Virus genome (UHGV): UHGV-0151084 | Source: a virus | Reading direction: 5' to 3' (one strand) | DNA: 49,280 nt | Shown here: positions 1 through 49,280 of the stretch, piece after piece | Position numbering within the stretch: the first letter of the stretch is position 1 | How the letters are laid out: every line of letters begins with the position of its first letter | Notes under the pieces: model-generated | Databases searched by the model: none | What the model was told of the DNA's origin: nothing | The model's input: the letters and a program-made list of their open reading frames with translations, nothing else | Position numbers and translations under genes: made by a program

Positions 1-1391
1 CCTGTCTTTTGCACGGCGTTACCAGCCTTGTTTACCGTTTCCTGTAAACCGAGGTATTCGATAACGGCGGCAACGGTCGATTTCGCAAGAATATCCCGCC
101 CGACTTTTGTCAGAGTTGCCAGGCTGGCGACATCATTCCCCGTAAAATACGGAAACCTGTCTGCCGTAGTAGCAAGCCCGGCCAGCGCCGTCAGGGTGGC
201 ATCTTTCGGTTGCTTACCCGCAAGCGCGTTAGTCATGGTGGTCGCAAAATTCGGGTCGTTGCCCAACGCCGCAGCCAGCTCGTTCAGCGTATTCAGCGCG
301 TCAGGCGACGAGTCCACGAGGGCAGCGATCGCAGCCATAACATAAGCCGTGCTTGCGATCTGAGTATTGTTAGTACCTTTTGGCGCAGTTGGTGTTGTTG
401 GTGTTCCGGTCAGCGCCGGACTGTTCAGGGGCGCTTTCTTGTTCGTTTCATCCATTACCACCTTTACAGCTTTCGATGTCGCGGCCAGTGTTTCAGACGT
501 GCTGTTGGTGGCACTACTGAGCTGAGTTATTCCCCTTACAGTCAGTGAAGCTACAGGCACATTTGTTATCTGCTCCCACGAATGCGTGTGATTGGACGGA
601 GCCTTTCCGGCCGCAAGATCATACGCTGCCTTAACAGCCTTTGGTGTTGCTGCTAGCGTTTCAGACGTGCTGTTGGTGGCACTACTGAGCTGAACAATCC
701 CTTTTCGCGCTGTGGTAGCGTCCTGTGCGGTGTATTTGCCATTAGCCAGGTCATATGCTGCCTTAACAGCCTTAGGCGTCGCAGCAAGCGTTTCAGACGT
801 GCTATTGGTGGCGCTGCTAAGTTGAACAAAACCTTTTGAGGTTAAAGTTGCATCAGGATGATTACGTGATTGCTCATGTTTCACAATGGCTTGCTTAAGC
901 CGTTTTGCTGAAACAGCAAGGGAATCATCTGTACCTGCATCAATTTCTTGTTCATTAGCAAATCTTGCCACCCCAACAACAGTTTCGGTCGCGGGAGGAT
1001 TAATAAACTCAATATCACCAAATGTAATATTTTTAGTATCAAGAGTTTTAATTGCTATATCACTTGATATTAAAGCGATAGTAGATGATGCTTTATTTAT
1101 TATTGCTTGTTCTTGTGAGTATACAGCAAACAACGTACCCTTATTCGTATACAATCCTATTGTATGGACAACATACTCATCTTTACTATCATCCTTCGCT
1201 GTTACATGAATTGTATCAGGGGAAACAACTTTGCCACCTATTGTGGTAAGTCGTTTTATTTCGTTTGTTATATTTGTTTGTGAAGTTGACGTGACATAAT
1301 ATCTACTACCTAAACCAACAGAAACAATCTCAACTTTATTTGTTCCTGTTTTGTTGGCATTAACCAGCTCCTGACGCCCGGCGTCAGTCAT
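1..1391 (-). CDS. Tail fibre protein, constant N-terminal part (P2 gpH / Mu S-like); ATG at 1391, 3' end runs off the window start through a gix-like site
   Basis: Minus-strand translation from 1391 gives a continuous ORF of about 463 codons with three tandem ~33-aa repeats (G[IF]VQLSSATNSTSETLAATPKAVKAAYDLA) typical of phage tail-fibre shafts; sits after baseplate gene I; not in the ORF track because no stop lies inside the window. Confidence 0.8.
   Translation of the reverse strand, partial: MTDAGRQELVNANKTGTNKVEIVSVGLGSRYYVTSTSQTNITNEIKRLTTIGGKVVSPDTIHVTAKDDSKDEYVVHTIGLYTNKGTLFAVYSQEQAIINKASSTIALISSDIAIKTLDTKNITFGDIEFINPPATETVVGVARFANEQEIDAGTDDSLAVSAKRLKQAIVKHEQSRNHPDATLTSKGFVQLSSATNSTSETLAATPKAVKAAYDLANGKYTAQDATTARKGIVQLSSATNSTSETLAATPKAVKAAYDLAAGKAPSNHTHSWEQITNVPVASLTVRGITQLSSATNSTSETLAATSKAVKVVMDETNKKAPLNSPALTGTPTTPTAPKGTNNTQIASTAYVMAAIAALVDSSPDALNTLNELAAALGNDPNFATTMTNALAGKQPKDATLTALAGLATTADRFPYFTGNDVASLATLTKVGRDILAKSTVAAVIEYLGLQETVNKAGNAVQKT
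39..64. other. gix-like recombination site A (TTCCTGTAAACCGAGGTATTCGATAA) inside the 3' end of the tail-fibre constant region
   Basis: 26-bp site resembling Gin/Hin-family crossover sites as I recall them; positions 1-52 are the exact reverse complement of 46165-46216. Confidence 0.6.
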
Positions 1392-1442
1392 CGTAAATAA
1401 TAATTTACTCACGCTTAATTCCTTGAATTAACAAATTGCGAA

Positions 1443-2024
1443 TTAGCACTCGCCAATTAATCGTACATAAGACACAGGCTGACAAGCACCAACAATACCG
1501 ACACCACCAGAAACATTGGCTGCTTGCGAAAATGTAAATAATGTTCTTGCCGACTTTGCGCTCTTGATACTTCTTAACGTATCTTCCAACATCTCTTTCG
1601 AAGGAACGGCACCATCAAAAGAGTTAATCGAAGCAACAATTGAGGCTGTATATGGTTCGCCAGGTGGTGATGTTTCAAACCATTCTGTTATGTTTACCTC
1701 TCCACCCAAGCTATTTACTACATCTTCAACCGCTGCCCTTGTACCCTTTATTCGCTTTGTTCGTATTATTGATTTAAAAACAGAACGCTTTAACGATACA
1801 GGCCAACTATCCCTCCATGTATCAGCATTCCATTGCCAAGCTAAATGATCGAGAACAACTGAGTCCAGGTTATCAACAACGCTATATATTTCTGTCTTAT
1901 ATATTAAATTGTTAATTGCTTGTAGTTCATCATCAATAGCTTTCGACATAGCTATCACGTTGGGATCTCTAGCTAAGTTAGGAGGTAAAACATCCAACAA
2001 GCTAACATTAAAGATATCAGCCAT
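1443..2024 (-). CDS. Baseplate assembly protein, P2 gpI-like
   Basis: 193 aa; motifs WRDSWPVSLKR and VNITEWFETSPPG resemble gpI-family tail proteins; position between J-like gene and tail fibre. Confidence 0.65.
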   Translation of the reverse strand: MADIFNVSLLDVLPPNLARDPNVIAMSKAIDDELQAINNLIYKTEIYSVVDNLDSVVLDHLAWQWNADTWRDSWPVSLKRSVFKSIIRTKRIKGTRAAVEDVVNSLGGEVNITEWFETSPPGEPYTASIVASINSFDGAVPSKEMLEDTLRSIKSAKSARTLFTFSQAANVSGGVGIVGACQPVSYVRLIGEC

Positions 2025-3141
2025 CCTCTAACCCCGCATACTGGCAATTTATATTTCTCTCTCTGGCGACCTGCGTCTCTCCAACTACAGTAAATACAGG
2101 ACTTGATATTTCTAATCTTTTAGCCCCGGCATTTTTTAAACGTTGAATAATTTCATCTGGATTTATATCTCTTCCCATAACCGAACGTTGCCATTGTTTA
2201 TACTCATCAAGAGCTTTCTCAACCTCACTTTGAATTAACGTTGTTCTGTTTTTGTCCGATGAGTTAATCCAGTATTTAATTATTATATCGTATTCAATGC
2301 TCTCTGGTTTCTTAACAAGAACTTTATCTGTGAATGGTCGAATATTAGTTGCAGAGAGAACGCTATTTATCTGCTCTAATAGTTCATCAGAAGGTATATC
2401 CCCGTTCTCTAACAAAGAACGGATTTCTACAGTTCCGGGCGATGGTGTATATACATTCACATCTTTTATATTCTGATTGGCTGTTCTTGTCCAATATTTA
2501 TAAGAATCCTCCGGCCCTGCTGTAGACAGTTTTTCCGGCGACAGTTTTATTCTTTCAGCATAATTATCATCTGACTCTGTATCAGCACCAGAATTAGATG
2601 TTGTTAGATTCCTTACGCTGGAAACATACGGCAACGGAGTCACCAACTCGTTTATTTGCCCAGGTAAAAATCCATTCCCCGATAAGCCAGGTATAACAGC
2701 ATATCCTGAGACTATACCAACTGTTTTCCCAGCTGGTATTTCCAACAAAACATCTGTTTGGAAAATAACACTATTTCCAGTTGAAATTTGAGTGCCAGCA
2801 GGTATTGTATATATCCCCGATAATTTTGTTGACAGATTAAACTCAAATGTAGTCAAGGCAGATTGAGCTTCCAGCCTAGGCGTATCCGTCAGATAGCCTA
2901 TATGGTCGAGATATTCACCCCCACCATATGTAAGAAGGTTTTGTTTTGCAGAAAAATCGATAGCTTTTCTTTGCTGTATAATAATCTCACACAATGACAA
3001 GATGAATAATCTACGTGGATCAGCAGGTGCTAATGTTTCACCTGTTATACTCTCAAAAGCCCTGATTGAACGAGTTGTTATATCAGTCGGGTTAGAATCT
3101 GCGAAAGTAATATCTGGCAAACCACCGCGCGGCAACGTCAT
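2017..3141 (-). CDS. Baseplate wedge protein, gpJ-like
   Basis: 374 aa ORF in conserved V-W-J-I-H order of contractile-tail phages. Confidence 0.7.
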   Translation of the reverse strand: MTLPRGGLPDITFADSNPTDITTRSIRAFESITGETLAPADPRRLFILSLCEIIIQQRKAIDFSAKQNLLTYGGGEYLDHIGYLTDTPRLEAQSALTTFEFNLSTKLSGIYTIPAGTQISTGNSVIFQTDVLLEIPAGKTVGIVSGYAVIPGLSGNGFLPGQINELVTPLPYVSSVRNLTTSNSGADTESDDNYAERIKLSPEKLSTAGPEDSYKYWTRTANQNIKDVNVYTPSPGTVEIRSLLENGDIPSDELLEQINSVLSATNIRPFTDKVLVKKPESIEYDIIIKYWINSSDKNRTTLIQSEVEKALDEYKQWQRSVMGRDINPDEIIQRLKNAGAKRLEISSPVFTVVGETQVARERNINCQYAGLEDG

Positions 3142-3458
3142 TCTCTAACTCCTATCACAAGTTTTGGCCTAATAAAACCATCAGAAACGTCCGTTCTTTC
3201 AAAAGTAACAGAATGGATAATCGCTCTAGGCTCAAACTCACTAATTTTTTGAATTATTTCTCGTGTTGCTGTAGCAATAAAAATTGGGCTAGGGCTATCA
3301 ACAAGACTTGAATTAACTCCTAATTTTCTGGCATATGGTACAGTGCCAATCTGAGTATTAATAATAGTAGAGACATTTTGCAATACTTCTTCTACAACTG
3401 TTTTGGGCGACCAATCAATCGAGTAAGAAGGTGATGATATGGTAAACGTATTATTCAT
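3138..3458 (-). CDS. Baseplate protein, gpW/gp25-like
   Basis: 106 aa, overlapping start/stop with J-like gene, position upstream of J. Confidence 0.6.
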   Translation of the reverse strand: MNNTFTISSPSYSIDWSPKTVVEEVLQNVSTIINTQIGTVPYARKLGVNSSLVDSPSPIFIATATREIIQKISEFEPRAIIHSVTFERTDVSDGFIRPKLVIGVRE

Positions 3459-3922
3459 AATAATTTACCTAACGCACTTCTAGTTTTTGACTCTATATTG
3501 CCAGCAATATCAACTAATGCTTCTTTCAGAGAGGTCTGTCCGACTTCCTGTAATTTAATGCCGACGATAATCACTCGTGGATTCCCAGTTGGACCGAAAT
3601 AAGTCCATGATTCCTCTATATCTGTAATTATAAAATTACCAAAATACTGAATACCAATTACAACAGGATTTACTTCCTGAATTGATTGCATTGTCCTAAG
3701 TAATGAAAGCGCAGCCAATGGAACAATGCCAAGTGTTGTATCCAACCGCATATTAAAACTAACTTCATCCAGATCTGGACCTATATCCTCCAGAACAGGT
3801 TTAAGCCCAATAACATCATGGCGCGCTACACGACGCTTTGACGTCCTTTTAAAATTGTTGAACGTATTCACCACTATTGATGAGGCAACAAAAGGCATTG
3901 TACCAAGCATACCCACAATCAT
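3455..3922 (-). CDS. Putative baseplate/tail protein
   Basis: 155 aa ORF translationally coupled between V-like and W-like genes; no recognisable motif. Confidence 0.35.
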   Translation of the reverse strand: MIVGMLGTMPFVASSIVVNTFNNFKRTSKRRVARHDVIGLKPVLEDIGPDLDEVSFNMRLDTTLGIVPLAALSLLRTMQSIQEVNPVVIGIQYFGNFIITDIEESWTYFGPTGNPRVIIVGIKLQEVGQTSLKEALVDIAGNIESKTRSALGKLL

Positions 3923-4539
3923 GCCTGAGCCTCCGTTGTCGGAGCGTATTCCCCCTGAGCCGTGTGATGGTGGCCTTTAGATTTAATCCCATCAACATCT
4001 ATATCACCACCAACAACCTTAACATCCCCAGAAATTGTAGCTGCAACACCTCCAGCAGAAGATCCTTTCATTCCACCTTTGAAGGTTAGTAATCCTTCAA
4101 CTGTAGCATTTCCGGTAATGATGGTTTCTGGAGCATCAATAGTTACGGTTCCTGTAGCCTTAACGGTTACATCTCCGACAGCATCAACAAGGAGTAAATT
4201 AGATTCTCTGTCTACCTCAATACGAGTTCCGTTATTAAATCTAATGACGCGTTTATTAACAGTATTAGATGGCGGCTTCTGTGTTTCATCATAAAAACTA
4301 CCAAGAATAAAACCTTGTTGCGGCCCTGCGGGATGAAAGATACACAAAACTTGCTCACCAATATCTGGCATCCAGTAATCAGCATTCTTATCCGTATTTT
4401 TCACAATAACTGATAACTTTGCCGAAGTGACGTTATCCTGATCATCGAAAGTAACTCTTGCTGTAACATCACCATCATCAATATCAGAAACAACGCCAAC
4501 TCTTATAGTCTGACGTAATAATGTTTCTAAATCATTCAT
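3919..4539 (-). CDS. Baseplate spike protein, gpV-like
   Basis: 206 aa; glycine-rich beta-rich C-terminus (VKATGTVTIDAPETIITGNATVEG) as in gpV-family spikes. Confidence 0.65.
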   Translation of the reverse strand: MNDLETLLRQTIRVGVVSDIDDGDVTARVTFDDQDNVTSAKLSVIVKNTDKNADYWMPDIGEQVLCIFHPAGPQQGFILGSFYDETQKPPSNTVNKRVIRFNNGTRIEVDRESNLLLVDAVGDVTVKATGTVTIDAPETIITGNATVEGLLTFKGGMKGSSAGGVAATISGDVKVVGGDIDVDGIKSKGHHHTAQGEYAPTTEAQA

Positions 4540-4541
4540 AA

Positions 4542-5543
4542 TTAATACCCATTAATTACTCTTCGGACATCAATCGAGGTGGTATAACCACTAGCCCCAA
4601 TTGAATGCACAGCTTTCGATATAAGATATTTTCCAGAAAATGAACCGAATCCGTCCAGATTTATAGTTACACCAGCTACCAATCTGGTGTCTCCAACCAA
4701 TACTAAAGATCCTGTATTTTGATATCTATTTTTAAGCCGCAAAGCAGCCTTTGCCTTACGTTTTGCTTCATCTAAATTAGCTACCAGTTTTCTTATCTTA
4801 AGATTCGACCCTTCTTCTACGGATGGATCTACCCAAGTATACGAAAGCGACTTTCTTTTTTTAGGTACGCGATATTTGCACGTGCAACTTTTATACAAAT
4901 CTGTAGATTGTGTGCTAAAGCTATATCTGATTATCTCATCAATACCTAACGTAAGCGTAGCGATAGGATCTTTTTGCTCAAACATCTCTTGAGCAAATAT
5001 TATTAATTGGCTATCAGTGACCTTTAACGACAACCCTTCATCCTGGCATAGTCGATGGAGAAATTTTAAATCGCTTTCCTCCATTTGATCTTCACGCGCA
5101 TAATATGGATTACTATCACCATCAATAAGAAACAACAGTTCAAGGTTAGCTAATTTAGCTATAGAGGTTGCTATATCTTTAAGAGTTGTTTTTTCCCATG
5201 CATTACTTTTTAAATCACGTCTAATGCCTGATGAAACAGGAACAGAAACAGCAGTCACCTCAACAACAGAAGGTGGTCCAGAGCAAGTTATGCCATCTAC
5301 CTGGAATTTCCCGCACTCAAGGACGATTTGATTTATAGGCTTAAAGCTCAAATCAATAAAATCACCCTTTTTAGGTGTCCAGTCTCCAGACCATTTCCCA
5401 TCATCATTTTTTAATATAATAGAAATATCATCGACCTGACCATCTTCATTATCTGTATAAGACATTGACAAAACATCAGGTGACATATGAGCGGTAATAT
5501 TTACATTCTGATATATAACATCAAAAAGCGTTTTACGTAACAC
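4542..5543 (-). CDS. Tail protein, gpD-like
   Basis: 333 aa ORF immediately downstream of tape measure and X-like genes, as in P2/Mu-like tail modules. Confidence 0.55.
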   Translation of the reverse strand: MLRKTLFDVIYQNVNITAHMSPDVLSMSYTDNEDGQVDDISIILKNDDGKWSGDWTPKKGDFIDLSFKPINQIVLECGKFQVDGITCSGPPSVVEVTAVSVPVSSGIRRDLKSNAWEKTTLKDIATSIAKLANLELLFLIDGDSNPYYAREDQMEESDLKFLHRLCQDEGLSLKVTDSQLIIFAQEMFEQKDPIATLTLGIDEIIRYSFSTQSTDLYKSCTCKYRVPKKRKSLSYTWVDPSVEEGSNLKIRKLVANLDEAKRKAKAALRLKNRYQNTGSLVLVGDTRLVAGVTINLDGFGSFSGKYLISKAVHSIGASGYTTSIDVRRVINGY

Positions 5544-5751
5544 TATTGCGTCTCCACGGAGGCAAATTGTTTACTGATATTGGCATAACCGGAGCATCAG
5601 GAACTTTAAGAATAATTCCCGCAGAAAAAAGCACCGTAAAGCGGTGCTCAGTATTAGCATCAATAAGAAGATAAGACAGGTACTCATTACCATACAACTT
5701 TAACGCGATACTATCCCATGAGTCCCCTTGAACCGTTCTATAATCATCCAA
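5533..5751 (-). CDS. Tail protein X-like (LysM-like)
   Basis: 72 aa; N-terminal YRTVQGDSWDSIALKLYG resembles LysM-type tail protein X. Confidence 0.55.
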   Translation of the reverse strand: MDDYRTVQGDSWDSIALKLYGNEYLSYLLIDANTEHRFTVLFSAGIILKVPDAPVMPISVNNLPPWRRNSVT

Positions 5752-8536
5752 AACTTAATCTCCGTTGTTGGAACATATGAGCACTCAATTTCTTCTCAAA
5801 ATCAGAATATCCCGCATCTAATGCTCTTTTAGCTGCCGCCTCAGTTTCCTTTGGTGAACCAGCCGGAAGATTGATTACAGGTGAATAGGTTATTCCACCA
5901 GTCACAGCATTAACGTTCTGGCGAGGTCCAGAAGTCCCGGCGGCAGATATCCCGTGAGGTGATAAATTTGATTGCCCGAACTTGGTTGCTATTGCATTCT
6001 GTAAGCTGTTATTCCTGCTAACACCTGATGCCAGAGTAGTCATTATTGCACCACCTGACTTTGTTAGCTGTGAGAATGGACCTTTTTTCGCGTCAGAGAA
6101 CGGTAAATACTCACGTACAGAAGAAAAAACGCCTTTCACTTCATTAATTAAAGCATTTGCTTTTGATTTTATCCCAGTGATTAACGTCTCAATTATTTTT
6201 GCGCCTGACTCACTCCAGTTTATTCCAGACAAATAAGCCGTTACAGATTGGAATGCTCTTATAAAGAGTCCAACTGGTGAAAAACGCATAAAAACAGATA
6301 CCAGTGTATCTATGATTTTCTTTCCTGTTTCGCTCCAGTTAATACCAGAAAGGTAATTTGTTGTAAGTTTAAATGCTTTAATTAAGAACGGAAGCGGAGA
6401 CATCCATTTAAAAGCACTAATTAATGTACTGTAAATTCTTACTCCTGCCGAACTCCAGTTTATGTTGGAAAGATAATCCCATGCTTTACCAAACATAGAT
6501 ATAATCCATCCATTGAGATCAAAGTTTAAGATAAAGTTTTTTATAGCTTCAAACGATTTAACTGTATATTCCTTAACAGAAGGCCAAACTCTGACAGCAT
6601 AATCTCTGATCTTATCCCAGTTCTGATAGAGCAATATTCCTGCGGCAACCAGCGCAGATATAGCCATCTGAATCCACCCGAAGGGTGTTAGCTTTGTCGC
6701 TACAGATAAAGCCAGCATAGCTACCCTACACGCTATAACCACACTTTTCATGGTTAGAAACGCACCTGCCGCCATCACAATCTGAGACACAAAATTGGGG
6801 TTGTTAGCTACAAATTCACTAATTTTTGTAATCAGCGGAACCAAAACACTAAGCGCGGCATTCAAAGCAGGTTGCAAGGCCTGACCAAAACTTAATGATG
6901 CATTGCTAGCCTGAATACGTAATTGTTTCAATCGCTCCGCATTGTCTTTCGTTATGTTGGCAAAATCGCGGTCAATAACAGCACTTCCAGCACCAAGAGA
7001 TGTTGCTTTGATTCTCTGGTATTCCTTCCAGTTTTGAATCATCGGACGAACAAAGTTCTGAACCTGCATATCGCCAAATAGCTCACCAAGTAACTTCTGA
7101 TCTCCGTTCTTAGTCATTTTCATGACAGAATGCATTGCAGCTTCGAATGGATTCTTCCCTTTTTTCTGCGCTGTTGTGACAATTTTATATAAATCTACAC
7201 CGAAATTTTTCTTTGCTTTTTTTAGGGTTTCAGGGGAAAGTATTTTCGCCAAAAAGTTGTTCATATTATTAGCAGCCTCATCCGAAGTTGCAGCACCTTT
7301 GCGAGCTATCTGCAAAGCTGCCCCCATCGTCGCGGCGGCTTCTTTACCTCCCATTTTTAATGCCTGGAACTGAGCACCAAGCACAGGAAGATTTTTGGCC
7401 ATATCTTTAAATTCAAAGTTTCCCTCTTTCCCTGCCTGAACCAGAATCCCCATTGCAGACTTCATTTGAGATGGATCAATCTTCAATGAGTCACTTAATG
7501 TAAATGATGCTTTCGAGACATCGAGGATATCAGAGCCAGTAGCTGTAGCTGTTCGCCCAATAGTTAGTAGATTCGCCTGAGCCTCTTTATAATCCTGCCC
7601 AGCAGCGACGAGAAAACCCTGAGCGGCCTGAATATCAGATGCAAACTGGTTGGTGGCCGTTCCGGTAACAAGCATCGCCTGCCCCATCGCCTGAACTTCT
7701 TCCGGCTTCATATCTGCCGTAAGACCAATCATTTTGTTTTCACGATTGAAATTTGCTGCATTGTTAGCAGCAGCAAATGCACCAGCCGCTACAGCACCAG
7801 TTTGTAATCCTGACCTTACAAGTTGACTCTTTGCCTCACCAAGATGCTCTCGCTTCAATTCACGCTGCCTTTCCAACGCGCGGTTTAACTCCTCCTGAGC
7901 ACGTTTTACTGCAAGAACATTTTTCCGTGCTTCAGCCAACGCATTTTTATAGCTGTTAATTTTATCAATACGTTGTTTTTCTAATGCCCGGTTAAGTTCC
8001 TCCTGCTGTTTTTTCACTTGCTGAACATTTGCTCTGGCTAAAGCCAAAGCCGTTCTGTAGCGGTTAACCTGCTCAACGCTACGGACCTGAGCCTCACGAT
8101 TACGATCAATGCTGGCTTTAAGCTCTTTCTCTCTTGAGGCCAAAGCTCTGGCAGATGTATCAGCTCCCTGATAGGCAGACTTTAAAGCGGCCAGTTCTTC
8201 ACGCTGAGAACGTAGTGATGCTCGTAAATTCGATGAATGTGTTTTTGCCTTCTCAAAGTCACGAAGCATCGCTCTGGTTGGATTGGCCGTGTTTTTTATT
8301 TGCTTCTGTAACTCTTCAACGCGAGCGGCAGCTTTATGATATTCGAGGGCAGTCTGTCCAACCTTTACTTTTACAGATTGTAGCTTTTGAATTTCCCCAT
8401 GTTCTTTCGTTAATCCAGCAAGCTCGGCATTTAATTTAGCAACAGCCTGATTAGCTGTAGTAAAACTTTTGGGGAGAGAGGCGGCAACTTTGCCGCCAAT
8501 TTCAAAAGCCAGCTTAAAGTTCTTATTGCTGGCCAT
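5744..8536 (-). CDS. Tail tape measure protein
   Basis: 930 aa; long coiled-coil N-terminal half (repeated QEELNRALE-type heptads), hydrophobic segments, repeated SGINWSE motifs; follows chaperone frameshift pair. Confidence 0.85.
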   Translation of the reverse strand: MASNKNFKLAFEIGGKVAASLPKSFTTANQAVAKLNAELAGLTKEHGEIQKLQSVKVKVGQTALEYHKAAARVEELQKQIKNTANPTRAMLRDFEKAKTHSSNLRASLRSQREELAALKSAYQGADTSARALASREKELKASIDRNREAQVRSVEQVNRYRTALALARANVQQVKKQQEELNRALEKQRIDKINSYKNALAEARKNVLAVKRAQEELNRALERQRELKREHLGEAKSQLVRSGLQTGAVAAGAFAAANNAANFNRENKMIGLTADMKPEEVQAMGQAMLVTGTATNQFASDIQAAQGFLVAAGQDYKEAQANLLTIGRTATATGSDILDVSKASFTLSDSLKIDPSQMKSAMGILVQAGKEGNFEFKDMAKNLPVLGAQFQALKMGGKEAAATMGAALQIARKGAATSDEAANNMNNFLAKILSPETLKKAKKNFGVDLYKIVTTAQKKGKNPFEAAMHSVMKMTKNGDQKLLGELFGDMQVQNFVRPMIQNWKEYQRIKATSLGAGSAVIDRDFANITKDNAERLKQLRIQASNASLSFGQALQPALNAALSVLVPLITKISEFVANNPNFVSQIVMAAGAFLTMKSVVIACRVAMLALSVATKLTPFGWIQMAISALVAAGILLYQNWDKIRDYAVRVWPSVKEYTVKSFEAIKNFILNFDLNGWIISMFGKAWDYLSNINWSSAGVRIYSTLISAFKWMSPLPFLIKAFKLTTNYLSGINWSETGKKIIDTLVSVFMRFSPVGLFIRAFQSVTAYLSGINWSESGAKIIETLITGIKSKANALINEVKGVFSSVREYLPFSDAKKGPFSQLTKSGGAIMTTLASGVSRNNSLQNAIATKFGQSNLSPHGISAAGTSGPRQNVNAVTGGITYSPVINLPAGSPKETEAAAKRALDAGYSDFEKKLSAHMFQQRRLSFG

Positions 8537-8541
8537 TAGTA

Positions 8542-8972
8542 TTAATCCTCATTAAACACATCAATCCATGCGACGATTCGCCTCAACCGAAGCGAAAGCC
8601 AGTAGGATATAGGTGTTGATTGAGATGATTGAGATAGAGAACTCGCGGCCCTCATTATTTGCTTATCAATAGGTTTTTGCTCATCAAAACCTACGAGAGC
8701 AAAAAATTCTGTACCTTTTGACAAACTTTAACAAAGTCTTTCGCTGGCAATCCATTCAGATACTCTATTGGACGGCCAATACAGCGAGCAGCCAAGGCTG
8801 CATGGACTTTATTATCAAGTGATGTTTGAACTGAAACATGCCCTTGAGATTGCAGTAAGTCCGATACCTCTAAAATATCACTGCCTTTTAGGTTGTCTAA
8901 ATCAAGGTTGAGTTCAGTCACCGGCTCAAAGTCTTCAAAACGATATTCTTTACTTAATTTAACGGTTTCCAT
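8542..8972 (-). CDS. Tail assembly chaperone E+E' fusion via programmed -1 frameshift
   Basis: Slippery site T_TTT_TTG (plus coords 8700-8706) in frame of the E-like ORF; the -1 frame continues open to 8542 (track ORF 8542..8724). Confidence 0.55.
8691..8972 (-). CDS. Tail assembly chaperone, gpE-like
   Basis: 93 aa ORF directly upstream of tape measure; ends 2 codons after a TTTTTTG slippery heptamer. Confidence 0.65.
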   Translation of the reverse strand: METVKLSKEYRFEDFEPVTELNLDLDNLKGSDILEVSDLLQSQGHVSVQTSLDNKVHAALAARCIGRPIEYLNGLPAKDFVKVCQKVQNFLLS

Positions 8973-8981
8973 TTTGTCACC

Positions 8982-9503
8982 TTATAAACCTAAATCATCA
9001 CGAACGCTTTTTAATATATCTTCACCATCAAAGATACAAATAAAGTTCAACTTATCAATTTCCAAGACTTCTTTTCCATCAATAAATAATTTGATATAGA
9101 GAACTTCAAATTCATTCTCTGAATCAGTAGCCTTTGCCACCTGTAGCGAACCTAAATCCAGTTTTTTAGGGTTTAGCTTCATTGAAGCCCGAATAGGAAC
9201 CGTTTTATATTTTCCTGTTCCTGCATCATAAACCTGCTGGCTACCGCGAAAATCTACCTGATGCGATGAGGATAGAAATAATTTTGTACCAGCAGAGGTC
9301 AGAGTTCGCCATTTAAGAGAGACAGTCATTGGTTTGAAATGCCCCAGCGTTCCGCTCTCAAGCTCTCCAGCGATACCTGCACCACTAACAGTTTCTGTCA
9401 TCATCTCAATTGATGGCAGCTTTGCGTCAGCAACACCGATAATACGGTTTCCCTCACCGTATACTGTAAAGTTAATAAGTCTCTCAGGAATTTGATTGCT
9501 CAA
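8982..9503 (-). CDS. Tail tube protein (FII-like)
   Basis: 173 aa ORF between sheath and chaperone genes; size and position match contractile-tail tube proteins. Confidence 0.7.
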   Translation of the reverse strand: MSNQIPERLINFTVYGEGNRIIGVADAKLPSIEMMTETVSGAGIAGELESGTLGHFKPMTVSLKWRTLTSAGTKLFLSSSHQVDFRGSQQVYDAGTGKYKTVPIRASMKLNPKKLDLGSLQVAKATDSENEFEVLYIKLFIDGKEVLEIDKLNFICIFDGEDILKSVRDDLGL

Positions 9504-9519
9504 AGCAACCTCCTATTAT

Positions 9520-10983
9520 TTATTCAGAAAACAAGTTCAGCAGATAATCAGGATTATATTCCATGACGAACTCTATATCTCTGGCAGGTGAGAATGGTGT
9601 CATTTTTACATGGAATTTAACAATCCCGTCCATCAATGACGTAATCGTGTTTTCAGACTGATCAAAGGTAACAACACCACCTGCAATATCCTGATTACCT
9701 GTGAGGCCGTTAAGCCAAATATTCGCACTTGTAACAATCGATTCAATTAATCGACGGTTTGCAGGATTGTCTATTTTTGACCAATGCGAAAGAATTAACG
9801 TATTACCCACCCAGTTAAACATACGTCGGCAAACACGAAATGCGTCTTTGGGGTCTGTAGATGTTGGATAAATAGCATTACGGTTTCCCCATGATTTCCA
9901 ACCATCAAAATTAAGGCTTGTTACAATCCCCTGACCATTTAAGTAGTTTGCCTGGCTAATGTTAAGCCATACTTCACTGCCATCTTTACGTACAGCACCG
10001 TCCATCTGTAGTTTTATATTTGACGGAGAACGTGATGGAATATCACCATACTGACTATCCAGCAAGCATGTTGCGGCCGCTAAATGGGTTGAGTGATGGT
10101 AAATATTGTCACCAAGTTTCACCATCGGCCAGCACACTGTCTGGTTAGCGGCCATGTGATTATTGTTCTGTTTCCATTCAGGAACAGCCGAGTAATCACT
10201 GATAGTAGATTTATCGGTCGGTGCATCAGTTATGGCTTCTGCTTTGAACAATTCACTAATCAACGCGGCTTTAGCCGCCATTAGCTGACCAACTTCACTA
10301 TCAGAACTAAATCCAGGCGCAATCACTTGTCCAGGAACCAACTTGAAGCGGGGATACACATCAGACAGTAACTCAAGCCCTGTATTGGCTTTAGTGTTGG
10401 AATCCACACCACCGATAATGTCATTTTTAGTTACGGCACCGGGATCAAGATGCGTATAACTAACCTTAAGAGTAGCGTCTTTTTCGGTAATTTTTCCTCC
10501 GCTAATAGCGGTAATGACCGTATAGCCATTATCATCCAGCGCCAGCACATAATCGGTATCAACCGTTAACCCTGGCGAATCACCATCTGCTTTTTTCACA
10601 ACAACAGATTTATATAAGACACCATCGTTAGAGAGCGTACCTTTCCCGCCAGAAAGTTTTACTACCTCATCAGTTACGTCTTTCTTATGCTTTGCTGGAT
10701 CAAGCACATTGATAAATACAACTGGCGCAACACCATATATTCCAAATGCGACTTTAATTACTTCGCTTAAAGTATATTTCTCGAAGTTTGTGCTATATCC
10801 TATTTTAGATACGGCCTCTGCGTATGTATAAGCAATGATAGGTTTATTTACTGCTGAGGCTGGATCTTCTAACTGATTAACAGGAGCTGTACCAAATGCG
10901 ACAATCAACCCAGCACTAACTTGTACTGGAGGAGTTATAGATGTAGCCAGCTCAGATATATAAATACCGTGGCGATATCCCAT
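9520..10983 (-). CDS. Tail sheath protein (FI-like)
   Basis: 487 aa ORF upstream of tube gene; size and order typical of contractile sheath. Confidence 0.8.
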   Translation of the reverse strand: MGYRHGIYISELATSITPPVQVSAGLIVAFGTAPVNQLEDPASAVNKPIIAYTYAEAVSKIGYSTNFEKYTLSEVIKVAFGIYGVAPVVFINVLDPAKHKKDVTDEVVKLSGGKGTLSNDGVLYKSVVVKKADGDSPGLTVDTDYVLALDDNGYTVITAISGGKITEKDATLKVSYTHLDPGAVTKNDIIGGVDSNTKANTGLELLSDVYPRFKLVPGQVIAPGFSSDSEVGQLMAAKAALISELFKAEAITDAPTDKSTISDYSAVPEWKQNNNHMAANQTVCWPMVKLGDNIYHHSTHLAAATCLLDSQYGDIPSRSPSNIKLQMDGAVRKDGSEVWLNISQANYLNGQGIVTSLNFDGWKSWGNRNAIYPTSTDPKDAFRVCRRMFNWVGNTLILSHWSKIDNPANRRLIESIVTSANIWLNGLTGNQDIAGGVVTFDQSENTITSLMDGIVKFHVKMTPFSPARDIEFVMEYNPDYLLNLFSE

Positions 10984-11273
10984 TATTTAATCTCCATGAT
11001 AGAAGAAGAAACTCTAGAGTACATTACATACTCGACACTGGTTTTATCAGAAAGTCTTTTTTCTGCATCTGCAAAATCACTGGTTGCCACAAACAAACAC
11101 TTTGCACCAGGAATATGTGATATTAATTTTTTACACTCTGGAGATAAGCCATTCTTAAATAGTTTATGCTTCAAAATTGAGAGTTGAGGGATTGTTGGTC
11201 CTATATATACAAATGTTTGAGCAACATCTTCCTTCTTTTCTATATCTTCTTTACTACTTTTCTTATTAGCCAT
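10983..11273 (-). CDS. Hypothetical protein (head-tail junction region)
   Basis: 96 aa ORF, coupled stop/start with sheath gene. Confidence 0.35.
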   Translation of the reverse strand: MANKKSSKEDIEKKEDVAQTFVYIGPTIPQLSILKHKLFKNGLSPECKKLISHIPGAKCLFVATSDFADAEKRLSDKTSVEYVMYSRVSSSIMEIK

Positions 11274-11759
11274 TTAGATAAACTCCTGAGACTGAATATT
11301 CTGAGGCTTTAATACTAGCCACGTTCCAGTTGCTTCCGTTATCCAATATGGATATGGTTGATCATCAAACATTCGCCATCTGATATCACCCTGAAAGAGA
11401 AATTTCTCTTCAAGTAAAGGCTTCTCCTGAAAATGAAACATCATCCTTTCAAGAAGAGCCATTACCCATTCATATCCAGTATGGTCCTCACAAAAACCAC
11501 CTAGAAGAAACTTAACCTTAACTTCATCCGTTTCAGGCTGCATTCCTCCTTCCGTGGGTCTGATAATCACATGAGGAAATTCTGGCGGTTTATCTGGAGA
11601 TGGTTGTGATTTAGGAGGCAAGTACCCTTTAAATATTGTTGGAACAAACAATTTAATATCGCTATCTGTTTCATCATAAGGAGGCCCCTGCACTAATAAA
11701 TCATGGAAAACCTCATGTTCCAACCGATTTTTTATTGCATCTATCAAAAGATTAATCAA
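11274..11759 (-). CDS. Hypothetical protein (tail completion position)
   Basis: 161 aa ORF between head and tail modules. Confidence 0.35.
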   Translation of the reverse strand: MINLLIDAIKNRLEHEVFHDLLVQGPPYDETDSDIKLFVPTIFKGYLPPKSQPSPDKPPEFPHVIIRPTEGGMQPETDEVKVKFLLGGFCEDHTGYEWVMALLERMMFHFQEKPLLEEKFLFQGDIRWRMFDDQPYPYWITEATGTWLVLKPQNIQSQEFI

Positions 11760-12100
11760 ATCGGCATTCCTCTGTTAGTATTAACAGTGAGAGTTATTTC
11801 CAATACACCAACATTATCTGATACTTCATCAACAATATAATTTTTACCGTTGATTTTCATTGACTGGTCTTTGACAGGGAGAACAGGAAAATCTTTTCTT
11901 GAAACAAATAATATTATTTGCCCCTGATTTATTCCCTCTGCAAACTCAGCATATGAGCGTTTATTACGCTCATGAATAAGGTCTGTATCAATAACGGCAA
12001 GGATATCCTTGCCGTCTATGTTATATGTATCGGCAAACTCTTTTTCATTGAGGAATATTGCAGAAATATCTTGCGCTATAACCTCTTTGAAGGAGTTCAT
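11756..12100 (-). CDS. Hypothetical head-tail joining protein (lambda FII position)
   Basis: 114 aa ORF in syntenic position. Confidence 0.35.
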   Translation of the reverse strand: MNSFKEVIAQDISAIFLNEKEFADTYNIDGKDILAVIDTDLIHERNKRSYAEFAEGINQGQIILFVSRKDFPVLPVKDQSMKINGKNYIVDEVSDNVGVLEITLTVNTNRGMPI

Positions 12101-12492
12101 TACTTATTATTACCTTTTTTTTGCGTTGATTTTTTCGCATTACTGGTATCAGAAGTAGCTACAGATTCAGATGAATCATCAGCAACCATTTCCTCATTGC
12201 CGCCATCATCCTCAAACTCAACCTCGAATACACAGCTACCCGCCTCCGTTCGCGTAATCAACCCCGCGTCCACAGCATCATTAACAGCAGATGCGTATCC
12301 ATGCTCAAAAGCTAACTTAGCAGCATCATAGCCCCCAGCCGATGCCAAATCACCATCCTCTTCGGTGGCAATAGCATGTCCTGACGCAATCAGTTCGGCA
12401 ATTCTGGAGTTATCCATTAGCCCATTAAGCAAACGGCCCGCTTTTAGCGAGCCGTGGCTTATCGTATCAATGTTTTTAATCAGTCTGGCCAT
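12100..12492 (-). CDS. Hypothetical packaging/head protein (lambda FI position)
   Basis: 130 aa ORF immediately after capsid gene, acidic Ser/Thr-rich C-terminus. Confidence 0.35.
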   Translation of the reverse strand: MARLIKNIDTISHGSLKAGRLLNGLMDNSRIAELIASGHAIATEEDGDLASAGGYDAAKLAFEHGYASAVNDAVDAGLITRTEAGSCVFEVEFEDDGGNEEMVADDSSESVATSDTSNAKKSTQKKGNNK

Positions 12493-13536
12493 TTAAACCA
12501 CCTTAGCCACCAGATAGGCATCAGCCACACCAGGATTAGGCAGTGGAGATGACTTCATGGCAACATAACGGCCAGCCGGCTTACGAGTTACCCAGGTGTC
12601 TGGAACTCGTGGCGACTCAACAATCGTCAGAGTCTTTTCGGCGTCATCTACAAGCTCTACAGCACCATACAGCATCGTTCCTCGACCAGGAGAGCCAAAG
12701 AGGATCTTATCTTCCGGTACTAATGGTTCTGGTTTTCCTGTTTTATCATTGCGAATAAGTTCGTCGTAACCATAAAAATCGACACCTTCAAGATTGCCAT
12801 AATGAGTTACGCCTTCTTCTAACTCCTTAGGCTCAATATACCCAAGCTCTTTTCGGCGATTATCAAGATATTTAGTTACTGCTTCATTTTTAACGAAGGC
12901 ATCAACAACTTTTGCGCCCATTACGGCAACACGAGGTGTAAAACCTGAAGTTAGTGATACCCGACGTTTCCAGTTGCGAACATTGACCAACGGATCTGAT
13001 TTTGCTGCGCTCCATAAATCATCACCTGTCAGTTCAAGATATGGTTTATCTCCTTCCTCTTCAGGCCAAAAATAAACTGTGTCATCCACTCCTTCACCAA
13101 CAATATCAACCTGCCCCGTAAACAAGACTTGTGCACACATCCATTCTTCACGGCGGTTAACCATTTCATCAAGCTCAAGCAAATCTTTACCTAATTGCGC
13201 GGCGGCTCGTTCTGCTGGCGATTTTGCGTTGTAAATATTCTCACCCGGAAGCCTGTTTAAAAGCAGCTCGGCTGTTGTTACCAAATCAGGTGCAACAAGT
13301 GGTGGCTCCAGAGTTCTCGTTACAAAGCCGCGTCGCTCAACGGTTTTTGAGCCAAAACCTTTACCAACAAACGGAGCCATAGTACGGCCACCGCGAACAA
13401 AATCCAGATCAACTTTCTTTGTATTAAAGGTCTGAACACCAGGAAAAAAGGTACGAAGAAGAAAACGACGAGCCTTGAAATTCTGAATAACAGGCTCAAG
13501 CATTGTACGTCGTTCAAAAATATCAATATTCGACAT
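12493..13536 (-). CDS. Major capsid protein, lambda gpE-like
   Basis: 347 aa; N-terminal LLRTFFPGVQTFNTKKVDLDF pattern resembles lambda E family; preceded by decoration and protease genes. Confidence 0.8.
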   Translation of the reverse strand: MSNIDIFERRTMLEPVIQNFKARRFLLRTFFPGVQTFNTKKVDLDFVRGGRTMAPFVGKGFGSKTVERRGFVTRTLEPPLVAPDLVTTAELLLNRLPGENIYNAKSPAERAAAQLGKDLLELDEMVNRREEWMCAQVLFTGQVDIVGEGVDDTVYFWPEEEGDKPYLELTGDDLWSAAKSDPLVNVRNWKRRVSLTSGFTPRVAVMGAKVVDAFVKNEAVTKYLDNRRKELGYIEPKELEEGVTHYGNLEGVDFYGYDELIRNDKTGKPEPLVPEDKILFGSPGRGTMLYGAVELVDDAEKTLTIVESPRVPDTWVTRKPAGRYVAMKSSPLPNPGVADAYLVAKVV

Positions 13537-13556
13537 AAAAATACGACCTCTTTATA

Positions 13557-13940
13557 TTATGCAGATGGATTTTGTTGTGCGGTATTAAGGAATATCCCAA
13601 CCTTCCGGCAAGCCAGATATACATCGGCAATCTTTGCTGATTCAGGAAGGATAACCGCATGTGCATTGAACATTCCGGTCAGCCATGCTGTTCCAACTTG
13701 CGCTGAATCAGTCGCATCAATACTATGTTGAGCGATACAATACGGTTCTTTTGCCACCCCCTCACCAGAGAGATTTATTGGTGCCACAGTGACAACATTT
13801 GTTGTCTGATCAATACTGACAAAAGCAAGCAACTCACCTCGATTTACTTTACCGCTGGCAAGTTTAATACTTGTTGTAATTGCTGGCATACCACCAGAAA
13901 TAATCAGATTATCTGGTTCAAATGAAAAAGACTCTCGCAT
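13557..13940 (-). CDS. Head decoration protein, lambda gpD-like
   Basis: 127 aa ORF between protease/scaffold and capsid genes. Confidence 0.6.
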   Translation of the reverse strand: MRESFSFEPDNLIISGGMPAITTSIKLASGKVNRGELLAFVSIDQTTNVVTVAPINLSGEGVAKEPYCIAQHSIDATDSAQVGTAWLTGMFNAHAVILPESAKIADVYLACRKVGIFLNTAQQNPSA

Positions 13941-13949
13941 AAACTCACC

Positions 13950-15038
13950 TTAATTTTTATCGCGGTTTTTGAATACTGACCCAATAACATTTTTTACTAC
14001 TTCAGCTTGTTTATCGCCGTTGTTTTCTGGTTGATTAACATCAACTGAATCATTCACCTCATTTGCGTCTTCTTGCCGTTGATTAAGAAAGTTTTTGTTA
14101 CGCGCTCGCTCTGCATTCATAATTTCCAAAGCAAGTTCAGCCGCAGAAATTCCCGTTTTGAATTTTGCATTCTTAACCAGGTCGTCATGACCTGGAATTA
14201 CGCTATTCTCGATTGTTTCAATGCGCTCGCGTTCTGATTTAACGCCCTCGTCTTTACCAGCATTAAAAACCTGATTGTATAATTCTGGATGTTTATTTTT
14301 TAATTCATCAAGAGTCACAACATCGTCCTCATTTTGTTCATTTAATTCAGTAGATAATTCATTTTTATTTTGTGGCAACTTTGCGAGCGAATCAGGTAAT
14401 TTTGAAAACCTTGATGCTTCAAAAGTTATTCCATTGAGCGAAAGCATCCCTTCCTTTATAGAAGCGGATAAGCGCATTGGTTTTTCAACTTCGTCAGCAA
14501 ATCCAAGCTCTACAGCCTCTTCTGCATTTAGCCATGTTTCCTGATCCATTAGTTCAATTAATTTATCCTCAGAAAGCCCTGTTTTCTCCTTATATGCAGA
14601 TAAAATACTATCTCGTATCTTATCCATCATCTCAGCAATATCACGTAGTTCATCCGCATCACCAGCAGCAAATGTCCACGGATTATGGATCATCATCATA
14701 GCATTAGATGGGATAACAACTTTATCACCTGCCATTGCAATAATGGTTGCAGCCGATGCAGCAATACCATCAATATAAACAGTAATATTAGCCTTATGAC
14801 GTTTTAATGAAGAAAGAATAGCTTGAGCAGTAAAAACAGAACCACCATAACTATTAATTTTTACGTTGATAGCATTTGATGATATATCCTTTAATTTATT
14901 AACTATGTCAGAAGAAGAAACCTCATCAAATTCGCCAATATATCCGTAGATTAAAAGTTCAGCCGGAGAGTCATCTTCACCCGTGCTATTTTTTATTTCC
15001 CACCAATTAGGCATCATCTGTCTCCATATTTTGTTCAT
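13950..15038 (-). CDS. Head maturation protease / scaffold (S49 / ClpP-like)
   Basis: 362 aa; SYGGSVFTAQAI and DGIAASAATIIAMAGDKVV motifs of ClpP/S49 serine peptidases; acidic coiled-coil C-terminus. Confidence 0.8.
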   Translation of the reverse strand: MNKIWRQMMPNWWEIKNSTGEDDSPAELLIYGYIGEFDEVSSSDIVNKLKDISSNAINVKINSYGGSVFTAQAILSSLKRHKANITVYIDGIAASAATIIAMAGDKVVIPSNAMMMIHNPWTFAAGDADELRDIAEMMDKIRDSILSAYKEKTGLSEDKLIELMDQETWLNAEEAVELGFADEVEKPMRLSASIKEGMLSLNGITFEASRFSKLPDSLAKLPQNKNELSTELNEQNEDDVVTLDELKNKHPELYNQVFNAGKDEGVKSERERIETIENSVIPGHDDLVKNAKFKTGISAAELALEIMNAERARNKNFLNQRQEDANEVNDSVDVNQPENNGDKQAEVVKNVIGSVFKNRDKN

Positions 15039-16581
15039 TTACCTCAGAAACAGGAGGCGTAATCAGCCCCAACTCACGGCGAGCATTCTCTTCTCTGCCA
15101 CAAATTTGTGCGGTTTCTTCCCAGTTAAGACCTGACATTTCAGCCGCTTCCTTTTCACGGGTAGAGAATGTTTCCTCAACACGCAGTTTTGCAGCTTTGA
15201 CTTCTTTAAGGGGATCTAATTGGCCTTGTGATGGGCCATACCATTGAGCGCCACTCCATGCAGCGCGATATTCAGGCCCATAAAAAAAACCAGGGGCAAT
15301 AACACGACCTTTAGCAACGGCTTCGGCCAACCATTCCTCATAGATCGGTTGGCAAAATGACTGAACCATCCAGTCACGTCGCATACGGAACATTTTCCAG
15401 GCTTCAAGTAATGCGGCCCTGCTAGCGCTATAACTTGCTGTAAAATGCTTTACCAAGAGTTCGTAAGGGAGTTCTAAAGCAGCCCCAATTTGACGGCATA
15501 TGGCGACAACAAAACCATCAAATGCCGTATTTGGTCGCCCGGGATTTGCTGTATCTATCGACTCACCTTCACCCAAACTTACTATGGAGCCATTCCCCAT
15601 TTCTTGGGTGTTATCATCATGGTTATCGATCTGCTCGTACTGAGGGATACCCGATTCACCGACTGGTCCATCAGGAGCGTCTGTTTTAATAAAGACAGTA
15701 AACATCCCTGACACAACCGCAGCAACCAATTCAGCATCGGTGTATCGTCCTAACTGCTTCAATGCTTCAATAACAGGAGCAAGTACAGGAACGCCACGGC
15801 GTTGCCCAGGCCTTTCAAAATCCTGCATGACATGCAGAATATTTCTTCTTCCTGTTTTACTCCCATATGCGGGAATACGTTCCCACTTGCGGGTTACAAA
15901 ACCAGAAGTCCCGGCTGGGTGATGTTTTGCAACCCAGTACGCCACAGGCTCGCTAAATTCACCAACCTCTACGCCACCGTAAAGATTTGGTATAAAACGA
16001 TCCTCTGGATTGCAAACACGATCACCTTCAATTAAATAGACGCACAAATCATATATAACACCCTTACGCTTAATAACTGGTAGCGCAGCAAATATATCGC
16101 CAGATGTTAACGCAGATATTTGGACCAATGATTGCAATTGTCCAAAAGTACACATTCTTGATGCATCACAATTTGGAGAATCAGCCCATAATCTAAACTC
16201 ACGCTCAACATGCTTTTCCCATGCTCGCGCTTCTTCCTGCGTCATCCCCAAGAAATCGGCATCAATGTTCGCATTTAGTTTTAAACCGGAACCAACAACG
16301 TTTGTCCTGATAGTTTTTATTGCGCCAACCGATAGCGGGTTTCCCATGAAGAGATCACGAGAACGCTCACGCAATTTATCTATATTTTTAACAATATCAT
16401 CATCAGGAGAACCAGCTTTACTAAACCAACCCCTTAATGATTTTTTATGAGTGCTTGCACCATGACGTGAATATCCAAGGTTATTAATACCTTCAAGTGC
16501 TTCTAACCGTTTTCTTGCCAAAGCTCGATTTAATGCCCTCTGAGGTGAAAACGGCGCAATAACTCGATCAAGAATATTCAT
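15007..16581 (-). CDS. Portal protein, lambda gpB-like
   Basis: 524 aa ORF between gpW-like and protease genes. Confidence 0.8.
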   Translation of the reverse strand: MNILDRVIAPFSPQRALNRALARKRLEALEGINNLGYSRHGASTHKKSLRGWFSKAGSPDDDIVKNIDKLRERSRDLFMGNPLSVGAIKTIRTNVVGSGLKLNANIDADFLGMTQEEARAWEKHVEREFRLWADSPNCDASRMCTFGQLQSLVQISALTSGDIFAALPVIKRKGVIYDLCVYLIEGDRVCNPEDRFIPNLYGGVEVGEFSEPVAYWVAKHHPAGTSGFVTRKWERIPAYGSKTGRRNILHVMQDFERPGQRRGVPVLAPVIEALKQLGRYTDAELVAAVVSGMFTVFIKTDAPDGPVGESGIPQYEQIDNHDDNTQEMGNGSIVSLGEGESIDTANPGRPNTAFDGFVVAICRQIGAALELPYELLVKHFTASYSASRAALLEAWKMFRMRRDWMVQSFCQPIYEEWLAEAVAKGRVIAPGFFYGPEYRAAWSGAQWYGPSQGQLDPLKEVKAAKLRVEETFSTREKEAAEMSGLNWEETAQICGREENARRELGLITPPVSEVNEQNMETDDA

Positions 16582-16817
16582 AAATCTCTTATCACCACTC
16601 GTTTAATTCGTGGGCCTCGGCGTATACCTGCTGATAATCTTTCTACTTCATTACGCCAGTAATCCATCTCTTTTCTGACTTCTGATAAATCCGCACGAGT
16701 TAACTGCCGCGTACCAAATTTATATGACTGACCGCCAATAGCAATAGCGCGATATGCTTCCCGCCAGACAGATAACATCTCTCTGGCTTCAGTCAGAGAA
16801 AATGCTTCATTGTTCAT
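16578..16817 (-). CDS. Head-tail joining protein, gpW-like
   Basis: 79 aa ORF between terminase large subunit and portal. Confidence 0.5.
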   Translation of the reverse strand: MNNEAFSLTEAREMLSVWREAYRAIAIGGQSYKFGTRQLTRADLSEVRKEMDYWRNEVERLSAGIRRGPRIKRVVIRDL

Positions 16818-16828
16818 TTATATTTCCT

Positions 16829-18685
16829 CTATATGGTTACGCCTTTACTTATAACTCTACGGCGTCTTCTACGTATACCTGACGAGTTCTGCACATACAC
16901 ATTACCTCGCATTTCCTGTTCGGCAAGCCAGTTAAAATTAGGGTTCAGAATTTCCATCGCGGCAGTTGCATAGTTACGGCAATCAAGAGGCTCGTTACGC
17001 TCGTAGACTTTCACCCACTTTTCTTTTGTCTGCCCATTTTTATATTCAAATATTTTCTTCTCTGATAATAATCCTTTAAAGTATTCGGTATCATATCCTC
17101 TGTCAGAATCTAATGGGAAATGCATATAACCAGGACCAGGATCATGTAGTTTAATTCTTGCCATGATGGTCCCTTTACCATCATCAACCCCCAAATTAAA
17201 CAACATAGCACCCACACGGTTATTATTACTTGGCTTTCCTATAAATGGTAAACCTACCCCACCACGCCCCCTGATAGAGTATATTCGCCTTGATTCTCTC
17301 GGCTTAGTAAAGCGATATACCTCTGTCGTAAAATGCCCACCAGAGTCAATACAAACGGAAGAAATCTGTAATTTTCGACCGTCACGGAATGACCAGCTAC
17401 GGAGTAAGTATTCATCAAGTTGTTTCCAGACAACATCTTGTGCGGGATCACCTGGGAATATTTTATATTCTATCCCCCATGACTCCTTACCTTTTCCCCA
17501 ACCGACCAATTCACAAACTAAATACGTGTCCTGTACGTCAACACCAGCACTTAACAATAAAACATCATCTGGTAAAAACTCTTCAAACCTTATTCTGCGT
17601 TGCAACAAGTATTCAGGATCGATATCGTCTTTAGCATCCTCTTTCCATGGCTCACCCAGCTTAAGGTTAATAAACTCCATTAATCCATTTTTATCGCGGT
17701 TTCTGGTTGCTTCCGCAAATTCTTCAACCAGCTCTGACAATGCAACCCACGGGGAGTAAAGACTGTTAATATGAAAACCAACAATACCTTTAACTCCAGT
17801 ATGTTCAGCTATCCATACCCCCTTCGCCAACCAATCAACGTCTGGTTTACCAGATCCGCGCATAATCCCGCCGCACTCACAGCACTCATATCTGGCCGTT
17901 TCCGGTAACGCCTCACCTGAATCGCTCTTATCCCATCTGACTTGCGACCATTTCATCACCTGCATGGTGCCACAACATGGGCAAGGAACATGGTAGTAAC
18001 GCTGATCGGAGAGCTTAAACCACTTGTGGATTTTGCTCGTTTCCTCCAAAACAGGAGTAGAAACAAAAACCTTCTTACGATTATGAAAGTTGGTAGTACG
18101 CTGAATACCTAGTTTTAGTGGGTCGCCCTCCTGCGTCACACCGTAACGATCAATCTCATCAGCTAACAGTATTCGAATTGGCCTGGATGCAAGACCTGCT
18201 GGGGAATTAGCACCAACAAGTGCTATATATCCACCAGCGTAATGCTTCATACGTATAGTCGTGCTGGACTTTTTGGCTGCACCGCGCCCCTCTTTCCCTT
18301 CATGCAGCTTGTGTTTCAAACCAGGGGAATATTTGAACGTCGGATCAATACGCTCTTTTGAAAAAGCCTCAGCCGCCTCTACCGTTGGATAAATCATCAA
18401 CTGAGGAGATGGCTCCTGATCTGCAAAGTAACCCATAACATTTAGCTGTAATTCGGATTTACCAATTTGCGAGCTACATTGCATCACTACTGTTTCTGTA
18501 TCAGCGTCACCAATAACATCCATTGGTTCACGCAAATATGGCACTCGGCTTGTACGCCACGGCCCTGGCTCTGGAGACGTTCCCGGCGCTACATGACGAT
18601 ACTTATCAGCCCATTCGGAAACAGTTAGCCGTGATTTAGGGCGAAGCGCACGGAAAAAAGCGGTGCTCCATACTGTTTCGCCCAT
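16829..18685 (-). CDS. Terminase large subunit, lambda gpA-like
   Basis: 618 aa; N-terminal TVSEWAD...PGPW pattern and size match gpA-type terminases. Confidence 0.85.
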   Translation of the reverse strand: MGETVWSTAFFRALRPKSRLTVSEWADKYRHVAPGTSPEPGPWRTSRVPYLREPMDVIGDADTETVVMQCSSQIGKSELQLNVMGYFADQEPSPQLMIYPTVEAAEAFSKERIDPTFKYSPGLKHKLHEGKEGRGAAKKSSTTIRMKHYAGGYIALVGANSPAGLASRPIRILLADEIDRYGVTQEGDPLKLGIQRTTNFHNRKKVFVSTPVLEETSKIHKWFKLSDQRYYHVPCPCCGTMQVMKWSQVRWDKSDSGEALPETARYECCECGGIMRGSGKPDVDWLAKGVWIAEHTGVKGIVGFHINSLYSPWVALSELVEEFAEATRNRDKNGLMEFINLKLGEPWKEDAKDDIDPEYLLQRRIRFEEFLPDDVLLLSAGVDVQDTYLVCELVGWGKGKESWGIEYKIFPGDPAQDVVWKQLDEYLLRSWSFRDGRKLQISSVCIDSGGHFTTEVYRFTKPRESRRIYSIRGRGGVGLPFIGKPSNNNRVGAMLFNLGVDDGKGTIMARIKLHDPGPGYMHFPLDSDRGYDTEYFKGLLSEKKIFEYKNGQTKEKWVKVYERNEPLDCRNYATAAMEILNPNFNWLAEQEMRGNVYVQNSSGIRRRRRRVISKGVTI

Positions 18686-18690
18686 GAGGT

Positions 18691-19251
18691 TTATTCTTCC
18701 TGCTTAATAAATCGGGATTCCTGGAGCGCCTGAAGCGCAAAATTAATCTCGTCTTCAATAATGCGTTCGATCTCCCTGGCTGTTTTGCCTTCACAACGGG
18801 GAGCTGCTCTTGGAGCAATACTAAATAAGCGGCTACGCAATTCATTAGCTGCCAGAAATGCATCATCCCTGACCGCATCTTTAGCGATGAGAGAGCCTTC
18901 CTTTTCTTCAAATTCAAGGCGTTTCAGCTTTGCCTGATAAATTTTTTCTGCGGTCTTAGCCTTGTTGAATTGCACCGCAACACCGGAAGTACCACCAGCT
19001 AATCCGGCATCATCAGCGGGTAACTCTGGTTGTTCCGAAGATATCCCATGCCCTCTTTTTCCATTTTCAGCAGATACCTCACGACCAACCTGTCGGCTCG
19101 CTTCATAAGCCGCACTAGCTTTATCAAAATCCAGCTTGCCGCTTTTCAGCACTGGAATGCGACCGGAACGACAGAGCTTCGTAACCATTGCCGGAGAAAT
19201 ACCTTTTCGGCGGGCAAACTCTGACTTACTGACGATGGCCATTACTTGCAA
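18691..19251 (-). CDS. Terminase small subunit, Nu1-like
   Basis: 186 aa with N-terminal HTH (SKSEFARRKGISPAMVTKLCRSGRIPV), directly upstream of large subunit. Confidence 0.65.
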   Translation of the reverse strand: MQVMAIVSKSEFARRKGISPAMVTKLCRSGRIPVLKSGKLDFDKASAAYEASRQVGREVSAENGKRGHGISSEQPELPADDAGLAGGTSGVAVQFNKAKTAEKIYQAKLKRLEFEEKEGSLIAKDAVRDDAFLAANELRSRLFSIAPRAAPRCEGKTAREIERIIEDEINFALQALQESRFIKQEE

Positions 19252-19832
19252 CCATTAGCAAGATACTGAACAAATCCCTCATGCGTTTCATGCGCGTCGT
19301 GGTACTGACGATAAACATCCAGCAACAATGCAATTTCCATATCCGTCGCGGGAATACGTTCTTTATCAATAGCCAGGTACTTAATTTGAACAACAGGGGA
19401 AGAATTATCGTCTTCTTCCTGCGGCTGTTCATCGCTTAACATTTCGTCAAGCTCTGCATCATTAAACCCAAGCAGATCAATATCAAAATCATCATCCATT
19501 AACGCTTTGACTTCTTCGGCCAGAAGCTGCATATCCCAGCCAGCATTTAAGGCCAGCTTGTTATCTGCAATCCTGTAAGCCTTCTTCTGTTTTTCAGAAA
19601 GGTTACTCAACCGAATCGCTGGAACTTTATCCATTTCCAGAATTTCGGCTGCTGCAAGCCGCCCATGCCCCGCAATCAGTTCATTCTTTTCATCGATCAG
19701 CACAGGATTAGTGAAACCGAACTCACGGATACTGTTCACCAACTGTTCAACTTGCTCATCTGAATGAGTCCGTGAATTTTTGGCGTATCTGAGCAGCTTA
19801 CCGACTGGTAAATATTCGATTTTTAGAGCCAT
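19242..19832 (-). CDS. ParB/Srx-like nuclease domain protein
   Basis: 196 aa; ParB N-terminal motifs (NSRTHS, IAGHGRLAAA); stop overlaps the small terminase start. Confidence 0.7.
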   Translation of the reverse strand: MALKIEYLPVGKLLRYAKNSRTHSDEQVEQLVNSIREFGFTNPVLIDEKNELIAGHGRLAAAEILEMDKVPAIRLSNLSEKQKKAYRIADNKLALNAGWDMQLLAEEVKALMDDDFDIDLLGFNDAELDEMLSDEQPQEEDDNSSPVVQIKYLAIDKERIPATDMEIALLLDVYRQYHDAHETHEGFVQYLANGCK

Positions 19833-20389
19833 TTTTTAACCGCCATAACACAACAGGTTAAAGAAAACTGTTTAACTTATTGATACTAAAAGAGAAAAAT
19901 GACGATCTTTTTACTCATAAAAAATCACACAAACCAGCATAATCATCTGATTTTATTAAGTTTTTATAAGTAAAAAGGATCTTGAGATGGTGTTTTGGTT
20001 AAAAGATTGGATGTATTTGCATGATTTATAACGATTTTTATCAGAACAACATCACATTGGTTAAAGATCTGCGCGTATCTTGATGATCTAAAAGAAAATT
20101 TTCTACTTTCTTTTTACCAGCACAAATACAGCAAAAAATCACGTTTTCCCGATATTTTTCAATGAGATGAGTAAATTTCTTTTACCGCAACTTTTAACCT
20201 AACTTTTTTCACGTTTAGCTAGCCGAACATCGGGGTTCGAATGACCCGCATCCAACGCTTTTGGCCAGAAGGACCCAATTCTGCCGGACGATGAAACGAT
20301 GCTCGTGCTCCCCCACAGACAGCCAGCGAGCGACGCTACAGAACACAGTGAATACACTCTGCATAACAACACCATCAACCACACGATGA

Positions 20390-21109
20390 TTAACGAGAGA
20401 AGGTCTTAGAAAGAATGTCATCAATAGCCTTTGTGACTTCATCAGCAAACGCATCCTCACCAGCACGCAGCGCCACGCCATGCCAATCAAGACGCTGCGA
20501 ATAGTTAGGTTGCTGGATAAACGTAAGGATCAACGTAGGACGCCGCCCAACGCGCTGCCAGACGCCTGGTTGAAGCGGGTTACTTGTACCAGGTCGAACA
20601 ACAAAAAACTCCGTAGGCTTGCCCTGACGGCGATTTTGATGCGCATCTCGCTGAACTCTTAGGCCAGATAAGACCTGCTGTAATTGCCCCCGCGAAATAT
20701 TCCCGTATTTGTCCAGCTTTGCGCCGGGACCAGGAGCAAGCTGCCAGCCGTTAGGCAAATATCCACCAGCCCTTAGCGCCCCTTCTGAGCGTTTGTACTG
20801 TCGTTGGCCACCTTCGATTTGCGGAGTCAACGTTACAGGGGCTGGCGTTCCTCCCCATTCACGAGCATACACAATGGCTGTAGGATCACTCTTCTTTGCG
20901 GCCAAAACGTAAGTAGAGTTCTGAATCCACGGCGTGGGCCTGTCAAATACCCGATTAATTTCATTCTTAATCGCAGCCTGAGAAGCCTTTGCCGTTCTGG
21001 TTGCCGCAAGCGCCATTGCGAACGGCAATTCGCGTTCTTCAAGGCGCTGGAGTTGTCGTTGAATATCCTGAGAAGAAAAATCCATCTTTATCTCAATTCT
21101 GTCAGCCAC
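20390..21109 (-). CDS. Hypothetical protein
   Basis: 239 aa ORF; no motif recognised. Confidence 0.4.
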   Translation of the reverse strand: MADRIEIKMDFSSQDIQRQLQRLEERELPFAMALAATRTAKASQAAIKNEINRVFDRPTPWIQNSTYVLAAKKSDPTAIVYAREWGGTPAPVTLTPQIEGGQRQYKRSEGALRAGGYLPNGWQLAPGPGAKLDKYGNISRGQLQQVLSGLRVQRDAHQNRRQGKPTEFFVVRPGTSNPLQPGVWQRVGRRPTLILTFIQQPNYSQRLDWHGVALRAGEDAFADEVTKAIDDILSKTFSR

Positions 21110-21125
21110 CAGCGCCTCCTACACA

Positions 21126-22505
21126 CTACTTAATCAACGGCCGGAAAGCCGCCAGTACATCATCAGATCGTCCGATTGTTGAACCACCAGGCAACGGCAA
21201 CTCAAACTCAAAACGAACAGCTTTCTCCAGACTCGCCCAACTAAGGGAATCATCGTTAATGACGTGCAAATACCAGCTCTTACAGTTGAATATTGACCGC
21301 TTAATCCTGAAACCATGTACACGACACAACTGCTTCACTTCCTCATCAGAGTGAAACTTCTGGTAAAACCAGTGCCCCTTCCGGTACAACGCGGTAAAAC
21401 CGTTATGATCAATAAAATAAAGCCGGCTTTTGGAACTCGCCGCTTGTGTCTGCTTCAGGACTGTTTCCAGCTCTCCACGGCTACGGCCAGAAAAGAATAT
21501 TGACCCACCAGCTTTACACAGCCCTTTCAGAACCGTCAGAACGGACCATTCAGCCTCGACACTATCGACCGAGTTCAAAACGCTATCGCAAATCACGTAG
21601 TCGTAACGCCCTCGCGTTTTTAAGTCGTCCACCAGCGTATCAATCATCCGGTTTGTTGCGGTCCTATCCAGAGTGTTTCCAGCGCCCTTACGGCGGAAAA
21701 GCTCAAGATCATGCAGGTTATATCCCTTTGCCCTGAGCATTCGCGCGTAGTCTCCCTGACCCGAACCAAAATCAATTCCTCTTGGCGTCTTGGCAATGAT
21801 CGGGAGGATCAACGACTCATACAGGTTTGATTTCAGGCTGCCACCATTACGCAACCGCATAAGCTGCGCATACGTCTGGATGTATGTTGTTTTCTCCAGA
21901 TGAGAATACTCAAATACACCATAAGTTTTATTCAGATAACTTTGGTATTTTTCCTTCTCAACATCAGGGATCACAAACACCGTTAGCGGTGTGCGCGTCA
22001 TCTTCGCTGCTAATGCATACTGAGCACAGTGAATAACCTCGCCAGACTGAGTAGCAACACAACCACCCCACGGACCATACTTGATAACCAGTTCCGCTAT
22101 GTTCTTTCGAACATATGCCATTTTCGCGCGCATATTGCCTGAGATCTGGCTTGCCGATACCTGAACAAAACCATGCTTATCTTCCAGACCGGACACCCTG
22201 CAACGCTCATCTCCGCTGTCAAAATCCGTTCCGTTATGCAGTTGGTTAAACCGTACTTCGTCGTATACCGTCGTTTCACAGGGCAACACATACACCGCAG
22301 CACGCGTTATTCCCAACTTACGTAGCGCCTTCGTCCTTTGGTGTCCCGCCACCAGCAAATCGCCGCGCACTATCAATGGCTTCACAAGCCCCAGCTCCCT
22401 GACGCTTTCCGCCAGCCTCGCAAGATCATCCTCACCGATAAAACGCGGGTTATATTCCGCGCCGCGTAGGTGCGTTATGTCGTAATTCAGGTGAAGCATC
22501 AGCAC
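21126..22505 (-). CDS. ParB-like N-terminal domain fused to class I SAM-dependent methyltransferase
   Basis: 459 aa; N-terminal ParB motif (LLVAGHQRTKAL); C-terminal half with SAM-binding motif IDFGSGQGDY and DYVICD. Confidence 0.7.
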   Translation of the reverse strand: MLMLHLNYDITHLRGAEYNPRFIGEDDLARLAESVRELGLVKPLIVRGDLLVAGHQRTKALRKLGITRAAVYVLPCETTVYDEVRFNQLHNGTDFDSGDERCRVSGLEDKHGFVQVSASQISGNMRAKMAYVRKNIAELVIKYGPWGGCVATQSGEVIHCAQYALAAKMTRTPLTVFVIPDVEKEKYQSYLNKTYGVFEYSHLEKTTYIQTYAQLMRLRNGGSLKSNLYESLILPIIAKTPRGIDFGSGQGDYARMLRAKGYNLHDLELFRRKGAGNTLDRTATNRMIDTLVDDLKTRGRYDYVICDSVLNSVDSVEAEWSVLTVLKGLCKAGGSIFFSGRSRGELETVLKQTQAASSKSRLYFIDHNGFTALYRKGHWFYQKFHSDEEVKQLCRVHGFRIKRSIFNCKSWYLHVINDDSLSWASLEKAVRFEFELPLPGGSTIGRSDDVLAAFRPLIK

Positions 22506-23122
22506 ACCTCCCCTGCCAGCAATGCGGATACAAATCCGATATAGCTGCCATTATCATCAACATAACGAGATACCGCGCAGTCAAAACGATCCGCTTCCTC
22601 ATCCGTTGCCGGGATTTTATGACCTCCAAATGACAGGTACTGAACTTTTACGCCTGATTTGGCCTCATCCTTCTCAAATGGGATATCCATACCTTCTGTG
22701 TCATCGTAGACCGCCGCACTCAATAAGTTATCCAGTTCGCGCTGAGTAAAACCAATTGAGTCCAGAGCAAAATCATCGGCCGCAAGATCTGCAAGCTCCG
22801 CGCTTAACAACTCTTCATCCCAACCAGCATTCAGCGGAATACGGTTGTCGGCCAGACGATATGCCTTCTTCTGATTCTCCGTTAGCCCTTCCAGAACAAT
22901 GCAGGGAACATCATCCATCCCCAACTGAGTGGCCGCAGCAATTCGACCATGACCAGCAATTACAACGTTGCTTTCGTCTATCAGGATCGGATTAGTCCAT
23001 CCGTACTCCTGTATGCTGGCAACAATCTGATCTACCTGCTCCACGGAGTGTGTGCGAGCGTTCTTTTCATAACCAATCAACACAGAAAGTGGTAAAGAAA
23101 CCACATTAAGATGTTTTGTCAT
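22499..23122 (-). CDS. ParB/Srx-like nuclease domain protein (paralog of 19242..19832)
   Basis: 207 aa; clearly alignable to the 196-aa paralog (ARTHSVEQVDQIVASIQEYGWTNPILIDE, IAGHGRIAAA). Confidence 0.7.
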   Translation of the reverse strand: MTKHLNVVSLPLSVLIGYEKNARTHSVEQVDQIVASIQEYGWTNPILIDESNVVIAGHGRIAAATQLGMDDVPCIVLEGLTENQKKAYRLADNRIPLNAGWDEELLSAELADLAADDFALDSIGFTQRELDNLLSAAVYDDTEGMDIPFEKDEAKSGVKVQYLSFGGHKIPATDEEADRFDCAVSRYVDDNGSYIGFVSALLAGEVC

Positions 23123-23357
23123 GCCGTTTATCCGCTAAAATCCCCTCGCTTGTGCAAGCAAGTGGGCCTCGGTTTGTATCCACGGCACCCTGTGGGTATG
23201 AATGACTGTCGTCAGGTCGCAACTGACGGCGGTCGCCCACCTTCCTGTAAATAAAAAAGCCACCAGCATTAACTCCACAGCGAGCTGGAGTTAATGAGGC
23301 AGCTTTGGTTTGCGCATTATCGCAGCCCCTGATAGGCACAAGAGCTGCTGTAATGCG

Positions 23358-23768
23358 TTACGCAGGGATCAAACGGAGGCAGCCGTTATTTACCTCAATA
23401 CGAGAGTATTCCGGCTTACCATCAACGATTCCGGTAATGACAAGTTCGCCATCAGATGAGCATTCTTCTTCGTCGTCTTCAAGTACCGCGCCTTCTGGCA
23501 AATCAATACAGGCAAAAACAGGGCAGCCAGGATGACGTTTATCCTCCATCGCAATCAGCATCGACTCACCGAACCACTCTGTGGTAGCACGGCCATCAGC
23601 CGCCTGATAGTGAATCAGATACTGGTTTTCGCCATTTGCATACTGAGCACGGGCTTGAACTTCTCCCCATTCGTCACTGATACGCATTGTTACCAGTTGG
23701 GATAATTCAAACTTAAACGGAACAGACTCTGCACCAATGGCAATCGGTTTATCTTCTTTCTTTTCCAT
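23358..23768 (-). CDS. Hypothetical protein (start moved to internal ATG with AGGTGA RBS)
   Basis: Track ORF 23358..23837; internal Met at 23768 has a good Shine-Dalgarno and a terminator hairpin lies just upstream. Confidence 0.4.
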   Translation of the reverse strand: MEKKEDKPIAIGAESVPFKFELSQLVTMRISDEWGEVQARAQYANGENQYLIHYQAADGRATTEWFGESMLIAMEDKRHPGCPVFACIDLPEGAVLEDDEEECSSDGELVITGIVDGKPEYSRIEVNNGCLRLIPA

Positions 23769-23966
23769 AACATCACCTGAAAATAAAAAGCCCCGCGACA
23801 CCGCGAGGCTGTAAGAGTTACTTTCGATAGAAATCAAGGCGCATTTGCTCCCGCTTAAGCCGAAAAGCTCTCTGCGCCACTAAGATGCGCCACAGGACAC
23901 CAGCAATAACCACCAGCGAGATACAAAAACACACGGCCACAACCATCAGAAAAATGCAAAGACCAT

Positions 23967-24179
23967 TCATGAAACTATCCATTTTTCAATGAATACCTCC
24001 AGTAATATCAAGAGATACGCCGTACCCAGCGCGGTTCCTACCGATATAGCTAAGACAAACCTCAAAGATAACGAGGTGTCTTTCGCTTTTCTCCAGACGT
24101 AAGCGCCAGCCAGAAATACCAACAAATCTCTTATTGGAAGCGGAAACCAGAACAAATCACTCGGCATAAGCACGATCAT
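23967..24179 (-). CDS. Small membrane protein
   Basis: 70 aa, two hydrophobic segments. Confidence 0.3.
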   Translation of the reverse strand: MIVLMPSDLFWFPLPIRDLLVFLAGAYVWRKAKDTSLSLRFVLAISVGTALGTAYLLILLEVFIEKWIVS

Positions 24180-24456
24180 CTTCCGCTGCTGATTTACACG
24201 CCGCAGTTACTGATATATTGATAACCGGTGCGCTAATCGTGATGGACGACGCTGTCGGTTGACGCGATATAACTGAACGATGGCTATCAAGGAAGTCCAC
24301 AATCTCATTCAGGCACTCTTTAGCTGCCTCATCGTGACTTTTTCCGTATGCTTCATGGAGGACTTTCATCCTCATCATTGCTCCGTCACATATAGTCGAA
24401 AGCGCGTAAAGCACATCACTAGCCGCCATTTCTTTTTTGGTGCTTGTCGAAGGCAT
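24157..24456 (-). CDS. Hypothetical protein
   Basis: 99 aa ORF. Confidence 0.35.
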   Translation of the reverse strand: MPSTSTKKEMAASDVLYALSTICDGAMMRMKVLHEAYGKSHDEAAKECLNEIVDFLDSHRSVISRQPTASSITISAPVINISVTAACKSAAEDDRAYAE

Positions 24457-24530
24457 CCCATGTTCTCCTTTGTCTGGATGTAAAAAAGCCCCGGCAATTG
24501 CCGAGGCTCGTTGTTCGTTATCGTTACGGT

Positions 24531-24731
24531 TTAATGCTCGCGTCGTCCGGCGACAACTTCGGATTTGTATTTCAGGTCGCCCAGCAAAAATTGCAGTTTA
24601 AGCATCTTTGCCGCCGTGTAGTTCCCTGATTCCACAACCTCTTTCATGAGGTCATAAACGGCCGCAACATCATCAGCCAGGAACTCTTTGCGTTGCTGCT
24701 CAGTCGCACGTTTGAAGGAAATACGCATCAC
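24531..24731 (-). CDS. Hypothetical protein
   Basis: 66 aa ORF, overlapping stop/start with upstream gene. Confidence 0.3.
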   Translation of the reverse strand: MMRISFKRATEQQRKEFLADDVAAVYDLMKEVVESGNYTAAKMLKLQFLLGDLKYKSEVVAGRREH

Positions 24732-24997
24732 TCATCATCTCCTGCCGCACATACAACCTCACAAAAAACATCAGCGGAATGTTTCTTTTTGAATGAATGG
24801 CGCTCAAAACCGCACTCAATATCAGGCGCAAAAACATCCACCACATACGGTCTTTCAGAATGTTTGTTTTCCCAACGATAAACCGTAGTGACGTTGAAAT
24901 GTTTTAACGCTTCACGGAACTCAACGCTGCCCGTCAGGTTTTTTGAGGTCAGGTATTGCAGGAGGCTTTTTACTACTTCACGGTCTTGTACTTTCAT
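24728..24997 (-). CDS. Hypothetical protein, first gene behind copy 1 of the repeated promoter module
   Basis: 89 aa ORF; ATG preceded by GGAGATAACCCG as in the two other module copies. Confidence 0.45.
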   Translation of the reverse strand: MKVQDREVVKSLLQYLTSKNLTGSVEFREALKHFNVTTVYRWENKHSERPYVVDVFAPDIECGFERHSFKKKHSADVFCEVVCAAGDDE

Positions 24998-25115
24998 CGG
25001 GTTATCTCCGGTTTAGCCAGGGCGGGTATCGCTCGGTTTCGGGTATAACCATAGGAAATTTTTTCCCACCTGTAAAGCAATTTTTATATAAATATATAAT
25101 TATATAATTCTATGC
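24998..25115 (-). promoter_or_regulatory. Repeated promoter/leader module, copy 1
   Basis: About 105 bp near-identical to 32517..32640 and 42106..42225; contains TTTACA, AT-rich palindrome and conserved leader ending in RBS. Confidence 0.6.
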
Positions 25116-25697
25116 CACTTGCCAGAGAGCATCATGCAACTGGATACCTCCATTGCACTGGTTGCCCCAGCCATGCCAGCCATCAGGTAAATCACCGCGA
25201 GCAAACAGCTCAATACGGGGAACATCACCTAACAGCCTTACCAGCTTGTCACGAACCACATCAGGCTTCCGAGAATGCTCCAGACGAGGCGATGTAAACG
25301 ACTGAATGATCCCCGCATCAAGGCGGGTCGGCAGTTTGCCTTTTACCGCAAACAAGCAATCTTCACTGTTTGCACGAGTCATATGCCCCATCCCCATCAC
25401 CAGCTTATCTGGTTGTCGGCTACCACATTTGTTCCATGTGAAGCCCTTCATGGTCATCAGCCTGAATCCCCATGCTTTCACCACCAGCAACGCTTCTTCT
25501 GGCTGAGTCGGAACCCACCACATGGCCAACAAACACGATTCAGGATTAGCAAGCTGCCAGACAGGAATACGAGCAATATCCTCAGCTTTCATCGTTGGAT
25601 ACTTAAAACCAGCGCCACGATTCCCATCCTTACACTTGTCTTTGTATTCCCAGGGGGGATCTGCATAAATCAGATTAAACAATGCAATTGCCTCCAT
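25110..25697 (-). CDS. MT-A70 family N6-adenine DNA methyltransferase
   Basis: 195 aa; catalytic DPPW motif (LIYADPPWEY). Confidence 0.8.
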   Translation of the reverse strand: MEAIALFNLIYADPPWEYKDKCKDGNRGAGFKYPTMKAEDIARIPVWQLANPESCLLAMWWVPTQPEEALLVVKAWGFRLMTMKGFTWNKCGSRQPDKLVMGMGHMTRANSEDCLFAVKGKLPTRLDAGIIQSFTSPRLEHSRKPDVVRDKLVRLLGDVPRIELFARGDLPDGWHGWGNQCNGGIQLHDALWQVA

Positions 25698-26016
25698 GTT
25701 AGTTGTGTCTCCGGCGCTTATCTCCGGCAGTCATAACGCTGGCCAGCTCTACAGCAAACACAACGAAAAGGGCACTAACCAGACTGATTAATGCCCTTGC
25801 CTGTTGTGTGCCGGATATCGCCCGACAACGCTGTTTTGGTAACACGGCTACAGTTCCGTGCCGCTCCAGCTTTTACCCCTTTGCGGATAACAGGCCCTGC
25901 CTGTAACTTAGCCCCACGTTCGCCCGAAATGCGCACCAGGCACGCATAAAGATGAGCATAAAGATGAGCACGAAGAAGTAACTCCACCGCGCTTATCTTT
26001 ATGTGTGAGAGTGAAT

Positions 26017-26092
26017 TGGTGGCCCCTACCGGATTTGAACCGATGACCGTGCGATTATGAGTCGCCTGCTCTAACCACTGAGCTAAGGGGCC
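26017..26092 (-). tRNA. tRNA with anticodon CAU (tRNA-Ile2 / Met-type), CCA encoded
   Basis: Minus-strand 76 nt GGCCCCTTAGCTCAGTGGTTAGAGCAGGCGACTCATAATCGC...GGGGCCACCA folds as cloverleaf; acceptor, D and anticodon arms match the enterobacterial tRNA-Ile2 pattern as I recall it. Confidence 0.85.
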
Positions 26093-26261
26093 ATATTTGA
26101 TTTGTTTGTCTGGTGTGGCGCCGCGCACGAAAATCCCAGCCAATAAATTCAGGATTTTTGGGCGCGGCGGCATATCAGACAAACATGGTTGATGCGTGCG
26201 CCCATGAGAAAAGCGCATAGAATGTTGTAACTATATATTTATATAATTATAGAAATATATA

Positions 26262-26471
26262 TTACTTTCGGCAGTTGATTTCCCATGCCCTGTTATGAGC
26301 CAGAATATCTTTCTTTGTCTGGCGGTCCATAACATCGATGTCGTGATCAGTCAGGTAGATGGGCTTTACCCAATCACAGGCGGTATCAACCACCACCGGG
26401 ACGCTTCCACGACTCCCGCAGCTCGCGATCAACATCGTCATCAGCCATATGGTTAACACTCTGCTGTACAT
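26262..26471 (-). CDS. Outer-membrane spanin (Rz1-like lipoprotein)
   Basis: 69 aa with signal peptide and lipobox-like LIASC; overlaps the 3' part of the i-spanin in another frame. Confidence 0.6.
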   Translation of the reverse strand: MYSRVLTIWLMTMLIASCGSRGSVPVVVDTACDWVKPIYLTDHDIDVMDRQTKKDILAHNRAWEINCRK

Positions 26472-26664
26472 TCCCCACCTCTTTTGTCACTTCTATACGC
26501 CGCTCCGCAGTGGCTTTTACGGCGGCTGCATTCTCATTAATGCGCTGCTTTTCAGCTTCATCTTCGGCCTTTTCTCGCCCCTTCATACGACCAAAACCAA
26601 ACGCGCCGAATGCAACCAATATAATTGTGCCAATAAATGACAAAACGGCCTTCAAACCAGTCAT
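26386..26664 (-). CDS. Inner-membrane spanin (Rz-like)
   Basis: 92 aa; N-terminal TM helix then charged coiled-coil; downstream of endolysin. Confidence 0.6.
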   Translation of the reverse strand: MTGLKAVLSFIGTIILVAFGAFGFGRMKGREKAEDEAEKQRINENAAAVKATAERRIEVTKEVGNVQQSVNHMADDDVDRELRESWKRPGGG

Positions 26665-27203
26665 ACCACCACTCGCTCTTTCATCCAGCCGTAGACAAAC
26701 GACTCATTAGCCTCGCGCTTCTCCGCCAACTCCAGATAGCGTTCGCCCTGCGTACAGTTCAGCGACGTCAGCATCACCCGTTCGCCGTCTTTTCCCCGAT
26801 TCCCAAGATAAGCACGCAGCGCATTAATGGTACGTGGACCGATTCGTCCGTCTGCATCCAAATCGGGATACAGCTTCCCGCGCAGGTTGAACACATTCAG
26901 CCAGCGTTGAAGCATTTTTGACGCCACTGTTGGCCCCATGTTCACCCCCGTGTCACACAGCTCTGCGGCAATATCAGAGGATAATGCGGCAACCTGATCA
27001 AAGCGTGGTCCGTACCAGTAATCAGCCTCAAGGATTTCCAGTGCCTGTTCGCGGGTTAAATCGCGCATATCGCCACGGTATCCATGAGCACGGGCAGTGC
27101 TCTGAGTAATGCCCCACTTTGTTGGGCCTCCCTTGTCGTCAGGGTGATCCACATAGCCGCCCTCTTTTCCAAGAATGCTGTTAAAAATCTCATCTTTGGT
27201 CAT
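26661..27203 (-). CDS. Endolysin, GH108-like N-terminal domain plus peptidoglycan-binding domain
   Basis: 180 aa; EGGYVDHPDDKGGPTKWGIT motif characteristic of GH108 phage lysozymes. Confidence 0.8.
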   Translation of the reverse strand: MTKDEIFNSILGKEGGYVDHPDDKGGPTKWGITQSTARAHGYRGDMRDLTREQALEILEADYWYGPRFDQVAALSSDIAAELCDTGVNMGPTVASKMLQRWLNVFNLRGKLYPDLDADGRIGPRTINALRAYLGNRGKDGERVMLTSLNCTQGERYLELAEKREANESFVYGWMKERVVV

Positions 27204-27522
27204 GATTAAATCCTAATGCGTCAACTATCCGCGCCAGATTGCCCCTGAAATACAGAACAACGATGCAGATAATCAGATTTCCAATAACCACCAGCCAGTG
27301 GGATTCTTGATAAAGACCGAACACGTAACGGAAGGGAACATTGGCGTATACAATGACGTAGATATAAGCCAGAAAGGAAACAAATGGACGATGCCTTGAG
27401 TCTTTCCGTCGATAAAACATCAGCGCCATTACTATTACTGTGCAAAGCACCGCATTAATCAGTGCTGACGGGTCACTGCTTACCATTTGAACCCCCTCCA
27501 CGTAAGCGGGAAAGCATTCCAA
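27190..27522 (-). CDS. Lysis-associated membrane protein (holin/antiholin-like)
   Basis: 110 aa with 3 predicted TM segments between holin and endolysin. Confidence 0.45.
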   Translation of the reverse strand: MECFPAYVEGVQMVSSDPSALINAVLCTVIVMALMFYRRKDSRHRPFVSFLAYIYVIVYANVPFRYVFGLYQESHWLVVIGNLIICIVVLYFRGNLARIVDALGFNHDQR

Positions 27523-27868
27523 AGATGCTACCGAGATCCTGGCTGTTTACGAACGTGAGGATTTTAATTGTCAATGCAGCCACAATAACCGCACCAAGCG
27601 CATCCAGAGGACGATCGTTGTAGCTGGTCCATTTGGCAAGAAATGAGCCAACTAACGGCGCTCCAATCACTCCAACAATGAACGATGTAAAGAAATAGCC
27701 AATCAGCTTGAGACGGCTAATATTCACCGCTGTAGCAACATAGAAAACAGCGCCAGCAAATGCCCCGAATACAACGCCGTAATCAATACCAGTTGCAATA
27801 CCAAAAACACTGGCACCCATCAGGCCACCAGCAGCAACGGCCGTACCGGAAATTGGTTCTGCTGACAT
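27473..27868 (-). CDS. Putative holin
   Basis: 131 aa, multiple glycine-rich TM helices, first gene of lysis cassette. Confidence 0.55.
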   Translation of the reverse strand: MSAEPISGTAVAAGGLMGASVFGIATGIDYGVVFGAFAGAVFYVATAVNISRLKLIGYFFTSFIVGVIGAPLVGSFLAKWTSYNDRPLDALGAVIVAALTIKILTFVNSQDLGSIFGMLSRLRGGGSNGKQ

Positions 27869-27881
27869 TGAAATCCTCGTT

Positions 27882-27912
27882 AAAAAAAAAGCCCCGCCGA
27901 AAAAGGCAGGGC
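27882..27912 (-). terminator. Rho-independent terminator immediately upstream of lysis cassette
   Basis: Minus-strand RNA hairpin GCCCUGCC/GGCGGGGC (one G-U) followed by U9. Confidence 0.6.
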
Positions 27913-28254
27913 TTCATAAAGCAACAAATTACGCGGTAATCGCTTAACGCAGTTTTACTACGTTAAATGAAACACTACACCCAGTTACCACCTAAAACAA
28001 GGTTTTCCCATAAAAAAACCTTCAAATCGTGGTTAATTGATCAATAAAAAAACAATACTCAACTTTTTACCAAACGAACATCCCGGCCAGGACTTCCATA
28101 ATATTCGCCGATATGCCACTGCTTAAGTTGAGTAATCTTCTCCAACTTAACTCCCACAGAATCCAATTTCTGCCATGTTTTCGGTTGTATGTGCCTCATT
28201 ACCCGCTCTGAATATCTGAATACTGCTCGTAATCGCATGGCTTCTCACTACAGC

Positions 28255-28674
28255 TTATATATGCTCACGACTGGACTTCCAGAATATCCACGCCAGATCA
28301 ACATTCGGGTCCTGGTAATTCATACCTTCGTTGGCACGAAGCAATAATGTTTCATGGTTTTTATCACCCGCATGAAACCTGACAAGTGCTTCGAACTTTT
28401 CGCGACCATCATCCGGCACTACCGGCGCAGGTGAGTCAGCATAAACAGGAATAACGTCCGGTTGCTCTTTATTGCTTTCATCCGTTAAAGCCCAGAATAA
28501 TTTCCCGGCCGGATGTTTGAAAATATAAGCAACTGGTTCTGCTTCCAGTGATGCCAGAGCAATTCGTGCCAGTTCTTCCGCTTCTTCTGCTGGCAGTACA
28601 ACGTTGCTACCCGGTCCGTATGTTTCGCGCCACTGCTTGATTGTCAGCAGTCGCTCTTTGGTAATAGTGATCAT
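28255..28674 (-). CDS. Hypothetical protein
   Basis: 139 aa ORF. Confidence 0.4.
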   Translation of the reverse strand: MITITKERLLTIKQWRETYGPGSNVVLPAEEAEELARIALASLEAEPVAYIFKHPAGKLFWALTDESNKEQPDVIPVYADSPAPVVPDDGREKFEALVRFHAGDKNHETLLLRANEGMNYQDPNVDLAWIFWKSSREHI

Positions 28675-29186
28675 GCCGCGTTTCCTTCTTTCTTATTAAC
28701 AATTACACCGTCATATATTTCATTAAGGTGCCCTCTCAACTCCATGCGCCTTAATGCAGATAACATGTAATCGCATTCAACCTGCTTATTCCCAATAAAA
28801 GGTTTATCTTCAGGGTTACCCCAACAGCAATTCCCCTTGGGCCATCCATGTACTTTCCGTACTCTTCCGTTAACAACGTGAAGTAATCCCCAGCCGGGAG
28901 GTAAATCCTCAACTGAAATAATTCCCGGCTCACTAATAAAGAATCGCCAGTCGCCCATGCCAAGTGAGGGATTTTTACGGAAACGCTTTTTTCTATCTGC
29001 CAACAAATCAGCACGAGAACACTTCGCCTCTATCAGGCATGATGCTGAATTTCTGAATCCCATAGCATCTGGCTGTTCTCCGGTACTGGTTACAGCTATA
29101 AAGCGGTCATGAAAACAAACCTTGAACCCGTTGCGCTTAAGGAACTTGTACGCAATCTGACAGAGTTCGCGGTGTGTTAACGCCAT
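28671..29186 (-). CDS. Putative PD-(D/E)XK-type nuclease-like protein
   Basis: Start placed at ATG 29186 with AAGGAG RBS (track ORF extends to 29312); motif CLIEAKCSRADLL resembles E-x-K nuclease core. Confidence 0.45.
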   Translation of the reverse strand: MALTHRELCQIAYKFLKRNGFKVCFHDRFIAVTSTGEQPDAMGFRNSASCLIEAKCSRADLLADRKKRFRKNPSLGMGDWRFFISEPGIISVEDLPPGWGLLHVVNGRVRKVHGWPKGNCCWGNPEDKPFIGNKQVECDYMLSALRRMELRGHLNEIYDGVIVNKKEGNAA

Positions 29187-29365
29187 ATCACTCTCCTTTA
29201 GTGCGCAAGTGGTTTTTCCAGCGGTTTTGCGCCGCGCTTCTGCTCCGCCAGACACCGTAAAAACGAATAGAGGAACACCCCCTAAAACCCAGATATCTAT
29301 AGTAAATAACAAGCCGATTTGAGATACGGATACGCTGCCCGGGCTTTGCTATCAGCATCTTTGCC

Positions 29366-29929
29366 TTACGGTTTTTCATCGTTTTGCTCTCCTGCGTCTC
29401 CTTTGATGCGAATGCCAGCGACGCGTGGCACATTAACTTCCACGATGCGCACAGTTGGTTTGTACATCTCAATTGCTGTCAGCCAGTCAGCACCAGTCAT
29501 GCGCTTTTCTGCATCGCCATTAGTCCACTGAACCGGTACACCAATAGCCTTCATCGCAATTTCTATTTCCCCGGCAATGGCGCTTTTTCCGCAACCAGTA
29601 AAACCAGATACAACGACAAGAACTTCACCTTTGGCTGGTTTTATTTCCCGCGCTTCCAGCTCCTTAACGCGTTCCTCCAGTTCGTAGACTCTGCATTGCT
29701 CTTTATCATCAATCAGATATAACCCAAGACATTCGCTTTCTACCCAACCGCCGAAATCATGATCGTAACGCTCACATGAAAACTCACCGTCACCGTCCTT
29801 TGTTGGAATGGTGTAACTGTCTAATGGGCCACCGTACGTCGGTACATTTCCCAATTCCGGATGCTCAATCCACATGAAAAATGCACGTCCGGTTATAGGG
29901 CAAATATCTGGTCGCCATTGGTTACTCAC
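29366..29929 (-). CDS. Hypothetical protein
   Basis: 187 aa; contains a GCGKS stretch but too short for a P-loop NTPase domain. Confidence 0.4.
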   Translation of the reverse strand: MSNQWRPDICPITGRAFFMWIEHPELGNVPTYGGPLDSYTIPTKDGDGEFSCERYDHDFGGWVESECLGLYLIDDKEQCRVYELEERVKELEAREIKPAKGEVLVVVSGFTGCGKSAIAGEIEIAMKAIGVPVQWTNGDAEKRMTGADWLTAIEMYKPTVRIVEVNVPRVAGIRIKGDAGEQNDEKP

Positions 29930-30543
29930 TGGTTGCCCTCCTGAATACGCTTAAACTCAATTACCCATACCCACGGGTTAGATAGCCAGTTCTCTTGCCC
30001 GTAAATACCGCGCCAGATATCACCAAAGCCAACACGATAAACAGCTTCCGGCGGTGTAATTTTGTACGTCGCCGGAGATGCGCCTTCAGCTTTAGCATCT
30101 GCCTCGCTCATGTCATGCAGCCGTTCCACACGCACGTCGGTTATTTCCAACAGAATGCGGCTGGCCCAACGTGGCATGTGAATCGACGGGGTCCAGCCCT
30201 CAGCTGGCTTGCTACTATCTGAGTAATCAGCCTTGTAATCACACAGTTCAGAAGCCAGAGAGACACCATCTTTGATTTCCTGAATGACATCGTTATCCAG
30301 CCAAAAAGCGTTGAATGTTTCACGGACCCATATGCGATCACCAACGTTACCGAACGGGCATAAACCATGTTCAGGTGCATCCATAACGTGGGTATAGACA
30401 CCATTGCGTTTCTTTGTCGGTTTACGGATAACCAGGCAGTTATCGGCCCTGACATTTTTTACAGGTCGGCGAGTCTGCGTCTTCCTTCCTTCGAGGATGG
30501 CCCTAACCATATCGTCATTAAAAACAACACCACGTTCTTTCAT
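29926..30543 (-). CDS. ASCH (PUA-like) domain protein
   Basis: 205 aa; N-terminal FNDDMVRAILEGRKTQTRRP matches the ASCH signature. Confidence 0.5.
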   Translation of the reverse strand: MKERGVVFNDDMVRAILEGRKTQTRRPVKNVRADNCLVIRKPTKKRNGVYTHVMDAPEHGLCPFGNVGDRIWVRETFNAFWLDNDVIQEIKDGVSLASELCDYKADYSDSSKPAEGWTPSIHMPRWASRILLEITDVRVERLHDMSEADAKAEGASPATYKITPPEAVYRVGFGDIWRGIYGQENWLSNPWVWVIEFKRIQEGNQ

Positions 30544-30794
30544 TTAGAAGCCACCTTGTTCAATTTCCGGCGACAAGACACGCAATCATCAGGACTCTCA
30601 AAAGTGTCTGGCTCACGGTAATCACCAAAATACATCCAACGGCCGCAAATGCTGGTTACTTCATCTTCATTAAAATAATGATGTTTATTCGCCTTCATTG
30701 GCCTGACCCATCCGGCATTTTTCTTGCTCACTTCAACTCCTCCCGACGACGTTCCTGAAGCTCTAGCATTGCGGCTCGGAAATCCTGCCACCAT
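30540..30794 (-). CDS. Small hypothetical protein
   Basis: 84 aa track ORF; likely shorter (internal Met at 30698). Confidence 0.3.
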   Translation of the reverse strand: MVAGFPSRNARASGTSSGGVEVSKKNAGWVRPMKANKHHYFNEDEVTSICGRWMYFGDYREPDTFESPDDCVSCRRKLNKVASK

Positions 30795-31093
30795 TCCTCA
30801 TTGGCTACTGGGGTGTTCCTCTCCAGTACCTTGTCCGCATCAGCGATCAGGTTTGCCAGACTCTTGTCTGAAATCTTCGTTACCGGAGTCGTTGGTTGCT
30901 CAAACTGCCCGATAGGTTTTATCGTGCTTAAAAGGAGGCGACGGCGGGAAAGTGGTGCCCCACAACGACGGCCATCTTCCTTGCGATATGTTTCTTTCGG
31001 ACCAACACACCAGGTTGTCGGCGTTTCGCGCAACTTCACTCTTTTCTCACCATCATTGGTAATGATTATTCCGGTATGGGTTTTGATGCTCAT
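30728..31093 (-). CDS. Hypothetical protein
   Basis: 121 aa ORF. Confidence 0.35.
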   Translation of the reverse strand: MSIKTHTGIIITNDGEKRVKLRETPTTWCVGPKETYRKEDGRRCGAPLSRRRLLLSTIKPIGQFEQPTTPVTKISDKSLANLIADADKVLERNTPVANEEWWQDFRAAMLELQERRREELK

Positions 31094-31392
31094 GCCACAG
31101 CCCCTCTCAACGGCTTAACTTTGGCTAATAAGGTGTTAAACAACATGGAGTTAGGATTCATGCCAAATGGCAATTCCGGTTTAGCGGAGTAGTACAGGCA
31201 ACCATTTATTTTCCTGGTTGTTATCTGTCCTTCGGCAACCATGCTTCTCAGTCTGCAACGCATAGAGTTCTGCGACACACCAATGTGCTCCGCGATTACG
31301 TCCACTTTTGAACATGGGTGATCGGTCAGGAAATTAATCACATCTTGGGGGTTAATAATTTTGCGTTTCATTGTCGAGGCGTCCTTATACAT
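31090..31392 (-). CDS. Putative winged-helix DNA-binding protein
   Basis: 100 aa; HTH-like segment VDVIAEHIGVSQNSMRCRLRSMVAEGQI. Confidence 0.45.
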   Translation of the reverse strand: MYKDASTMKRKIINPQDVINFLTDHPCSKVDVIAEHIGVSQNSMRCRLRSMVAEGQITTRKINGCLYYSAKPELPFGMNPNSMLFNTLLAKVKPLRGAVA

Positions 31393-31448
31393 TTATATAA
31401 ATATATAATTCTATATACGGCGGGAGACATCCCGCCGTAGGCTTACTG

Positions 31449-32516
31449 TCAGGCTTTCAATAGCGATTCTTTCAGATATCGGGCATCAGCCAGGGCGTTT
31501 GGAGTAATCTTACGAACCCATGCATTACGGGTTGGACTCCACTTAAAGGCGCGTGATTTAAGCAGCGAACGAATGTTTGCCTCTGGTTTGCCAGGGAAAT
31601 AAAACAGGATGCGGTTATCCTCTGGATCTATCTCCATAGAAAAGCCGTCGTATTCTTCGCGCTGTGCTCCTGTTACAGACTTGACCGATTCAAGCTCCTT
31701 AATACGGCTCTGTAGTCGTTTGATTTCGGCCTTATTGTTGCTCAGTGCGTATGAAGGGAATCCGATGTGCCCACAGAAATCTCCGGCCAGTAACTCTTTG
31801 GCTTCGCTTTCTGTAAACCTGAGATCGATTAATGCAGAAAGCTGCTGTAATTGGTCTTTTTTGTATTTGCGAATGGCCTTATTTGCGGCCTTCATTTTGA
31901 CGTGTGACTTCATGCAGCCTTGCAGCTTACGAAGCAACTTAAATAGCGCATCAGGATCATCAGACGAAATTCCATTACGACCAACACCTGCGGCTTTGCT
32001 CTCGTAGTGTGATGCTTTACTTTCGCATTCAACAAACGCTTTTCTGAATAACGCATCAGCTTTAGACAAACGGCGGCGATGGCCTTTCGCGCTATAATGG
32101 TCAACTAAAATCGGCTGGCCTAACGGGATCACATCCAACAGGTCATGCGCTCGCTTATGCGCTACCGCACCTTCTTTTCTGGCTTTTTCTGCACGAGCAA
32201 TATATCGGGCAAGACGCGCGTTCTGGCGTTCCTGATAGGTGTTTACGTAATCATCTCCGCGCTGCTGCTGTTCAAGCCATGCTTTGCGCAGATCTTCTGT
32301 TACGTCCACCAGCTCCGCAGGGATACAACCAGTTTGGGCTTCATAAGAGTAACCATCCTCATAGATGCGCCCATCGTCTTCAACAAAGAAAAAGGTTTCG
32401 TGCTCATCGCTTTTGACCATACGACCATTAACATGGCGTAATAGGTAGCCAGTATCAGTGCTTAACAGGCTGTTAGGGTTGTTGATCCAGTCAGAAATAA
32501 TTACTTGTTTATTCAT
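31449..32516 (-). CDS. Hypothetical protein, first gene behind copy 2 of the repeated promoter module
   Basis: 355 aa ORF; basic central region; identity uncertain. Confidence 0.4.
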   Translation of the reverse strand: MNKQVIISDWINNPNSLLSTDTGYLLRHVNGRMVKSDEHETFFFVEDDGRIYEDGYSYEAQTGCIPAELVDVTEDLRKAWLEQQQRGDDYVNTYQERQNARLARYIARAEKARKEGAVAHKRAHDLLDVIPLGQPILVDHYSAKGHRRRLSKADALFRKAFVECESKASHYESKAAGVGRNGISSDDPDALFKLLRKLQGCMKSHVKMKAANKAIRKYKKDQLQQLSALIDLRFTESEAKELLAGDFCGHIGFPSYALSNNKAEIKRLQSRIKELESVKSVTGAQREEYDGFSMEIDPEDNRILFYFPGKPEANIRSLLKSRAFKWSPTRNAWVRKITPNALADARYLKESLLKA

Positions 32517-32640
32517 CAGATTTCTCCGGTTTAACCAGGGCGGGTATCGCTCGGTTTCGGGTATAACCTTAGGAAATTTTTTCCCACCTGTAAAGCACTT
32601 TTTATATAAATCTATAATTATATATTTATAGATTTTCGAT
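32517..32640 (-). promoter_or_regulatory. Repeated promoter/leader module, copy 2 (directly downstream of Q-like gene)
   Basis: Near-identical to copies at 24998..25115 and 42106..42225. Confidence 0.6.
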
Positions 32641-32685
32641 GTTCCCGATGTCTACACACCATCAAAACAGCTCAAAATGACACTT

Positions 32686-33063
32686 TCACTCTCTTCGCTT
32701 TTTCAAATAGTCGACAACATACGCCCTGGCTTTTGCCAGCTTCCGGCGATACTGTCTGAGACTAAGAGAAAGGGCGTGGGCTTTATCAATATGCGGTGCA
32801 TTTATGTCGAGGCCCCGAATCTCCCACGCCCCGTATTCAATTCGGACAACCAGCGCCGCAGTCTCATCAACTACCGTGAGGGCCGTCACCGCTCCCTCGA
32901 TACTGGTTTCCAGTGAGTCATTTGGTGCGCCGCCCCCTCCGGTAAACTGGCAACGCGTAACCATCATCATTTCTAACATCGACGCGAAACCGCTACGGGC
33001 GTTGCAGCCATTGCGCACCCACAGCGCCCATAGCTCAAACAAGCTATCCAGATCGCGTCTCAC
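32686..33063 (-). CDS. Putative antitermination protein Q-like
   Basis: 125 aa; N-terminal LFELWALWVRNG resembles the LERWGAW pattern of Q-family antiterminators; followed by promoter module. Confidence 0.45.
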   Translation of the reverse strand: MRRDLDSLFELWALWVRNGCNARSGFASMLEMMMVTRCQFTGGGGAPNDSLETSIEGAVTALTVVDETAALVVRIEYGAWEIRGLDINAPHIDKAHALSLSLRQYRRKLAKARAYVVDYLKKRRE

Positions 33064-33066
33064 TGT

Positions 33067-33399
33067 TCAGATCTCCCGTATCGTGACGGGATAAAGCGCC
33101 TCTACCTGCTTTTTCTTCATGATGTAGACGTCTGTTCGCACACCTTTAGTGTCGACACAATCAATCGTCCCATCGTCATAAAACACCATGAAATCAAGTT
33201 TATAAACGACACCACCTGGCAGATTAAAAGGCACCTGCATAAGAAACGTCACAACGCGGCCAGCTTTTCTCAGTAGCTTCAGTTCGCAGTAGTAATCAGC
33301 CTCTTTTTTGCTATCAAAAGCGATATCATCGACAACCGTTTTTTTATTGCCGTATTTGCTTTTCCTGGTCGCTGGTTTGCGAAAGCCGGTATATCTCAT
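33067..33399 (-). CDS. DUF1064-like phage protein
   Basis: 110 aa; KYGNKKT...FDSKKEADYY...YKLDFMVFYDDGT pattern. Confidence 0.5.
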   Translation of the reverse strand: MRYTGFRKPATRKSKYGNKKTVVDDIAFDSKKEADYYCELKLLRKAGRVVTFLMQVPFNLPGGVVYKLDFMVFYDDGTIDCVDTKGVRTDVYIMKKKQVEALYPVTIREI

Positions 33400-33800
33400 T
33401 TGGTATCCCCTGGTACTTCACCAAGACTAAGATCAAACCCAATTTCGTCTTTAACTGACTGCGGCAACAGCTCCCACGTCTGCGCACACAAAAATTCATC
33501 GGTGCCATAACGCTCAACAAAGCGAGCACAATTACTCAGGGGAGGGTGACGAACGGCAATATGCGGAGGCACGCGCCCACCACCAGGCACAACACCGCGA
33601 TGATGTGGTGCGCACAACCCAAAGCTATGGAAGTGGCAATTCTCATCAACGCTGCCGTAATCAGGATCGTGATGTAGCTCCGTCCACAGCTCTGGATTCT
33701 CAATTTCACGGCCATCAATAATGCAAGCTATGCAACCCACGTGAGTGAGCACCGCTTGTATATAAAGTTTCTCTTTCTTCGTTGGTGTACGTCCGTTCAT
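33396..33800 (-). CDS. Putative zinc-binding HNH-like nuclease
   Basis: 134 aa; Cys/His-rich (CIACI, HHDPD, CHFHSFGLCAPHH). Confidence 0.4.
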   Translation of the reverse strand: MNGRTPTKKEKLYIQAVLTHVGCIACIIDGREIENPELWTELHHDPDYGSVDENCHFHSFGLCAPHHRGVVPGGGRVPPHIAVRHPPLSNCARFVERYGTDEFLCAQTWELLPQSVKDEIGFDLSLGEVPGDTK

Positions 33801-34033
33801 CAGCGCCCCTTACCATTGATAAAGAGGTTGAACTCGTTGATTAACTGGACATACATGCTTCTGGCCGCGTAGTTCTTTGCCAGCTCTTTACGGGATGAGA
33901 TCCCGCAAAACTCACGCAGAATCACAGAGGCCTCAGAACTGTTTGAAACGTTCTTCCCTGTTTTACTGGTCAGAAAGCGCCAGAATTGGGGATTCTGGCA
34001 ATGCATCGCAGCACCGCGAACATAACTACTCAT
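33800..34033 (-). CDS. Hypothetical protein
   Basis: 77 aa ORF. Confidence 0.3.
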   Translation of the reverse strand: MSSYVRGAAMHCQNPQFWRFLTSKTGKNVSNSSEASVILREFCGISSRKELAKNYAARSMYVQLINEFNLFINGKGR

Positions 34034-34545
34034 TGATGGCCCCCGTCATTTCTGGTGCTTTTCACCGTGCGGCTTCTTAAAAACCTGCCATCACGAACAA
34101 CAGACACTTCTCGTTTACCCAACCTCATTTCACGGCGGTAACATTCAGAAAATGCCTCGTCCGGCATCATATAAATGCGACGCTTCGCCTCCGTATCCAG
34201 AAGGGAACGGCTTGGGGTTACATATAAAAACGACTCATCAATAGGGACAAAACCACGAGCAAGAATTGCTGGCAGAATGCCAGGAAGAACGCAGAAAACA
34301 GCTCCACGATGCAGCAACATCTGGTACTCCATGACCTCCGTTATCCCCGTGACTACTGTGACGGTGTCACGTCTGTTACGGCTGGCAACCAGTCGCTGCA
34401 CACGTCCAATTTTCTGATCTACAGATAGATGTTTGCTATCGTTATCAATATGATCGATAACAAATCCTTTAATCGTTTGATCAAGGTAGTGCACCACCTG
34501 CGATTGAATCTGGTGATTATCACCAAAGAAGGCCAGAATCATCAT
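34030..34545 (-). CDS. Hypothetical protein
   Basis: 171 aa ORF, coupled to Cro-like gene. Confidence 0.35.
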   Translation of the reverse strand: MMILAFFGDNHQIQSQVVHYLDQTIKGFVIDHIDNDSKHLSVDQKIGRVQRLVASRNRRDTVTVVTGITEVMEYQMLLHRGAVFCVLPGILPAILARGFVPIDESFLYVTPSRSLLDTEAKRRIYMMPDEAFSECYRREMRLGKREVSVVRDGRFLRSRTVKSTRNDGGHQ

Positions 34546-35036
34546 TCCTCAAGCCTCCCAAGTGCTGAACGCCGGGCGTTGCTAATCTCCTTATGAATCA
34601 GCTCGATATCGCTGGAATCTTTATTCTTAAGCTCCAGCACGGTAATCGCATCACGAACCTCTGAAACGGTTACGTGTGAGTGTTTCCAGCGAGCAATGAA
34701 TCGCGGACCGCGTAGATTGCAACGCTCCGCAGGCATCCCCAGCTCAGAGAAAACCGCTTTCAGCCTTGATAAGCAGTTAACAGGGAGGTTCCCTTTGATC
34801 TTGTTCTGCCGAACCGATGTGCCATCGCTACGCTGGCGCTGACGTTCGGCAAAATCTGCCGCCCATTGCTGGACGTTAATCCGGCCTTCCGAATACGCCA
34901 CCAGCAGCGTCAGGTTATCCGCACGAGGGAATCTCTCGAAGCGATACCAGGCACCAATCAGTGATGACGTAAAGCCAAACTTTCTGGCAACACCAATTTG
35001 GCCTCCATTTTCGTCAACCCACTCCTGAAAGGTCAT
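34542..35036 (-). CDS. Cro-like early regulator
   Basis: 164 aa, N-terminal HTH, divergent from CI-like repressor across an operator-rich intergenic region. Confidence 0.5.
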   Translation of the reverse strand: MTFQEWVDENGGQIGVARKFGFTSSLIGAWYRFERFPRADNLTLLVAYSEGRINVQQWAADFAERQRQRSDGTSVRQNKIKGNLPVNCLSRLKAVFSELGMPAERCNLRGPRFIARWKHSHVTVSEVRDAITVLELKNKDSSDIELIHKEISNARRSALGRLEE

Positions 35037-35055
35037 TTAACGAACTCCAGTTAAA

Positions 35056-35173
35056 ACCACGATATGTGGTATTAAAACCACATATCGTGAGTTTTTCAAT
35101 GGGCGAAACAAAAAATAACCTTCTATTTGTGGTCCACCTCTCGTCTTACCATGTGAAAACCACTAAATGTGGT
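35056..35173. promoter_or_regulatory. Immunity operator cluster (ACCAC-N5-GTGGT sites at 35056-35070, 35077-35091, 35159-35173)
   Basis: Three 15-bp inverted-repeat sites in the divergent Cro-like / CI-like intergenic region. Confidence 0.65.
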
Positions 35174-35210
35174 AATGTATAAATAACCCACCATTCACGA
35201 TTGATGAGAC

Positions 35211-35867
35211 ATGAAAAGCAACGACGAGAACATCAAGAAAGAAATAGGTCTGCGCATTCAGACTCTACGGAAACAATCCGGCATGACTGCCGGAGATCTC
35301 CAGCAAGTCACTGGAATAGGCTTAAGCACCTTGCAGAACTATGAGGCCGGATTAAGACAACCATCTATACCTGCCATCAAGAAAATCGCGCACGCCCTGA
35401 AAGCATCAGCGCCTTATATCGCGTGCTTAACAGATAACCCGTTCCCACCCCAGAATACTAACGCTCCTGTTATTCCTGGGCTTGTAGCTATAAAAAATGA
35501 CATAGCATCGCACGCCGGAGAAAAGCCAGTGCTGGCGATAGAACAGGAGATTCTACGAAGCAAGAACATCAACCCATCGTCTCTGTCAGTTCTCCAGAGC
35601 AACGATGAGTTAATGTCACCAACAATATCCCCTGGCTCCCAAGTCCTGATTGATACAGACGATACAGAGATTCATGAGGGGATCTATGCCCTTGAAGACA
35701 GAAATGGCCTGGTTGTTTTGAGGCACTGTAGAGTCATACCGGGTGACAATGCTGTTATGCTGTCAACCGAAAGGGATGCTGAAATGAACACTAAGCATCT
35801 GAATAACGAGGAATTTAAGCGTTATAAAGTTCTTGGCCGCGTAGTTAGTGTTGTCAACTGGTTATGA
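35211..35867 (+). CDS. CI-like repressor (XRE HTH + S24 LexA-like peptidase domain)
   Basis: 218 aa; N-terminal HTH (LQQVTGIGLSTLQNYEAG), C-terminal S24-like region. Confidence 0.8.
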   Translation: MKSNDENIKKEIGLRIQTLRKQSGMTAGDLQQVTGIGLSTLQNYEAGLRQPSIPAIKKIAHALKASAPYIACLTDNPFPPQNTNAPVIPGLVAIKNDIASHAGEKPVLAIEQEILRSKNINPSSLSVLQSNDELMSPTISPGSQVLIDTDDTEIHEGIYALEDRNGLVVLRHCRVIPGDNAVMLSTERDAEMNTKHLNNEEFKRYKVLGRVVSVVNWL

Positions 35868-35909
35868 TACACAGCACGGCGAAAGCCGTGCATTTCTACG
35901 CTCAAAAAA

Positions 35910-35924
35910 ACCACATTTTGTGGT
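35910..35924. promoter_or_regulatory. Additional operator site (ACCACATTTTGTGGT) downstream of CI-like gene
   Basis: Perfect-armed copy of the ACCAC-N5-GTGGT motif. Confidence 0.55.
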
Positions 35925-35959
35925 TTTGACAACATGTAAAAGTATAAAAGAGGCTACGC

Positions 35960-36334
35960 ATGGAATTACATACAGCCAATAAAAACGAAACTCTGATCAC
36001 TGCTGGAATCGAAATCCAAGCGTTGAACATAGCGATTGAGTGTATGTTATGCCAAATCATTGATAATGAAAAAGATATCGACTGGATAGAATCTATCCTT
36101 CATCTGGCATCAGAACAAAAAGTCTGCCTCAAAACGGCCTTACAATACGATGTGCCAGCGGTATCGAAGCTGTGCCAGCCATTGATGGCATATAACAGGG
36201 CTATTATTTCTGTATGCCTCATGATTCTTGATGAAAACACCCCTCTTAGCGACCGCTCAGAAGCTGCTCTAACACTCTCACGTAAACAGCGACAGCTAGC
36301 AAATCAACTGATATCAACGATAGCTGACCTCTGA
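35960..36334 (+). CDS. Hypothetical protein
   Basis: 124 aa ORF with AAGAGG RBS. Confidence 0.4.
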   Translation: MELHTANKNETLITAGIEIQALNIAIECMLCQIIDNEKDIDWIESILHLASEQKVCLKTALQYDVPAVSKLCQPLMAYNRAIISVCLMILDENTPLSDRSEAALTLSRKQRQLANQLISTIADL

Positions 36335-36364
36335 CTGAAAGCGGGCTAACGCCCGCTTATATGA

Positions 36365-36460
36365 TTATAGATTTATATAATTATATAAAACGCTTTTCAT
36401 CCGCCAAAAAGTTGGTTATGCTTACCTCGTTCTATAAATATAGATTTATATAATTATATA
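36365..36460. repeat. AT-rich iterons (ATAGATTTATATAATTATATAA x2) upstream of parA; candidate partition site / operator
   Basis: Two copies at 36365-36390 and 36431-36460; a third between parA and the ParG-like gene at 37141-37170. Confidence 0.5.
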
Positions 36461-36484
36461 ACCAAACACATGGAGTCTCGACAA

Positions 36485-37138
36485 ATGACTATCTCTGTAG
36501 GTATTTTCAACGGAAAAGGCGGCGTAACCAAATCAACAATTGCCCGTGCTTTAGCAGTTGCTTATGCAAAGGCCGGCTGGAATGTATGCCTGATCGATAT
36601 GGATGTGCTTAACGGAACGGTAACGCGTTGGGTACAACGCAGAATGGCCAACAATATCGAACCTGCAATCGCGGCGCAGCCGTGCGGCACGCCATCACAA
36701 GTCCAGAAAATCATCGAATCAGAAGTATACGACCTGGTTATCGTCGATGGCGGTGCCTACGCATCTGAATCAGTACCGAAGCTCTCTGAATTTCTGGATA
36801 TGGTTATTTTGCCAACCAGATTCTCTACCGATGACCTGGAAACCACCGTTAACACAGCTCATGGCATCGTTAAAAAGGGTGTGCCAATCAAGAAAATTTG
36901 CATGGTGTTCTCAGGCGCGGCTGAAAACGAAGCCGACTACATTGAAGCCCAAGAGTACCTGGCTAATACGCCATACTTTGTTGTCGATAAGTACATTCCC
37001 CACAAGCCAGCTCTGAGCAAAGCTCAGGATAAGGGCTTAAGCCTCATTGAATGCTCATACGTTGCGCCACGCAAAAAGGCAGACGACGTTATTCAGGGGA
37101 TTATCAACCAGCTTGAGGCTCTGACTACTGCCGCGTAA
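36485..37138 (+). CDS. parA: ParA-family partition ATPase (small, type Ib-like)
   Basis: Deviant Walker A GKGGVTKST; start placed at ATG 36485 with GGAG RBS. Confidence 0.8.
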   Translation: MTISVGIFNGKGGVTKSTIARALAVAYAKAGWNVCLIDMDVLNGTVTRWVQRRMANNIEPAIAAQPCGTPSQVQKIIESEVYDLVIVDGGAYASESVPKLSEFLDMVILPTRFSTDDLETTVNTAHGIVKKGVPIKKICMVFSGAAENEADYIEAQEYLANTPYFVVDKYIPHKPALSKAQDKGLSLIECSYVAPRKKADDVIQGIINQLEALTTAA

Positions 37139-37181
37139 TATATAATTATAGTTTTATAGATTTATATAAGAGGGGATACAC

Positions 37182-37430
37182 ATGGCCGCACCATCAAAAC
37201 CACCAAAGAAGAACAGCAAAGGCGTACCGCCATCGATCGAACAACCGCAGGTTTTCGACCCGACTGAAACGCCAGCCAGAACCAAATCAGGTGGGGCACA
37301 AATGGCGTTTAACGTCGACCCTGAATTTAAACGCGAGTACAAAACGTTCGCCAGCTCAATGGATATGTCATTGAAAGAAGTGCTGACAAAATCTTTTGAG
37401 TTACTCAAGGCTCAATACAACCAGAAGTAA
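37182..37430 (+). CDS. ParG-like ribbon-helix-helix partition protein
   Basis: 82 aa, basic disordered N-terminus and C-terminal RHH-like segment, directly after parA. Confidence 0.5.
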   Translation: MAAPSKPPKKNSKGVPPSIEQPQVFDPTETPARTKSGGAQMAFNVDPEFKREYKTFASSMDMSLKEVLTKSFELLKAQYNQK

Positions 37431-37459
37431 GAGAAGGTGACGGCCTCCAGCGCCAACTG

Positions 37460-37642
37460 TTGGCCGTCGCGACACAACAAGGGGAATTTGTTATGTCCGA
37501 ACAACAATATACACGGTTACTGAAAACTCGTCTAACCGACCTCAAACGGCTGCAAGCTGGCCGCTTATTTGCCCTGCTATCCACCAGACCAGAATGGGTA
37601 CGTGAAGCAGTTCTGAAAGGCTTAATGCGCTCCAGCGTTTAA
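37460..37642 (+). CDS. Small hypothetical protein
   Basis: 60 aa ORF. Confidence 0.3.
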   Translation: MAVATQQGEFVMSEQQYTRLLKTRLTDLKRLQAGRLFALLSTRPEWVREAVLKGLMRSSV

Positions 37643-37652
37643 ATTCAACCAT

Positions 37653-37676
37653 AAAAAAGGCCCCCGAAGGGGCCTA
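37653..37676. terminator. Hairpin terminator (GGCCCC-CGAA-GGGGCC) with A/T runs
   Basis: Perfect 6-bp GC stem; T-run on minus strand. Confidence 0.55.
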
Positions 37677-38096
37677 ATCGCTACTTGCTGCTAATGTTTA
37701 TCGTCACATTCAGAGCGTTATCAGTAATCTTCCAACCCTCCCCATGTGGCGTAAACAAAGCTCCAGTAACAACGATAAAAATACACATACAGTATTTTTT
37801 CATTGTATGGCCCTTACAGGCCGTTTCACGGCATCCCCACCGACGAAAACAACGCGAGAGCAAGCACGGCTGCTTGTGCTTGCATGTACGGCAACAGGAA
37901 ATCCTCCCCTAAAGTCGGTGCCCGGGTGCGAATCGGCGGGAAGGTCCACAGGTATTTTACGATTATTTTAAGATTAGTAATAGGAAAGAAATTAAACGAA
38001 AAAAACAGTTTATTTTCACAAAATCAGTAACCTACCCACAATCTGTGAGTTTGCTGACACAACAAGAACCACAATTTTTTGATGTATAATAGTGGA

Positions 38097-38227
38097 CTAT
38101 TATTACCTTTTGAGTAAAATCAATTTGCTGCTTGTGCTTGCGTGGTTGTTTATACAACAACGTAATGCTGAAAGGACCGCGAATCCGATCAGCACGAAAG
38201 AACCGTCCTCAATAGGGCGGTTTTTTT
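38097..38227 (+). ncRNA. Candidate small RNA (extended -10 promoter TGTATAAT at 38083-38090 to terminator at 38199-38227)
   Basis: Promoter-like element followed about 110 nt later by hairpin AACCGUCCU/AGGGCGGUU plus U7; no ORF. Confidence 0.35.
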
Positions 38228-38291
38228 GTTTCTGCCTACCAATAAACCCACGCTATGTGGTTGTCTCTGTTAAAATCCCGCCGTATTGACA

Positions 38292-38396
38292 TGAATGCGC
38301 CATTGGTGGACACTTTCCGAGCCGTAGCAAAATCTACGGTCGGGATTAGCCTCCTGAATAACACGATGGCGCATACCGCGTTAGCGGTTTTTTTAT
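38292..38396 (+). ncRNA. Candidate structured RNA upstream of antirepressor operon
   Basis: TTGAC at 38286, internal hairpin CCGTAG/CTACGG, terminator ACCGC-GTTA-GCGGT + T7; shares GATTAGCCTC with the downstream leader. Confidence 0.3.
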
Positions 38397-38556
38397 GCGT
38401 AGAGCACTGTTACGCCCAAATTATGGTGGGTCGTACAGGGGCGGAGAAATCCGCGCCGGTTCGTCATTGTGTCCGGTAAGGCTAACCCTGTACGGCTCAC
38501 CACCATTTGATTAGCCTCGAATGGCGGTGATAGTTCCATATACTGGAGATATCACA

Positions 38557-38748
38557 ATGACAAACCTACCCCATGACTATTACGTCAACCTCGTAAAGAT
38601 CCTTCTCAAGAAAGCCTCATACGCCGATAAATTCCGCCTGGCTGAAATCATCGAGCGCGAAGCTATGCGCATCGCCAGCAACGATAACGCTGTTTCTGAC
38701 GCAAAAATCTCCCTCGTAACCAAAGTAGTTATGGGAGGTGCAAAATGA
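38557..38748 (+). CDS. Small protein translationally coupled to antirepressor
   Basis: ATG 38557 with GGAG RBS; stop overlaps antirepressor start (ATGA). Confidence 0.4.
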   Translation: MTNLPHDYYVNLVKILLKKASYADKFRLAEIIEREAMRIASNDNAVSDAKISLVTKVVMGGAK

Positions 38749-40013
38749 AAACGCTTCCGACCGTTAACACCCTACAGCCTATCCTGCATAACCAAATCCC
38801 TGTCATTACTACCGAGTTACTGGCACAGCTTTACGGCGTATCTCCTGTACGCATTCGACAAAATCATCATGAGAATAAGGAACGCTTCATTGAAGGTAAG
38901 CACTACTTCAAAATTGAAGGTAACGAACTTCGAGAGTTAAAGCACAAAGTGACTCAAGATAATGATGTGAAGAACAAAAACTCTTTAAGAGATTCAGTTA
39001 ATGACGCCCCCTCTAAAAGAGAGAGCGACGAGCACAGAGTAGTTTTAAACTACTCTGTTAACCACAAGGTAACTAAAAGTCACTCTGTGAAAATCGCCCG
39101 TAACGTTCGCTCCCTCATTCTCTGGACAGAACGCGGGGCTGCACGTCACGCCAAAATGCTTGAAACTAACCAAGCGTGGGATGTGTTCGAACGGCTGGAA
39201 GACTGCTACTTCAACCAGAACGCGCAAACGGCCGCGACCGTAACCGTCTCGCCAAACAATGCTCGTGAGGTTGTCGATACGCTCAACGCCAAACCGATGT
39301 TTTACATTAAGGTGTGCAATAACGAGCCACTCACAACCTCGGCCGATGTTGCCCAGGCATTCAGCACCACAAACAATTCCATCGTTATGGCCATCGATGC
39401 GTTACGCATTCCTCGCACAGCTGCGGCGCGTCATTTCTTTAAAGAGCAACGACCGTTGGAAGGAAGCGACCGCGAAATAACAATCTATCGCATGACAAAA
39501 GACGGATTTACCTTGCTCATGGAGAGCATCGACGGTCCAGGCGTAAAAGATATCAAGCTGGCCTACATTGAAGCCTTTAACGCTATCAGCAGCGTGTTAA
39601 AAACACAGTACGAGCGTGATCTGGCTAAACGACTGTACCAAGAAAAAACGATTATCCGCGCGGCAACAGAGCATAATCGGCTATTAACGGAACCGAACTA
39701 CCGCAAGACACTAATCAAAGAGTTTGACAAGGCGACGGAGAAAACTAAAGCGGCGCTAAGTCTGCCAGCAATGACTCAGGAAAATGTGATATCAGCCTTA
39801 CTTCTTGATCTGCTCAGGAACGCCAGAGCACTTATCAGCTTTGACGAGGACCTGAATCCTCAGCTCAAGCTACTACCACCGACAGGCAAAGTAGTCGACC
39901 AGGCTGATCACAACAGCATACTCAGCGTTCTGGATGCAAACCTGCCAGCCAGGACACTACAGGATCTGATAAAAACATGTGCTGATAAGCTGGCACAGAA
40001 AAGCAGACCATAA
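38745..40013 (+). CDS. Antirepressor (ORF6N-type N-terminal + Rha-type C-terminal domains)
   Basis: 422 aa; N-terminal IPVITTELLAQLYGVSPVRIRQNHHENKERFIEGKHYFKIEG; central TTSADVAQAF...TIYRMTKDGFTLLM resembles Rha. Confidence 0.7.
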   Translation: MKTLPTVNTLQPILHNQIPVITTELLAQLYGVSPVRIRQNHHENKERFIEGKHYFKIEGNELRELKHKVTQDNDVKNKNSLRDSVNDAPSKRESDEHRVVLNYSVNHKVTKSHSVKIARNVRSLILWTERGAARHAKMLETNQAWDVFERLEDCYFNQNAQTAATVTVSPNNAREVVDTLNAKPMFYIKVCNNEPLTTSADVAQAFSTTNNSIVMAIDALRIPRTAAARHFFKEQRPLEGSDREITIYRMTKDGFTLLMESIDGPGVKDIKLAYIEAFNAISSVLKTQYERDLAKRLYQEKTIIRAATEHNRLLTEPNYRKTLIKEFDKATEKTKAALSLPAMTQENVISALLLDLLRNARALISFDEDLNPQLKLLPPTGKVVDQADHNSILSVLDANLPARTLQDLIKTCADKLAQKSRP

Positions 40014-40017
40014 CTAC

Positions 40018-40046
40018 AAGGGGCTACGGCCCCTTACTCTTTTCTC
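40018..40046 (+). terminator. Rho-independent terminator after antirepressor
   Basis: Hairpin AAGGGGC-TACG-GCCCCTT followed by T-rich run. Confidence 0.55.
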
Positions 40047-40821
40047 TCTTATCAACACCAGAGACTTTCTGAAAATCCTTTCGAATAGCGTCAGCGTCAC
40101 GCGCCAACTCCATACTGGAACGTGTCGCCATATGACGAAAATGATCAACTGCCGGAAACAAAGAAATAATGGACCCAATAGCTTGCAGCAAACTCGCTTT
40201 TCTACGCATCATAATTCCACCATAACCGATAACCACCCTTCAGACACAACCCCCCCTCCCCCCATACAGGGTGCCCTTTACCGGAGTTCCGGCCCCTTCT
40301 CAAAAGCATCAAAAAAGCTCGAGATCGAGTACCGGAACTCATGCCACCAGATAGCTCCACATCGTTTCCAATGCTTCGCCGCCGTGTGCGCCCTGTGGCC
40401 CACAATCATGCCATTGGTCGTCTGATATACCTTCTTCTGCTCATAGAGCACAGGCGAGTTGTCGCACTCCTGCCTTTCTCAGACTCGACTTAGTTTAGAT
40501 CGCTGTTCCTAGCTTGCGTCAGCACACTTTCCCCTTGTACGCATACCCGCGCGCCACTTCGCCCAAAAACACCGAACCCAACGAAGTGGCAAAGACAACG
40601 ACGCGAGCGTGAGTCTGAAATGAGCACCAGTAAAAAAGGGGTTGCAGGCGCAAAAAGATTTGATTATCTTTAGACGCAAGAAAGCCGCCCCAATCAAGAG
40701 GTGTCTTTTTAAATCCAGCCTACCAAGCAAGATTTAAATTTCAGACTGAAAACCGCCCGGCAAGGCGGTTTTTGTCTTTCTGGCGCTTACATTACACCAC
40801 CATAAAACGATCCGTAAAGGA

Positions 40822-41094
40822 TCATTTGATCCCTTGTTCCAATTCTGCCGACACTTTAACCTTTTCCCATACAAGGGTTTGCAGCCTTAACAGAATCGCA
40901 TCTTTATCAAGGTGTGAAAGATCCTTAACCATATCGTCAAACGACAGAACGCGAATGGCCATCTCCATGACCCTCGGCGGCACCCCCTTCTCATATCGCT
41001 TATATGTAGCCAACGATATCCCAAACTCTTCGGCGGCTCGCTCCTGCGTCCAGTTCATCCCACGACGCCATAATTTCAATTCGTAACCCGTCAT
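40822..41094 (-). CDS. XRE-family HTH regulator
   Basis: 90 aa; HTH (MNWTQERAAEEFGISLATYKRYEKG). Confidence 0.55.
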   Translation of the reverse strand: MTGYELKLWRRGMNWTQERAAEEFGISLATYKRYEKGVPPRVMEMAIRVLSFDDMVKDLSHLDKDAILLRLQTLVWEKVKVSAELEQGIK

Positions 41095-41195
41095 TACATC
41101 CTCTACCTTTCCCTAGATATTCAATAAATTAGACATAGCCACTCACGACAAAATAAGATGTATTAACAATCCAATCTTTAGGCTTTAGGTAAAAA

Positions 41196-41621
41196 ATGAG
41201 TTCATCTGCTTTTGTCACCGTGGTCACTGGTGTAAGTGTTTTTGTTCTAGGCCAACTCATCGTCAAAGGAGCTATTGAGCCTTACATTTCATTCAGGGAA
41301 CAACTAGGGAAAATATCCAATCTGTTATTGTGTAACCAAGCAAAAATAGTGAATCCTGGCTCGAACTTAAAGCCAGAAATCATTCATGATCTAAAAGATT
41401 CCGCAGCACAGTTAATGGCGAAATATTCCACTTTACCTTTCTATATCAAAAAGTTACATATCGGCTTTCGTCTTGTTCCATCAGACACCGAGATTCTTGG
41501 GGCAGCTCAAAATTTGAACTATATAGCGTCAATACATGAAGGTAAGACTGGGGAGAATCCATCTAAGCATCTCGAAGAGATTGGCCATATGCTCAAAATA
41601 CCAACTACCTATTCAAGCTAA
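41196..41621 (+). CDS. Hypothetical single-pass membrane protein (AT-rich accessory gene)
   Basis: 141 aa; N-terminal TM helix; lower GC than surroundings; divergent from HTH regulator. Confidence 0.4.
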   Translation: MSSSAFVTVVTGVSVFVLGQLIVKGAIEPYISFREQLGKISNLLLCNQAKIVNPGSNLKPEIIHDLKDSAAQLMAKYSTLPFYIKKLHIGFRLVPSDTEILGAAQNLNYIASIHEGKTGENPSKHLEEIGHMLKIPTTYSS

Positions 41622-41724
41622 CCCAATGTAAGTTATCGGCTTGCCCCACAATAAGTTATCTATCTTCAAACGCCCCCTATATTAACACGCGCAAAGTGTC
41701 AAAATGACACTTTGCGCATTGTGT

Positions 41725-42105
41725 TTACTTAACGAGGAATAAAAATGGTTTATTGTTCGGCGGTGTAATCGGGGCTGGCTCGCTTTTGCTCATGCGATCA
41801 GTGTACCAGGCCAACTCCTTGTCAAAGTAAGCCTGATTAAAATAGGCCATGAATGTAGTTTCAAATCCATAACGACCGCTAATACGCAGCATCTGATTGC
41901 CGTTCTCTGTTTCCAGATATACCTGGGCACGTTCCTGATTCTCCTTCAGCCAGGTTAAAGCCTCATCGCATGAGGACACACGATACTCATCATCGTAGCA
42001 GTCATCGATGCGGCTTGAGGAAGAACGGCAAATCACGCCAACAGAACCAGCCAGGATAGTTTGAATTTTAAGGAAAGCGTTTTTGCGGATTTTAATCATG
42101 CTCAT
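41725..42105 (-). CDS. Hypothetical protein, gene behind copy 3 of the repeated promoter module
   Basis: 126 aa; N-terminal hydrophobic signal-like segment. Confidence 0.45.
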   Translation of the reverse strand: MSMIKIRKNAFLKIQTILAGSVGVICRSSSSRIDDCYDDEYRVSSCDEALTWLKENQERAQVYLETENGNQMLRISGRYGFETTFMAYFNQAYFDKELAWYTDRMSKSEPAPITPPNNKPFLFLVK

Positions 42106-42225
42106 CGGGTTATCTCCGGTTTAACCAGGGCGGGTATCGCTCGGTTTCGGGTATAACCTTAGGAAATTTTTTCCCACATGTAAAGCACTTTTTATATAAA
42201 TCTATAATTATATAATTCTGTGAGC
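42106..42225 (-). promoter_or_regulatory. Repeated promoter/leader module, copy 3
   Basis: Near-identical to copies 1 and 2; preceded upstream by a terminator at 42227-42254. Confidence 0.6.
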
Positions 42226-42226
42226 A

Positions 42227-42254
42227 CAAAAAAGCCCCTTTGCAACAGGGGCTT
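42227..42254 (-). terminator. Rho-independent terminator downstream of HigA-like gene
   Basis: Hairpin AGCCCCT/AGGGGCT followed by T6 on minus strand. Confidence 0.6.
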
Positions 42255-42268
42255 ATCATTCGTTCTGA

Positions 42269-42568
42269 TCAGATGTTAAACGCTATTCGTTTTCCTGTGG
42301 GAAGCTCAACATCCAGGCTTAATTTGCCTCCCATAGCTTCAACGTAACGCTTTAATGTCGCCAGCTTTAAATCATTTCCGCGCTGCTCCAGCTTTGTTAC
42401 TGCTGGCTGGCTTATACCCATCGCCTCAGCAACCTGTTTTTGTGATAACTGGAGTTCTTCACGCATCATCTGCAAGCCGACCTCAAGAATCATCTCATCT
42501 GCCATTTCTTTAATTCGCGCCTGGCTTTCCGGTGAACGGCTGGCAATCGCCTCATCTAATGTTCTCAT
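42269..42568 (-). CDS. higA: HigA-like HTH antitoxin
   Basis: 99 aa; HTH (LSQKQVAEAMGISQPAVTKLE); start overlaps toxin stop. Confidence 0.65.
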   Translation of the reverse strand: MRTLDEAIASRSPESQARIKEMADEMILEVGLQMMREELQLSQKQVAEAMGISQPAVTKLEQRGNDLKLATLKRYVEAMGGKLSLDVELPTGKRIAFNI

Positions 42569-42921
42569 TACTTGCTCTCCAGTGTGTTCAGATGTGCTGC
42601 AAACTCATCCTCAGCTATACGCACCAGTTTTTCATAAAACCGCTTATCGTTACTTTTGTCTCCTGCACAAAGAACGATGGCCCGGCGAATCGGATCGAAC
42701 GCATAAAAGGCTCTTATCGGACGGCCAGAAAACTGAACGCGAAGCTCTTTCATATTTTTGTACCGAGAACCTTTTACGGTATCGGCATATGGCCTAGGTA
42801 ACTCAGGTCCGTAAACCTGTAGCTTTTTCAAATCAGCCAAAACCTTTTCCTGAAGAGCGTCTTCTTGCTCATTTAGCCAGTCGTCAAATCGCTGGCTAAA
42901 AAGTACCGTCCACATGCTCAA
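42568..42921 (-). CDS. higB: HigB/RelE-family toxin (addiction-module killer)
   Basis: 117 aa; toxin-upstream-of-antitoxin arrangement; C-terminal region resembles RelE/ParE-superfamily killers. Confidence 0.65.
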   Translation of the reverse strand: MSMWTVLFSQRFDDWLNEQEDALQEKVLADLKKLQVYGPELPRPYADTVKGSRYKNMKELRVQFSGRPIRAFYAFDPIRRAIVLCAGDKSNDKRFYEKLVRIAEDEFAAHLNTLESK

Positions 42922-43159
42922 TCCTATAACCTGTAGTTTATATCACTAACTATATAACCTGTGAGTTATAATTTCAAGAAAAACGGGGCTATTTAACATA
43001 ATGGACGTTATCGGCACCACCGGATCACCGTTCATTGTCGGATCTAAAAAATCCGCTCAAAAGATCATGTTTTCCTGGGCGTTTTCCACCGTTTTTTATG
43101 TTGCTTATTTGTTAATGAAATCTCGTTTTCAGTTTCGCCTCATTTTCGACGCGAAAGCC

Positions 43160-43450
43160 CTATTTTTGTGACTTTACTCCTGGCATATGGACTTCCCAGC
43201 GACGAATCCCCATAGCTGCGCAAAAATCAGCCACATAATTCAATCCCGCCCATTCGCGGATACCACCACGGGCTTTTTCAATGAAAACGGCAATCCCTTT
43301 TTTATTGAGAGCAAAAAGCCGCCAGCTTTTTGTCACTTCGTCCTGGGTAGCCACAACACAAGTGAAAGCTCCCATGCGATACAGGTCCAAGAACTCTTTG
43401 CGTGTTTTGCGTACAAGTTCCATAACAAACCTCATATTTGCATGTTTCAA
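43160..43450 (-). CDS. Hypothetical protein
   Basis: 96 aa ORF. Confidence 0.35.
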   Translation of the reverse strand: MKHANMRFVMELVRKTRKEFLDLYRMGAFTCVVATQDEVTKSWRLFALNKKGIAVFIEKARGGIREWAGLNYVADFCAAMGIRRWEVHMPGVKSQK

Positions 43451-43746
43451 ACATCTGTTTTGTTATCAATGAAGATTAACCCTAACCCAGCGAAGTAACA
43501 CAGCAGCGCCCAGGCTGCATACGGAATGCTGGATCTGGATGTGGACTCCTTTAACATCTGCCAGTTGCGAACATTGCGACTATCTTTTAAGCCTAGTTTT
43601 TTGGCCAACTGCGAGCCGCTCATTCCGGTCAGGCCAATGACTGCCCGAACTTCTCCACATGTAGGAGATTCCCATTCATCCGCTTTTTTTAAACAAGCCG
43701 GATTCAACATTTTTAAAACAGTATCTTTATCCATAACCATCTCCAT
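43447..43746 (-). CDS. Putative HTH DNA-binding protein
   Basis: 99 aa; HTH-like GMSGSQLAKKLGL, hydrophobic C-terminus. Confidence 0.35.
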   Translation of the reverse strand: MEMVMDKDTVLKMLNPACLKKADEWESPTCGEVRAVIGLTGMSGSQLAKKLGLKDSRNVRNWQMLKESTSRSSIPYAAWALLCYFAGLGLIFIDNKTDV

Positions 43747-44227
43747 TTATTATATCTACGATGGTAGGAAATCTTTTCCTATGTGGCAATAGAAATTTAC
43801 TACATTGCGTATAAGACAAGTTTTCTATGTCTAATAGGACATGATGTTTCTTACGTTTTATCGCGTTCTGATGGCTACTGTGTGCGTATTTATCGACGTT
43901 TATTGATAAGGCTCGCCCCTTCCTCCTGCAAAGCCCGGCCGTAGGCCTTATTTCGGCCTTATATAAATTGATTTTGTATAGTTCGAAACGCGCCGTTTCG
44001 AAAAGGATGATCAGGCTGCTCCATGCCTCCGGCAAGTGCCGGAGGAGGTATATTTGAGCGTAGCGACTCGAACCGGCGCGAGCTTTAGCTCGCTGCAAGG
44101 GCGAACATATTCACAGGCAAAGCCTGCGTAAGTTAAATAAAGAAAGTCTTAATAAAAGAAAGTGATTTTGCATTTATTTGTTTAGTGCATCTATTATAAA
44201 AAACCATTTGCATATACATATCAAAAC

Positions 44228-44236
44228 TGTGGATAA
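44228..44236. promoter_or_regulatory. DnaA box (TTATCCACA on minus strand) within putative oriR downstream of repA
   Basis: Perfect consensus 9-mer in AT-rich region 44150-44300 about 140 bp after repA stop. Confidence 0.5.
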
Positions 44237-44377
44237 CTTTATTAGCCGATGCCTGTAAAGGCGATATTTTTGCTGTGTTCAGGTTTAGAGAAAATTAATT
44301 TAGATTGTTTTTTGAACAGATATTTTATTGCGACGTAGATAATCCTCCGGTAAAACCGGATTCATCATTCAGGTGGG

Positions 44378-45226
44378 TTAATGTTGGAGTGATTTCCAAG
44401 TCTTTCTTAACCTGTTATAACGCTGCTCAACGAGGGATCGTAAATATGCAAGGTCAGCTCCAGGATACATGCCATCAGCAAATTCCTGGCTAACCTCTCT
44501 AGTGATTTGATGACGAAGTTCGGCCTCTCCCTTTTCCCGAACAAGACGCGCAGCTCTCTCCGCTGCTTTCTGTTTTGCCTTTATCTCTCTGGCCGTCTTC
44601 CTCTGACGCCATACATTCTCCATCTGCTCCTGAATAACAATACGCTTATAATCAGCCTCCGTTATCGCTTTTTTAAGCCGTTCGCTATTCTTCGCATTGA
44701 AGTAATTAAGTTTCTGGCTAACCGCACGTCTCCATGCTTGTTCAGTAATACCAACGGTTTCCAGCAGTTGATCACGAATCTCTATTTTCGCTGGCCAATA
44801 CTGTTTATTCACCCGATCCCAGCGACGTTCATAATCAATAAAACCTAACGCTTTCAGTTGCGACAACGCCCTTGTACAGCGCGTTATAGACTTGTTCCCA
44901 GCTTCGGATACGGTAGACAGACCGCAAAAATCAGCCAACGCCTCAGCACTGGCCAGAACCCGCTTAGAAATGATGTTTACATGGTGCAAAATCGCAGCAA
45001 TCACAGCATTAATCGCCCGACGACGATGCTCGTTTATCCGGCGTTTCCGCTCTGACGGTTGATTAACGTAGAACGCAACCTCACACGTAAGATCACGACC
45101 ATTAATGCGCTGTAAAGCATCAGATAACACCAGCGGCAGCTTGTGCGTATGGTGCTTTGGAGGCTGGAACTCCGGCGACAAATTACAAACGTAAGCTGAA
45201 CGTAGAGACGGCATTGGTCTATCCAT
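44378..45226 (-). CDS. repA: Replication initiator RepA, IncFII (RepFIIA)-type
   Basis: Central region LSTVSEAGNKSITRCTRALSQLKALGFIDYE aligns with IncFII RepA1 (LATESAAGKLSITRATRALTFLSELGLITYQ); start placed at internal ATG 45226. Confidence 0.8.
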   Translation of the reverse strand: MDRPMPSLRSAYVCNLSPEFQPPKHHTHKLPLVLSDALQRINGRDLTCEVAFYVNQPSERKRRINEHRRRAINAVIAAILHHVNIISKRVLASAEALADFCGLSTVSEAGNKSITRCTRALSQLKALGFIDYERRWDRVNKQYWPAKIEIRDQLLETVGITEQAWRRAVSQKLNYFNAKNSERLKKAITEADYKRIVIQEQMENVWRQRKTAREIKAKQKAAERAARLVREKGEAELRHQITREVSQEFADGMYPGADLAYLRSLVEQRYNRLRKTWKSLQH

Positions 45227-45241
45227 ATGTTCGCTCTTGCG

Positions 45242-45348
45242 TCCACGGAAAACCAACGTATAATGGGAGTTGTCGAGGCGCCCATGGTTAATTGTTGGTT
45301 TTCCGTGGATGTCGCAAGAAGCCCGCAGATTTATCTGCGGGCTTTTTG
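45242..45348 (+). ncRNA. Candidate CopA-like antisense RNA in repA leader
   Basis: Plus strand: perfect 16-bp inverted repeat (45242-45257 / 45294-45309) then terminator GCCCGCAGAT/ATCTGCGGGC + T5, antisense to the repA 5' region. Confidence 0.45.
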
Positions 45349-45536
45349 TTTCCATATCTGGTCGCTTTCCAACCAGACACCCACAATCATAACCACGTTA
45401 CGTGGTTTTAAGAGAACTCTACCACAACACTTTCGGTCATGCACGAAGTCTCTCACTGATCGAACGATAATCCACCAGTAAAAGGATCTAAATTGGATCT
45501 CGTTTTGCGAGCATCATACTACTGGCCTAACTCCAG

Positions 45537-46091
45537 TCAATGATTCCCAGCCGGAAACCTGCGGTAAAGCGTGGATAAGGTAACATCGAAGATAATCGCT
45601 ATCCGCTTACGTGAAACACCATTCGCAATAAGCCTTCCGATCTGTTCCCATTGCTCTGGGGCCAATTTTGAGCGGCGTCCTCCTATCCTGCCATTAGCCC
45701 TTGCCACCGCCAATCCTGCACGCGTTCTTTCAATCATATTTTCCCGCTCCATCTCTGCGACTGCACTCAGCATCGTGTAGGCAAAGCGGCCAATTGAAGT
45801 GCTAATTTTTATCCCTTCCGTAATCGAAATAAACTCAATGTTGTTTGATAAAAAATGGTTAAGTAAATCAACAAGATGAATCAGAGAACGCCCCATTCGA
45901 TCCAGCTTCCAGACAATAACCGTATCGCCCGGCCGTAACACCTTCAGTAGCTTATCAAGCCCTGGTCGTTTTGATTTAGCACCGGATATTTTATCTTCAA
46001 AAATCCGGTCACATCCTGAACTCCTGAGCGCCTCCAGTTGTAATTCCAAATTCTGGTCAAAAGTTGACACCCTCGCATAACCATATTGCAT
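45537..46091 (-). CDS. Serine DNA invertase, Gin/Cin/Hin family
   Basis: 184 aa; YARVSTFDQ catalytic-serine motif, C-terminal HTH; 64 bp from gix-like site B. Confidence 0.85.
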   Translation of the reverse strand: MQYGYARVSTFDQNLELQLEALRSSGCDRIFEDKISGAKSKRPGLDKLLKVLRPGDTVIVWKLDRMGRSLIHLVDLLNHFLSNNIEFISITEGIKISTSIGRFAYTMLSAVAEMERENMIERTRAGLAVARANGRIGGRRSKLAPEQWEQIGRLIANGVSRKRIAIIFDVTLSTLYRRFPAGNH

Positions 46092-46119
46092 ACTTTCTAA
46101 ACCGCGATTGTTGCTAAAA

Positions 46120-46194
46120 GCGGGAAAAAATATCGTTCAGACGACACAGAGGCAATTCGCAAAAACCTCGGTTTACAGGAAACGGTAAACAAGG
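46120..46194. repeat. Left arm of inverted repeat flanking invertible tail-fibre cassettes
   Basis: 75 bp with 2 mismatches to the reverse complement of 49206-49280. Confidence 0.8.
46156..46181. other. gix-like recombination site B (TTCGCAAAAACCTCGGTTTACAGGAA)
   Basis: Inverted relative to sites A and C. Confidence 0.6.
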
Positions 46195-46205
46195 CTGGTA
46201 ACGCC

Positions 46206-47186
46206 GTGCAAAAGACAGGCGATACCTTGTCCGGTGGACTTACTTTTGAAAACGACTCAATCCTTGCCTGGATTCGGAATACTGACTGGGCAAAGATTGG
46301 ATTTAAAAATGATGCCGACAGCGACACTGATTCATACATGTGGTTTGAAACAGGCGACAACGGCAATGAATATTTCAAATGGAGAAGCAAACAAAGCACC
46401 ACAACAAAAGACCTGATGAATCTTAAATGGGATGCTTTGTATGTTCTTGTCAATGCCATTGTAAATGGCGAAGTCATATCAAAATCAGCAAACGGCCTAC
46501 GTATTGCTTATGGTAATTACGGATTCTTTATTCGTAATGATGGTTCAAATACATACTTCATGTTGACAAACTCCGGTGACAACATGGGGACTTATAACGG
46601 ATTAAGGCCATTATGGATTAATAACGCTACTGGCGCTGTTTCGATGGGGCGTGGCCTTAATGTTTCAGGGGAGACACTTTCAGACCGTTTTGCTATTAAC
46701 AGCAGTAATGGTATGTGGATTCAGATGCGCGATAACAACGCTATCTTTGGGAAAAATATAGTTAACACTGATAGCGCTCAGGCGTTGCTTCGCCAGAATC
46801 ACGCCGACCGAAAGTTCATGATAGGTGGACTGGGGAACAAGCAATTTGGCATCTACATGATTAATAACTCAAGGACAGCCAATGGCACCGATGGTCAGGC
46901 GTACATGGATAATAACGGGAACTGGCTTTGCGGCTCGCAAGTTATTCCCGGAAACTATGGCAATTTTGACTCCAGATATGTGAAAGATGTTCGACTTGGT
47001 TCACAGCAATATTATGGAGTGAACAACTGGCAAACATGGAATTTCCAGTGCCCGTCAGGTCATGTATTGTCTGGTATTAATGTTCAGGATACAGGGTCCA
47101 ACTCTGCCGATAATATAGCGGGCGTTTATTACAGACCCGTTCAAAAGTATATAAATGGCACCTGGTATAATGTAGCGAGCGTTTAA
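46206..47186 (+). CDS. Tail fibre variable C-terminal cassette (Sv'-like), currently not joined to the constant region
   Basis: Frame is open from 46101 through site B; first residues [15 protein letters not shown] identical to the end of the constant gene at the window start. Confidence 0.75.
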
Positions 47187-47187
47187 T

Positions 47188-47715
47188 ATGATGCACTTAA
47201 AGAACATAAAAGCGGGTAACGCTAAAACACTGGAACAGTATGAGTTAACAAAGAAACACGGAGTTATCTGGCTTTACTCTGAGGACGGAAAAAACTGGTA
47301 TGAGGAAGTGAAAAACTTTCAGTCAGACACAATAAAGATTGTTTACGATGCAAATAATATTATTGTCGCCATCACTAAAGATGCCTCCACGCTTAACCCT
47401 GAAGGTTTTAGCGTCGTTGAGGTTCCAGATATTACAGCCAACCGCCGCGCTGATGATTCAGGAAAGTGGATGTTTAAGGATGGAGCTGTAGTTAAACGGA
47501 TTTATACGGCAGACGAACAGCAACAACAAGCCGAATCACAAAAGGCCGCATTGCTTTCCGAAGCTGAATCAGTCATCCAGCCGCTGGAACGCGCTGTCAG
47601 GCTGAATATGGCAACAGACGAGGAACGCACACGACTGGAAACATGGGAACGCTACAGTGTTCTGGTCAGCCGTGTGGATACGGCAAATCCTGAATGGCCA
47701 CAAAAGCCTGAGTAA
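47188..47715 (+). CDS. Tail fibre assembly protein (Tfa, U'-like)
   Basis: 175 aa; conserved Tfa pattern (NWYEE...[14 protein letters not shown]...KWMFKDG). Confidence 0.8.
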
Positions 47716-47721
47716 AAATTA

Positions 47722-47740
47722 AGGCCCGATATCGGGCCTT
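47722..47740. terminator. Bidirectional hairpin between convergent Tfa genes
   Basis: AGGCCCGATATCGGGCCT palindrome. Confidence 0.5.
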
Positions 47741-47743
47741 CTC

Positions 47744-48277
47744 TCATTCTGGTTGTTCGGGAAACGTTACTGGCAGGCTGGAGGTGTCTGTGGATTCGAC
47801 TTTCTGCGCGTAGAGCATCCACTCGGTTAATTTTTGTTTATTCTCGTCGGAAATGATGCCCAGCCGTAGCTGTGAGTCCCATAGCTGGGTTTTATCCCTG
47901 ACAAGTTGCAACAGGCTTTGCTTTTCATTCTCTGCCTGCTGCCTCTGTTCCTCCTCGGTATAAGTTCGCTTTATCACTACGCCATCTTTGAACATCCATT
48001 TACCCGAAATATCAGCCCGGCGATTTGCTGTAATATCAGGTAATTCAACGACGCTTGCGCCTTCTGGATTAATTGCTGAAACATCCTTTTCAATACAAAT
48101 AATAACGCCGTTGTGGTCATAGACCATTTTCAACGTATCAGGCTGAAAGTTCTTTTGTTCCTCATACCAGTTTTCCCCATCCTCTGTATAAAGCCATTTG
48201 ATGTTAAATTGTTTCGTTAGCTGGTATTGCTCTTTTGTTTTAGGGTTGCCAGCAGTAATATTTTTTAAGTGCATCAT
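47744..48277 (-). CDS. Tail fibre assembly protein (Tfa, U-like)
   Basis: 177 aa paralog of 47188..47715. Confidence 0.8.
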   Translation of the reverse strand: MMHLKNITAGNPKTKEQYQLTKQFNIKWLYTEDGENWYEEQKNFQPDTLKMVYDHNGVIICIEKDVSAINPEGASVVELPDITANRRADISGKWMFKDGVVIKRTYTEEEQRQQAENEKQSLLQLVRDKTQLWDSQLRLGIISDENKQKLTEWMLYAQKVESTDTSSLPVTFPEQPE

Positions 48278-48279
48278 AA

Positions 48280-49280
48280 TTAAATACTCCCCGCGTTATA
48301 CCACGTTCCATTAATGCAATACTGAATTGGCCTTGCCTGAGTTGTATCAATTAATTCATCACGGTTTCCGTTAACTGACCCCGTAACGACATAACCTGAC
48401 CTGTCAGACCAGCCGGGACCATTCCATGTCTGAACAGATGACAGACCGCCAAGACGAATACCTGTAATAAACCTTGAGTTACATTCTGCCTGCGTATATG
48501 CACCAACATCTCCCGCTGATGGCTTACGTGTTGTGGTGTAAATTTCTGACCAGTCAGCTTCGAATCCGTAACCATCACGCGCTGAACGATAAAAAATACC
48601 GCCGTTCCTGTAATTCACACGGAACTGTACGGCAGGGCAACTCCCCGTATTCATATTGAAGTGGAGGATTAATGTCGATGCGCCACCAATATTTGCGTTA
48701 TAGACCCCGCTATTCCAGTTCCAGCCAACAGCTTTATCATTTCCGACAGTGCTTCCTGTTTGCCCTAAAGCAAATGCAGGCTGCTGGTTTTTCGTGTTGT
48801 AGTCTCGTCGCCAGCCAGGAGCATAAGCATCACCATGATTAATATAAGTGAATTGAGCGTTAGTGATTCCGCCACCGCTGGAAGTGCTCGGGGTGGTTAC
48901 ACGGATGGTCATGGCTCCTTTATTACCCATAACCTCAATAACGCAACCTGCAAGATGAATAGTTCCACAGCCAGTATCGGTAATAATTTTATTATTGCCG
49001 TATGACCATGAACATTTGCACATCCAGTATGGGTGATTGAATGCCCCTTGAGAATCAAGCCATTCAATCAATTGTGCCGTTGTCCAGTTCCCTGCCCCTG
49101 TACTAATAGCACTGTGAAAAGCACGACATGCACCAATATTTTTTGTGAAGGTATCTTTTCCAGGAATATCTGCGCCGTTCTGGTTTTTCTGTAATGCGCC
49201 AGAAGCCTTGTTTATCGTTTCCTGCAAACCGAGGTTTTTGCGAATTGCCTCTGTGTCGTCTGAACGATATTTTTTCCCGC
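48280..49280 (-). CDS. Tail fibre variable C-terminal cassette (Sv-like); frame continues through site C beyond the window end
   Basis: Track start at 49227 is a TTG artefact; frame stays open upstream (…KKYRSDDTEAIRKNLGLQET…). Confidence 0.75.
   Translation of the reverse strand, partial: GKKYRSDDTEAIRKNLGLQETINKASGALQKNQNGADIPGKDTFTKNIGACRAFHSAISTGAGNWTTAQLIEWLDSQGAFNHPYWMCKCSWSYGNNKIITDTGCGTIHLAGCVIEVMGNKGAMTIRVTTPSTSSGGGITNAQFTYINHGDAYAPGWRRDYNTKNQQPAFALGQTGSTVGNDKAVGWNWNSGVYNANIGGASTLILHFNMNTGSCPAVQFRVNYRNGGIFYRSARDGYGFEADWSEIYTTTRKPSAGDVGAYTQAECNSRFITGIRLGGLSSVQTWNGPGWSDRSGYVVTGSVNGNRDELIDTTQARPIQYCINGTWYNAGSI
49206..49280. repeat. Right arm of inverted repeat (truncated by window end)
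   Basis: Reverse complement matches 46120-46194. Confidence 0.8.
49219..49244. other. gix-like recombination site C (TTCCTGCAAACCGAGGTTTTTGCGAA)
   Basis: Same orientation as site A, inverted relative to site B. Confidence 0.6.

Follow-up and report, generated by a model that had tools for sequence, protein, structure and literature searches.

Both ends of the window, by which the whole stretch of 49,280 nucleotides analysed here is meant, recur in inverted form at a single place in its interior, beside a gene for a DNA invertase. This raises the question of whether the termini represent real neighbouring sequence, with a third crossover site, or whether they were produced by the assembly of a circular molecule whose invertible segment was sequenced in both orientations. 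The second answer is given a probability of nearly nine in ten: the window is most probably a whole short-read contig, assembled at k = 55, from a phage-plasmid that is circular, measures about 49,180 bp, and carries a two-site invertible segment.

Terminal matches and crossover sites

Positions 1-55 are the exact reverse complement of 46165-46219, and a second such match, again of 55 bp, pairs 49226-49280 with 46120-46174. In the first-pass annotation of this DNA, 1-52 had been paired with 46165-46216; the match is real, but its register was off by three, the true partner of 1-52 being 46168-46219. The pairing of 49206-49280 with 46120-46194 was correct, with two mismatches (at 49215 and 49225). 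Both terminal inverted pairs were recovered by a repeat finder (pairs I3 and I1), and in I1 a weaker inverted repeat continues from the window end as far as 49187. The terminal inverted matches are far beyond chance. A simple circular overlap was rejected, the window being without a direct terminal repeat.

The crossover sites are gix-like, with 26 bp consisting of two 12-bp half-sites around a GA core. Sites of the form TTCCTG[T/C]AAACC GA GGT... lie in inverted orientation at both ends of the segment. A 20-nt site pattern, allowed up to three mismatches, matches the window at 39-58 (plus strand), 46162-46181 (minus strand), and 49219-49238 (plus strand), three matches against 0.00 expected from 100 shuffles. 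For the junctions at these sites, the constant part of the tail fibre gene is designated Sc, the flank on the invertase side F, and the two ends of the segment a (the Sv end) and b (the Sv' end).

The copy at the Sc junction (39-64) reads TTCCTGTAAACC GA GGTATTCGATAA; its inner half-site is of the 'a' type, its outer half-site is specific to Sc, and this Sc-side site is also found in all five relatives. The internal copy at the F-a junction (46156-46181) reads TTCGCAAAAACC TC GGTTTACAGGAA on the plus strand, and the copy at the window end, at a b-F junction (49219-49244), reads TTCCTGCAAACC GA GGTTTTTGCGAA. The outer half-site is thus GGTATTCGATAA beside Sc and GGTTTTTGCGAA beside the invertase, and the junction sequences recombine exactly at the site core. 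The two real sites of a molecule in one orientation have just ten exact bases in common (ACCTCGGTTT). Next to the invertase-side site, the flank F (46092-46155), between the start codon of the invertase and the site, is conserved in all relatives.

No further site was found in the window beyond the three copies when four 26-nt consensus patterns, including a generic Hin-type palindrome, were searched with up to 5-6 mismatches. The inverted repeats I2 and I4 within the segment were considered as sites and rejected; they are the homologous 5' parts of the genes U and U'.

Outside the site cores, each window end carries a short overhang assigned to the alternative orientation. At the start, positions 1-38 (minus strand) are an exact copy of 46182-46219, a stub of the beginning of cassette a in an Sc-a junction. 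At the end, the last 48 bases (49233-49280) comprise the invertase-side half-site and flank, within which the duplicate flank at 49245-49280 is the reverse complement of 46120-46155.

Tail fibre gene, cassettes and invertase

The constant N-terminal part of the tail fibre gene (53-1391, minus strand) lies downstream of the P2-type baseplate genes J and I and contains three Phage_fiber_2 repeats (Pfam PF03406, E 2.3e-59). It reads through the site with no stop: the minus-strand frame from 1391 to 1 comprises 463 codons, without a stop, and begins MTDAGRQELV. The earlier proposal that this gene passes in frame through the site (39-64) into the start of the plus-strand cassette is confirmed, the sequence being identical. 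In the relatives, the gene across the Sc junction is annotated as a tail fibre protein of 744-816 aa.

Two variable cassettes make up the segment. Cassette a (46170-47715, plus strand) consists of Sv, whose start is given as 46170 or 46206 and which extends to 47186, and of the tail fibre assembly gene U (47188-47715); its Pfam matches are Gp34_trimer and Caudo_TAP. Cassette b (47744-49230, minus strand) consists of U' (47744-48277) and Sv' (48280-49230), with matches to Caudo_TAP and gp37_C. In the body of the window, cassette a stands beside the invertase; its frame is interrupted by a stop at 46098 and lacks an ATG upstream of 46206, so that the cassette is silent in this arrangement. Cassette b would be the one expressed once the circle is closed through an Sc-b junction. 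When the two fusions are built from the window, both are intact with a single terminal stop, Sc-Sv having 785 aa and Sc-Sv' 763 aa.

The part of the invertase-side flank at 46101-46169 (plus strand) is open in the cassette frame. It reads ...KKYRSDDTEAIRKNLGLQ, resembling the Sc end ...VAAVIEYLGLQ, and may be a relic of another constant region.

The invertase gene (45537-46091, minus strand) encodes a serine DNA invertase of the Gin/Cin/Hin type with 184 aa. Its Pfam domains are Resolvase (PF00239, E 2.6e-44) and HTH_7 (PF02796, E 2.9e-13), and it has the features of the small serine recombinases, in that a resolvase catalytic domain with a Ser near position 9-10 makes up its N-terminal part and is followed by a C-terminal HTH. 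The N-terminus MQYGYARVSTFDQ aligns to GYVRVST of Gin and Cin. Among solved structures, Mu Gin (3UJ3) scores highest with 211 bits, with a further Gin structure (4M6F) at 207 bits, and the γδ resolvase scores 110 bits; the protein is therefore closer to the DNA invertases than to the resolvases. It is 56% identical in amino acids to Gin, and likewise to Cin, and NCBIfam models matched it at sub-threshold level only. The gene is transcribed away from the invertible segment, like gin in Mu. When the region upstream of it was scanned for sigma-70 promoters, none that was convincing emerged between the site and the start of the gene.

Within the gene, the stretch 46002-46073 (minus strand) is homologous to the enhancer annotated inside P1 cin (nt 19-90 of that gene). 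Its identity is 65% to Mu and 61% to P1, compared with 56% for the whole gene. This moderate conservation is suggestive of a putative recombinational enhancer that would depend on Fis.

The DNA of the segment (46170-49230), arranged as Sv U / U' Sv', is 92-95% identical to the G segment of Mu (92-93%) and the C segment of P1 (94-95%), and the adjacent invertase (45537-46091) has the 56% protein identity to Gin and Cin given above. Such a mosaic indicates that the cassette has probably been exchanged independently of its recombinase.

Taken together, these features place the system, as predicted from sequence, in the Din/Hin family of serine DNA-invertase systems (Gin-gix type), with predicted activity. 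Two inverted 26-bp sites flank the segment, and both orientations occur (see below). As in Mu G, the order is Sc - site - Sv U / U' Sv' - site - invertase, with the invertase gene pointing away from the segment. The inner half-site TTCCTGTAAACC (TTCCTG[T/C]AAACC) and the GA core are identical to those of Mu gix, and Mu Gin has the nearest structure to the invertase, although the protein identity is limited to 56%. Further differences from Mu are found in the outer half-site, which is GGTTTTGGATAA in Mu and is here replaced by two sequences, the Sc-side and invertase-side forms, that also differ from each other; in the constant part, which is P2 gpH-like with Phage_fiber_2 repeats; and in the host replicon, a RepA/ParA plasmid-prophage in contrast to a transposing phage.

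With P1 and P7 the element shares the plasmid-prophage lifestyle and a C4 antisense RNA immunity module, and its Sc-side outer half-site is similar to that of P1 cixR (GGTATTGGATAA). P1 cin, however, reads toward the segment, with cixL overlapping its 3' end, whereas the invertase here reads away. P1 also differs in having 0.6-kb inverted repeats inside the segment, and its 94-kb genome is a different replicon. The Min system of p15B has in common with the window the Din-family type of invertase and the tail-fibre cassettes. Min of p15B has six crossover sites and several cassettes; the present element, in contrast, has two sites and two cassettes.

By analogy with what is described in the Gin, Hin, and Cin literature, invertase dimers would bind the two sites, the enhancer bound by Fis would assemble the invertasome, and strand exchange would occur at the 2-bp core by subunit rotation. 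In the present element, the Gin-like invertase would exchange strands at the central GA/TC of the two inverted 26-bp gix-like sites. By flipping the 3.06-kb segment, the enzyme would provide Sc with one of two in-frame partners: Sv, giving a fibre of 785 aa with U alongside, or Sv', giving one of 763 aa with U'. Inversion would thereby swap the C-terminal, receptor-binding part of the fibre together with its chaperone, and would be expected to change the host range. The host-range cassette of Mu G / P1 C is widely exchanged, and the element is one more replicon that carries it.

Circularity, orientation and the contig break

When positions 1-52 and 49233-49280 are dropped and the remaining ends are joined, a circle of 49,180 bp results, in which a fourth junction, Sc-b, is formed. 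The window is colinear over 45.1 of its 49.3 kb with a complete circular plasmid of Escherichia coli ATCC 25922 (NZ_CP009073.1; 48,488 bp). Positions 9189-9223 of this plasmid are matched by the window both at 49238 and at 24, and the two window ends therefore abut there. The constructed join (48901-49232 plus 53-400) aligns to the plasmid without gaps over 680 of 680 positions at 95.4% identity, and the annotated 802-aa tail fibre gene of the plasmid spans the predicted join. The Yersinia phages vB_YpM_39, vB_YpM_41, and vB_YpM_44 (OR545053-55) are about 99% identical to the window over the structural half, and their records are circular, with the order Sc - segment - hin. Both expectations of the first-pass annotation about the join hold up. 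The molecule is circular, as the complete circular plasmid and phage records of 48-49 kb are colinear with the window and its ends abut and overlap there. The end-to-start join is in frame to the minus-strand cassette (48280-49230), yielding the 763-aa product with a single stop, gapless against the ATCC 25922 plasmid.

Three of the four possible junction types are present in the window: F-a in the interior (46120-46219), Sc-a at the start (reverse complement of 1-100), and F-b at the end (reverse complement of 49181-49280). Sc-b is absent until the circle is closed. A molecule with two sites in one orientation has either Sc-a and F-b, or Sc-b and F-a. Therefore, the window mixes both orientations, and the suggestion that both were present in the sequenced DNA is supported by the contig itself.

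The place of the break is equally specific. The first base that distinguishes Sc from F is window position 56, and the first that distinguishes a from b is 49225. Each terminal exact match runs inward from the contig end for exactly 55 bp, until its discriminating base is reached, in agreement with the earlier view that the contig was broken at the crossover region. In a canonical k-mer count, the internal site is repeated at k = 55 by two k-mers of the contig only, the first and the last, and at k = 56 by none. Terminal k-mers shared internally in reverse complement, with a match length equal to k, are the signature of a contig end in a de Bruijn graph, and from the contig we infer an assembly at k = 55. 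This value is a common final k in assemblers of the SPAdes type.

In a genome with a single orientation, the sites share ten bases; therefore no branch would arise at k = 55, and reads of both orientations would be needed. With both orientations sequenced, the assembly graph would have branched at both sites. The assembler would have followed the path invertase - F - site - a ... b - site, beyond which no choice was possible. The contig would end on the two 55-mers of the branch nodes, its start (Sc-a) and its end (b-F) coming from the other orientation than the interior F-a. An exact direct repeat of 65 bp elsewhere in the window (32523/42113) was traversed by the assembler; therefore the stop at the inversion reflects truly conflicting paths rather than mere repetitiveness. 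The same traversal also counts against this account, since the contig is then not a plain unitig, and it must be assumed that repeat resolution failed at the inversion only.

Both orientations occur in nature. For each of the four junctions, a 162-nt probe was searched against PLSDB, and a record was counted when the match extended over no less than 80% of the probe length. There were 10 records for Sc-a, 18 for Sc-b, 4 for F-a, and 20 for F-b. Among the records listed, the junctions are found as reciprocal pairs, Sc-a with F-b in AP025749, CP098182, CP057564, CP057568, CP025877, AP019710, and CP080230, and Sc-b with F-a in CP139394 and CP035864. A second record of strain ATCC 25922 (NZ_CP032086.1, plasmid pL25922_3; linear, 94,204 bp) contains two tandem copies of the 48.5-kb element, whose segments are opposite in orientation and whose tail fibre proteins have 802 and 816 aa. 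As opposite orientations are found within this strain, the switch therefore operates in a clonal relative. The record itself may be either an over-assembled concatenation or a real dimer.

It might be argued that both orientations were sequenced with no switching in progress, each being fixed in one of two coexisting strains or lineages, or in different copies within a plasmid multimer. The contig does not separate switching within a clone from such a mixture, and the 94-kb ATCC 25922 record, with its two opposite copies, would fit it. This is nevertheless considered unlikely, because every shared 55-mer is exact and the junctions show no sign of strain polymorphism, because the invertase gene is intact and accompanied by both sites, and because independent assemblies of ATCC 25922, a clonal reference strain, between them contain both states.

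A variant of comparable improbability is that the mixed junctions came from a single molecule, either a multimer of the plasmid prophage or a concatemer from replication or packaging, with tandem copies in opposite orientations. The 94-kb record is compatible with a multimer, and an over-assembled long-read concatenation of a mixed population explains it equally well. If such a molecule existed, four sites would be available to the invertase, which could also invert intervals of whole-genome length between the copies.

The possibility of three gix-like sites and a Min-like multiple-inversion system, raised by the first-pass annotation, was not substantiated. On that interpretation the third site would be genuine, as in Min of p15B, and the window ends would be real neighbouring sequence. 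There are indeed three site copies in the window, and cassette content differs among the relatives. Each terminal copy, however, has just a single 55-mer in common with the internal copy before the contig stops. The complete ATCC 25922 replicon has two sites even when up to 6 of 26 mismatches are allowed, and each of five complete relatives has exactly two in the region, distinguished by an Sc half-site in the one and an F half-site in the other. Moreover, there are only two Sv cassettes and no site inside the segment, so that the more than two sites and more than two cassettes on one replicon that define a Min/p15B system are not found, and the plasmid records hold the junctions as reciprocal pairs. 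A genuine third site is thus very improbable; the apparent one would be an assembly duplicate, a k-mer overhang, and the true molecule is predicted to have two.

Least probable of all is pure misassembly of a genome with a single orientation, with chimeric or hairpin artefacts at the inverted repeat giving false terminal junctions: inverted repeats are generally known to cause artefacts at contig ends, but the ten exact bases shared by the real sites in one orientation are far fewer than k, so that no collapse of the graph is expected, and the terminal Sc-a and F-b junctions are the reciprocal pair of complete relatives such as vB_YpM_41 and vB_YpM_44.

If, as preferred here, the window is a contig that ended where reads of the two orientations diverged, it should not be taken as bearing terminal inverted repeats or a third recombination site. 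In practice, 100 bases (1-52 and 49233-49280) would be trimmed and the remainder circularised to 49,180 bp. A terminal reverse-complement overhang of exactly k would, more generally, be a cheap indicator, requiring no reads, of an inversion switch that is heterogeneous in the sequenced population. Five other IMG/VR contigs with the same Sc-side site start just 36-258 bp inside the invertible segment, and appear to show the same kind of assembly break.

The replicon and its other features

A gene for an IncFII-type RepA (44378-45355, minus strand; NF040977, 231 bits against a cut-off of 70) adjoins the invertase gene. ParA (36470-37138) and a CI-like HTH/S24 repressor (35211-35867) are encoded on the plus strand. 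Head and tail genes, the latter for a P2-like tail, are present on the same replicon, and the complete plasmid that is colinear with the window has no integrase among its annotated genes. With RepA and ParA, a virion gene set, and no integrase in that annotation, the element is classed, on predicted gene content, as a phage-plasmid (plasmid prophage).

The E. coli phage-plasmids of 48-49 kb and the vB_YpM phages belong to the same element family, being 95-99% identical over most of the window and having the same circular layout of Sc - segment - invertase - repA, with cassette alleles and orientation varying between records. Near-identical elements, with the invertase annotated, are already in GenBank. 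Literature searches returned nothing usable that names or describes this phage-plasmid family of 48-49 kb or its inversion. The plasmid pSLy3 was considered as a member and rejected, as it is a 114-kb element of the SSU5 type, and the published vB_YpM papers were set aside as they concern other phages. That the cassette is paired with a Gin-like invertase of divergent sequence, on a small RepA phage-plasmid that is common in E. coli, would be unsurprising to specialists.

Several repeated elements occur elsewhere in the window. A unit of about 115 nt is present in three copies with 87-95% identity (24994-25114, 32512-32632, and 42102-42222, in minus-strand reading). In it, a TATA-rich array with a periodicity of 8 bp precedes a conserved leader of 88 nt, the end of which coincides exactly with the ATG of a different gene in each copy (24997, 32516, and 42105). 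The folding energy of the leader is -21.5 kcal/mol (z = -2.2), and the unit has no match in Rfam. It looks like a shared promoter/operator with a 5'UTR. Arrays of 8-mers of the TTATATAA/TTATAGAT type are found at no fewer than eight intergenic spots in both orientations (repeat families D1 and I5-I25), including 25076-25115, 26223-26270, 31377-31416, 36357-36461, and 37138-37177. These may be binding sites of a regulator of the phage-plasmid.

Rfam matches at gathering level were obtained for isrK with C4 antisense RNA (38321-38507, plus strand), ryfA (37653-37949, minus strand), and a tRNA (26020-26092, minus strand). The isrK and C4 elements lie directly upstream of an ORF6N/Rha ant-like gene (38745-40013), and together with it are predicted to form an immI module of the P1/P7 type.

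Follow-up and report, generated by a model that had tools for sequence, protein, structure and literature searches.

Gene content of the locus

The window, meaning the whole stretch of 49,280 nucleotides analysed here (UHGV-0151084), is a ~48-kb E. coli phage-plasmid with 99% identity to a plasmid of ATCC 25922. From 27203 down to 16829 every gene lies on one strand, and no convincing promoter was found between these positions. An open reading frame check recovered, all on the minus strand, the four genes that the initial annotation had described here: a short ParB/Srx protein of 207 aa (ParB207, 22499..23122), a 459-aa fusion of ParB and methyltransferase domains (21126..22505, with the RefSeq start at the ATG at 22499), a basic protein of 239 aa (20390..21109) and a second short ParB/Srx protein of 196 aa (ParB196, 19242..19832). 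Further along the same strand follow the small terminase subunit (TerS, 18691..19251, likely starting at the ATG at 19244; PHROG 57) and a large terminase of the lambda gpA type (TerL, 16829..18685; GpA_ATPase E 7e-76, GpA_nuclease E 1e-84). As had been proposed, ParB207 and ParB196 are paralogues (~48% identical) and ParB196 overlaps the start of the small terminase gene, in the sequence TAATG. The gene at 25110..25697 (minus strand) does encode an MT-A70-family DNA adenine methyltransferase (Pfam E 3e-23, DPPW motif present), and is thus a separate, conventional DNA methylase within the same stretch of same-strand genes.

A probable cos site within the gene group

A probable cos site lies inside the 557-bp gap at 19833..20389, between the 239-aa gene, which is the last gene before it, and ParB196, which is the first gene after it. 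The probable cosN core, GGGTCATTCGAACCCCG (20231..20247, minus strand), occurs once in the window and is the best-conserved intergenic block in two relatives (L012 and L015). Three Yersinia phage records in GenBank, flagged as circular, break either at 20247|20246 or at 20235|20234, that is 12 nt apart and at a conserved, partly symmetric site, and from these record breaks a 12-nt cohesive end, GGTCATTCGAAC (20246..20235, minus strand), can be deduced. Next to the core is an AT-rich, cosB-like region (19856..20199) with four copies of the repeat CTTT(T)AACC, against three in the other 49 kb; repeats of the TTAACC type are present in L015 too, and the small terminase or an accessory protein may bind at these repeats.

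In the virion DNA, cos probably parts ParB207, the fusion and the 239-aa gene, at the right end, from ParB196, TerS and TerL at the left end, so that the module would occupy both termini. The ParB genes had been placed directly upstream of the terminase; this holds on the circular map, but the group is probably split by cos.

The three-domain fusion

The 459-aa protein is covered over its full length by the profile of PHROG 5475 (E 2e-265), and its AlphaFold2 model has a pLDDT of 92 and a pTM of 0.88. Domain and family-profile searches support both of the domains that had been recognised in it, and a second, cryptic ParB/Srx domain was added. The first ParB/Srx domain (residues 1-95; 22221..22505, minus strand), predicted to bind NTP, has invariant N19, R21, S34 and A53-G-H-Q-R57, in which box II reads GHQR and R57 is the box II arginine. 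The cryptic domain (residues ~101-195; 21921..22205, minus strand) has the same fold in degenerate form, with invariant W146-G147, H159 and Q162-Y163, and carries no arginine at the GxxR position. The remainder (residues 233-459; 21129..21809, minus strand) is a class I SAM methyltransferase domain, matched by Methyltransf_23 over residues 233-400 (32.6 bits).

This architecture is obligate across 423 representative clusters, in which matches begin at residue ~100-130 of ~460-aa proteins, and precomputed Pfam matches to both PF13489 and PF02195 were found in nearly all homologues. About 80 columns of the family alignment are invariant, spread over all three parts. The protein is basic (pI 9.2; family median 8.8), as are its middle and catalytic domains.

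The C-terminal domain belongs to the class I SAM methyltransferases by its motif I, by the acidic residue that follows beta 2 and by its seven-strand fold. Motif I (D245-F-G-S-G-Q-G), E268 and, after beta 4, D307-x-V-x-N311-S312-x-D314 are all invariant, and from these residues an active class I enzyme is predicted. Absence of catalytic motifs on alignment had been named as grounds for giving up the modification reading; the SAM-binding motifs are invariant across the family, so the reading survives that check. The (D/N/S)PP(Y/F/W) motif of amino-methyltransferases is absent from the fusion and from all 29 family members inspected, with the DPPW of the MT-A70 protein and the invariant PPY of ParB-beta-methylase fusions serving as positive controls; likewise, the C5 motifs PC(Q) and ENV are absent from the fusion, none of the 29 members shows a DNA-methylase signature, and no DNA_methylase Pfam match was obtained. 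The best structural matches of the methyltransferase domain are Trm9, METTL6, TehB, UbiG and glycine N-methyltransferase, at 11-18% identity. By motifs and predicted structure, it is thus not a recognisable DNA methyltransferase and resembles small-molecule and tRNA enzymes.

Two short ParB proteins and a conserved gene pair

In Pfam searches, ParB_N scored 33.6 bits on ParB196, above the cutoff of 26.3, and slightly under it on ParB207 (25.6) and the fusion (24.3). The doubt left by the sub-cutoff scores is removed by the PHROG profiles, as PHROG 620 matches the two short proteins at E 1e-74 and 1e-73, and PDB matches including ParB/Noc/Spo0J support the ParB/Srx fold. Both proteins carry the NTP-pocket motif, with GHGR as box II (the GxxR arginine being present); N19 and R58 are invariant in the family, and R21 and S34 nearly so. 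The short ParBs are acidic (pI 4.3-4.6), and in ParB207 (pI 4.3) an acidic linker joins a nucleotide-binding domain to a conserved C-terminal domain, with no DNA-binding HTH.

ParB207 and the fusion form a conserved, transferable and near-obligate two-gene cassette, in which the stop of the former overlaps the start of the latter (TGATG). With a family HMM, a short ParB gene was detected immediately before the fusion gene, and on its strand, in 36 of 37 non-redundant viral clusters. The same arrangement holds for 72 of 77 bacterial loci, which stem from several phyla, and in 67 of the 72 the two genes are no more than 40 nt apart. Of 35 clusters, ~26 have a large terminase gene and ~4 a portal gene as the first large open reading frame downstream of the fusion; the large terminases belong to four families. 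The cassette genes also occur in bacterial-chromosome contigs beside terminase-sized downstream open reading frames.

The 239-aa gene stands outside the cassette and is kept in relatives that have no cassette. Its family (PHROG 1924) carries the database label 'minor tail protein', and its homologues occupy the very end of many of the listed Pseudomonas phage records of the F10/MD8/JBD68 type, but not of all.

ParB196 also persists with TerS and TerL in relatives without the ParB207-fusion cassette, and of 51 loci with similar genes at least 48 have them ahead of terminase genes. A model built on the cassette therefore leaves one or more of the three ParB genes unexplained, and the retention of ParB196 suggests that it may either assist, in trans, a modification enzyme outside the cassette (the MT-A70 methylase is one candidate) or have a packaging-linked role.

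Enzymes accompanying related ParB proteins

The ParB module of ParB196 shares 50-61% identity with the N-terminal part of 41 phage proteins, and in the 40 of these that were aligned the remainder is a beta-class N6/N4 DNA methylase with an invariant PPY (consensus DPPY) and the consensus FxGSG. Among 30 genes that directly follow a short ParB of this clade, nine encode Mom, five a TAGT DNA glycosyltransferase, three an N6_N4 methylase, two a C5 methylase and one a Tet_JBP protein. One locus (L118) matches the slot seen in the window, with a homologue of p159 (68%), a ParB, an effector, TerS and TerL in this order, the effector being a TAGT. The association with DNA-modifying enzymes was established for the clade of the short ParBs rather than for the catalytic domain of the fusion.

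Proposed function and alternatives

The best reading of the locus, which we favour with moderate confidence, is a late-expressed, ParB-assisted DNA-modifying methyltransferase of unspecified chemistry. Modification is favoured because the short-ParB clade almost always neighbours, or is fused to, a DNA-base-modifying enzyme, and because experiments have shown a DNA dioxygenase to require a short phage ParB for its activation on dsDNA (PMC13229309). By analogy with phage ParB/5mYOX pairs, ParB207 would activate the fusion enzyme or load it on double-stranded phage DNA, and the fusion might then methylate the phage DNA after replication, late in infection and shortly before packaging, which would leave the progeny genomes with a protective mark. 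The late timing is suggested by gene order only, and the mark is probably not m6A, m4C or m5C. Self-methylation against host restriction was among the options considered at the outset, and the neighbours and partners of the ParB clade together with the dioxygenase precedent do favour modification; however, since the fusion carries no DNA methyltransferase motif and its structural kin are small-molecule and tRNA enzymes, self-methylation itself is something that we infer.

An alternative that we consider unlikely is that DNA is not the target of the methyltransferase, which would instead methylate, for instance, nucleotides (signalling ones included), tRNA or another RNA, or a phage or host protein, in counter-defence or host takeover, with the ParB/Srx domains binding or presenting a nucleotide-like substrate. 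This would agree with the lack of both DPPY and C5 motifs in the fusion and with the use of the ParB/Srx fold by enzymes acting on small molecules and proteins (sulfiredoxin, SerK, SbnI), and Kaljevic et al. propose anti-defence roles, with cyclic nucleotides, NAD and SAM as possible ligands (PMC12704722). However, the clade of the partner ParB is otherwise tied to DNA-base-modifying enzymes of at least five superfamilies, early counter-defence genes do not usually keep so constant a place beside packaging genes, and the basic middle and catalytic domains fit a nucleic-acid substrate.

It is also conceivable, but in our view improbable, that the ParBs are packaging accessories which bind or nick near cos or pac, or contact TerS, and thereby aid the terminase, the methyltransferase marking cos-proximal DNA or a packaging protein. 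There is a parallel in the HNH proteins that aid HK97-type terminases, and the position of ParB196, first after the probable cos and translationally coupled to TerS, its retention with TerS and TerL where the cassette is missing, the regular placement of its clade just upstream of terminase genes and the cosB-like repeats as possible binding sites all point in this direction. Yet gpA-type terminases, as in lambda, cleave cos by their own nuclease domain, the short ParBs are strongly acidic and without HTH, and the genes next to the clade encode modification enzymes rather than packaging proteins. Moreover, the clade and the cassette precede four mechanistically different terminase families, both cos and headful, which argues against a specific partnership with any terminase. 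A ParB-methylase fusion encoded near the terminase of a B. cereus prophage nicks DNA non-specifically (PMC3592412, PMC5512222), which is a further point for a packaging role.

A partition-like function, the remaining suggestion of the initial annotation, in which the ParB paralogues would be centromere-binding proteins, is very unlikely even though the plasmid prophage encodes RepA and ParA and a deposited phage record calls the genes 'chromosome (plasmid) partitioning protein': TIGR00180, whose cutoff is 58.45 bits, gives 40.1, 30.5 and 16.4 bits and matches the N-domain only, the three ParB proteins have no HTH family in Pfam and no ParA-interaction motif (L/F/I)G(K/R)G(L/F/I), ParA (36470..37138) lies ~13 kb off with its own 82-aa downstream partner gene, and the same genes occur in bacterial-chromosome contigs across several phyla.

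Comparison with known systems

The probable cos module is similar to that of lambda in its gpA-type large terminase, its small terminase with an N-terminal HTH-like region, its partly symmetric cosN-like core with a deduced 12-nt cohesive end, and the AT-rich, repeat-bearing stretch that separates cosN from the first gene. Unlike in lambda, a ParB/Srx gene lies between the cosB-like region and the small terminase gene, to which it is translationally coupled, and the DNA ends are deduced from database records.

With regard to modification, the ParB module nearest to those of ParB196 and ParB207 (50-61% over ~140 aa) is found in the ParB + beta-class N6/N4 fusions of PHROG 498, such as the B. 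cereus prophage ParB-MTase, which are also located directly upstream of terminase genes. In PHROG 498 a DPPY amino-methyltransferase is part of the same chain, whereas the ParB in the window is a separate protein that has a C-terminal domain of its own, and the enzyme class differs, as the fusion is not a conventional amino-methyltransferase of that kind.

For the favoured reading as a ParB-assisted modification enzyme, the closest precedent is the 5mYOX176/ParB176 pair of O'Toole et al. (PNAS 2026), in which a short HTH-less phage ParB is required by its cognate T-dioxygenase on dsDNA, and ParB NTP-pocket mutants retained activation (PMC13229309). Here, too, a short HTH-less ParB sits beside a putative DNA-modifying enzyme. 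The layout of ParB176 is alike by description (N-terminal nucleotide-binding domain, helical segment, linker and C-terminal domain), its pocket residues N14/R16/S29/R56 correspond to N19/R21/S34/R58, and that study, too, counts terminases among the domains that co-occur most often (PMC13229309). In contrast to 5mYOX176, the effector here is a SAM methyltransferase and not an Fe/2OG dioxygenase, it bears two ParB/Srx domains itself, and its dependence on ParB would be by analogy.

The fusion is a member of the PF02195 + PF13489 architecture that Kaljevic et al. (PNAS 2025) found to be enriched in phages and prophages, the context in which it also occurs here; their survey gives no function, partner or synteny for this architecture, and the ATP binding they report concerns bacterial ParB-SAM-methyltransferase fusions whose family kinship with the present fusion is unestablished (PMC12704722). 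Thus, while the combination of ParB with Methyltransf_23 (Kaljevic 2025) and ParB-dependent DNA modification by a thymine dioxygenase (O'Toole 2026) were already known, the present analysis adds that the fusion holds a second, cryptic ParB/Srx domain, is nearly always accompanied by a short ParB and is encoded upstream of terminase genes.

Genomic context and gene annotation

The 4.4-kb region that holds the genes of interest, which lie on the minus strand throughout, is 99% identical to ~48-kb plasmids present in 74 of the 5,426 complete E. coli genomes searched, that of strain ATCC 25922 among them, and equally to Escherichia phage vB_EcoM-613R2 and the Yersinia phages vB_YpM_39, 41 and 44. 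The annotation of the ATCC 25922 plasmid includes RepA, ParA, a toxin-antitoxin pair, a contractile tail, a lambda-like head and a gpA terminase, and this gene content, together with the near-identity to plasmids and phages, identifies the element as a phage-plasmid. The partition locus of the plasmid itself lies apart from the three ParB/Srx genes, at window 36470..37430 (+), and comprises a gene for ParA (222 aa) and, behind it, an ORF of 82 aa, whose product, rather than a ParB, is probably the centromere-binding protein. The single tRNA (26017..26092, -) is called tRNA-Met with anticodon CAT by ARAGORN and tRNA-Ile in the RefSeq homologue on the ATCC 25922 plasmid, and may be a phage-borne lysidine-type tRNA-Ile2. 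Rfam matches above the gathering score to isrK (65.7 bits; 38321..38507, +) and C4 antisense RNA (70.8 bits; 37653..37949, -) lie directly 5' of a 422-aa ORF with a homologue annotated as an ORF6N-domain protein, and ryfA was matched as well (143.5 bits); the Rfam matches suggest a P1/P7-type antisense-RNA immunity region in the phage-plasmid.

Every ORF of the region was found where the initial annotation had placed it, and the arrangement described there is real, with chance ruled out as its cause. The two short ParB-like proteins, ParB196 (196 aa; 19242..19832, -) and ParB207 (207 aa; 22499..23122, -), are about 48% identical. The PHROG assignments leave no ambiguity: both proteins match phrog_620 from end to end (E-values 1e-74 and 1e-73). 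Over their N-terminal ~145 residues they match, in addition, the ParB part of DNA-methyltransferase fusions of phages (phrog_498, with E between 1e-50 and 1e-52) and PADLOC MTase_II. Against the Pfam ParB_N model (cutoff 26.3 bits), ParB196 scored 33.6, ParB207 25.6 and the 459-aa fusion (21126..22505, -) 24.3 bits; the domain search that had been proposed for the fusion also recovered Methyltransf_23 at residues 233-400, and among the PHROG profiles the protein belongs to phrog_5475 ('unknown function', E 2e-265). The separate MT-A70 methylase (25110..25697, -) was likewise recognised by Pfam. Downstream, the small terminase TerS (18691..19251, -) matches phrog_57, and the large terminase TerL (16829..18685, -) carries gpA ATPase and gpA nuclease domains in Pfam. 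The overlap previously noticed between the first ParB-like gene and the small terminase start takes the form of a TAATG at the ParB196/TerS junction, and ParB207 and the fusion meet in a TGATG; each short ParB is therefore translationally coupled to the gene that follows it.

The ParB207-fusion cassette

The conserved unit is the gene pair of a ParB207-type gene and the fusion. Two close relatives retain TerS, TerL, ParB196 and p239 (the 239-aa protein; 20390..21109, -) at 79-91% identity and lack both ParB207 and the fusion; the pair is thus an accessory cassette, on which the presence of ParB196 does not depend. In the viral set, 80 loci that collapsed into 37 clusters at 80% identity, the short ParB family profile identified the same-strand gene directly upstream of the fusion in 36 clusters, with just 225 nt of upstream sequence present in the remaining one. 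Among genome loci the upstream short ParB was found in 72 of 77, and in 67 it ended no more than 40 nt from the fusion start. The bacterial set (78 loci) has hosts among Enterobacterales, Alphaproteobacteria, Pirellulaceae, Myxococcales and Chloroflexales, as well as Bacillota, Streptomyces, Kitasatospora, Bacteroidaceae and Kiritimatiellae. The short ParBs have conserved pocket residues, with N19, G55, R58 and also N91 invariant and R21 and S34 nearly so, and they have in common a linker of acidic character and a C-terminal domain that is likewise conserved. These proteins are acidic (pI 4.3-4.6, with a net charge of -14 to -17 in the central 55 residues), and the fusion is basic (pI 9.2).

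The search for relatives of the fusion yielded more than 716 homologues with a constant length of ~460 aa. In an alignment of 29 of them (45-73% identity), about 80 columns are invariant, and these are distributed along the entire protein. Invariant positions include N19, R21, S34 and AGHQR57 in the ParB domain and, in the methyltransferase part, SAM motif I (DFGxG), E268 and, after beta 4, D307-x-V-x-N-S-x-D; the middle part is also very conserved (NQLHNGTD, WGG, H159, Q162-Y163 and YGxF). These motifs and a confident AlphaFold model (pLDDT 92, pTM 0.88) establish the order as a ParB/Srx domain, a degenerate ParB/Srx domain without the box II arginine, and a methyltransferase. When residues 101-459 were compared with 1.84 billion representatives, only 423 clusters were matched, nearly all of them 450-490 aa long and with the match starting near residue 100-130. 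By this search, the three-domain architecture is obligate and the fusion family stands isolated from other methyltransferases.

Promoter and terminator scans gave overall no better results than shuffles. Upstream of the cassette, two strong intrinsic-terminator hairpins (24509..24486 and 23810..23789, -), both with GC-rich stems of 9-10 bp followed by T runs, lie within the same-strand gene run, and would fit a late operon with antitermination read-through.

A probable cos site

The records of the three Yersinia phages are linearised within the 557 bp that separate the 239-aa gene from ParB196, at window 20247|20246 in two and 20235|20234 in one, so that the breaks are spaced by exactly 12 nt, on both sides of GGTCATTCGAAC. 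Our literature search found no paper describing these phages, and the termini are those of the records. The surrounding block, GGGTCATTCG(A/T)ACCCCG, is partly symmetric, occurs as a single copy in the window, and is the best-conserved block of the intergenic region in relatives with proteins only 57-90% identical. The AT-rich stretch downstream of it contains four CTTT(T)AACC repeats, compared with three in the other 49 kb, and no RNA family was matched in the gap by Rfam. The spacing of the breaks, the conserved block, the AT-rich repeats and the gpA terminase together make the region resemble a cosN/cosB of the lambda type with a cohesive end of 12 nt, as judged from record termini rather than mapped ends. 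If so, the virion DNA would have ParB207, the fusion and p239 at its right end and ParB196, TerS and TerL at its left. The initial annotation saw a module directly upstream of terminase; its gene order is borne out, but the probable cos site splits that module in two.

The region also varies between records. In vB_YpM_44, 88 bp are missing from the AT-rich cosB-like part (window 20019..20106), with 2 bp common at the junction; the repeats that separate cosN from the first gene thus vary in length. In a close relative (L088), an IS605 OrfB/TnpB (Cas12f-like) gene (2753..3922, -) is inserted between the p239 and ParB196 homologues, that is, in the intergenic region holding the probable cos site.

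The 239-aa protein belongs to phrog_1924 and has no match in Pfam, NCBIfam or PADLOC, the name 'minor tail protein' being a PHROG and record annotation only. Its gene and the second ParB were found in close relatives only, and it stands outside the conserved cassette. Homologues at 30-39% identity form the extreme end of the record in many, not all, of the listed Pseudomonas siphophages (F10, MD8, JBD68 and relatives), where the gene thus also adjoins the genome terminus.

Genomic company of the short-ParB clade

Of 35 clusters, about 26 have a large terminase as the first large ORF that follows the fusion (gpA 9, Terminase_6 9, Terminase_3 4, Terminase_1 3 and a T7-type domain 1), and about four more have a portal protein there. 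At loci found with ParB196, the downstream large ORF is a terminase in at least 48 of 51, from the same four families. Placement just 5' of terminase is hence general to the ParB clade and independent of packaging mechanism, and a packaging-accessory role, which would concern chiefly ParB196, seems improbable to us.

As the broad short-ParB alignment had no conserved stretch usable for locus search, a narrower alignment was used. Among the ParB196-like ORFs, 41 of 79 are 394-528 aa long, and in 40 of these, aligned, the remainder is a beta-class DNA amino-methyltransferase with an invariant PPY (consensus DPPY) and a consensus FxGSG. The gene after the short forms (n=30) encodes a Mom-family protein in nine cases, a TAGT glycosyltransferase in five, an N6_N4 methylase in three, a C5 methylase in two, Tet_JBP in one and a P-loop+GNAT protein in three to four. 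One locus (L118) reproduces the slot of the window, with a homologue of the upstream 159-aa gene, ParB, effector, TerS and TerL, the effector being a TAGT. With modification enzymes beside or fused to the clade, guilt by association argues strongly for a DNA-modification role of the gene after the short ParB.

In L118 (4827..9302) and L093-L098, a ParB (262-316 aa) is followed by a TET-associated glycosyltransferase, TerS and TerL, with no adjoining TET/JBP gene; in L093 the prophage seems to begin right at ParB, beside the host trkH gene. In four further loci (L090, L133, L141 and L167), the short ParB precedes a ~360-aa protein with P-loop/ABC-type ATPase and GNAT acetyltransferase matches, direct for L090 and by identity to L090 and family counts for the others. 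Such proteins could represent a further, undescribed ParB-partnered DNA-acylating effector.

Functional interpretation

The likeliest function, which we favour by a modest degree, is that of a ParB-assisted methyltransferase that would act late and mark phage DNA before packaging, probably with an unconventional chemistry. A more far-reaching version, tentative at best, is that the double-ParB methyltransferase is a new class of DNA-modifying enzyme, in which the single-chain ParB/Srx pseudo-dimer, the acidic short ParB and NTP would gate a small-molecule-type methyltransferase onto phage DNA. The mark would then be none of m6A, m4C or m5C, and might, for instance, sit on a ring nitrogen, an oxygen or a phosphate, or be added to a modification already in place; ParB196, the paralogue, would tie the same ParB logic to the terminase. 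That the methyltransferase acts on a substrate other than DNA is unlikely, if somewhat less so than the packaging-accessory role. Partition, which the initial annotation had offered as one option, is essentially excluded by the comparison with canonical partition ParB proteins.

Should the enzyme act on DNA, its mark probably represents new chemistry, which would have a bearing on restriction evasion and on the reading of phage DNA by sequencing. The proposal is directly testable in E. coli ATCC 25922, because the element is 99% identical to the ~48-kb plasmid of that strain, and strain and plasmid prophage are already sequenced.

Among known systems, a plasmid single-strand methylase paper (PMC7736820) is not about ParB fusions, and non-specific DNA nicking is documented for a ParB-methylase encoded close to the terminase genes of a B. 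cereus prophage (PMC3592412, PMC5512222). Two recent papers place ParB-fold proteins far beyond chromosome segregation and establish that a DNA dioxygenase can be activated by a short ParB from a phage. Kaljevic et al. include ParB-CTPase with Methyltransf_23 in their list of fusions that are enriched in phages and prophages and have no known role, and report that some bacterial ParB-SAM-methyltransferase fusions bind ATP (PMC12704722). In O'Toole et al., a thymine dioxygenase requires its cognate short phage ParB, composed of a nucleotide-binding and a C-terminal domain with no DNA-binding domain, for activity on dsDNA; enzyme and ParB work only as cognate partners, and terminases rank with the most frequent neighbours (PMC13229309). 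The fusion architecture is thus already catalogued, and the ParB-activator principle is known for another enzyme class. The cassette carries this ParB logic over to a methyltransferase that resembles no known DNA methylase, and one short-ParB clade is paired, in the same slot just 5' of terminase, with five or more families of DNA-modifying enzymes that are unrelated to one another.

Follow-up and report, generated by a model that had tools for sequence, protein, structure and literature searches.

Promoter cassettes repeated in a RepA/ParA phage-plasmid share arrays of 8-bp units with its partition locus

Three copies of a cassette and their cargo genes

The window (the whole stretch of 49,280 nucleotides that was analysed) is the DNA of a phage-plasmid of the RepA/ParA kind, such as the one in E. 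coli ATCC 25922: a 48-kb phage living as a plasmid. It is a circular myovirus, and its RepA is of the IncFII type. A repeat search of the window gave a three-member family with copies of ~120 nt at 24994-25114, 32512-32632 and 42102-42222, and the ungapped identity to copy 1 was 87% for copy 2 and 95% for copy 3. The original prediction had described three dispersed and nearly identical copies, which was borne out. Each of them runs up to the ATG of an ORF on the minus strand, as it had claimed, and the block substitution that it had noticed in copy 2 just before the ATG is there (GGAGAAATCTGATG vs GGAGATAACCCGATG). Furthermore, the distance from the stop of the Q-like gene (32686-33063) down to the upper edge of copy 2 is 46 bp, the downstream genes are indeed unrelated (each product has a PHROG family of its own, and BLASTP gave no alignment of the 89-aa protein with the 126-aa one), and the three terminators that it had named were found by the terminator scan at 27888-27915, 24486-24509 and 23789-23810.

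Every copy has the same layout: four AT-rich 8-bp units, an A-tract, TTTACA, a 17-bp spacer with a palindrome, TAAGGT or TATGGT, a hairpin, a Shine-Dalgarno sequence (SD) and the ATG. The copies and the cargo genes that they precede are the following:

24995-25113, minus strand: cassette copy 1 (array 25082-25113; -35 TTTACA 25071-25076; -10 TATGGT 25048-25053; spacer palindrome 25052-25068; leader hairpin 25015-25038; SD GGAG 25006-25009; ATG 24995-24997)
24486-24997, minus strand: cargo of copy 1, an 89-aa gene (24728-24997) and an overlapping gene of ~65 aa; the terminator at 24486-24509 closes the unit
32514-32631, minus strand: cassette copy 2 (array 32600-32631; -35 32589-32594; -10 TAAGGT 32566-32571; palindrome 32570-32586; hairpin 32533-32556; SD 32524-32527; ATG 32514-32516)
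31418-32516, minus strand: cargo of copy 2, a DUF3560 gene (31449-32516, 355 aa), then a GC hairpin (31418-31437) without U-run
42103-42221, minus strand: cassette copy 3 (array 42190-42221; -35 42179-42184; -10 TAAGGT 42156-42161; palindrome 42160-42176; hairpin 42123-42146; SD 42114-42117; ATG 42103-42105)
41689-42105, minus strand: cargo of copy 3, a 126-aa gene (41725-42105); the bidirectional terminator at 41689-41717 closes the unit
42232-42254, minus strand: terminator of the upstream HigB/HigA-type operon, from the terminator scan

The first array unit of copy 1 overlaps the stop codon of the MT-A70 gene, and the array of copy 2 starts ~55 bp past the stop of the Q-like gene. Copy 3 drives one terminator-closed gene within the plasmid-maintenance region, where the terminator at 42232-42254 is predicted to insulate it against upstream transcription. 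We propose that every copy opens an expression cassette that is complete in itself, with promoter, leader hairpin, fixed SD and a short cargo gene starting at the ATG. In copies 1 and 3 intrinsic terminators would close the unit; the cargo of copy 2 is followed only by the GC hairpin.

The repeat goes far beyond what chance would give. Regarding the spread of the cassette, it was conserved in 74 of the 5,426 complete E. coli genomes, nearly always in three copies, with a median of 3 places per genome. As 214 of the 217 places were on ~48-kb plasmids, the host repetitive element that the original prediction had considered was ruled out. The cassette core is confined to 62 non-mobilizable plasmids; three matches to 'conjugative' plasmids disappeared once the AT-rich and terminator flank was left out of the query. 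The search of other genomes that had been suggested gave homologues in at least six further lineages, beyond the complete E. coli genomes with the element; the loci of these relatives are partial and hence the cassettes detected per element are at least 2-4. As a family trait, the cassette is shared by a group of RepA/ParA phage-plasmids, in which it stands ahead of different small genes. Two presumed relatives were discarded: the paper on vB_YpM_HQ103 describes an unrelated 32-kb phage, and the pSLy3 group of Pfeifer et al. falls within the ~100-kb SSU5 supergroup, outside the present family.

In lineages L019-L022 and L027 every detected cassette was in the plasmid-maintenance region, with only an array past the Q-like gene; the Logan contig of L007 is cut within that region. 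L021 and L027 carry tandem one-gene cassette units 600-800 bp apart, mostly ended by a terminator. The cassettes precede unrelated ORFs of unknown function, and the ten cargo proteins searched against Pfam gave no match. The identity between cassettes was 0.82-0.98 within a genome vs 0.54-0.89 between lineages, and this also holds at syntenic positions (0.97 within E. coli, 0.89 to Salmonella). The cassette behaves like a shuffled and homogenised promoter unit. One of the alternatives in the original prediction, a recently duplicated mobile promoter cassette, was right about such a unit, although it missed the link to the partition locus described below.

Promoter, leader hairpin and the Q-like gene

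The combination TTTACA-17-TATGGT/TAAGGT is present in the three copies, and the 17-bp spacer in all 27 aligned homologues. These 27 homologous cassettes represent at least seven lineages. In all of them the -10 has a T, an A and a final T (columns T34, A35 and T39, that is, TAnnnT); T11 in the -35 is invariant too, and T12 nearly so. This conservation supports a sigma-70 promoter in each copy, with a start predicted 6-9 nt past the -10, and the promoter/leader reading of the module holds with it. The -35 is preceded by an A-tract which, by the UP element consensus, resembles a proximal UP subsite. AT-rich DNA just above a -35 can be an UP element without a dedicated protein, a point that counts against a regulon based on the arrays.

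The palindrome in the spacer is of the type TAGGA-N7-TCCTA, and the Q-binding element of lambda also lies within the -35/-10 spacer. Five lineages that retain the Q-like gene lack the palindrome. It recurs in the window in a fourth promoter, which has neither array nor hairpin:

43761-43789, minus strand: fourth promoter with the same spacer palindrome (TTGCCA 43784-43789; TAGGAAAAGATTTCCTA 43765-43781; TACCAT 43761-43766)

The cI/early intergenic region has CI-type operators (ACCAC-N5-GTGGT) and no array; with this other motif, a CI-type repressor was ruled out as the binder of arrays or palindrome.

The RNA hairpin begins 1-4 nt past the predicted start and ends before the SD. Its partners pair in 91.8% of the cells of the alignment vs 23-45% when they are slid, the covariation score is 0.336 vs 0.188 in shuffles (none of 500 shuffles reached it), and pairs switch from GC to AU via G-U intermediates that can pair on the sense strand only. 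These changes support a leader hairpin maintained by compensation. The loop sequence varies (AUACC, AUAGU, ACAAC, AUAG), and the SD context is nearly invariant inside each lineage. Folding of the conserved leader, a check proposed in the original prediction, thus gave a covarying hairpin but a modest gain in energy, with z of -0.6 to -2.8 against shuffles. An outer stem predicted in copies 1 and 3 (GGUUAU/AUAACC) was rejected, because the -10, or the DNA before it, contains its 5' arm and because copy 2 and other lineages lack the stem. The hairpin has no U-run and was not among the results of the terminator scan. At gathering thresholds, no Rfam family was found in any cassette, nor does the rest of the window, including the c4-like, isrK-like and ryfA-like RNAs that the element encodes, contain any sequence antisense to the leader over 12 nt or more. 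In the alternative of a conserved riboregulatory leader, the hairpin is supported by covariation. A role as a barrier against 5'-end-dependent decay is enough to account for a 5'-terminal hairpin, and we infer that this hairpin most likely stabilises the mRNA.

Upstream of copy 2 lies the gene after which the original prediction had placed a lambdoid late promoter:

32686-33063, minus strand: gene of the 125-aa Q-like protein, with a sigma-region-4-like helix-turn-helix (HTH); best full-length structural match, the Q protein of phage 21 (Q21)

The protein shares the N-terminal motif LELWxxWV with Q21 and has no match to a Q family of Pfam; on the basis of the structural model it is plausibly Q21-like. 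An array follows the gene in 14 of 15 loci: in 8 it is 0-51 bp past the stop, and in 6 more it occupies the following intergenic gap. The DNA site of Q21 consists of directly repeated 8-bp subsites (bioRxiv 10.1101/651190), and such repeats together with the arrays after the Q-like gene also fit a Q site, which counts against a regulon of another protein. A TAnnnT pause element was found within ~35 nt after the -10 in no E. coli, Salmonella or Serratia copy; among the 27 homologues, 7 have TAnnnT in the initial transcribed region, at non-conserved places, and 20 are without it. The recognition helix of the Q-like protein is nearly constant while the arrays differ strongly, and the divergence of its C-terminal 45 aa does not follow that of the arrays (rho 0.11, not significant). 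Thus the reading as a triplicated Q-dependent late promoter is only partly supported: the promoter and its leader are supported, and there is plausibly a Q21-like gene with an array after it, but the pause element is lacking and the position of copy 3 is not that of a late promoter. None of the defining features tested supports Q-dependence of the three copies.

Arrays of 8-bp units around the partition genes and elsewhere

The upstream ~32 nt of each copy are an array of 8-bp units of the type TTATATAA/TTATAGAT. The window contains 8 arrays vs none in 100 Markov-2 simulations. Five of them, missed by the original prediction, are outside the cassettes, and three of these surround parA and the gene of an 82-aa protein:

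36357-36388, plus strand: array A, which stops 5 bp before the parA -35
36394-36422, plus strand: putative parA promoter (TTTTCA 36394-36399, 17-bp spacer, TATGCT 36417-36422)
36430-36461, plus strand: array B, between the parA promoter and the parA SD
36470-37138, plus strand: parA, 222 aa (Pfam CbiA/ParA/MipZ from residue 10; PHROG ParA-like)
37138-37169, plus strand: array C, between parA and the 82-aa gene
37182-37430, plus strand: gene of the 82-aa ParG-like protein, a candidate ribbon-helix-helix (RHH) centromere-binding protein and proposed array binder
31377-31416, minus strand: array without cassette, directly upstream of the SD of the gene at 31090-31392
26223-26270, minus strand: array without cassette, ~130 nt upstream of tRNA-Met (26017-26092) and of the MT-A70 gene

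The array at 31377-31416 is followed by AGGACGCCTCGACAATG, resembling the 5' region of parA, and the order array, promoter, array, SD at parA is found in the window and in 12 other lineages (13). Counted in one register, the array is separated from the -35 by 5 bp at parA and by 7 bp in the cassettes. The units occur in both orientations, with 3-4 per array; this is the lower limit for ParA activation in the omega system, an observation that counts against a regulon. The 8-bp register and the nearly palindromic units suggest recognition by a protein. Moreover, the sites include positions downstream of promoters and beside an SD, as in arrays B and C and at 31377-31416.

The sequence of the units is lineage-specific and switches together at all the sites of an element. 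Of the unit TTATATAA, 15 occurrences were counted in the window and none in the Serratia relative; the units of that relative (TTAAATAT and the like) appear 5-7 times in its own sequence and 0-1 times in the window. In 12 of 13 lineages the AT-rich 9-mers of the arrays flanking parA recur at 4-9 dispersed sites; no such recurrence was found in L028, whose parA repeats contain GC. An AT-rich array of the lineage's own type precedes all 47 distinct cassette sequences.

Regarding the partition proteins, ParA has the features of a small Walker-type partition ATPase of type Ib size, without an N-terminal HTH. The AlphaFold2 model of the 82-aa protein has a disordered segment (residues 1-40), an extended one (41-46) and helices at 47-59 and 62-80, and hhalign placed residues 37-74 on residues 34-71 of ParG from TP228, a weak match (E 5e-4, probability 30%). 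The protein has no Pfam match. A Foldseek search with its model gave no informative match and is meaningless, because half of the model is disordered; PDB searches with the sequences and profiles of the 82-aa and 125-aa proteins gave nothing meaningful. Homologues of the 82-aa protein are found downstream of parA in every lineage. From the model and the weak alignment, we regard it as a tentative RHH candidate of the ParG type.

The residues of its predicted beta-strand go with the class of array: Q-A/S-N with TTATATAA, Q-L-R with GATATA and x-N-N with TTTAAAT. Two pairs of lineages are discordant between the candidate binders. L026 and L007 have the same Q-like helix, whereas their arrays and the beta-strands of their 82-aa homologues differ; L003 and L023 have the same arrays and beta-strand triad, whereas their Q-like helices differ. 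These pairs favour the 82-aa protein over the Q-like protein as the binder. Nevertheless, the distances of ParA, of the 164-aa protein of the early operon (34542-35036) and of the whole Q-like protein correlate with array divergence (rho 0.5-0.6) as well as or better than those of the 82-aa protein. This Mantel-like test does not discriminate between binders, because all the backbone proteins correlate through shared descent, and much of the covariation between arrays and proteins is explained by shared ancestry.

What the cassettes may do, and comparison with known systems

We lean, with modest confidence, towards cassettes with a sigma-70 promoter whose arrays make them part of a regulon of the partition protein, serve as dispersed centromeres, or both. 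The arrays of the cassettes are the same repeats as those around the partition genes, so the partition protein probably controls the cassette promoters, by analogy with phage N15. The 82-aa protein, as an RHH candidate, would bind the arrays. One regulon and/or set of dispersed centromeres would then take in the promoters of parA and of the three cassettes, with two or three sites more, in the mode of omega on pSM19035 and of the SopB IR sites on N15. The likely sign would be repression that scales with the concentration of the 82-aa protein, and the spacer palindrome may be a second input, from a dimeric factor. There is a bolder version, in which a type Ib RHH protein is a genome-wide regulator and the eight arrays are centromeres and operators at once; they would gate the parA promoter, the three cassettes and the site just past the Q21-like gene, and would so physically couple segregation, accessory expression and the late lytic switch. 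We regard this version as rather doubtful as a whole; if true, it would mean that the N15 SopB/IR arrangement had been re-invented by convergence, out of unrelated parts.

The Q-like protein offers another explanation, which we consider unlikely: a Q21-like factor would load onto RNA polymerase at each cassette via the arrays or the palindrome, and both the terminators closing the cassettes and those before the lysis and packaging genes would be read through. The structural match over the full length with its shared motif, the 8-bp subsites of Q21, the arrays past the Q-like gene and the palindrome placed like the lambda Q-binding element would suit it, as would the strong terminators inside the minus-strand run; one of these lies 20 nt before the holin start, so the lysis genes need read-through. 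However, a Q site leaves unexplained the arrays that bracket the parA promoter in 13 lineages, and its binder would have a recognition helix near-constant against strongly different arrays. The pause is missing from the copies of the window and from most homologues, the palindrome from five lineages with the Q-like gene, the units occur in both orientations and not as the direct repeats of Q21, and copy 3, like all the cassettes detected in L019-L022 and L027, drives single terminated genes in the plasmid region.

A passive, portable constitutive promoter is less probable still, and we hold it improbable. Its AT-rich part would be an UP element or curved DNA without a dedicated binder, and the unit would be copied ahead of accessory genes and kept uniform through recombination, like the promoter-early stem-loop (PeSL) of T4-type phages, a precedent (PMC2839356) that speaks for it together with the unrelated cargo ORFs, the tandem units of L021 and L027, the higher identity within genomes and the A-tract ahead of the -35. 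Nevertheless, an UP element does not explain lineage-specific arrays that switch in concert even downstream of promoters, the 8-bp register and nearly palindromic units suggest protein recognition, and the hairpin, lacking a U-run and lying in the 5' UTR, is not a PeSL-type terminator. Finally, the leader itself could be the functional core, the hairpin and the fixed AAACCGGAGAUAA region being targeted by an RNA-binding protein or a small RNA that would co-regulate the translation or stability of all the cassette mRNAs, with the DNA elements secondary. The compensatory changes with sense-only G-U pairs, the SD context and the three kinds of RNA encoded by the element are consistent with it, but the lack of an antisense partner in the window and of an Rfam family in the cassettes, the modest folding energy, the variable loop and the adequacy of a 5'-terminal hairpin as a decay barrier make it very improbable.

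Phage-plasmids have to run both a plasmid and a phage programme from one genome and, to our knowledge, P1 and N15 are the only ones in which the wiring between the two programmes has been worked out in detail. In the present case, a common family of E. coli phage-plasmids, of which the reference strain ATCC 25922 carries a member, plasmid NZ_CP009073, has one type of repeat at the partition locus, at standardised promoters and in the neighbourhood of the antiterminator. If, as we favour, the 82-aa protein binds the arrays, partition proteins as global regulators would not be limited to Firmicute plasmids such as pSM19035, and the link between partition and late expression in N15 would be a recurrent solution and no oddity. 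The cassette would also explain how new small genes are plugged into such elements under uniform control. Furthermore, with its compact promoter, two proposed operator inputs, covarying 5' hairpin and fixed RBS it is a ready test bed.

Among the known systems, the lambdoid Q/PR' module resembles the present one in a gene, here plausibly Q21-like, followed by a constitutive-looking promoter with a conserved DNA element inside it and by terminators ahead of lysis and morphogenesis genes. In contrast, here a sigma-dependent pause element is lacking, the promoter is present in three places, one of them not in a late region, and the terminators come after translated cargo genes and not after a short leader. 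The PeSL are mobile regulatory cassettes (PMC2839356, PMC4122927) which also consist of a repeated sigma-70 promoter and a stem-loop ahead of small unknown ORFs, with shuffling and homogenised copies. However, their stem-loop is a terminator and their host phages are lytic, whereas the present hairpin is in the 5' UTR without U-run, with candidate operator arrays and a spacer palindrome added.

ParF/ParG/parH of TP228 is similar in a small ParA followed by an RHH protein of ~76 aa with a disordered N-terminal tail. It has sites only within the par locus, with boxes that are ACTC tetramers. It differs in that the match of the 82-aa protein to the RHH region of ParG is weak, as given above, and in that no promoter cassette is involved. 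According to PMC3130281, its centromere/operator consists of arrays of short boxes with AT-rich spacers beside the par promoter. On pSM19035, arrays of parS heptads overlap the copS, delta and omega promoters, among them that of the ParA gene, and omega is a small RHH centromere-binding protein as well as a global repressor (PMC9499535). The likeness lies in short contiguous repeats, in either orientation, at several dispersed promoters including that of parA. Nevertheless, the units of this Firmicute plasmid, which is not a phage, are 7-bp WATCACW, 7-10 per array, whereas those of the present element are 8-bp units of the TTATATAA type, 3-4 per array, with sites also below promoters and inside lytic-gene regions.

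In N15 the centromere sites of SopB (IR1-4) are dispersed and the late promoter is p52; the Sop system reportedly facilitates Q-dependent late expression. In the N15 genome (NC_001901) we found one IR site 183 bp past the Q-like gene and another 21 bp ahead of the late-promoter -35. The geometry here is alike, with an array after the Q-like gene and an array ending 7 bp upstream of each cassette -35. N15 differs in its type Ia SopA/SopB (an HTH ParB), its single 18-bp palindromes at four sites and its being a linear siphovirus, whereas the present element, unrelated in sequence, is a circular myovirus with a partition system of type Ib size, an 82-aa RHH candidate, 8-bp arrays at eight sites and a triplicated promoter. 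Both are plasmid prophages with scattered sites for a partition protein, which in the present element are candidate sites formed by the arrays.

Three copies of a promoter cassette and the element that carries them

A repeat search of the window returned a single three-member family (24994-25114, 32512-32632 and 42102-42222), all of which have the minus strand as sense strand; copies 2 and 3 are respectively 87% and 95% identical to copy 1. Each copy of this promoter and leader repeat, here called the cassette, ends with the start ATG of its downstream gene (89 aa, 355 aa with DUF3560, and 126 aa respectively). Thus, the three near-identical dispersed copies 5' of minus-strand genes described in the original prediction are real and accurately placed, the block substitution just before the ATG is present in copy 2, 46 bp separate the upper edge of copy 2 from the stop of the 125-aa Q-like ORF above it, and a terminator scan recovered all three of the predicted terminators. 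The 89-aa and 126-aa products show no detectable similarity to each other.

Features of copy 1
25082-25113, minus: array of four 8-bp AT-rich units
array to -35 interval, minus: A-tract
25071-25076, minus: -35 box, TTTACA
25052-25068, minus: imperfect palindrome TGGGAAAAAATTTCCTA in the 17-bp spacer
25048-25053, minus: -10 box, TATGGT (TAAGGT in copies 2 and 3)
25015-25038, minus: hairpin AACCgaGCGauaccCGCccuGG(C/U)U
25006-25009, minus: SD GGAG, within AAACCGGAGAUAA
24995-24997, minus: ATG

The copy 1 promoter was flagged by a promoter scan. Regarding the cargo, that is, the gene or genes directly 3' of each cassette, copy 1 is followed by the 89-aa gene, a gene of ~65 aa and a strong terminator (24486-24509), copy 3 by the 126-aa gene and a bidirectional terminator (41689-41717), and copy 2 by the DUF3560 gene, a GC hairpin without a U-run (31418-31437) and another array. 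Therefore, copies 1 and 3 are terminator-bounded units, and the idea that the copies simply head one long operon was not borne out.

The window is an essentially complete circular phage-plasmid of ~48-49 kb, 97-98% identical to Yersinia phages vB_YpM_39/41/44. It also shares 95-99% identity with over 60 non-mobilizable plasmids from E. coli, Salmonella and Klebsiella, a plasmid of E. coli ATCC 25922 among them. Alongside a RepA initiator, a small ParA and a HigB-type toxin-antitoxin pair, it has a CI-like repressor with S24 domain, a c4/antirepressor block of P1 type, a structural module of myovirus type and an invertible tail-fibre segment. Of 5,426 complete E. coli genomes, 74 contained the cassette, the median number per genome being three; 214 of the 217 places were on plasmids, and a plasmid search restricted its core to plasmids of this phage-plasmid family. 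Therefore it is not a common host repetitive element, which had been raised as a possible refutation.

Several other features of the element were observed. The P1-ImmI-like block (38321-40013, plus) contains small ORFs and the following:
38321-38394, plus: isrK-like RNA, scoring above Rfam gathering
38419-38507, plus: C4 antisense RNA, scoring above Rfam gathering
38745-40013, plus: ORF6N-type antirepressor-like gene, 3' of these RNAs, as are the small ORFs
Hence a 48-kb non-P1 phage-plasmid seems to employ c4-type antisense control beside a CI/S24 repressor. At 37653-37949 (minus; 143 bits, gathering score 80) the ryfA RNA family is matched over its full length, directly downstream of, and convergent with, the 82-aa gene that follows parA. 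Three proteins with ParB/Srx N-terminal domains, distinct from the ParA/82-aa partition pair, adjoin the terminase genes (19242-19832, 21126-22505 and 22499-23122, minus). There are also an in-gene tandem-like repeat near the tail-fibre end (445-837; three 93-nt units, 73-84% identity) and a second such repeat in the tape-measure gene (6195-6479), where a 45-nt motif recurs at intervals of exactly 120 nt.

Repeat arrays shared with the partition locus

The upstream ~32 nt of every copy are part of a second repeat family, in which 8-bp units (TTATATAA or TTATAGAT, or the complement of either) form arrays and which the original prediction did not separate from the cassette repeat. Arrays occupy eight places in the window, three of them the cassettes, and simulated sequence of equal composition contained none.

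Arrays outside the cassettes
26223-26270, minus: upstream of tRNA-Met and an MT-A70 gene
31377-31416, minus: array
36357-36388 and 36430-36461, plus: flanking the parA promoter
37138-37169, plus: between parA and the 82-aa gene

The order at parA is terminator, array A, TTTTCA-17-TATGCT, array B, SD, parA, array C, SD and the 82-aa gene; array A ends 5 bp from the -35, versus 7 bp in the cassettes. The array at 26223-26270 terminates in a TATAGT box, ~130 nt 5' of tRNA-Met (CAT; 26017-26092, minus) and the MT-A70 methyltransferase gene; the tRNA sits within a 147-aa ORF (25775-26218), which is therefore probably spurious.

Divergent relatives were fetched from Logan assemblies and IMG/VR with the Q-like protein as query, and a Serratia plasmid was found via the 82-aa protein. 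Array sequence is lineage-specific in these comparisons.

Array units by lineage
E. coli and Salmonella: TTATATAA type
L007, L019, L021: GATATAAA/TATATC
Serratia, L005, L023: TTAAATAT/TTTAAATA
L026: TCTTTAAA
L008: AATTAAATAA
L028: GCACGAAA

Arrays bracket the parA promoter in 13/13 lineages, and in 12 of the 13 AT-rich 9-mers from the parA arrays are found again at 4-9 dispersed sites within that element; no dispersed recurrence was found in L028, whose parA repeats contain GC. Every cassette sequence has an AT-rich array of its lineage's own type 5' of it. The parA translation-initiation region (GGAGTCTCGACAAATGAC, 36462-36490) is also conserved at the DNA level across lineages whose ParA is just 45-55% identical (counterparts at L007 6364-6388 and L003 27700-27730), and a near copy, AGGAcgCCTCGACAATG, at 31392-31412 heads another gene immediately after an array; this motif may be a second shared regulatory element.

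Conservation of the promoter and the leader hairpin

A cassette profile search found homologues in E. coli, Salmonella, Serratia and four more lineage groups, so the module does occur in other genomes, with at least 2-4 cassettes detected per element (the loci being partial). Two loci consist of tandem one-gene units: L021 (1131-3360) and L027 (1243-3620) each carry four tandem cassettes, 600-800 bp apart, every one of which has an array and a single small ORF to itself, and a terminator closes most of these units. The cargo families MTSIEIANTIL..., MTKKA... and MSYVTIRRNAF... appear in more than one lineage, and Pfam gave no matches for them.

Among 27 distinct aligned cassettes, there is little or no variation in the T, A and final T of the -10, the TT of the -35, the A-tract or the outer palindrome bases (TAGG...CCTA). 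Hairpin pair 50-73 is GC in 14, AU in 10 and GU in 3, pair 51-72 GC in 15 and AU in 11, and pair 56-66 GC in 15, AU in 9 and GU in 3. Overall, 91.8% of hairpin cells are paired, against 23-45% with partners slid, and the covariation score of 0.336 exceeds the 0.188 of shuffles, none of which reached it (0/500). Independent compensatory events are few, because changes are inherited within lineages. RNAalifold predicted the same helix. Compensatory changes thus maintain the leader hairpin, and the promoter and leader reading is well supported by this covariation and by the -35/-10 conservation. As G-U pairs occur on the sense strand only, the hairpin is an RNA feature of the mRNA. It starts 10-11 nt after the -10, that is, 1-4 nt past the expected transcription start. 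A stem-loop at the 5' terminus is a stabilising geometry in 5'-end-dependent decay, and the cassette hairpin would have that geometry.

Within the scanned loci, the palindrome form TAGG-N9-CCTA was confined to promoter spacers. A fourth promoter downstream of repA (43761-43789, minus; TTGCCA-17-TACCAT) carries a perfect spacer palindrome, TAGGAAAAGATTTCCTA, and has neither array nor hairpin; it has counterparts in Salmonella, Serratia and L026. Some factor presumably acts on the palindrome, and a role of the hairpin is likewise putative.

Partition protein or Q as a possible partner of the arrays

By its size ParA, a Walker ATPase of 222 aa, fits type Ib, and the parA plus small-gene pair is common to all relatives. 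The 82-aa protein has a basic, disordered N-terminal half and a C-terminal segment modelled as a short strand and two helices, which aligned weakly to the ribbon-helix-helix (RHH) region of TP228 ParG (E 5e-4, probability 30%); it has no Pfam match, and its homologues are limited to this element family. Its presumed DNA-facing beta-strand residues fall into classes (Q-A/S-N, Q-L-R, x-N-N, P-H-S, P-N-K) that match the array classes. Distances of backbone proteins correlate with array divergence (rho 0.3-0.6) and the small protein is not singled out, since all backbone proteins co-diverge; the Q-like C-terminal HTH gave no correlation with the arrays (rho 0.11). Discordant pairs favour the small protein over the Q-like protein as array binder: between L026 and L007 the Q-like helix is identical, with different arrays and beta-strands, and between L003 and L023 arrays and beta-strand triad are identical and the Q-like helices differ. 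CI was rejected as binder, its operators being a different motif: three ACCAC-N5-GTGGT copies at 35055-35180, in the interval that separates the cI-like gene from the leftward early operon, are probably CI operators, distinct from both cassette elements, and one of the three sits in a 13-bp inverted repeat. From the arrays shared with the par locus, the matching classes, the discordant pairs and the different CI motif, we infer that the arrays are putative sites of the ParG-like protein. A standard promoter cassette would then be linked to the partition system of the element by repeat arrays common to both; the binder's identity, the sign of regulation and the centromere activity of the arrays are all presumptive.

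The original prediction proposed a triplicated Q-dependent late promoter, and part of it stands. The genome needs read-through, as the strongest terminator of the region (27888-27915) lies only 20 nt before the holin start. In 8 of 15 loci a par-type array lies no more than 51 bp past the Q-like gene, and 6 further loci have one in the intergenic gap that comes next. Q21 binds 8-bp subsites in direct repeat (bioRxiv 10.1101/651190), so arrays serving as Q sites are a live rival. Nevertheless, the -10-like pause element that defines a Q-loading site was looked for in the initial transcribed region of the three copies and not found. Furthermore, the spacer palindrome is lost in five lineages that retain the Q-like gene, and the plasmid-maintenance region holds copy 3 as well as the majority of cassettes elsewhere in the family. 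A ~190-nt untranslated stretch (27869-28058, minus), ending in that strongest terminator and laid out like lambda PR'-tR' or N15 p52, may hold the true late promoter (weak candidate TTGTTT-17-TAGTGT).

Of the four SopB sites on the N15 genome, one falls within repA, one 183 bp past the Q-like gene, one 21 bp upstream of the annotated late promoter's -35, and one close to the right end. According to a 2008 paper, these sites and SopAB reportedly facilitate Q-dependent late expression. The geometry here is the same, with repeat arrays and a type Ib system as its components. The closest protein-level relative is TP228 ParG/parH, by the weak match already described, and the mechanistic model for an RHH partition protein as repressor of dispersed promoters is pSM19035 omega, which represses several of them through arrays that double as centromeres (PMC9499535). 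The PeSL cassettes of T4-type phages (PMC2839356) resemble ours in shuffling and homogenisation (within-genome copies are 0.82-0.98 identical, syntenic E. coli and Salmonella copies 0.89), although our hairpin, unlike theirs, is not a terminator. The best explanation is a cassette tied to partition via shared arrays, as a variant of the N15 and omega kinds, which points to a recurrent coupling of partition with phage gene control that is testable in a common laboratory strain.

Follow-up and report, generated by a model that had tools for sequence, protein, structure and literature searches.

Within a 49,280 nt stretch of viral DNA (the window, here meaning that whole stretch), a tRNA gene with a CAU anticodon is found beside a phage lysis cassette. 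The locus raises two questions: which amino acid and codon this tRNA serves, and of what use it could be to the element that carries it. The only tRNA reported by ARAGORN in the window occupies positions 26017-26092 on the minus strand, is 76 nt long and has its CAT anticodon at 26057-26059. The Rfam tRNA model (RF00005), for which the gathering score is 29 bits, matches positions 26020-26092 of the same strand with 67.0 bits (E = 1.6e-12). A first-pass annotation made from the sequence alone had proposed a CAU tRNA at these coordinates, which prove to be exact; the strand, which it had left unstated, can now be added. The RNA forms a canonical cloverleaf in which pair 27:43 is the sole non-canonical pair flagged by Rfam, and the 3′ CCA end is encoded in the gene itself. 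The tRNA gene is real and intact. An open reading frame at 25775-26218 that lies over it is spurious and was displaced by the genes mapped from RefSeq annotation.

Alignment with the annotated E. coli reference genes gives 68 identical positions of 76 (89.5%) for ileX, which encodes tRNA-Ile2, compared with 57 of 77 (74%) for the elongator methionine tRNAs metT/metU and 47 of 77 (61%) for the initiator metV. Positions 1-42 and 66-76 are the same as in ileX. This span takes in the complete acceptor stem, the D arm, the loop of the anticodon arm and all but one of the ten nucleotides in its stem, and so upholds the earlier proposal of an Ile2 pattern in the acceptor, D and anticodon arms. The eight differences from ileX are all at positions 43 and 44 and in the T arm. 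From ileX to the phage tRNA these include U43A, U44C and, in the T loop, G59A. The T stem is preserved: compensatory double substitutions have turned G49-C65 into A-U and U51-A63 into C-G, and a third pair, C50-G64, has become U·G.

The features recognized by the host enzymes can be read from the same alignment. The acceptor stem, GGCCCCU/AGGGGCC, is that of ileX and contains both C4-G69 and C5-G68. E. coli TilS contacts and requires these two pairs, which are its dominant identity elements (PMC12514573; PMC11947777). The identity set tabulated for bacterial IleRS (PMC9976931, Table 1) is complete, comprising A73, C4-G69, U12-A23, C29-G41, A35, U36, A37 and A38. All known determinants for TilS and IleRS lie at positions identical to ileX. 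A heterologous tRNA-Ile2 from B. cenocepacia is efficiently modified by E. coli TilS when the acceptor pairs are present (PMC12514573), so divergence in the T arm probably does not prevent modification. E. coli TilS can be impaired by substitutions in the anticodon stem (PMC11947777). Pairs 28:42 to 31:39 are the same as in ileX, and pair 27:43 is a G-A mismatch where host ileX has G·U. This last pair is non-Watson-Crick in every version seen: G·U in the host, G-A in both the window and P1 trnI, and A-C in a divergent viral copy described below.

A different label, tRNA-Met, is given by ARAGORN and by three GenBank records of Yersinia phages (OR545053-55), and would make the gene an elongator methionine tRNA reading AUG. 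These labels are based on the anticodon alone, although a CAU tRNA-Ile2 that lacks lysidine can indeed accept methionine (PMC9976931). The acceptor-stem pairs used by MetRS are U4-A69 and A5-U68 (PMC9976931). The alignment with metT and metU reveals that both are absent, their places being taken by C4-G69 and C5-G68, and overall identity to these genes is well below that to ileX. Furthermore, a copy in a complete E. coli genome that is 100% identical to the window tRNA is labelled tRNA-Ile in RefSeq, as are all other matches listed in complete E. coli genomes. The NCBI annotation pipeline uses tRNAscan-SE. Version 2 of that program distinguishes Ile2, Met and fMet by isotype-specific models (PMC8450103). 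An elongator methionine tRNA is thus a very improbable reading. We also considered an initiator tRNA, which was ruled out by alignment with metV, since the window tRNA has neither the C1/A72 mismatch of metV nor its three G-C pairs at the base of the anticodon stem.

Judged by these nucleotides, the gene very likely encodes an Ile2-type tRNA, which almost certainly reads the rare isoleucine codon AUA. On the combined basis of the ARAGORN and Rfam calls, the identity to ileX and P1 trnI and the RefSeq label, we list 26017-26092 (minus strand) as a tRNA-Ile2 gene with a predicted lysidine-AU anticodon. The correct label is tRNA-Ile2 rather than the tRNA-Met used in OR545053-55 and many other phage records.

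Such a gene is a feature of an already known kind, and RefSeq labels it correctly. It is ordinary, since genes of this kind are found in P1 and in other phages. Its closest relative among phages is trnI of P1 (NC_005856, 70933-71008), which is annotated as tRNA-Ile2 with anticodon CAT and is identical at 72 of 76 positions, the four substitutions being at positions 6, 26, 50 and 59. Both genes have the phage-specific A43 (and with it the G27-A43 mismatch), C44, A49-U65 and C51-G63. Like the window element, P1 is an E. coli phage-plasmid with a single Ile2 gene, a myovirus tail, an invertible tail-fibre segment and a C4 antisense-RNA immunity region. However, homology with P1-type plasmids stops ~3-11 nt from the ends of the tRNA, so that only the tRNA is shared and not a cassette. 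In P1, trnI resides in the C1-controlled ban operon together with tRNA-Asn and tRNA-Thr, whereas tRNA-Ile2 of the window element stands alone between the lysis cassette and a methyltransferase gene. The chromosomal E. coli genes ileX/ileY, whose products are lysidine-modified, have the same length and an encoded CCA and are separated from the window tRNA by the eight differences given above. Unlike them, the window tRNA belongs to a mobile element, which increases in copy number upon induction.

Other phages offer further parallels. Another Ile2-type tRNA is ileZ, of the ileZ-argN-argO cluster in lambdoid and Stx prophages, for which the role proposed is likewise to supplement a host-rare codon. 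Its placement resembles that of the window tRNA: a terminator precedes it, the late region begins there and lysis genes are close by. Large virulent phages such as T4 carry an Ile2-type tRNA as well. Stx phages combine the Ile2 tRNA with two arginine tRNAs for AGA/AGG, whereas the window element has no arginine tRNA. Altogether, 1129 phage records match the window tRNA, including 124 of Stx2a-converting phages and many of Klebsiella, Salmonella and Aeromonas phages. Identity to the copies in lambdoid, Stx and large virulent phages is lower than to P1 trnI, in a band of 80-90%. Complete E. coli genomes contain a median of 2 matching places, and up to 14.

The window represents approximately a whole phage-plasmid of about 48 kb. 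Over long stretches it is 98-99% identical to circular 47-49-kb E. coli plasmids and to the Yersinia phages vB_YpM_39/41/44. The element encodes an IncFII-type RepA, ParA and a CI-like repressor, a C4/isrK antisense-RNA region that precedes an ORF6N-Rha gene, a serine invertase located beside an invertible tail-fibre segment, and a contractile-tail virion module. As judged by its terminase gene, 72 of 5426 complete E. coli genomes contain the element, and the family is therefore fairly common. The reference strain ATCC 25922, in which it is a plasmid of 48,488 bp, is among its carriers. Two candidate relatives were rejected: HQ103, a pseudolysogenic Yersinia phage of 32 kb, is unrelated, and pSLy3 belongs to the SSU5 supergroup instead.

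In many integrative phages, attP contains the 3′ part of a tRNA, and a tRNA sequence in phage DNA could accordingly be a leftover attachment site, that is, a fragment or copy that marks integration. Several features of this locus stand against such an origin. The tRNA is full length with all arms intact, and its 3′ half has no second copy in the window. Moreover, the element has the genes of plasmid replication (IncFII-type RepA and ParA), no integrase is annotated in it, and the serine invertase is its sole recombinase. An attachment-site remnant is excluded.

The surroundings of the gene bear on how it might be expressed. Upstream of it and on the same minus strand is the lysis cassette (26262-27868), which is composed of a holin (27473-27868), a second holin (27190-27486), a GH108 endolysin (26661-27203), an i-spanin that matches Rz-like spanins (26386-26664) and an overlapping o-spanin (26262-26471). 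These assignments draw on PHROG matches (E values from 1e-32 to 1e-53), on the lipobox LIASC in the translation of the o-spanin gene and on the RefSeq annotation of a 98.5%-identical plasmid. The tRNA begins 170 nt past the o-spanin stop codon, in agreement with the first-pass annotation, which had noted a lysis cassette next to the tRNA. A terminator scan identified a strong intrinsic-terminator-like hairpin at 27888-27915 on the minus strand (11-bp stem with 7 GC pairs, followed by the T9 tail TTTTTTTTT). This hairpin is located just 5′ of the first holin gene, with the early leftward operon on one side and the region of the lysis, tRNA and late genes on the other. The position of the tRNA past this terminator and the lysis genes is compatible with late transcription. 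A promoter scan found no sigma-70-like promoter between the lysis genes and the tRNA.

Two conserved elements precede the tRNA. Repeat and pattern searches revealed an AT-only palindrome centred on TATAATTATA at 26232-26261, directly after the o-spanin stop codon and 140-169 nt 5′ of the tRNA. An AT-rich palindrome had been reported just upstream of the gene, and this is true in the tRNA's own orientation. It is one of eight intergenic sites of this kind in the window, and exact matches to TATAATTATA number 7 where 0.1 is expected. The copy at 26232-26261 is conserved in Salmonella plasmids that are relatives lacking the tRNA; an exact-pattern scan of genome contigs for the palindrome gave no match. 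The second element, found by inverted-repeat search and RNA folding, is a long hairpin with 34-nt arms at 26103-26185 (minus strand) that ends 10 nt before the 5′ end of the tRNA. Its predicted fold has a free energy of -40.3 kcal/mol (z = -4.87). The same fold is found in a tRNA-less Salmonella relative, with three compensatory pairs among four sequences. This hairpin would be included in any precursor transcript that contains the tRNA.

Immediately 3′ of the tRNA, repeat search and folding identified another hairpin (25941-26007, minus strand) that carries two tandem copies of the 12-nt sequence GCATAAAGATGA. This hairpin and the tRNA belong to one inserted segment (~25931-26100) that is absent from the Salmonella relatives. 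Farther downstream, between the tRNA and the MT-A70 gene, a terminator scan and folding revealed a terminator-like hairpin of 14 pairs with a U-rich tail (TTCGTTGTGT; 25768-25798, minus strand), at which the tRNA transcript may stop or be attenuated. Downstream of the tRNA, the first protein gene encodes the MT-A70 DNA methyltransferase (25110-25697, minus strand; PHROG_359, E = 1e-102, and annotation mapping). It is followed on the same strand by a ParB/Srx-like gene and by the packaging, head and tail genes. Rfam matches resembling rydB just 5′ of the MT-A70 gene are below threshold (25-29 bits, compared with a cut-off of 50).

Codon use suggests what the tRNA might be for. We counted codons in 70 genes mapped from the RefSeq annotation of the 98.5%-identical plasmid, together with open reading frames in the gaps. 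Over the whole element ATA occurs at 15.5 per 1000 codons (217 ATA in 13,997 codons), which corresponds to 24.8% of isoleucine codons, and it is the most numerous host-rare codon in absolute count. The E. coli genome-wide value is 4.9 per 1000 (PMC12514573), and two samples of annotated K-12 genes gave 2.4 (sample 1, 42 genes) and 3.35 (sample 2, 34 genes), with Fisher p = 2e-35 for the whole element versus sample 1. Within the element, ATA is used at 22.4 per 1000 codons in the tail module, 14.4 in the head and packaging genes, 13.6 in the maintenance genes, 10.0 in the early genes, 9.0 in the middle region and 8.0 in the lysis genes. The head and tail genes combined reach 19.8 per 1000, compared with 10.8 for all genes outside them (odds ratio 1.85, Fisher p = 1.4e-5). 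Frequent ATA use in the tail genes had been part of the original proposal, and it is borne out whether late genes are compared with the other genes or the element is compared with its host.

Relative to E. coli genes, AUA is 4-10 times more frequent in the genes for the tail, baseplate, tape measure, terminase and tail fibre. Extreme cases are baseplate J (19 ATA in 374 codons), gpD (12 in 333) and a 114-codon tail gene with 7. The AT-rich genes are those for baseplate and tail (35-42% GC), where ATA reaches up to 51 per 1000 codons, and all five tandem ATA-ATA pairs lie within tail genes. Closing the window end to end as a plain circle does not restore the tail-fibre gene (a frame shift and stops appear), and both window ends carry a copy of an invertase crossover-like site, so the constant and variable parts of the tail fibre were counted separately. 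For the constant region, an initial count of at least 9 ATA in roughly 463 codons is sustained (we find 10 in 470), but the region is not itself AT-rich (46.6% GC).

This codon link is correlative and not proof of function, because AGA and AGG go unsupplemented and because AUA use tracks AT content. Specifically, AGA and AGG are enriched 7-9 fold over the host sample, about the same factor as ATA, and no arginine tRNA is present in the window, where ARAGORN finds one tRNA only. The frequency of ATA falls with rising gene GC (Spearman rho = -0.46), and AUA use may be a by-product of the composition of the tail module. In addition, the major capsid protein gene has no ATA in 347 codons and the tail tube gene only 1 in 173. 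The most abundant virion proteins thus avoid ATA, and the total demand on the tRNA is consequently limited.

With these limits, we favour the interpretation that the gene provides a functional, host-dependent supplementary tRNA-Ile2 that relieves AUA decoding in late genes, and we assign this reading a probability of roughly 70%. Codon supplementation is also probably the main function for which the gene has been selected. The gene itself, its identity elements, the codon bias and its location are seen directly in the sequence; from them we infer expression, lysidine formation, charging and a benefit to the phage along the following route. The tRNA would be transcribed on the minus strand, either within the late, lysis-side transcript or from a putative promoter in the AT-rich upstream region, and would be excised by the tRNA-processing enzymes of the host. 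After excision, TilS of the host would recognize C4-G69 and C5-G68 and convert C34 to lysidine, and host IleRS would charge the product with isoleucine, such that AUA and not AUG is read. When the phage-plasmid enters lytic growth, its copy number and the dosage of the tRNA gene would increase and top up the scarce host tRNA-Ile2. The extra tRNA would permit the AT-rich baseplate, tail, tape-measure, terminase and tail-fibre genes to be translated without stalling. The element joins P1 with its trnI as a further temperate phage-plasmid with a tRNA that matches its most over-used host-rare codon.

Comparison with relatives reveals a mosaic, non-coding slot that extends from the lysis cassette to the MT-A70 gene and for which three arrangements were found. 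In the first, the order is palindrome, hairpin, tRNA and small hairpin, and this arrangement is present in the window, the E. coli plasmids, the Yersinia phages and nine IMG/VR contigs. The sequence that follows the tRNA was found only in loci of this tRNA-carrying type. In the second, the palindrome and hairpin are followed by a module termed modA (~138 nt), a spacer and a second module, modB (~131 nt). Its representatives are the Salmonella plasmids pAR-0407-1 and Weltevreden plasmid 3 and one contig (L028), and no tRNA occurs anywhere in these records. The third arrangement, seen in contig L027, has the order palindrome, hairpin, modA, a divergent CAU tRNA and modB. The L027 tRNA is an Ile2 variant that is 85.5% identical to that of the window and has the same acceptor stem, a compensatory C31-G39 pair (31:39) and A-C at 27:43. 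Rfam holds no family that matches the 26103-26185 hairpin, modA or modB.

We also searched viral contigs for MT-A70 and kept 80 loci, mostly with ~78% protein identity. Scanning of 29 of these revealed no tRNA and no match to the palindrome, the hairpin or the modules. Loci of this kind, being without such matches, are uninformative on the slot.

Among carriers of the first arrangement the tRNA is retained almost throughout. Of the 72 complete E. coli genomes with the element, at least 67 have the tRNA region, and the tRNA occurs in nine of nine closely related IMG/VR contigs. Ten distinct sequences of this type vary at only two tRNA sites, both unpaired (positions 26 and 59). This amounts to 2 variable sites of 76, no better conservation than in the 5′ flank (9 of 330) among these close relatives, the sample being too closely related to show purifying selection. 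A comparison of codon use is possible with a Salmonella relative that lacks the tRNA, whose tail module has 16.3 ATA per 1000 codons compared with 22.4 in the window (p = 0.04) and a GC content of 46% compared with ~40%. The lower ATA use is in the direction expected, although this is a single comparison. The tRNA-less Salmonella relatives still use ATA at 12.7 per 1000 codons.

These data can be set against two other accounts of why the gene is there. It could be dispensable mosaic cargo, acquired from a P1-like phage or from a host into a non-coding slot prone to recombination and of little or no benefit to the phage, or chiefly of benefit to the lysogen through better expression of other AT-rich, horizontally acquired genes. 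The mosaic slot speaks for this account, since the Salmonella relatives hold other non-coding modules there and no tRNA, and since the palindrome and hairpin are conserved with or without a tRNA. Likewise in its favour, the tRNA of close relatives is conserved no better than its 5′ flank. Although the slot and the tRNA-less relatives allow for it, we consider dispensable cargo rather unlikely, given how widely E. coli carriers retain the tRNA (at least 67 of 72). Furthermore, the gene has no disabling change, its T stem has been kept by compensatory changes, and the divergent Ile2 variant in the same slot of L027 suggests repeated or long-term retention of this isotype.

Alternatively, the tRNA could be a back-up against a defence nuclease, of the host or of a competitor, that depletes or cleaves host tRNA-Ile2. 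We know of no nuclease that targets tRNA-Ile2. The idea is a general hypothesis for phage tRNAs (PMC10264068), and the phage copy does differ from that of the host in the T arm and at positions 43 and 44, in a lineage shared with P1. Also, codon bias alone does not explain why Ile2 only is supplied, given that AGA and AGG are equally enriched and unsupplemented. What has been proposed as the mark of nuclease evasion, however, is an anticodon loop that departs from that of the host at the site where the nuclease binds or cuts (van den Berg et al., 2023, PMC10264068), and here the loop, CUCAUAA, and nine of the ten stem nucleotides are the same as in ileX. The codon-use data already give sufficient reason for a tRNA, and we judge a back-up role unlikely. 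Supplementation of AUA decoding thus remains our preferred explanation, and the relatives that lack the tRNA (Salmonella) or have a divergent copy (L027) provide natural comparisons for it.

The arrangement of the slot itself, a palindrome-and-hairpin leader followed by swappable non-coding cargo, is a thread of only mild novelty. Tentatively, and with more doubt than confidence, the slot might be regarded as a dedicated site for non-coding-RNA cargo, in which structured RNAs can be exchanged behind a conserved leader made of the palindrome and the 34-bp hairpin. Should modA and modB prove to be functional RNAs, the tRNA would be just one among several accessory RNA genes with a common regulated leader. 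In that case, the TATAATTATA palindromes, at eight intergenic sites, would mark a genome-wide regulatory circuit in this little-studied phage-plasmid family.

The tRNA-Ile2 gene is preceded on the minus strand, at a distance of 10 nt, by a long hairpin (26103-26185) with arms of 34 nt and a folding energy of -40.3 kcal/mol (z -4.9). The hairpin is kept in the Salmonella relatives that have no tRNA and in L027, a related locus with a divergent tRNA-Ile2, and comparison of four sequences reveals three compensatory pairs in its stem. No Rfam family match was found for this structure, which could serve as a processing site or as a regulatory leader. A role as an intrinsic terminator is ruled out because the hairpin lacks a U tail.

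The region upstream of the tRNA also carries one copy of a family of AT-only palindromes, and this copy is likewise retained in relatives without the tRNA. The window contains seven exact copies of the family centre, TATAATTATA, versus 0.1 expected, plus one variant, and all eight sites are intergenic (25079-25109, 26232-26261, 31391-31410, 32613-32630, 36371-36390, 36444-36461, 37136-37150 and 42203-42217). Three palindromes flank parA, several precede the next minus-strand gene by approximately 80-120 nt, and none occurs in the divergent repressor/early operon region (35036-35211). Because ParA is encoded on the element together with three proteins that have a ParB/Srx domain, the palindromes may function as dispersed sites, either operators or centromere-like, for a putative regulator.

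In Salmonella phage-plasmids, the position of the tRNA is filled by two conserved non-coding modules of approximately 138 nt (modA) and 131 nt (modB). These modules occupy positions 4270-4625 (-) in L009 and 1745-2215 in L028, both loci without the tRNA, while in L027 they are located on either side of the divergent tRNA-Ile2 (1843-1980 and 2085-2210). Neither module has an ORF annotation or an Rfam match, and they may represent unclassified phage-plasmid RNAs. A further conserved segment, which directly precedes the start codon of the MT-A70 gene, yields rydB-like Rfam matches in L009 (3995-4058, minus strand), L027 (2427-2486) and L028 (2425-2488), corresponding approximately to window positions 25700-25760. 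These scores of 25-29 bits are below the cut-off of 50, and the matches are probably due to chance or to a small leader hairpin.

Upstream of the lysis genes, a strong intrinsic-terminator-like hairpin (27888-27915, minus strand; 11-bp stem, T9 tail) precedes the start of the first holin by 20 nt. This means that the lysis genes, the tRNA and the late genes depend either on antitermination or on a promoter of their own. The late genes diverge sharply in ATA use, with counts of 0 in 347 codons for the major capsid protein (12493-13536), 1 in 173 for the tail tube (8982-9503) and 19 in 374 for baseplate J (2017-3141). AUA is still avoided by the most abundant proteins despite the tRNA carried on the element.

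Phage records, among them those of several P1-like phages, widely mislabel Ile2-type CAU tRNAs as tRNA-Met or leave them without annotation. The tRNA-Met label appears in GenBank OR545053-OR545055 (L002, a Yersinia phage record, 4007-4082) and in many other phage records, whereas the identical sequence is labelled tRNA-Ile in RefSeq plasmid records.

Three sites in the window match Rfam families at gathering level: ryfA (37653-37949, minus strand; 143.5 bits), isrK (38321-38394, plus strand; 65.7 bits) and C4 antisense RNA (38419-38507, plus strand; 70.8 bits). The latter two closely precede a gene for an ORF6N-Rha fusion (38745-40013), an arrangement that resembles the P1 immI (c4/ant) region. 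A ryfA homologue adjoining parA on a plasmid-prophage was unexpected, and it may act as an addiction-type module.

Each end of the window (1-60 and 49200-49280) carries one copy of a crossover-like sequence, TTTCCTG[T/C]AAACCGAGGT, and an invertase is encoded at 45537-46091 (-). The tail-fibre gene is divided between the ends (constant part, 1412-3; variable C-terminal part, 49227-48280), and its reading frame is not recovered by simply joining the ends into a circle. The contig break probably fell at the repeats belonging to the invertible segment. Positions 46206-48277 contain alternative C-terminal and assembly genes for the tail fibre.

Follow-up and report, generated by a model that had tools for sequence, protein, structure and literature searches.

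The sequence analysed here, UHGV virus genome UHGV-0151084 (hereafter the window, 49,280 bp), represents essentially an entire phage-plasmid, circular and about 49 kb in size. Related records are circular, and the joined ends of the window match contiguous sequence in related plasmids. Its kin are Escherichia plasmids of about 48 kb, including that of ATCC 25922, together with the Yersinia phages vB_YpM_39/41/44. The family is common in Escherichia, and 58 plasmid records matched the window at an identity of at least 95%. Yersinia pestis is the host on which the family forms infectious myophage particles, and E. coli ATCC 25922, a quality-control strain, carries a family member. The literature that was searched held no characterisation of the immunity switch described below. 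Several leads from that search were dropped: HQ103 is an unrelated 32-kb peduovirus, the names pSLy3 and p0111 designate elements of the SSU5 and P1 types, and an ETEC paper turned out to treat P1- and SSU5-like plasmids. For comparison we used close relatives (L002-L005), whose repressors are 61-67% identical to that of the window, and distant relatives, whose repressors are 30-33% identical.

At the locus, two genes diverge from a gap of 174 bp. The gene for a Cro-like protein of 164 aa (34542..35036, minus strand) is the first of the leftward early operon, and the gene for a CI-type repressor of 218 aa (35211..35867) is read from the plus strand. Behind the repressor gene come a terminator hairpin on the same strand (35874..35891; GCACGGC-GAAA-GCCGTGC), which in relatives has a preserved stem, a variable loop and a T-run next to it, and a plus-strand ORF of 124 aa (35960..36334) that belongs to phrog_7632 (unknown function).

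Operator sites

The palindrome ACCAC-N5-GTGGT was found four times in perfect form in the 49,280 bp of the window, against 0.02 copies expected, and none of 100 shuffled sequences reached four. The perfect copies are site 1 (OR1-like, 35056-35070, ACCACGATATGTGGT, 31.0 bits), site 3 (OR3-like, 35159-35173, ACCACTAAATGTGGT, 23.8 bits), site 4 (35910-35924, ACCACATTTTGTGGT, 31.5 bits) and site 5 (45392-45406, ACCACGTTACGTGGT, 31.1 bits). Sites 1, 3 and 4 had been listed in a preliminary description of this DNA, and all three are perfect palindromes as it stated; site 5, in the promoter and leader region of repA, was absent from it and emerged as the one further perfect match when the rest of the replicon was scanned. 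The same description included site 2 (OR2-like, 35077-35091, ACCACATATCGTGAG, 25.3 bits). Its position is indeed conserved in relatives, but its right arm (GTGAG) has two mismatches, and it is not a perfect palindrome. This right arm is also imperfect (GTGGG) in all four relatives examined, so that both the position of site 2 and its imperfect arm are kept in all of them.

Scored with a weight matrix derived from the conserved sites, the five sites reached 23.8-31.5 bits, whereas the best score in 30 shuffles was 18.3 bits. Positions and arms of the five sites are kept in L002-L005 while the spacers drift (site 5 in L002, L003 and L004), and the operator consensus is the palindrome AAAACCAC-N5-GTGGTTTT. 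The distant relatives have the same layout, the same recognition helix in CI and preserved AACYAC half-sites, of which 340 bp of regulatory DNA contain 5-6 where 0.06-0.26 would be expected; these loci were retrieved with the recognition-helix peptide as the search pattern, and the link between helix and half-site is thus partly built into the search. These results show that the five operator sites are genuine and far above chance.

Sites 1-3 all lie within the 174-bp gap, and site 4 begins 43 bp past the stop codon of CI, in the interval that separates the cI terminator from the next gene. The coordinates thus bear out the arrangement reported earlier, with three sites between the divergent genes and a fourth just after the CI-like gene. 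The position of site 4 resembles that of lambda OL, and at its place the distant relatives have two sites that bear half-sites. The centres of sites 1 and 2 are separated by 21 bp, or two helical turns, which would place both on one face of the DNA and would suit cooperative binding of CI. Site 3 keeps a distance of 82-83 bp from site 2 throughout the relatives. An optional sixth site (38247..38261, CCCACGCTATGTGGT) has one mismatch and scored 19.1 bits, compared with the shuffle maximum of 18.3. It lies 74-60 bp upstream of the isrK/C4 RNAs described below, occurs at the same offset in L004, is present in ATCC 25922 and is missing from L002. Two weak sites at 23079 and 23100, likewise 21 bp apart, are in the first codons of a ParB/Srx gene and below the shuffle maximum, and are probably due to chance. 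The 34-bp palindrome that sites 1 and 2 form together has a terminator-like score; it was rejected as a functional hairpin, the spacers being non-complementary in relatives.

Predicted promoters in the divergent gap and behind cI

The promoters assigned here are predicted from consensus matches. A cro-ward promoter was placed by consensus scan at 35071..35099 on the minus strand (TTGAAA at 35099-35094, 17 bp, TTTAAT at 35076-35071; 10/12), with site 2 filling its spacer and site 1 covering the predicted start region. A stricter scan returned no promoter in the cro-cI gap; it missed the cro-ward candidate because position 2 of the -10 hexamer there is T. For cI, the consensus scan predicted a plus-strand promoter at 35153..35183 (GTGAAA, 19 bp, TATAAA), and an alternative is an extended -10 (TGgTAATGT, 35170-35178) that falls within the right arm of site 3. 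Site 3 overlaps these candidates, and GTGGTAAnGT is invariant in an alignment of the gap across relatives. Beyond this, conservation in the gap extends to just one further block, an unexplained element at 35117-35133, and no repeated motif other than the palindrome was seen around the CI gene. A consensus scan found no convincing sigma-70 promoter for the gene after site 4. The order of terminator, operator and gene behind cI recurs in the distant relatives, and the 124-aa ORF, directly downstream of site 4, is possibly controlled by the repressor.

The CI-type repressor and the Cro-like protein

The repressor combines an N-terminal HTH_XRE domain with a C-terminal domain that appears to derive from S24 peptidases and lacks their Ser/Lys dyad. 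The preliminary description had spoken of a LexA-type S24 domain. Remote homology to S24 repressors is likely: a profile of the C-terminal domain found 428 proteins at E <= 1e-3, and the canonical ones that were sampled are genuine Peptidase_S24 proteins, with 59-85 bits on PF00717. However, the C-terminal domain itself scored only 20.0 bits against Pfam Peptidase_S24 (PF00717), below the cutoff of 23.3 (E = 5.7e-4), and both catalytic residues are replaced. A precomputed S24 match was recorded for none of the 13 database homologues of CI, and neither the single sequence nor the family profile matched a LexA or CI structure in the PDB, where matches covered the HTH domain only. In an AF2 model of CI the C-terminal domain had a pLDDT below 50, and the S24 fold is therefore read from sequence profiles only.

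The column of the catalytic Ser (LexA Ser119, lambda CI Ser149) is occupied by Leu134, and that of the catalytic Lys (LexA Lys156, lambda CI Lys192) by Arg171. Both residues are invariant in the family, and their placement also holds in relatives of about 30% identity. Of the 164 sequences in the HMM alignment, 117 have Ser in the Ser column; both Ser and Lys are present in 103 and neither in 42. A MAFFT alignment of 156 sequences, anchored on LexA and lambda CI, put Leu134 and Arg171 in the two catalytic columns, with Ser in 116 and Lys in 114 of the sequences. A scan of the window revealed no LexA box in regulatory DNA and no enrichment of LexA-box-like sequences. A core at 11772 that matches the LexA box perfectly was discarded: it lies within a coding region, and boxes with one mismatch are not enriched either. 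By these alignments CI has lost the residues needed for self-cleavage, and the SOS-inducible autocleavage proposed in the preliminary description is not supported, given Leu134 and Arg171 at the dyad, a linker Ala-Gly that is not conserved and the lack of a regulatory LexA box.

The Cro-like protein matched nothing in Pfam or the PDB. Over its full length it corresponds to PHROG 7452 (unknown function), and its residues 1-53 weakly matched phrog_35, annotated 'transcriptional repressor' (E = 2e-3). An hhalign comparison with P22 Cro aligned residues 4-46 over the HTH with E = 6e-4 and a probability of only 29%, and lambda Cro showed no meaningful similarity. The AF2 model is all-helical and of low confidence (mean pLDDT 56). 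The protein, including its putative HTH, is conserved, with 41% identity in distant relatives. The assignment of the product of 34542..35036 as a Cro is thus a weak one. Since this protein and its putative HTH are conserved too, sequence alone cannot tell whether CI, Cro or both read the operator sites.

An immI-type antirepressor module

An immI-type module lies 2.5 kb downstream of the switch, on the plus strand. It opens with an isrK-like RNA (38321-38394; Rfam 65.7 bits, above the gathering threshold) and a C4 antisense RNA (38419-38507; Rfam 70.8 bits, compared with a gathering score of 45). These are followed by a small ORF (38558..38748), which overlaps with its end the start of an antirepressor-like gene of 422 aa (38745..40013; ORF6N and Phage_pRha in Pfam) in the sequence ATGA. 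In C4, 9 nt are complementary to 38553-38561, a stretch that covers the ATG of the small ORF at 38558. Both isrK and C4 were also found in L002 and L004, and C4 only in L003. The complete module of C4, small ORF and Ant is present in the window, in L002 and in L004, and, judged by gene order, in ATCC 25922. Neither a LexA box nor any other obvious signal input was found at immI.

repA and its control region

The replication gene repA (44378..45355, minus strand) belongs to the IncFII_repA family (PF02387; 149.8 bits in Pfam). The ORF as called is probably over-extended: the ATG at 45214 is conserved and that at 45355 is not, and the RepA of relatives has 277 aa. Site 5 lies 37 bp upstream of the annotated ORF. 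L002, L003 and L004 likewise carry it ahead of repA, with spacers that differ, and the plasmid of ATCC 25922 has it as well. Predicted repA-proximal promoter elements (45386..45424, minus strand) lie on either side of it: TGgTAGAGT (45424-45416), a conserved extended -10, immediately precedes the site, and TATGAT (45391-45386) immediately follows it. Farther upstream on the same strand, a putative constitutive promoter for repA (45513..45540; TTGACT, 16 bp, TATGAT; 10/12) is conserved in relatives. On the plus strand we predicted a CopA-like countertranscript to the repA leader (45268..45352), with a -10 TATAAT at 45260-45265. This RNA is highly conserved and folds into two stem-loops (-41 kcal/mol, z = -6.1), and relatives also preserve the repA leader, the -10 of the antisense RNA and the terminator. 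As a candidate for CopB, no minus-strand ORF of at least 50 aa was found in the interval from repA to the invertase gene.

Discussion

Taken together, these findings suggest that this 49-kb circular phage-plasmid probably has its primary immunity switch in the region, with a repressor that is non-cleavable and with induction through an antirepressor. A switch of this layout, with operators in the gap between the diverging repressor and Cro-like genes and one after the repressor, had been proposed before, and this core of the proposal is upheld by sites above chance and conserved arms. We infer that a CI dimer binds the palindromes, and the S24-derived domain, having no dyad, would presumably serve dimerisation and cooperativity only. 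Bound to sites 1 and 2 on the predicted cro-ward promoter, CI would shut off the leftward early and lysis operon; at site 3, on its own predicted promoter, it would regulate itself. Site 4 may serve to regulate the gene that follows it or to take part in DNA looping, and through site 5, in the promoter region of repA, the repressor may also throttle plasmid replication.

If the repressor cannot autocleave, as its alignment columns indicate, RecA-stimulated self-cleavage would not be the route of induction. A primary repressor that cannot be cleaved would need an antirepressor route. In P1, P22, N15 and the Gifsy phages such modules inactivate non-cleavable or primary repressors, and N15 in particular is induced via a separate antirepressor locus. 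In the phage-plasmid studied here, a route of the P1 immI type seems likeliest, in which C4 RNA would block translation of the small ORF, to which that of the ORF6N/Rha antirepressor would be coupled; that Ant acts on this CI we infer from analogy. A bolder extension, which we regard as possible but doubtful, is that the immunity repressor took over the role of CopB in an IncFII-type replicon, with a single protein setting lysogenic immunity as well as plasmid copy number. The antirepressor would then free the lytic operon and RepA replication together, the same origin would serve maintenance and lytic growth, and no SOS input would be involved.

Other explanations were considered. It is highly improbable that the repressor is of the lambda/LexA type, with RecA-stimulated autocleavage and a prophage directly inducible by SOS. 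The remote S24 relationship of the C-terminal domain, seen in the Pfam E value and in the profile matches to genuine S24 repressors, would suit such a protein, and so would Ala102-Gly103 in its linker, which stands opposite the LexA and lambda cleavage sites in a crude three-sequence MAFFT alignment with LexA and lambda CI. That alignment is unreliable for the C-terminal domain and was superseded by the HMM and anchored alignments, and at the place of Ala-Gly the relatives have SG, TG, GS, a single G or a gap. The invariance of Leu134 and Arg171, down to relatives of 30% identity, argues against autocleavage, as do the Pfam score under its cutoff, the lack of a LexA or CI match in the PDB even for the family profile, and the CI allele of ATCC 25922, which has an insertion of two residues inside the catalytic motif. 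A different view of the operators, that the Cro-like protein or another factor is the main reader of the palindromes and CI recognises something else, is also rather improbable. Lambda-type switches do share their CI operators with Cro, the N-terminus of the Cro-like protein resembles an HTH of the P22 Cro type, and this protein is conserved together with the sites, distant relatives included. However, no second repeated motif was seen around the CI gene, only the single element at 35117-35133 in the gap, and the recognition helix of CI is invariant wherever the half-site is kept. Moreover, sites at repA and behind cI fit the known distribution of prophage repressor sites, as for N15 CB, whereas Cro of the N15 group binds only OR3 (PMC4997575). 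Binding by both CI and the Cro-like protein would be compatible with the switch favoured here.

The switch could also operate as described and be induced by some means other than the immI antirepressor, such as a host protease acting on CI, a small antirepressor (for example the 124-aa ORF), temperature or a fluctuation of copy number. Only analogy ties Ant to this CI, immI shows no LexA box or obvious signal input, and the operator close to immI is not universal, being missing in L002. The 124-aa ORF, for its part, has no assigned function and follows site 4 in an order of terminator, operator and gene that recurs in distant relatives. Even so, we consider these means unlikely, since the module of C4, small ORF and Ant is complete and conserved in the window, L002, L004 and, by gene order, ATCC 25922, and since modules of this kind are employed by P1, P22, N15 and the Gifsy phages against repressors that are non-cleavable or primary.

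It is increasingly appreciated that phage-plasmids carry genes for resistance and defence, but their characterised switches are, to our knowledge, those of P1, the N15 group and only a few others. If the repressor of the present family cannot cleave itself, standard SOS inducers may not induce the phage directly, and if it governs the IncFII-type repA, as it probably does, copy number would be tied to immunity. The predicted trigger would be an RNA-controlled antirepressor.

Comparison with known systems

The closest working analogue is the repressor CB (immB) of N15/phiKO2; the present switch functions in a similar way but does not belong to that phage group. CB is without the Ser/Lys dyad and the RecA cleavage site, binds to three OR operators and to two OL operators at the repA promoter, and lowers copy number (PMC4997575). 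Both systems are phage-plasmids with an operator of the repressor at repA. In contrast to N15, which is linear with telomeres, the present replicon is circular, and it combines an IncFII-type RepA with a CopA-like antisense RNA where N15/phiKO2 has the N15 RepA. It has one repA operator, 9.5 kb from cI, whereas N15/phiKO2 has two, adjacent to cI; its operators are 15-bp ACCAC-N5-GTGGT palindromes, compared with 16-bp T-A-N10-T-A sites; and its antirepressor module resembles P1 immI.

With lambda and P22 the switch shares a repressor gene and a cro gene that diverge from a gap with three operators, a further operator beyond cI where OL lies, and a repressor built from an HTH and a C-terminal domain that is probably related to the S24 family. 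Two of the operators in the gap are close together on what would be the lytic promoter, and the third is on the predicted maintenance promoter; the N-terminus of the Cro-like protein weakly resembles P22 Cro. Unlike those phages, however, the C-terminal domain seems catalytically dead, and RecA-mediated autocleavage would not be expected. Sites 3 and 2 are 82 bp apart instead of about 23 bp, the Cro-like protein has 164 aa with an extra C-terminal part, and one operator is placed on a plasmid replication gene. The antirepressor module resembles P1 immI (c4-icd-ant) in having a C4 antisense RNA and then a small ORF translationally coupled to a gene of the antirepressor type. It differs in that an isrK-like RNA precedes C4 and in that the primary repressor is of the CI/XRE type, whereas that of P1 is C1. 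The antirepressors of Gifsy and N15 are controlled by LexA boxes, but no such box was found here. Replication control is similar to that of IncFII plasmids (R1/R100) in its IncFII_repA protein, structured leader, countertranscript with two stem-loops, and predicted upstream and repA-proximal promoters; instead of the CopB of those plasmids, no CopB gene is present and an operator of the phage repressor lies in the repA-proximal promoter region. None of these modules is new in concept. The replicon unites elements familiar from lambda, N15, P1 and IncFII plasmids, and its small size and tractability recommend it as a convenient model.

Results

The preliminary description had placed four ACCAC-N5-GTGGT operators around the divergent genes for a Cro-like protein (34542..35036(-)) and a CI-type repressor (35211..35867(+), 218 aa). 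Three of these, at 35056-35070, 35159-35173 and 35910-35924 (sites 1, 3 and 4), are perfect palindromes, but site 2 (35077-35091) is imperfect and reads ACCACATATCGTGAG. The scan of the rest of the replicon suggested there was run, and an additional perfect match, absent from that description, was found at 45392-45406 (site 5). The window thus holds 4 perfect matches vs 0.02 expected. Including flanks, the operator consensus is AAAACCAC-N5-GTGGTTTT, and a weight matrix derived from the conserved sites scored the five sites at 23.8-31.5 bits, set apart from everything else in the window (background, 30 shuffles; best, 18.3 bits). A sixth candidate at 38247-38261 reached 19.1 bits, barely above the best shuffle. 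A weak operator-like pair at 23079-23114 (7.1 and 12.1 bits, exactly 21 bp apart as are sites 1 and 2) lies within the first codons of a ParB/Srx gene and is probably due to chance. Sites 1 and 2 together (35056-35091) form a 34-bp near-perfect palindrome with mutually reverse-complementary spacers, which is confined to the window's clade and not kept in relatives.

The 3.2 kb around the switch is at least 95% identical in 58 non-mobilizable Escherichia/Klebsiella plasmids of ~46-50 kb, and 98.9% identical in the Yersinia myophages vB_YpM_39, 41 and 44. Because joining the window ends gives a junction that runs uninterrupted through tail-fibre sequence of these plasmids, among them the 48,488-bp plasmid of E. 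coli ATCC 25922, the window is essentially one complete circular phage-plasmid, so that a motif scan of it amounts to a scan of the replicon. The ends join within a tail-fibre gene having a repeated unit of ~100 bp. At 45537-47715, a Cin/Gin-type serine invertase gene adjoins tail-fibre and tail-fibre-assembly genes, which suggests an invertible host-range segment.

Repressor relatives with 61-67% identity were found in Citrobacter, Klebsiella, Yokenella and Salmonella elements of equal size and gene order, and all five sites occupy equal positions in their loci. Site 2 is 21 bp from site 1, site 3 another 82-83 bp on, site 4 directly 3' of the cI terminator hairpin, and site 5 upstream of repA. 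Across these relatives the 5-bp spacers vary freely between operator arms that stay invariant, a pattern expected of protein-binding sites and not of RNA structures or chance repeats. Far more distant relatives on viral contigs of ~45-47 kb (CI 30-33%, Cro-like protein 41% identical) retain the recognition helix STLQNYEAG and an unchanged layout, with 5-6 AAC(C/T)AC half-sites per 340 bp of regulatory DNA vs 0.06-0.26 expected; since the helix peptide was among the search patterns that retrieved them, this association of helix and half-sites is partly selected for. Between sites 2 and 3, the block AACCT(T/C)CT(A/T)TT(T/C)GTGGT (35117-35133) is invariant in relatives despite drifting flanks. 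It holds a lone GTGGT half-site, not a full operator, and may serve as a promoter element or be bound by Cro or a host factor.

The relation of the sites to promoters was predicted from consensus matches. The best cro-ward match consists of TTGAAA (35099-35094) and TTTAAT (35076-35071) with a 17-bp spacer that is exactly site 2, and its start region is covered by site 1. Both cI-ward candidates, GTGAAA-19 bp-TATAAA and an extended -10 (TGgTAATGT) located in the right-hand arm of site 3, overlap that site. At repA (44378..45355(-)), a conserved extended -10 (TGnTAGAGT) is predicted immediately upstream of site 5 and a TATGAT immediately downstream, with a stronger conserved promoter-like element, TTGACT-16-TATGAT, ~110 bp further upstream. 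No convincing promoter was located at site 4; the order terminator, operator, next gene is kept there even in distant relatives, with two sites, and in lambda OL lies topologically where site 4 is here.

Leftward, the early operon runs from the Cro-like gene through unknown ORFs, a Ref nuclease gene, DUF1064 and DUF3560 genes, with holins and lysin further on; a tRNA-Met (anticodon CAT; 26017-26092(-)), kept in two of the closer relatives (L002 and L003), lies inside this early/lysis region. The Cro-like protein (164 aa) matched nothing in Pfam or the PDB, and close sequence homologues were seen in this phage-plasmid group only. Its designation comes from position and a weak PHROG 'transcriptional repressor' match (residues 1-53). 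With hhalign, residues 4-46 aligned to the HTH of a manually entered P22 Cro sequence at E = 6e-4 but 29% probability. The protein is predicted to be all-helical, and neither of these matches extends into its C-terminal 100 residues. Because it is as conserved as the operator sites, it may share them with CI.

Rightward, the CI-like gene is followed by a 124-aa ORF, ParA with a small partner protein, ryfA RNA, isrK and C4 RNAs and an ORF6N/Rha antirepressor-like gene; a toxin-antitoxin pair, an IncFII-type repA, the invertase and tail-fibre genes complete the neighbourhood. AT-rich direct and inverted repeats TATAGATTTATATAATTATATAA (36357-36469; two main copies ~73 bp apart) just 5' of parA are probably a partition operator or centromere. 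The ryfA RNA (37653-37949(-); full-length Rfam match, 143.5 bits) lies between the partition genes and the antirepressor module. Chromosomal ryfA of enterobacteria is a type I toxin locus, and the phage-plasmid copy may be a plasmid-stabilising module. The RelE/ParE-family toxin and its HTH antitoxin lie at 42269-42921(-), between the antirepressor module and repA, and a separate gene at 40822..41094(-) codes for a 90-aa HTH_3 protein.

RepA belongs to the IncFII family (149.8 bits), and no other initiator is recognisable on the replicon. Its highly conserved leader is opposed by a countertranscript with its own TATAAT and terminator, which folds into two stem-loops (z = -6.1), as does IncFII CopA. 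No ORF that could be CopB was found upstream of repA, and the proposed CI operator, site 5, lies there instead. The called repA ORF (325 aa, annotated likewise in RefSeq relatives) begins at an unconserved ATG; a conserved ATG at 45214 would give ~278 aa, close to the 277 aa of relatives' RepA. Between the two ATGs (45214-45355(-)) lies the structured leader on which the antisense RNA acts, possibly with a tap-like leader peptide, MGASTTPIIRW... In the early operon, the DUF3560 protein (355 aa, 31449-32516(-)) matches a PHROG primase family over its C-terminal half (E = 3e-36), and because of this relation it may have a role in phage replication other than that of RepA.

The repressor had been described as carrying a LexA-type S24 domain, implying SOS-inducible autocleavage. 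Its N-terminal HTH is solid (HTH_3, 43 bits), but the S24 match (20.0 bits) falls under the Pfam cutoff of 23.3; no family member has a precomputed S24 match, and PDB searches returned HTH domains only. A C-terminal-domain profile searched against 1.84 billion representatives retrieved 428 proteins at E <= 1e-3, and since the canonical ones are genuine Peptidase_S24 repressors (59-85 bits), the domain is, on profile evidence, a remote S24 derivative. The catalytic part of that description did not hold. When LexA Ser119/Lys156 and lambda CI Ser149/Lys192 served as anchors for a MAFFT alignment, all family members had Leu (Leu134) at the catalytic Ser position and Arg (Arg171) at the Lys position. 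The Leu134 column of the HMM alignment is Ser in 117 of 164 sequences; Ser and Lys are both present in 103, both missing in 42, and mixed in only 19. The family shows no variation in the motifs D-x-L-M-x-P-T-I and L-R-H-C-R, Ala102-Gly103 of the window's CI is not conserved there, and in the ATCC 25922 allele (NZ_CP009073.1, 22659-23321) two inserted residues, KL, interrupt what was once the active-site motif and is now degenerate (NDELKLMSP). The window shows no enrichment of LexA-box-like sequences (18 vs 14 expected), and the sole perfect core is intragenic. Because the dyad is replaced, Ala-Gly unconserved and LexA boxes not enriched, autocleavage is unsupported, and the repressor does not look cleavable.

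Induction is likely to proceed instead through an immI-type antirepressor module, judging by analogy. Rfam matches to isrK (65.7 bits) and C4 antisense RNA (70.8 bits) lie at 38321-38507; L002 and L004, two of the closer relatives, have both, and L003 C4 only. Next comes a small ORF (38558..38748), the end of which overlaps the start codon of the antirepressor-like gene (38745..40013). The 422-aa product of that gene, Ant, has ORF6N and Phage_pRha domains. C4 has 9 nt complementary to the start-codon region of the small ORF. The immI locus of P1 is c4-icd-ant, and its logic is matched by C4, small ORF and antirepressor-like gene here. The one-mismatch candidate operator at 38247-38261, 74-60 bp upstream of isrK, is present in the window, L004 and ATCC 25922 and absent in L002; it lies upstream of the conserved TTGACA of the predicted immI promoter, with no overlap. 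By analogy with P1, P22, N15 and Gifsy phages, we infer that Ant would inactivate this CI. Nearby, at 38060-38235(+), a strong extended -10 TGTATAAT near 38085 and a terminator ~130 nt later (38205-38230) enclose no credible ORF, so that this stretch may encode a small RNA; the terminator also precedes the immI-proximal operator in L004 and is absent in L002.

Discussion

Taken together, the immunity-switch reading holds, and the operator observation is real and stronger than first recognised: the conserved operators number five, and the replication gene carries one of these. A literature search found no paper characterising this switch. Since ATCC 25922 is a natural lysogen, the system is experimentally convenient.

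The N15/phiKO2 prophage repressor CB, which has neither a Ser/Lys dyad nor a RecA site, recognises three OR operators and, at the repA promoter, two OL operators; it represses repA and lowers copy number (PMC4997575). The present switch looks like a functional analogue of that system built from different parts. In summary, it is a new combination of known modules: the operator layout resembles that of lambda, the proposed repressor control of repA that of N15, the dead S24 domain that of other antirepressor-dependent phages, and the immI-type module that of P1, joined to an IncFII RepA/CopA replicon, but without CopB.
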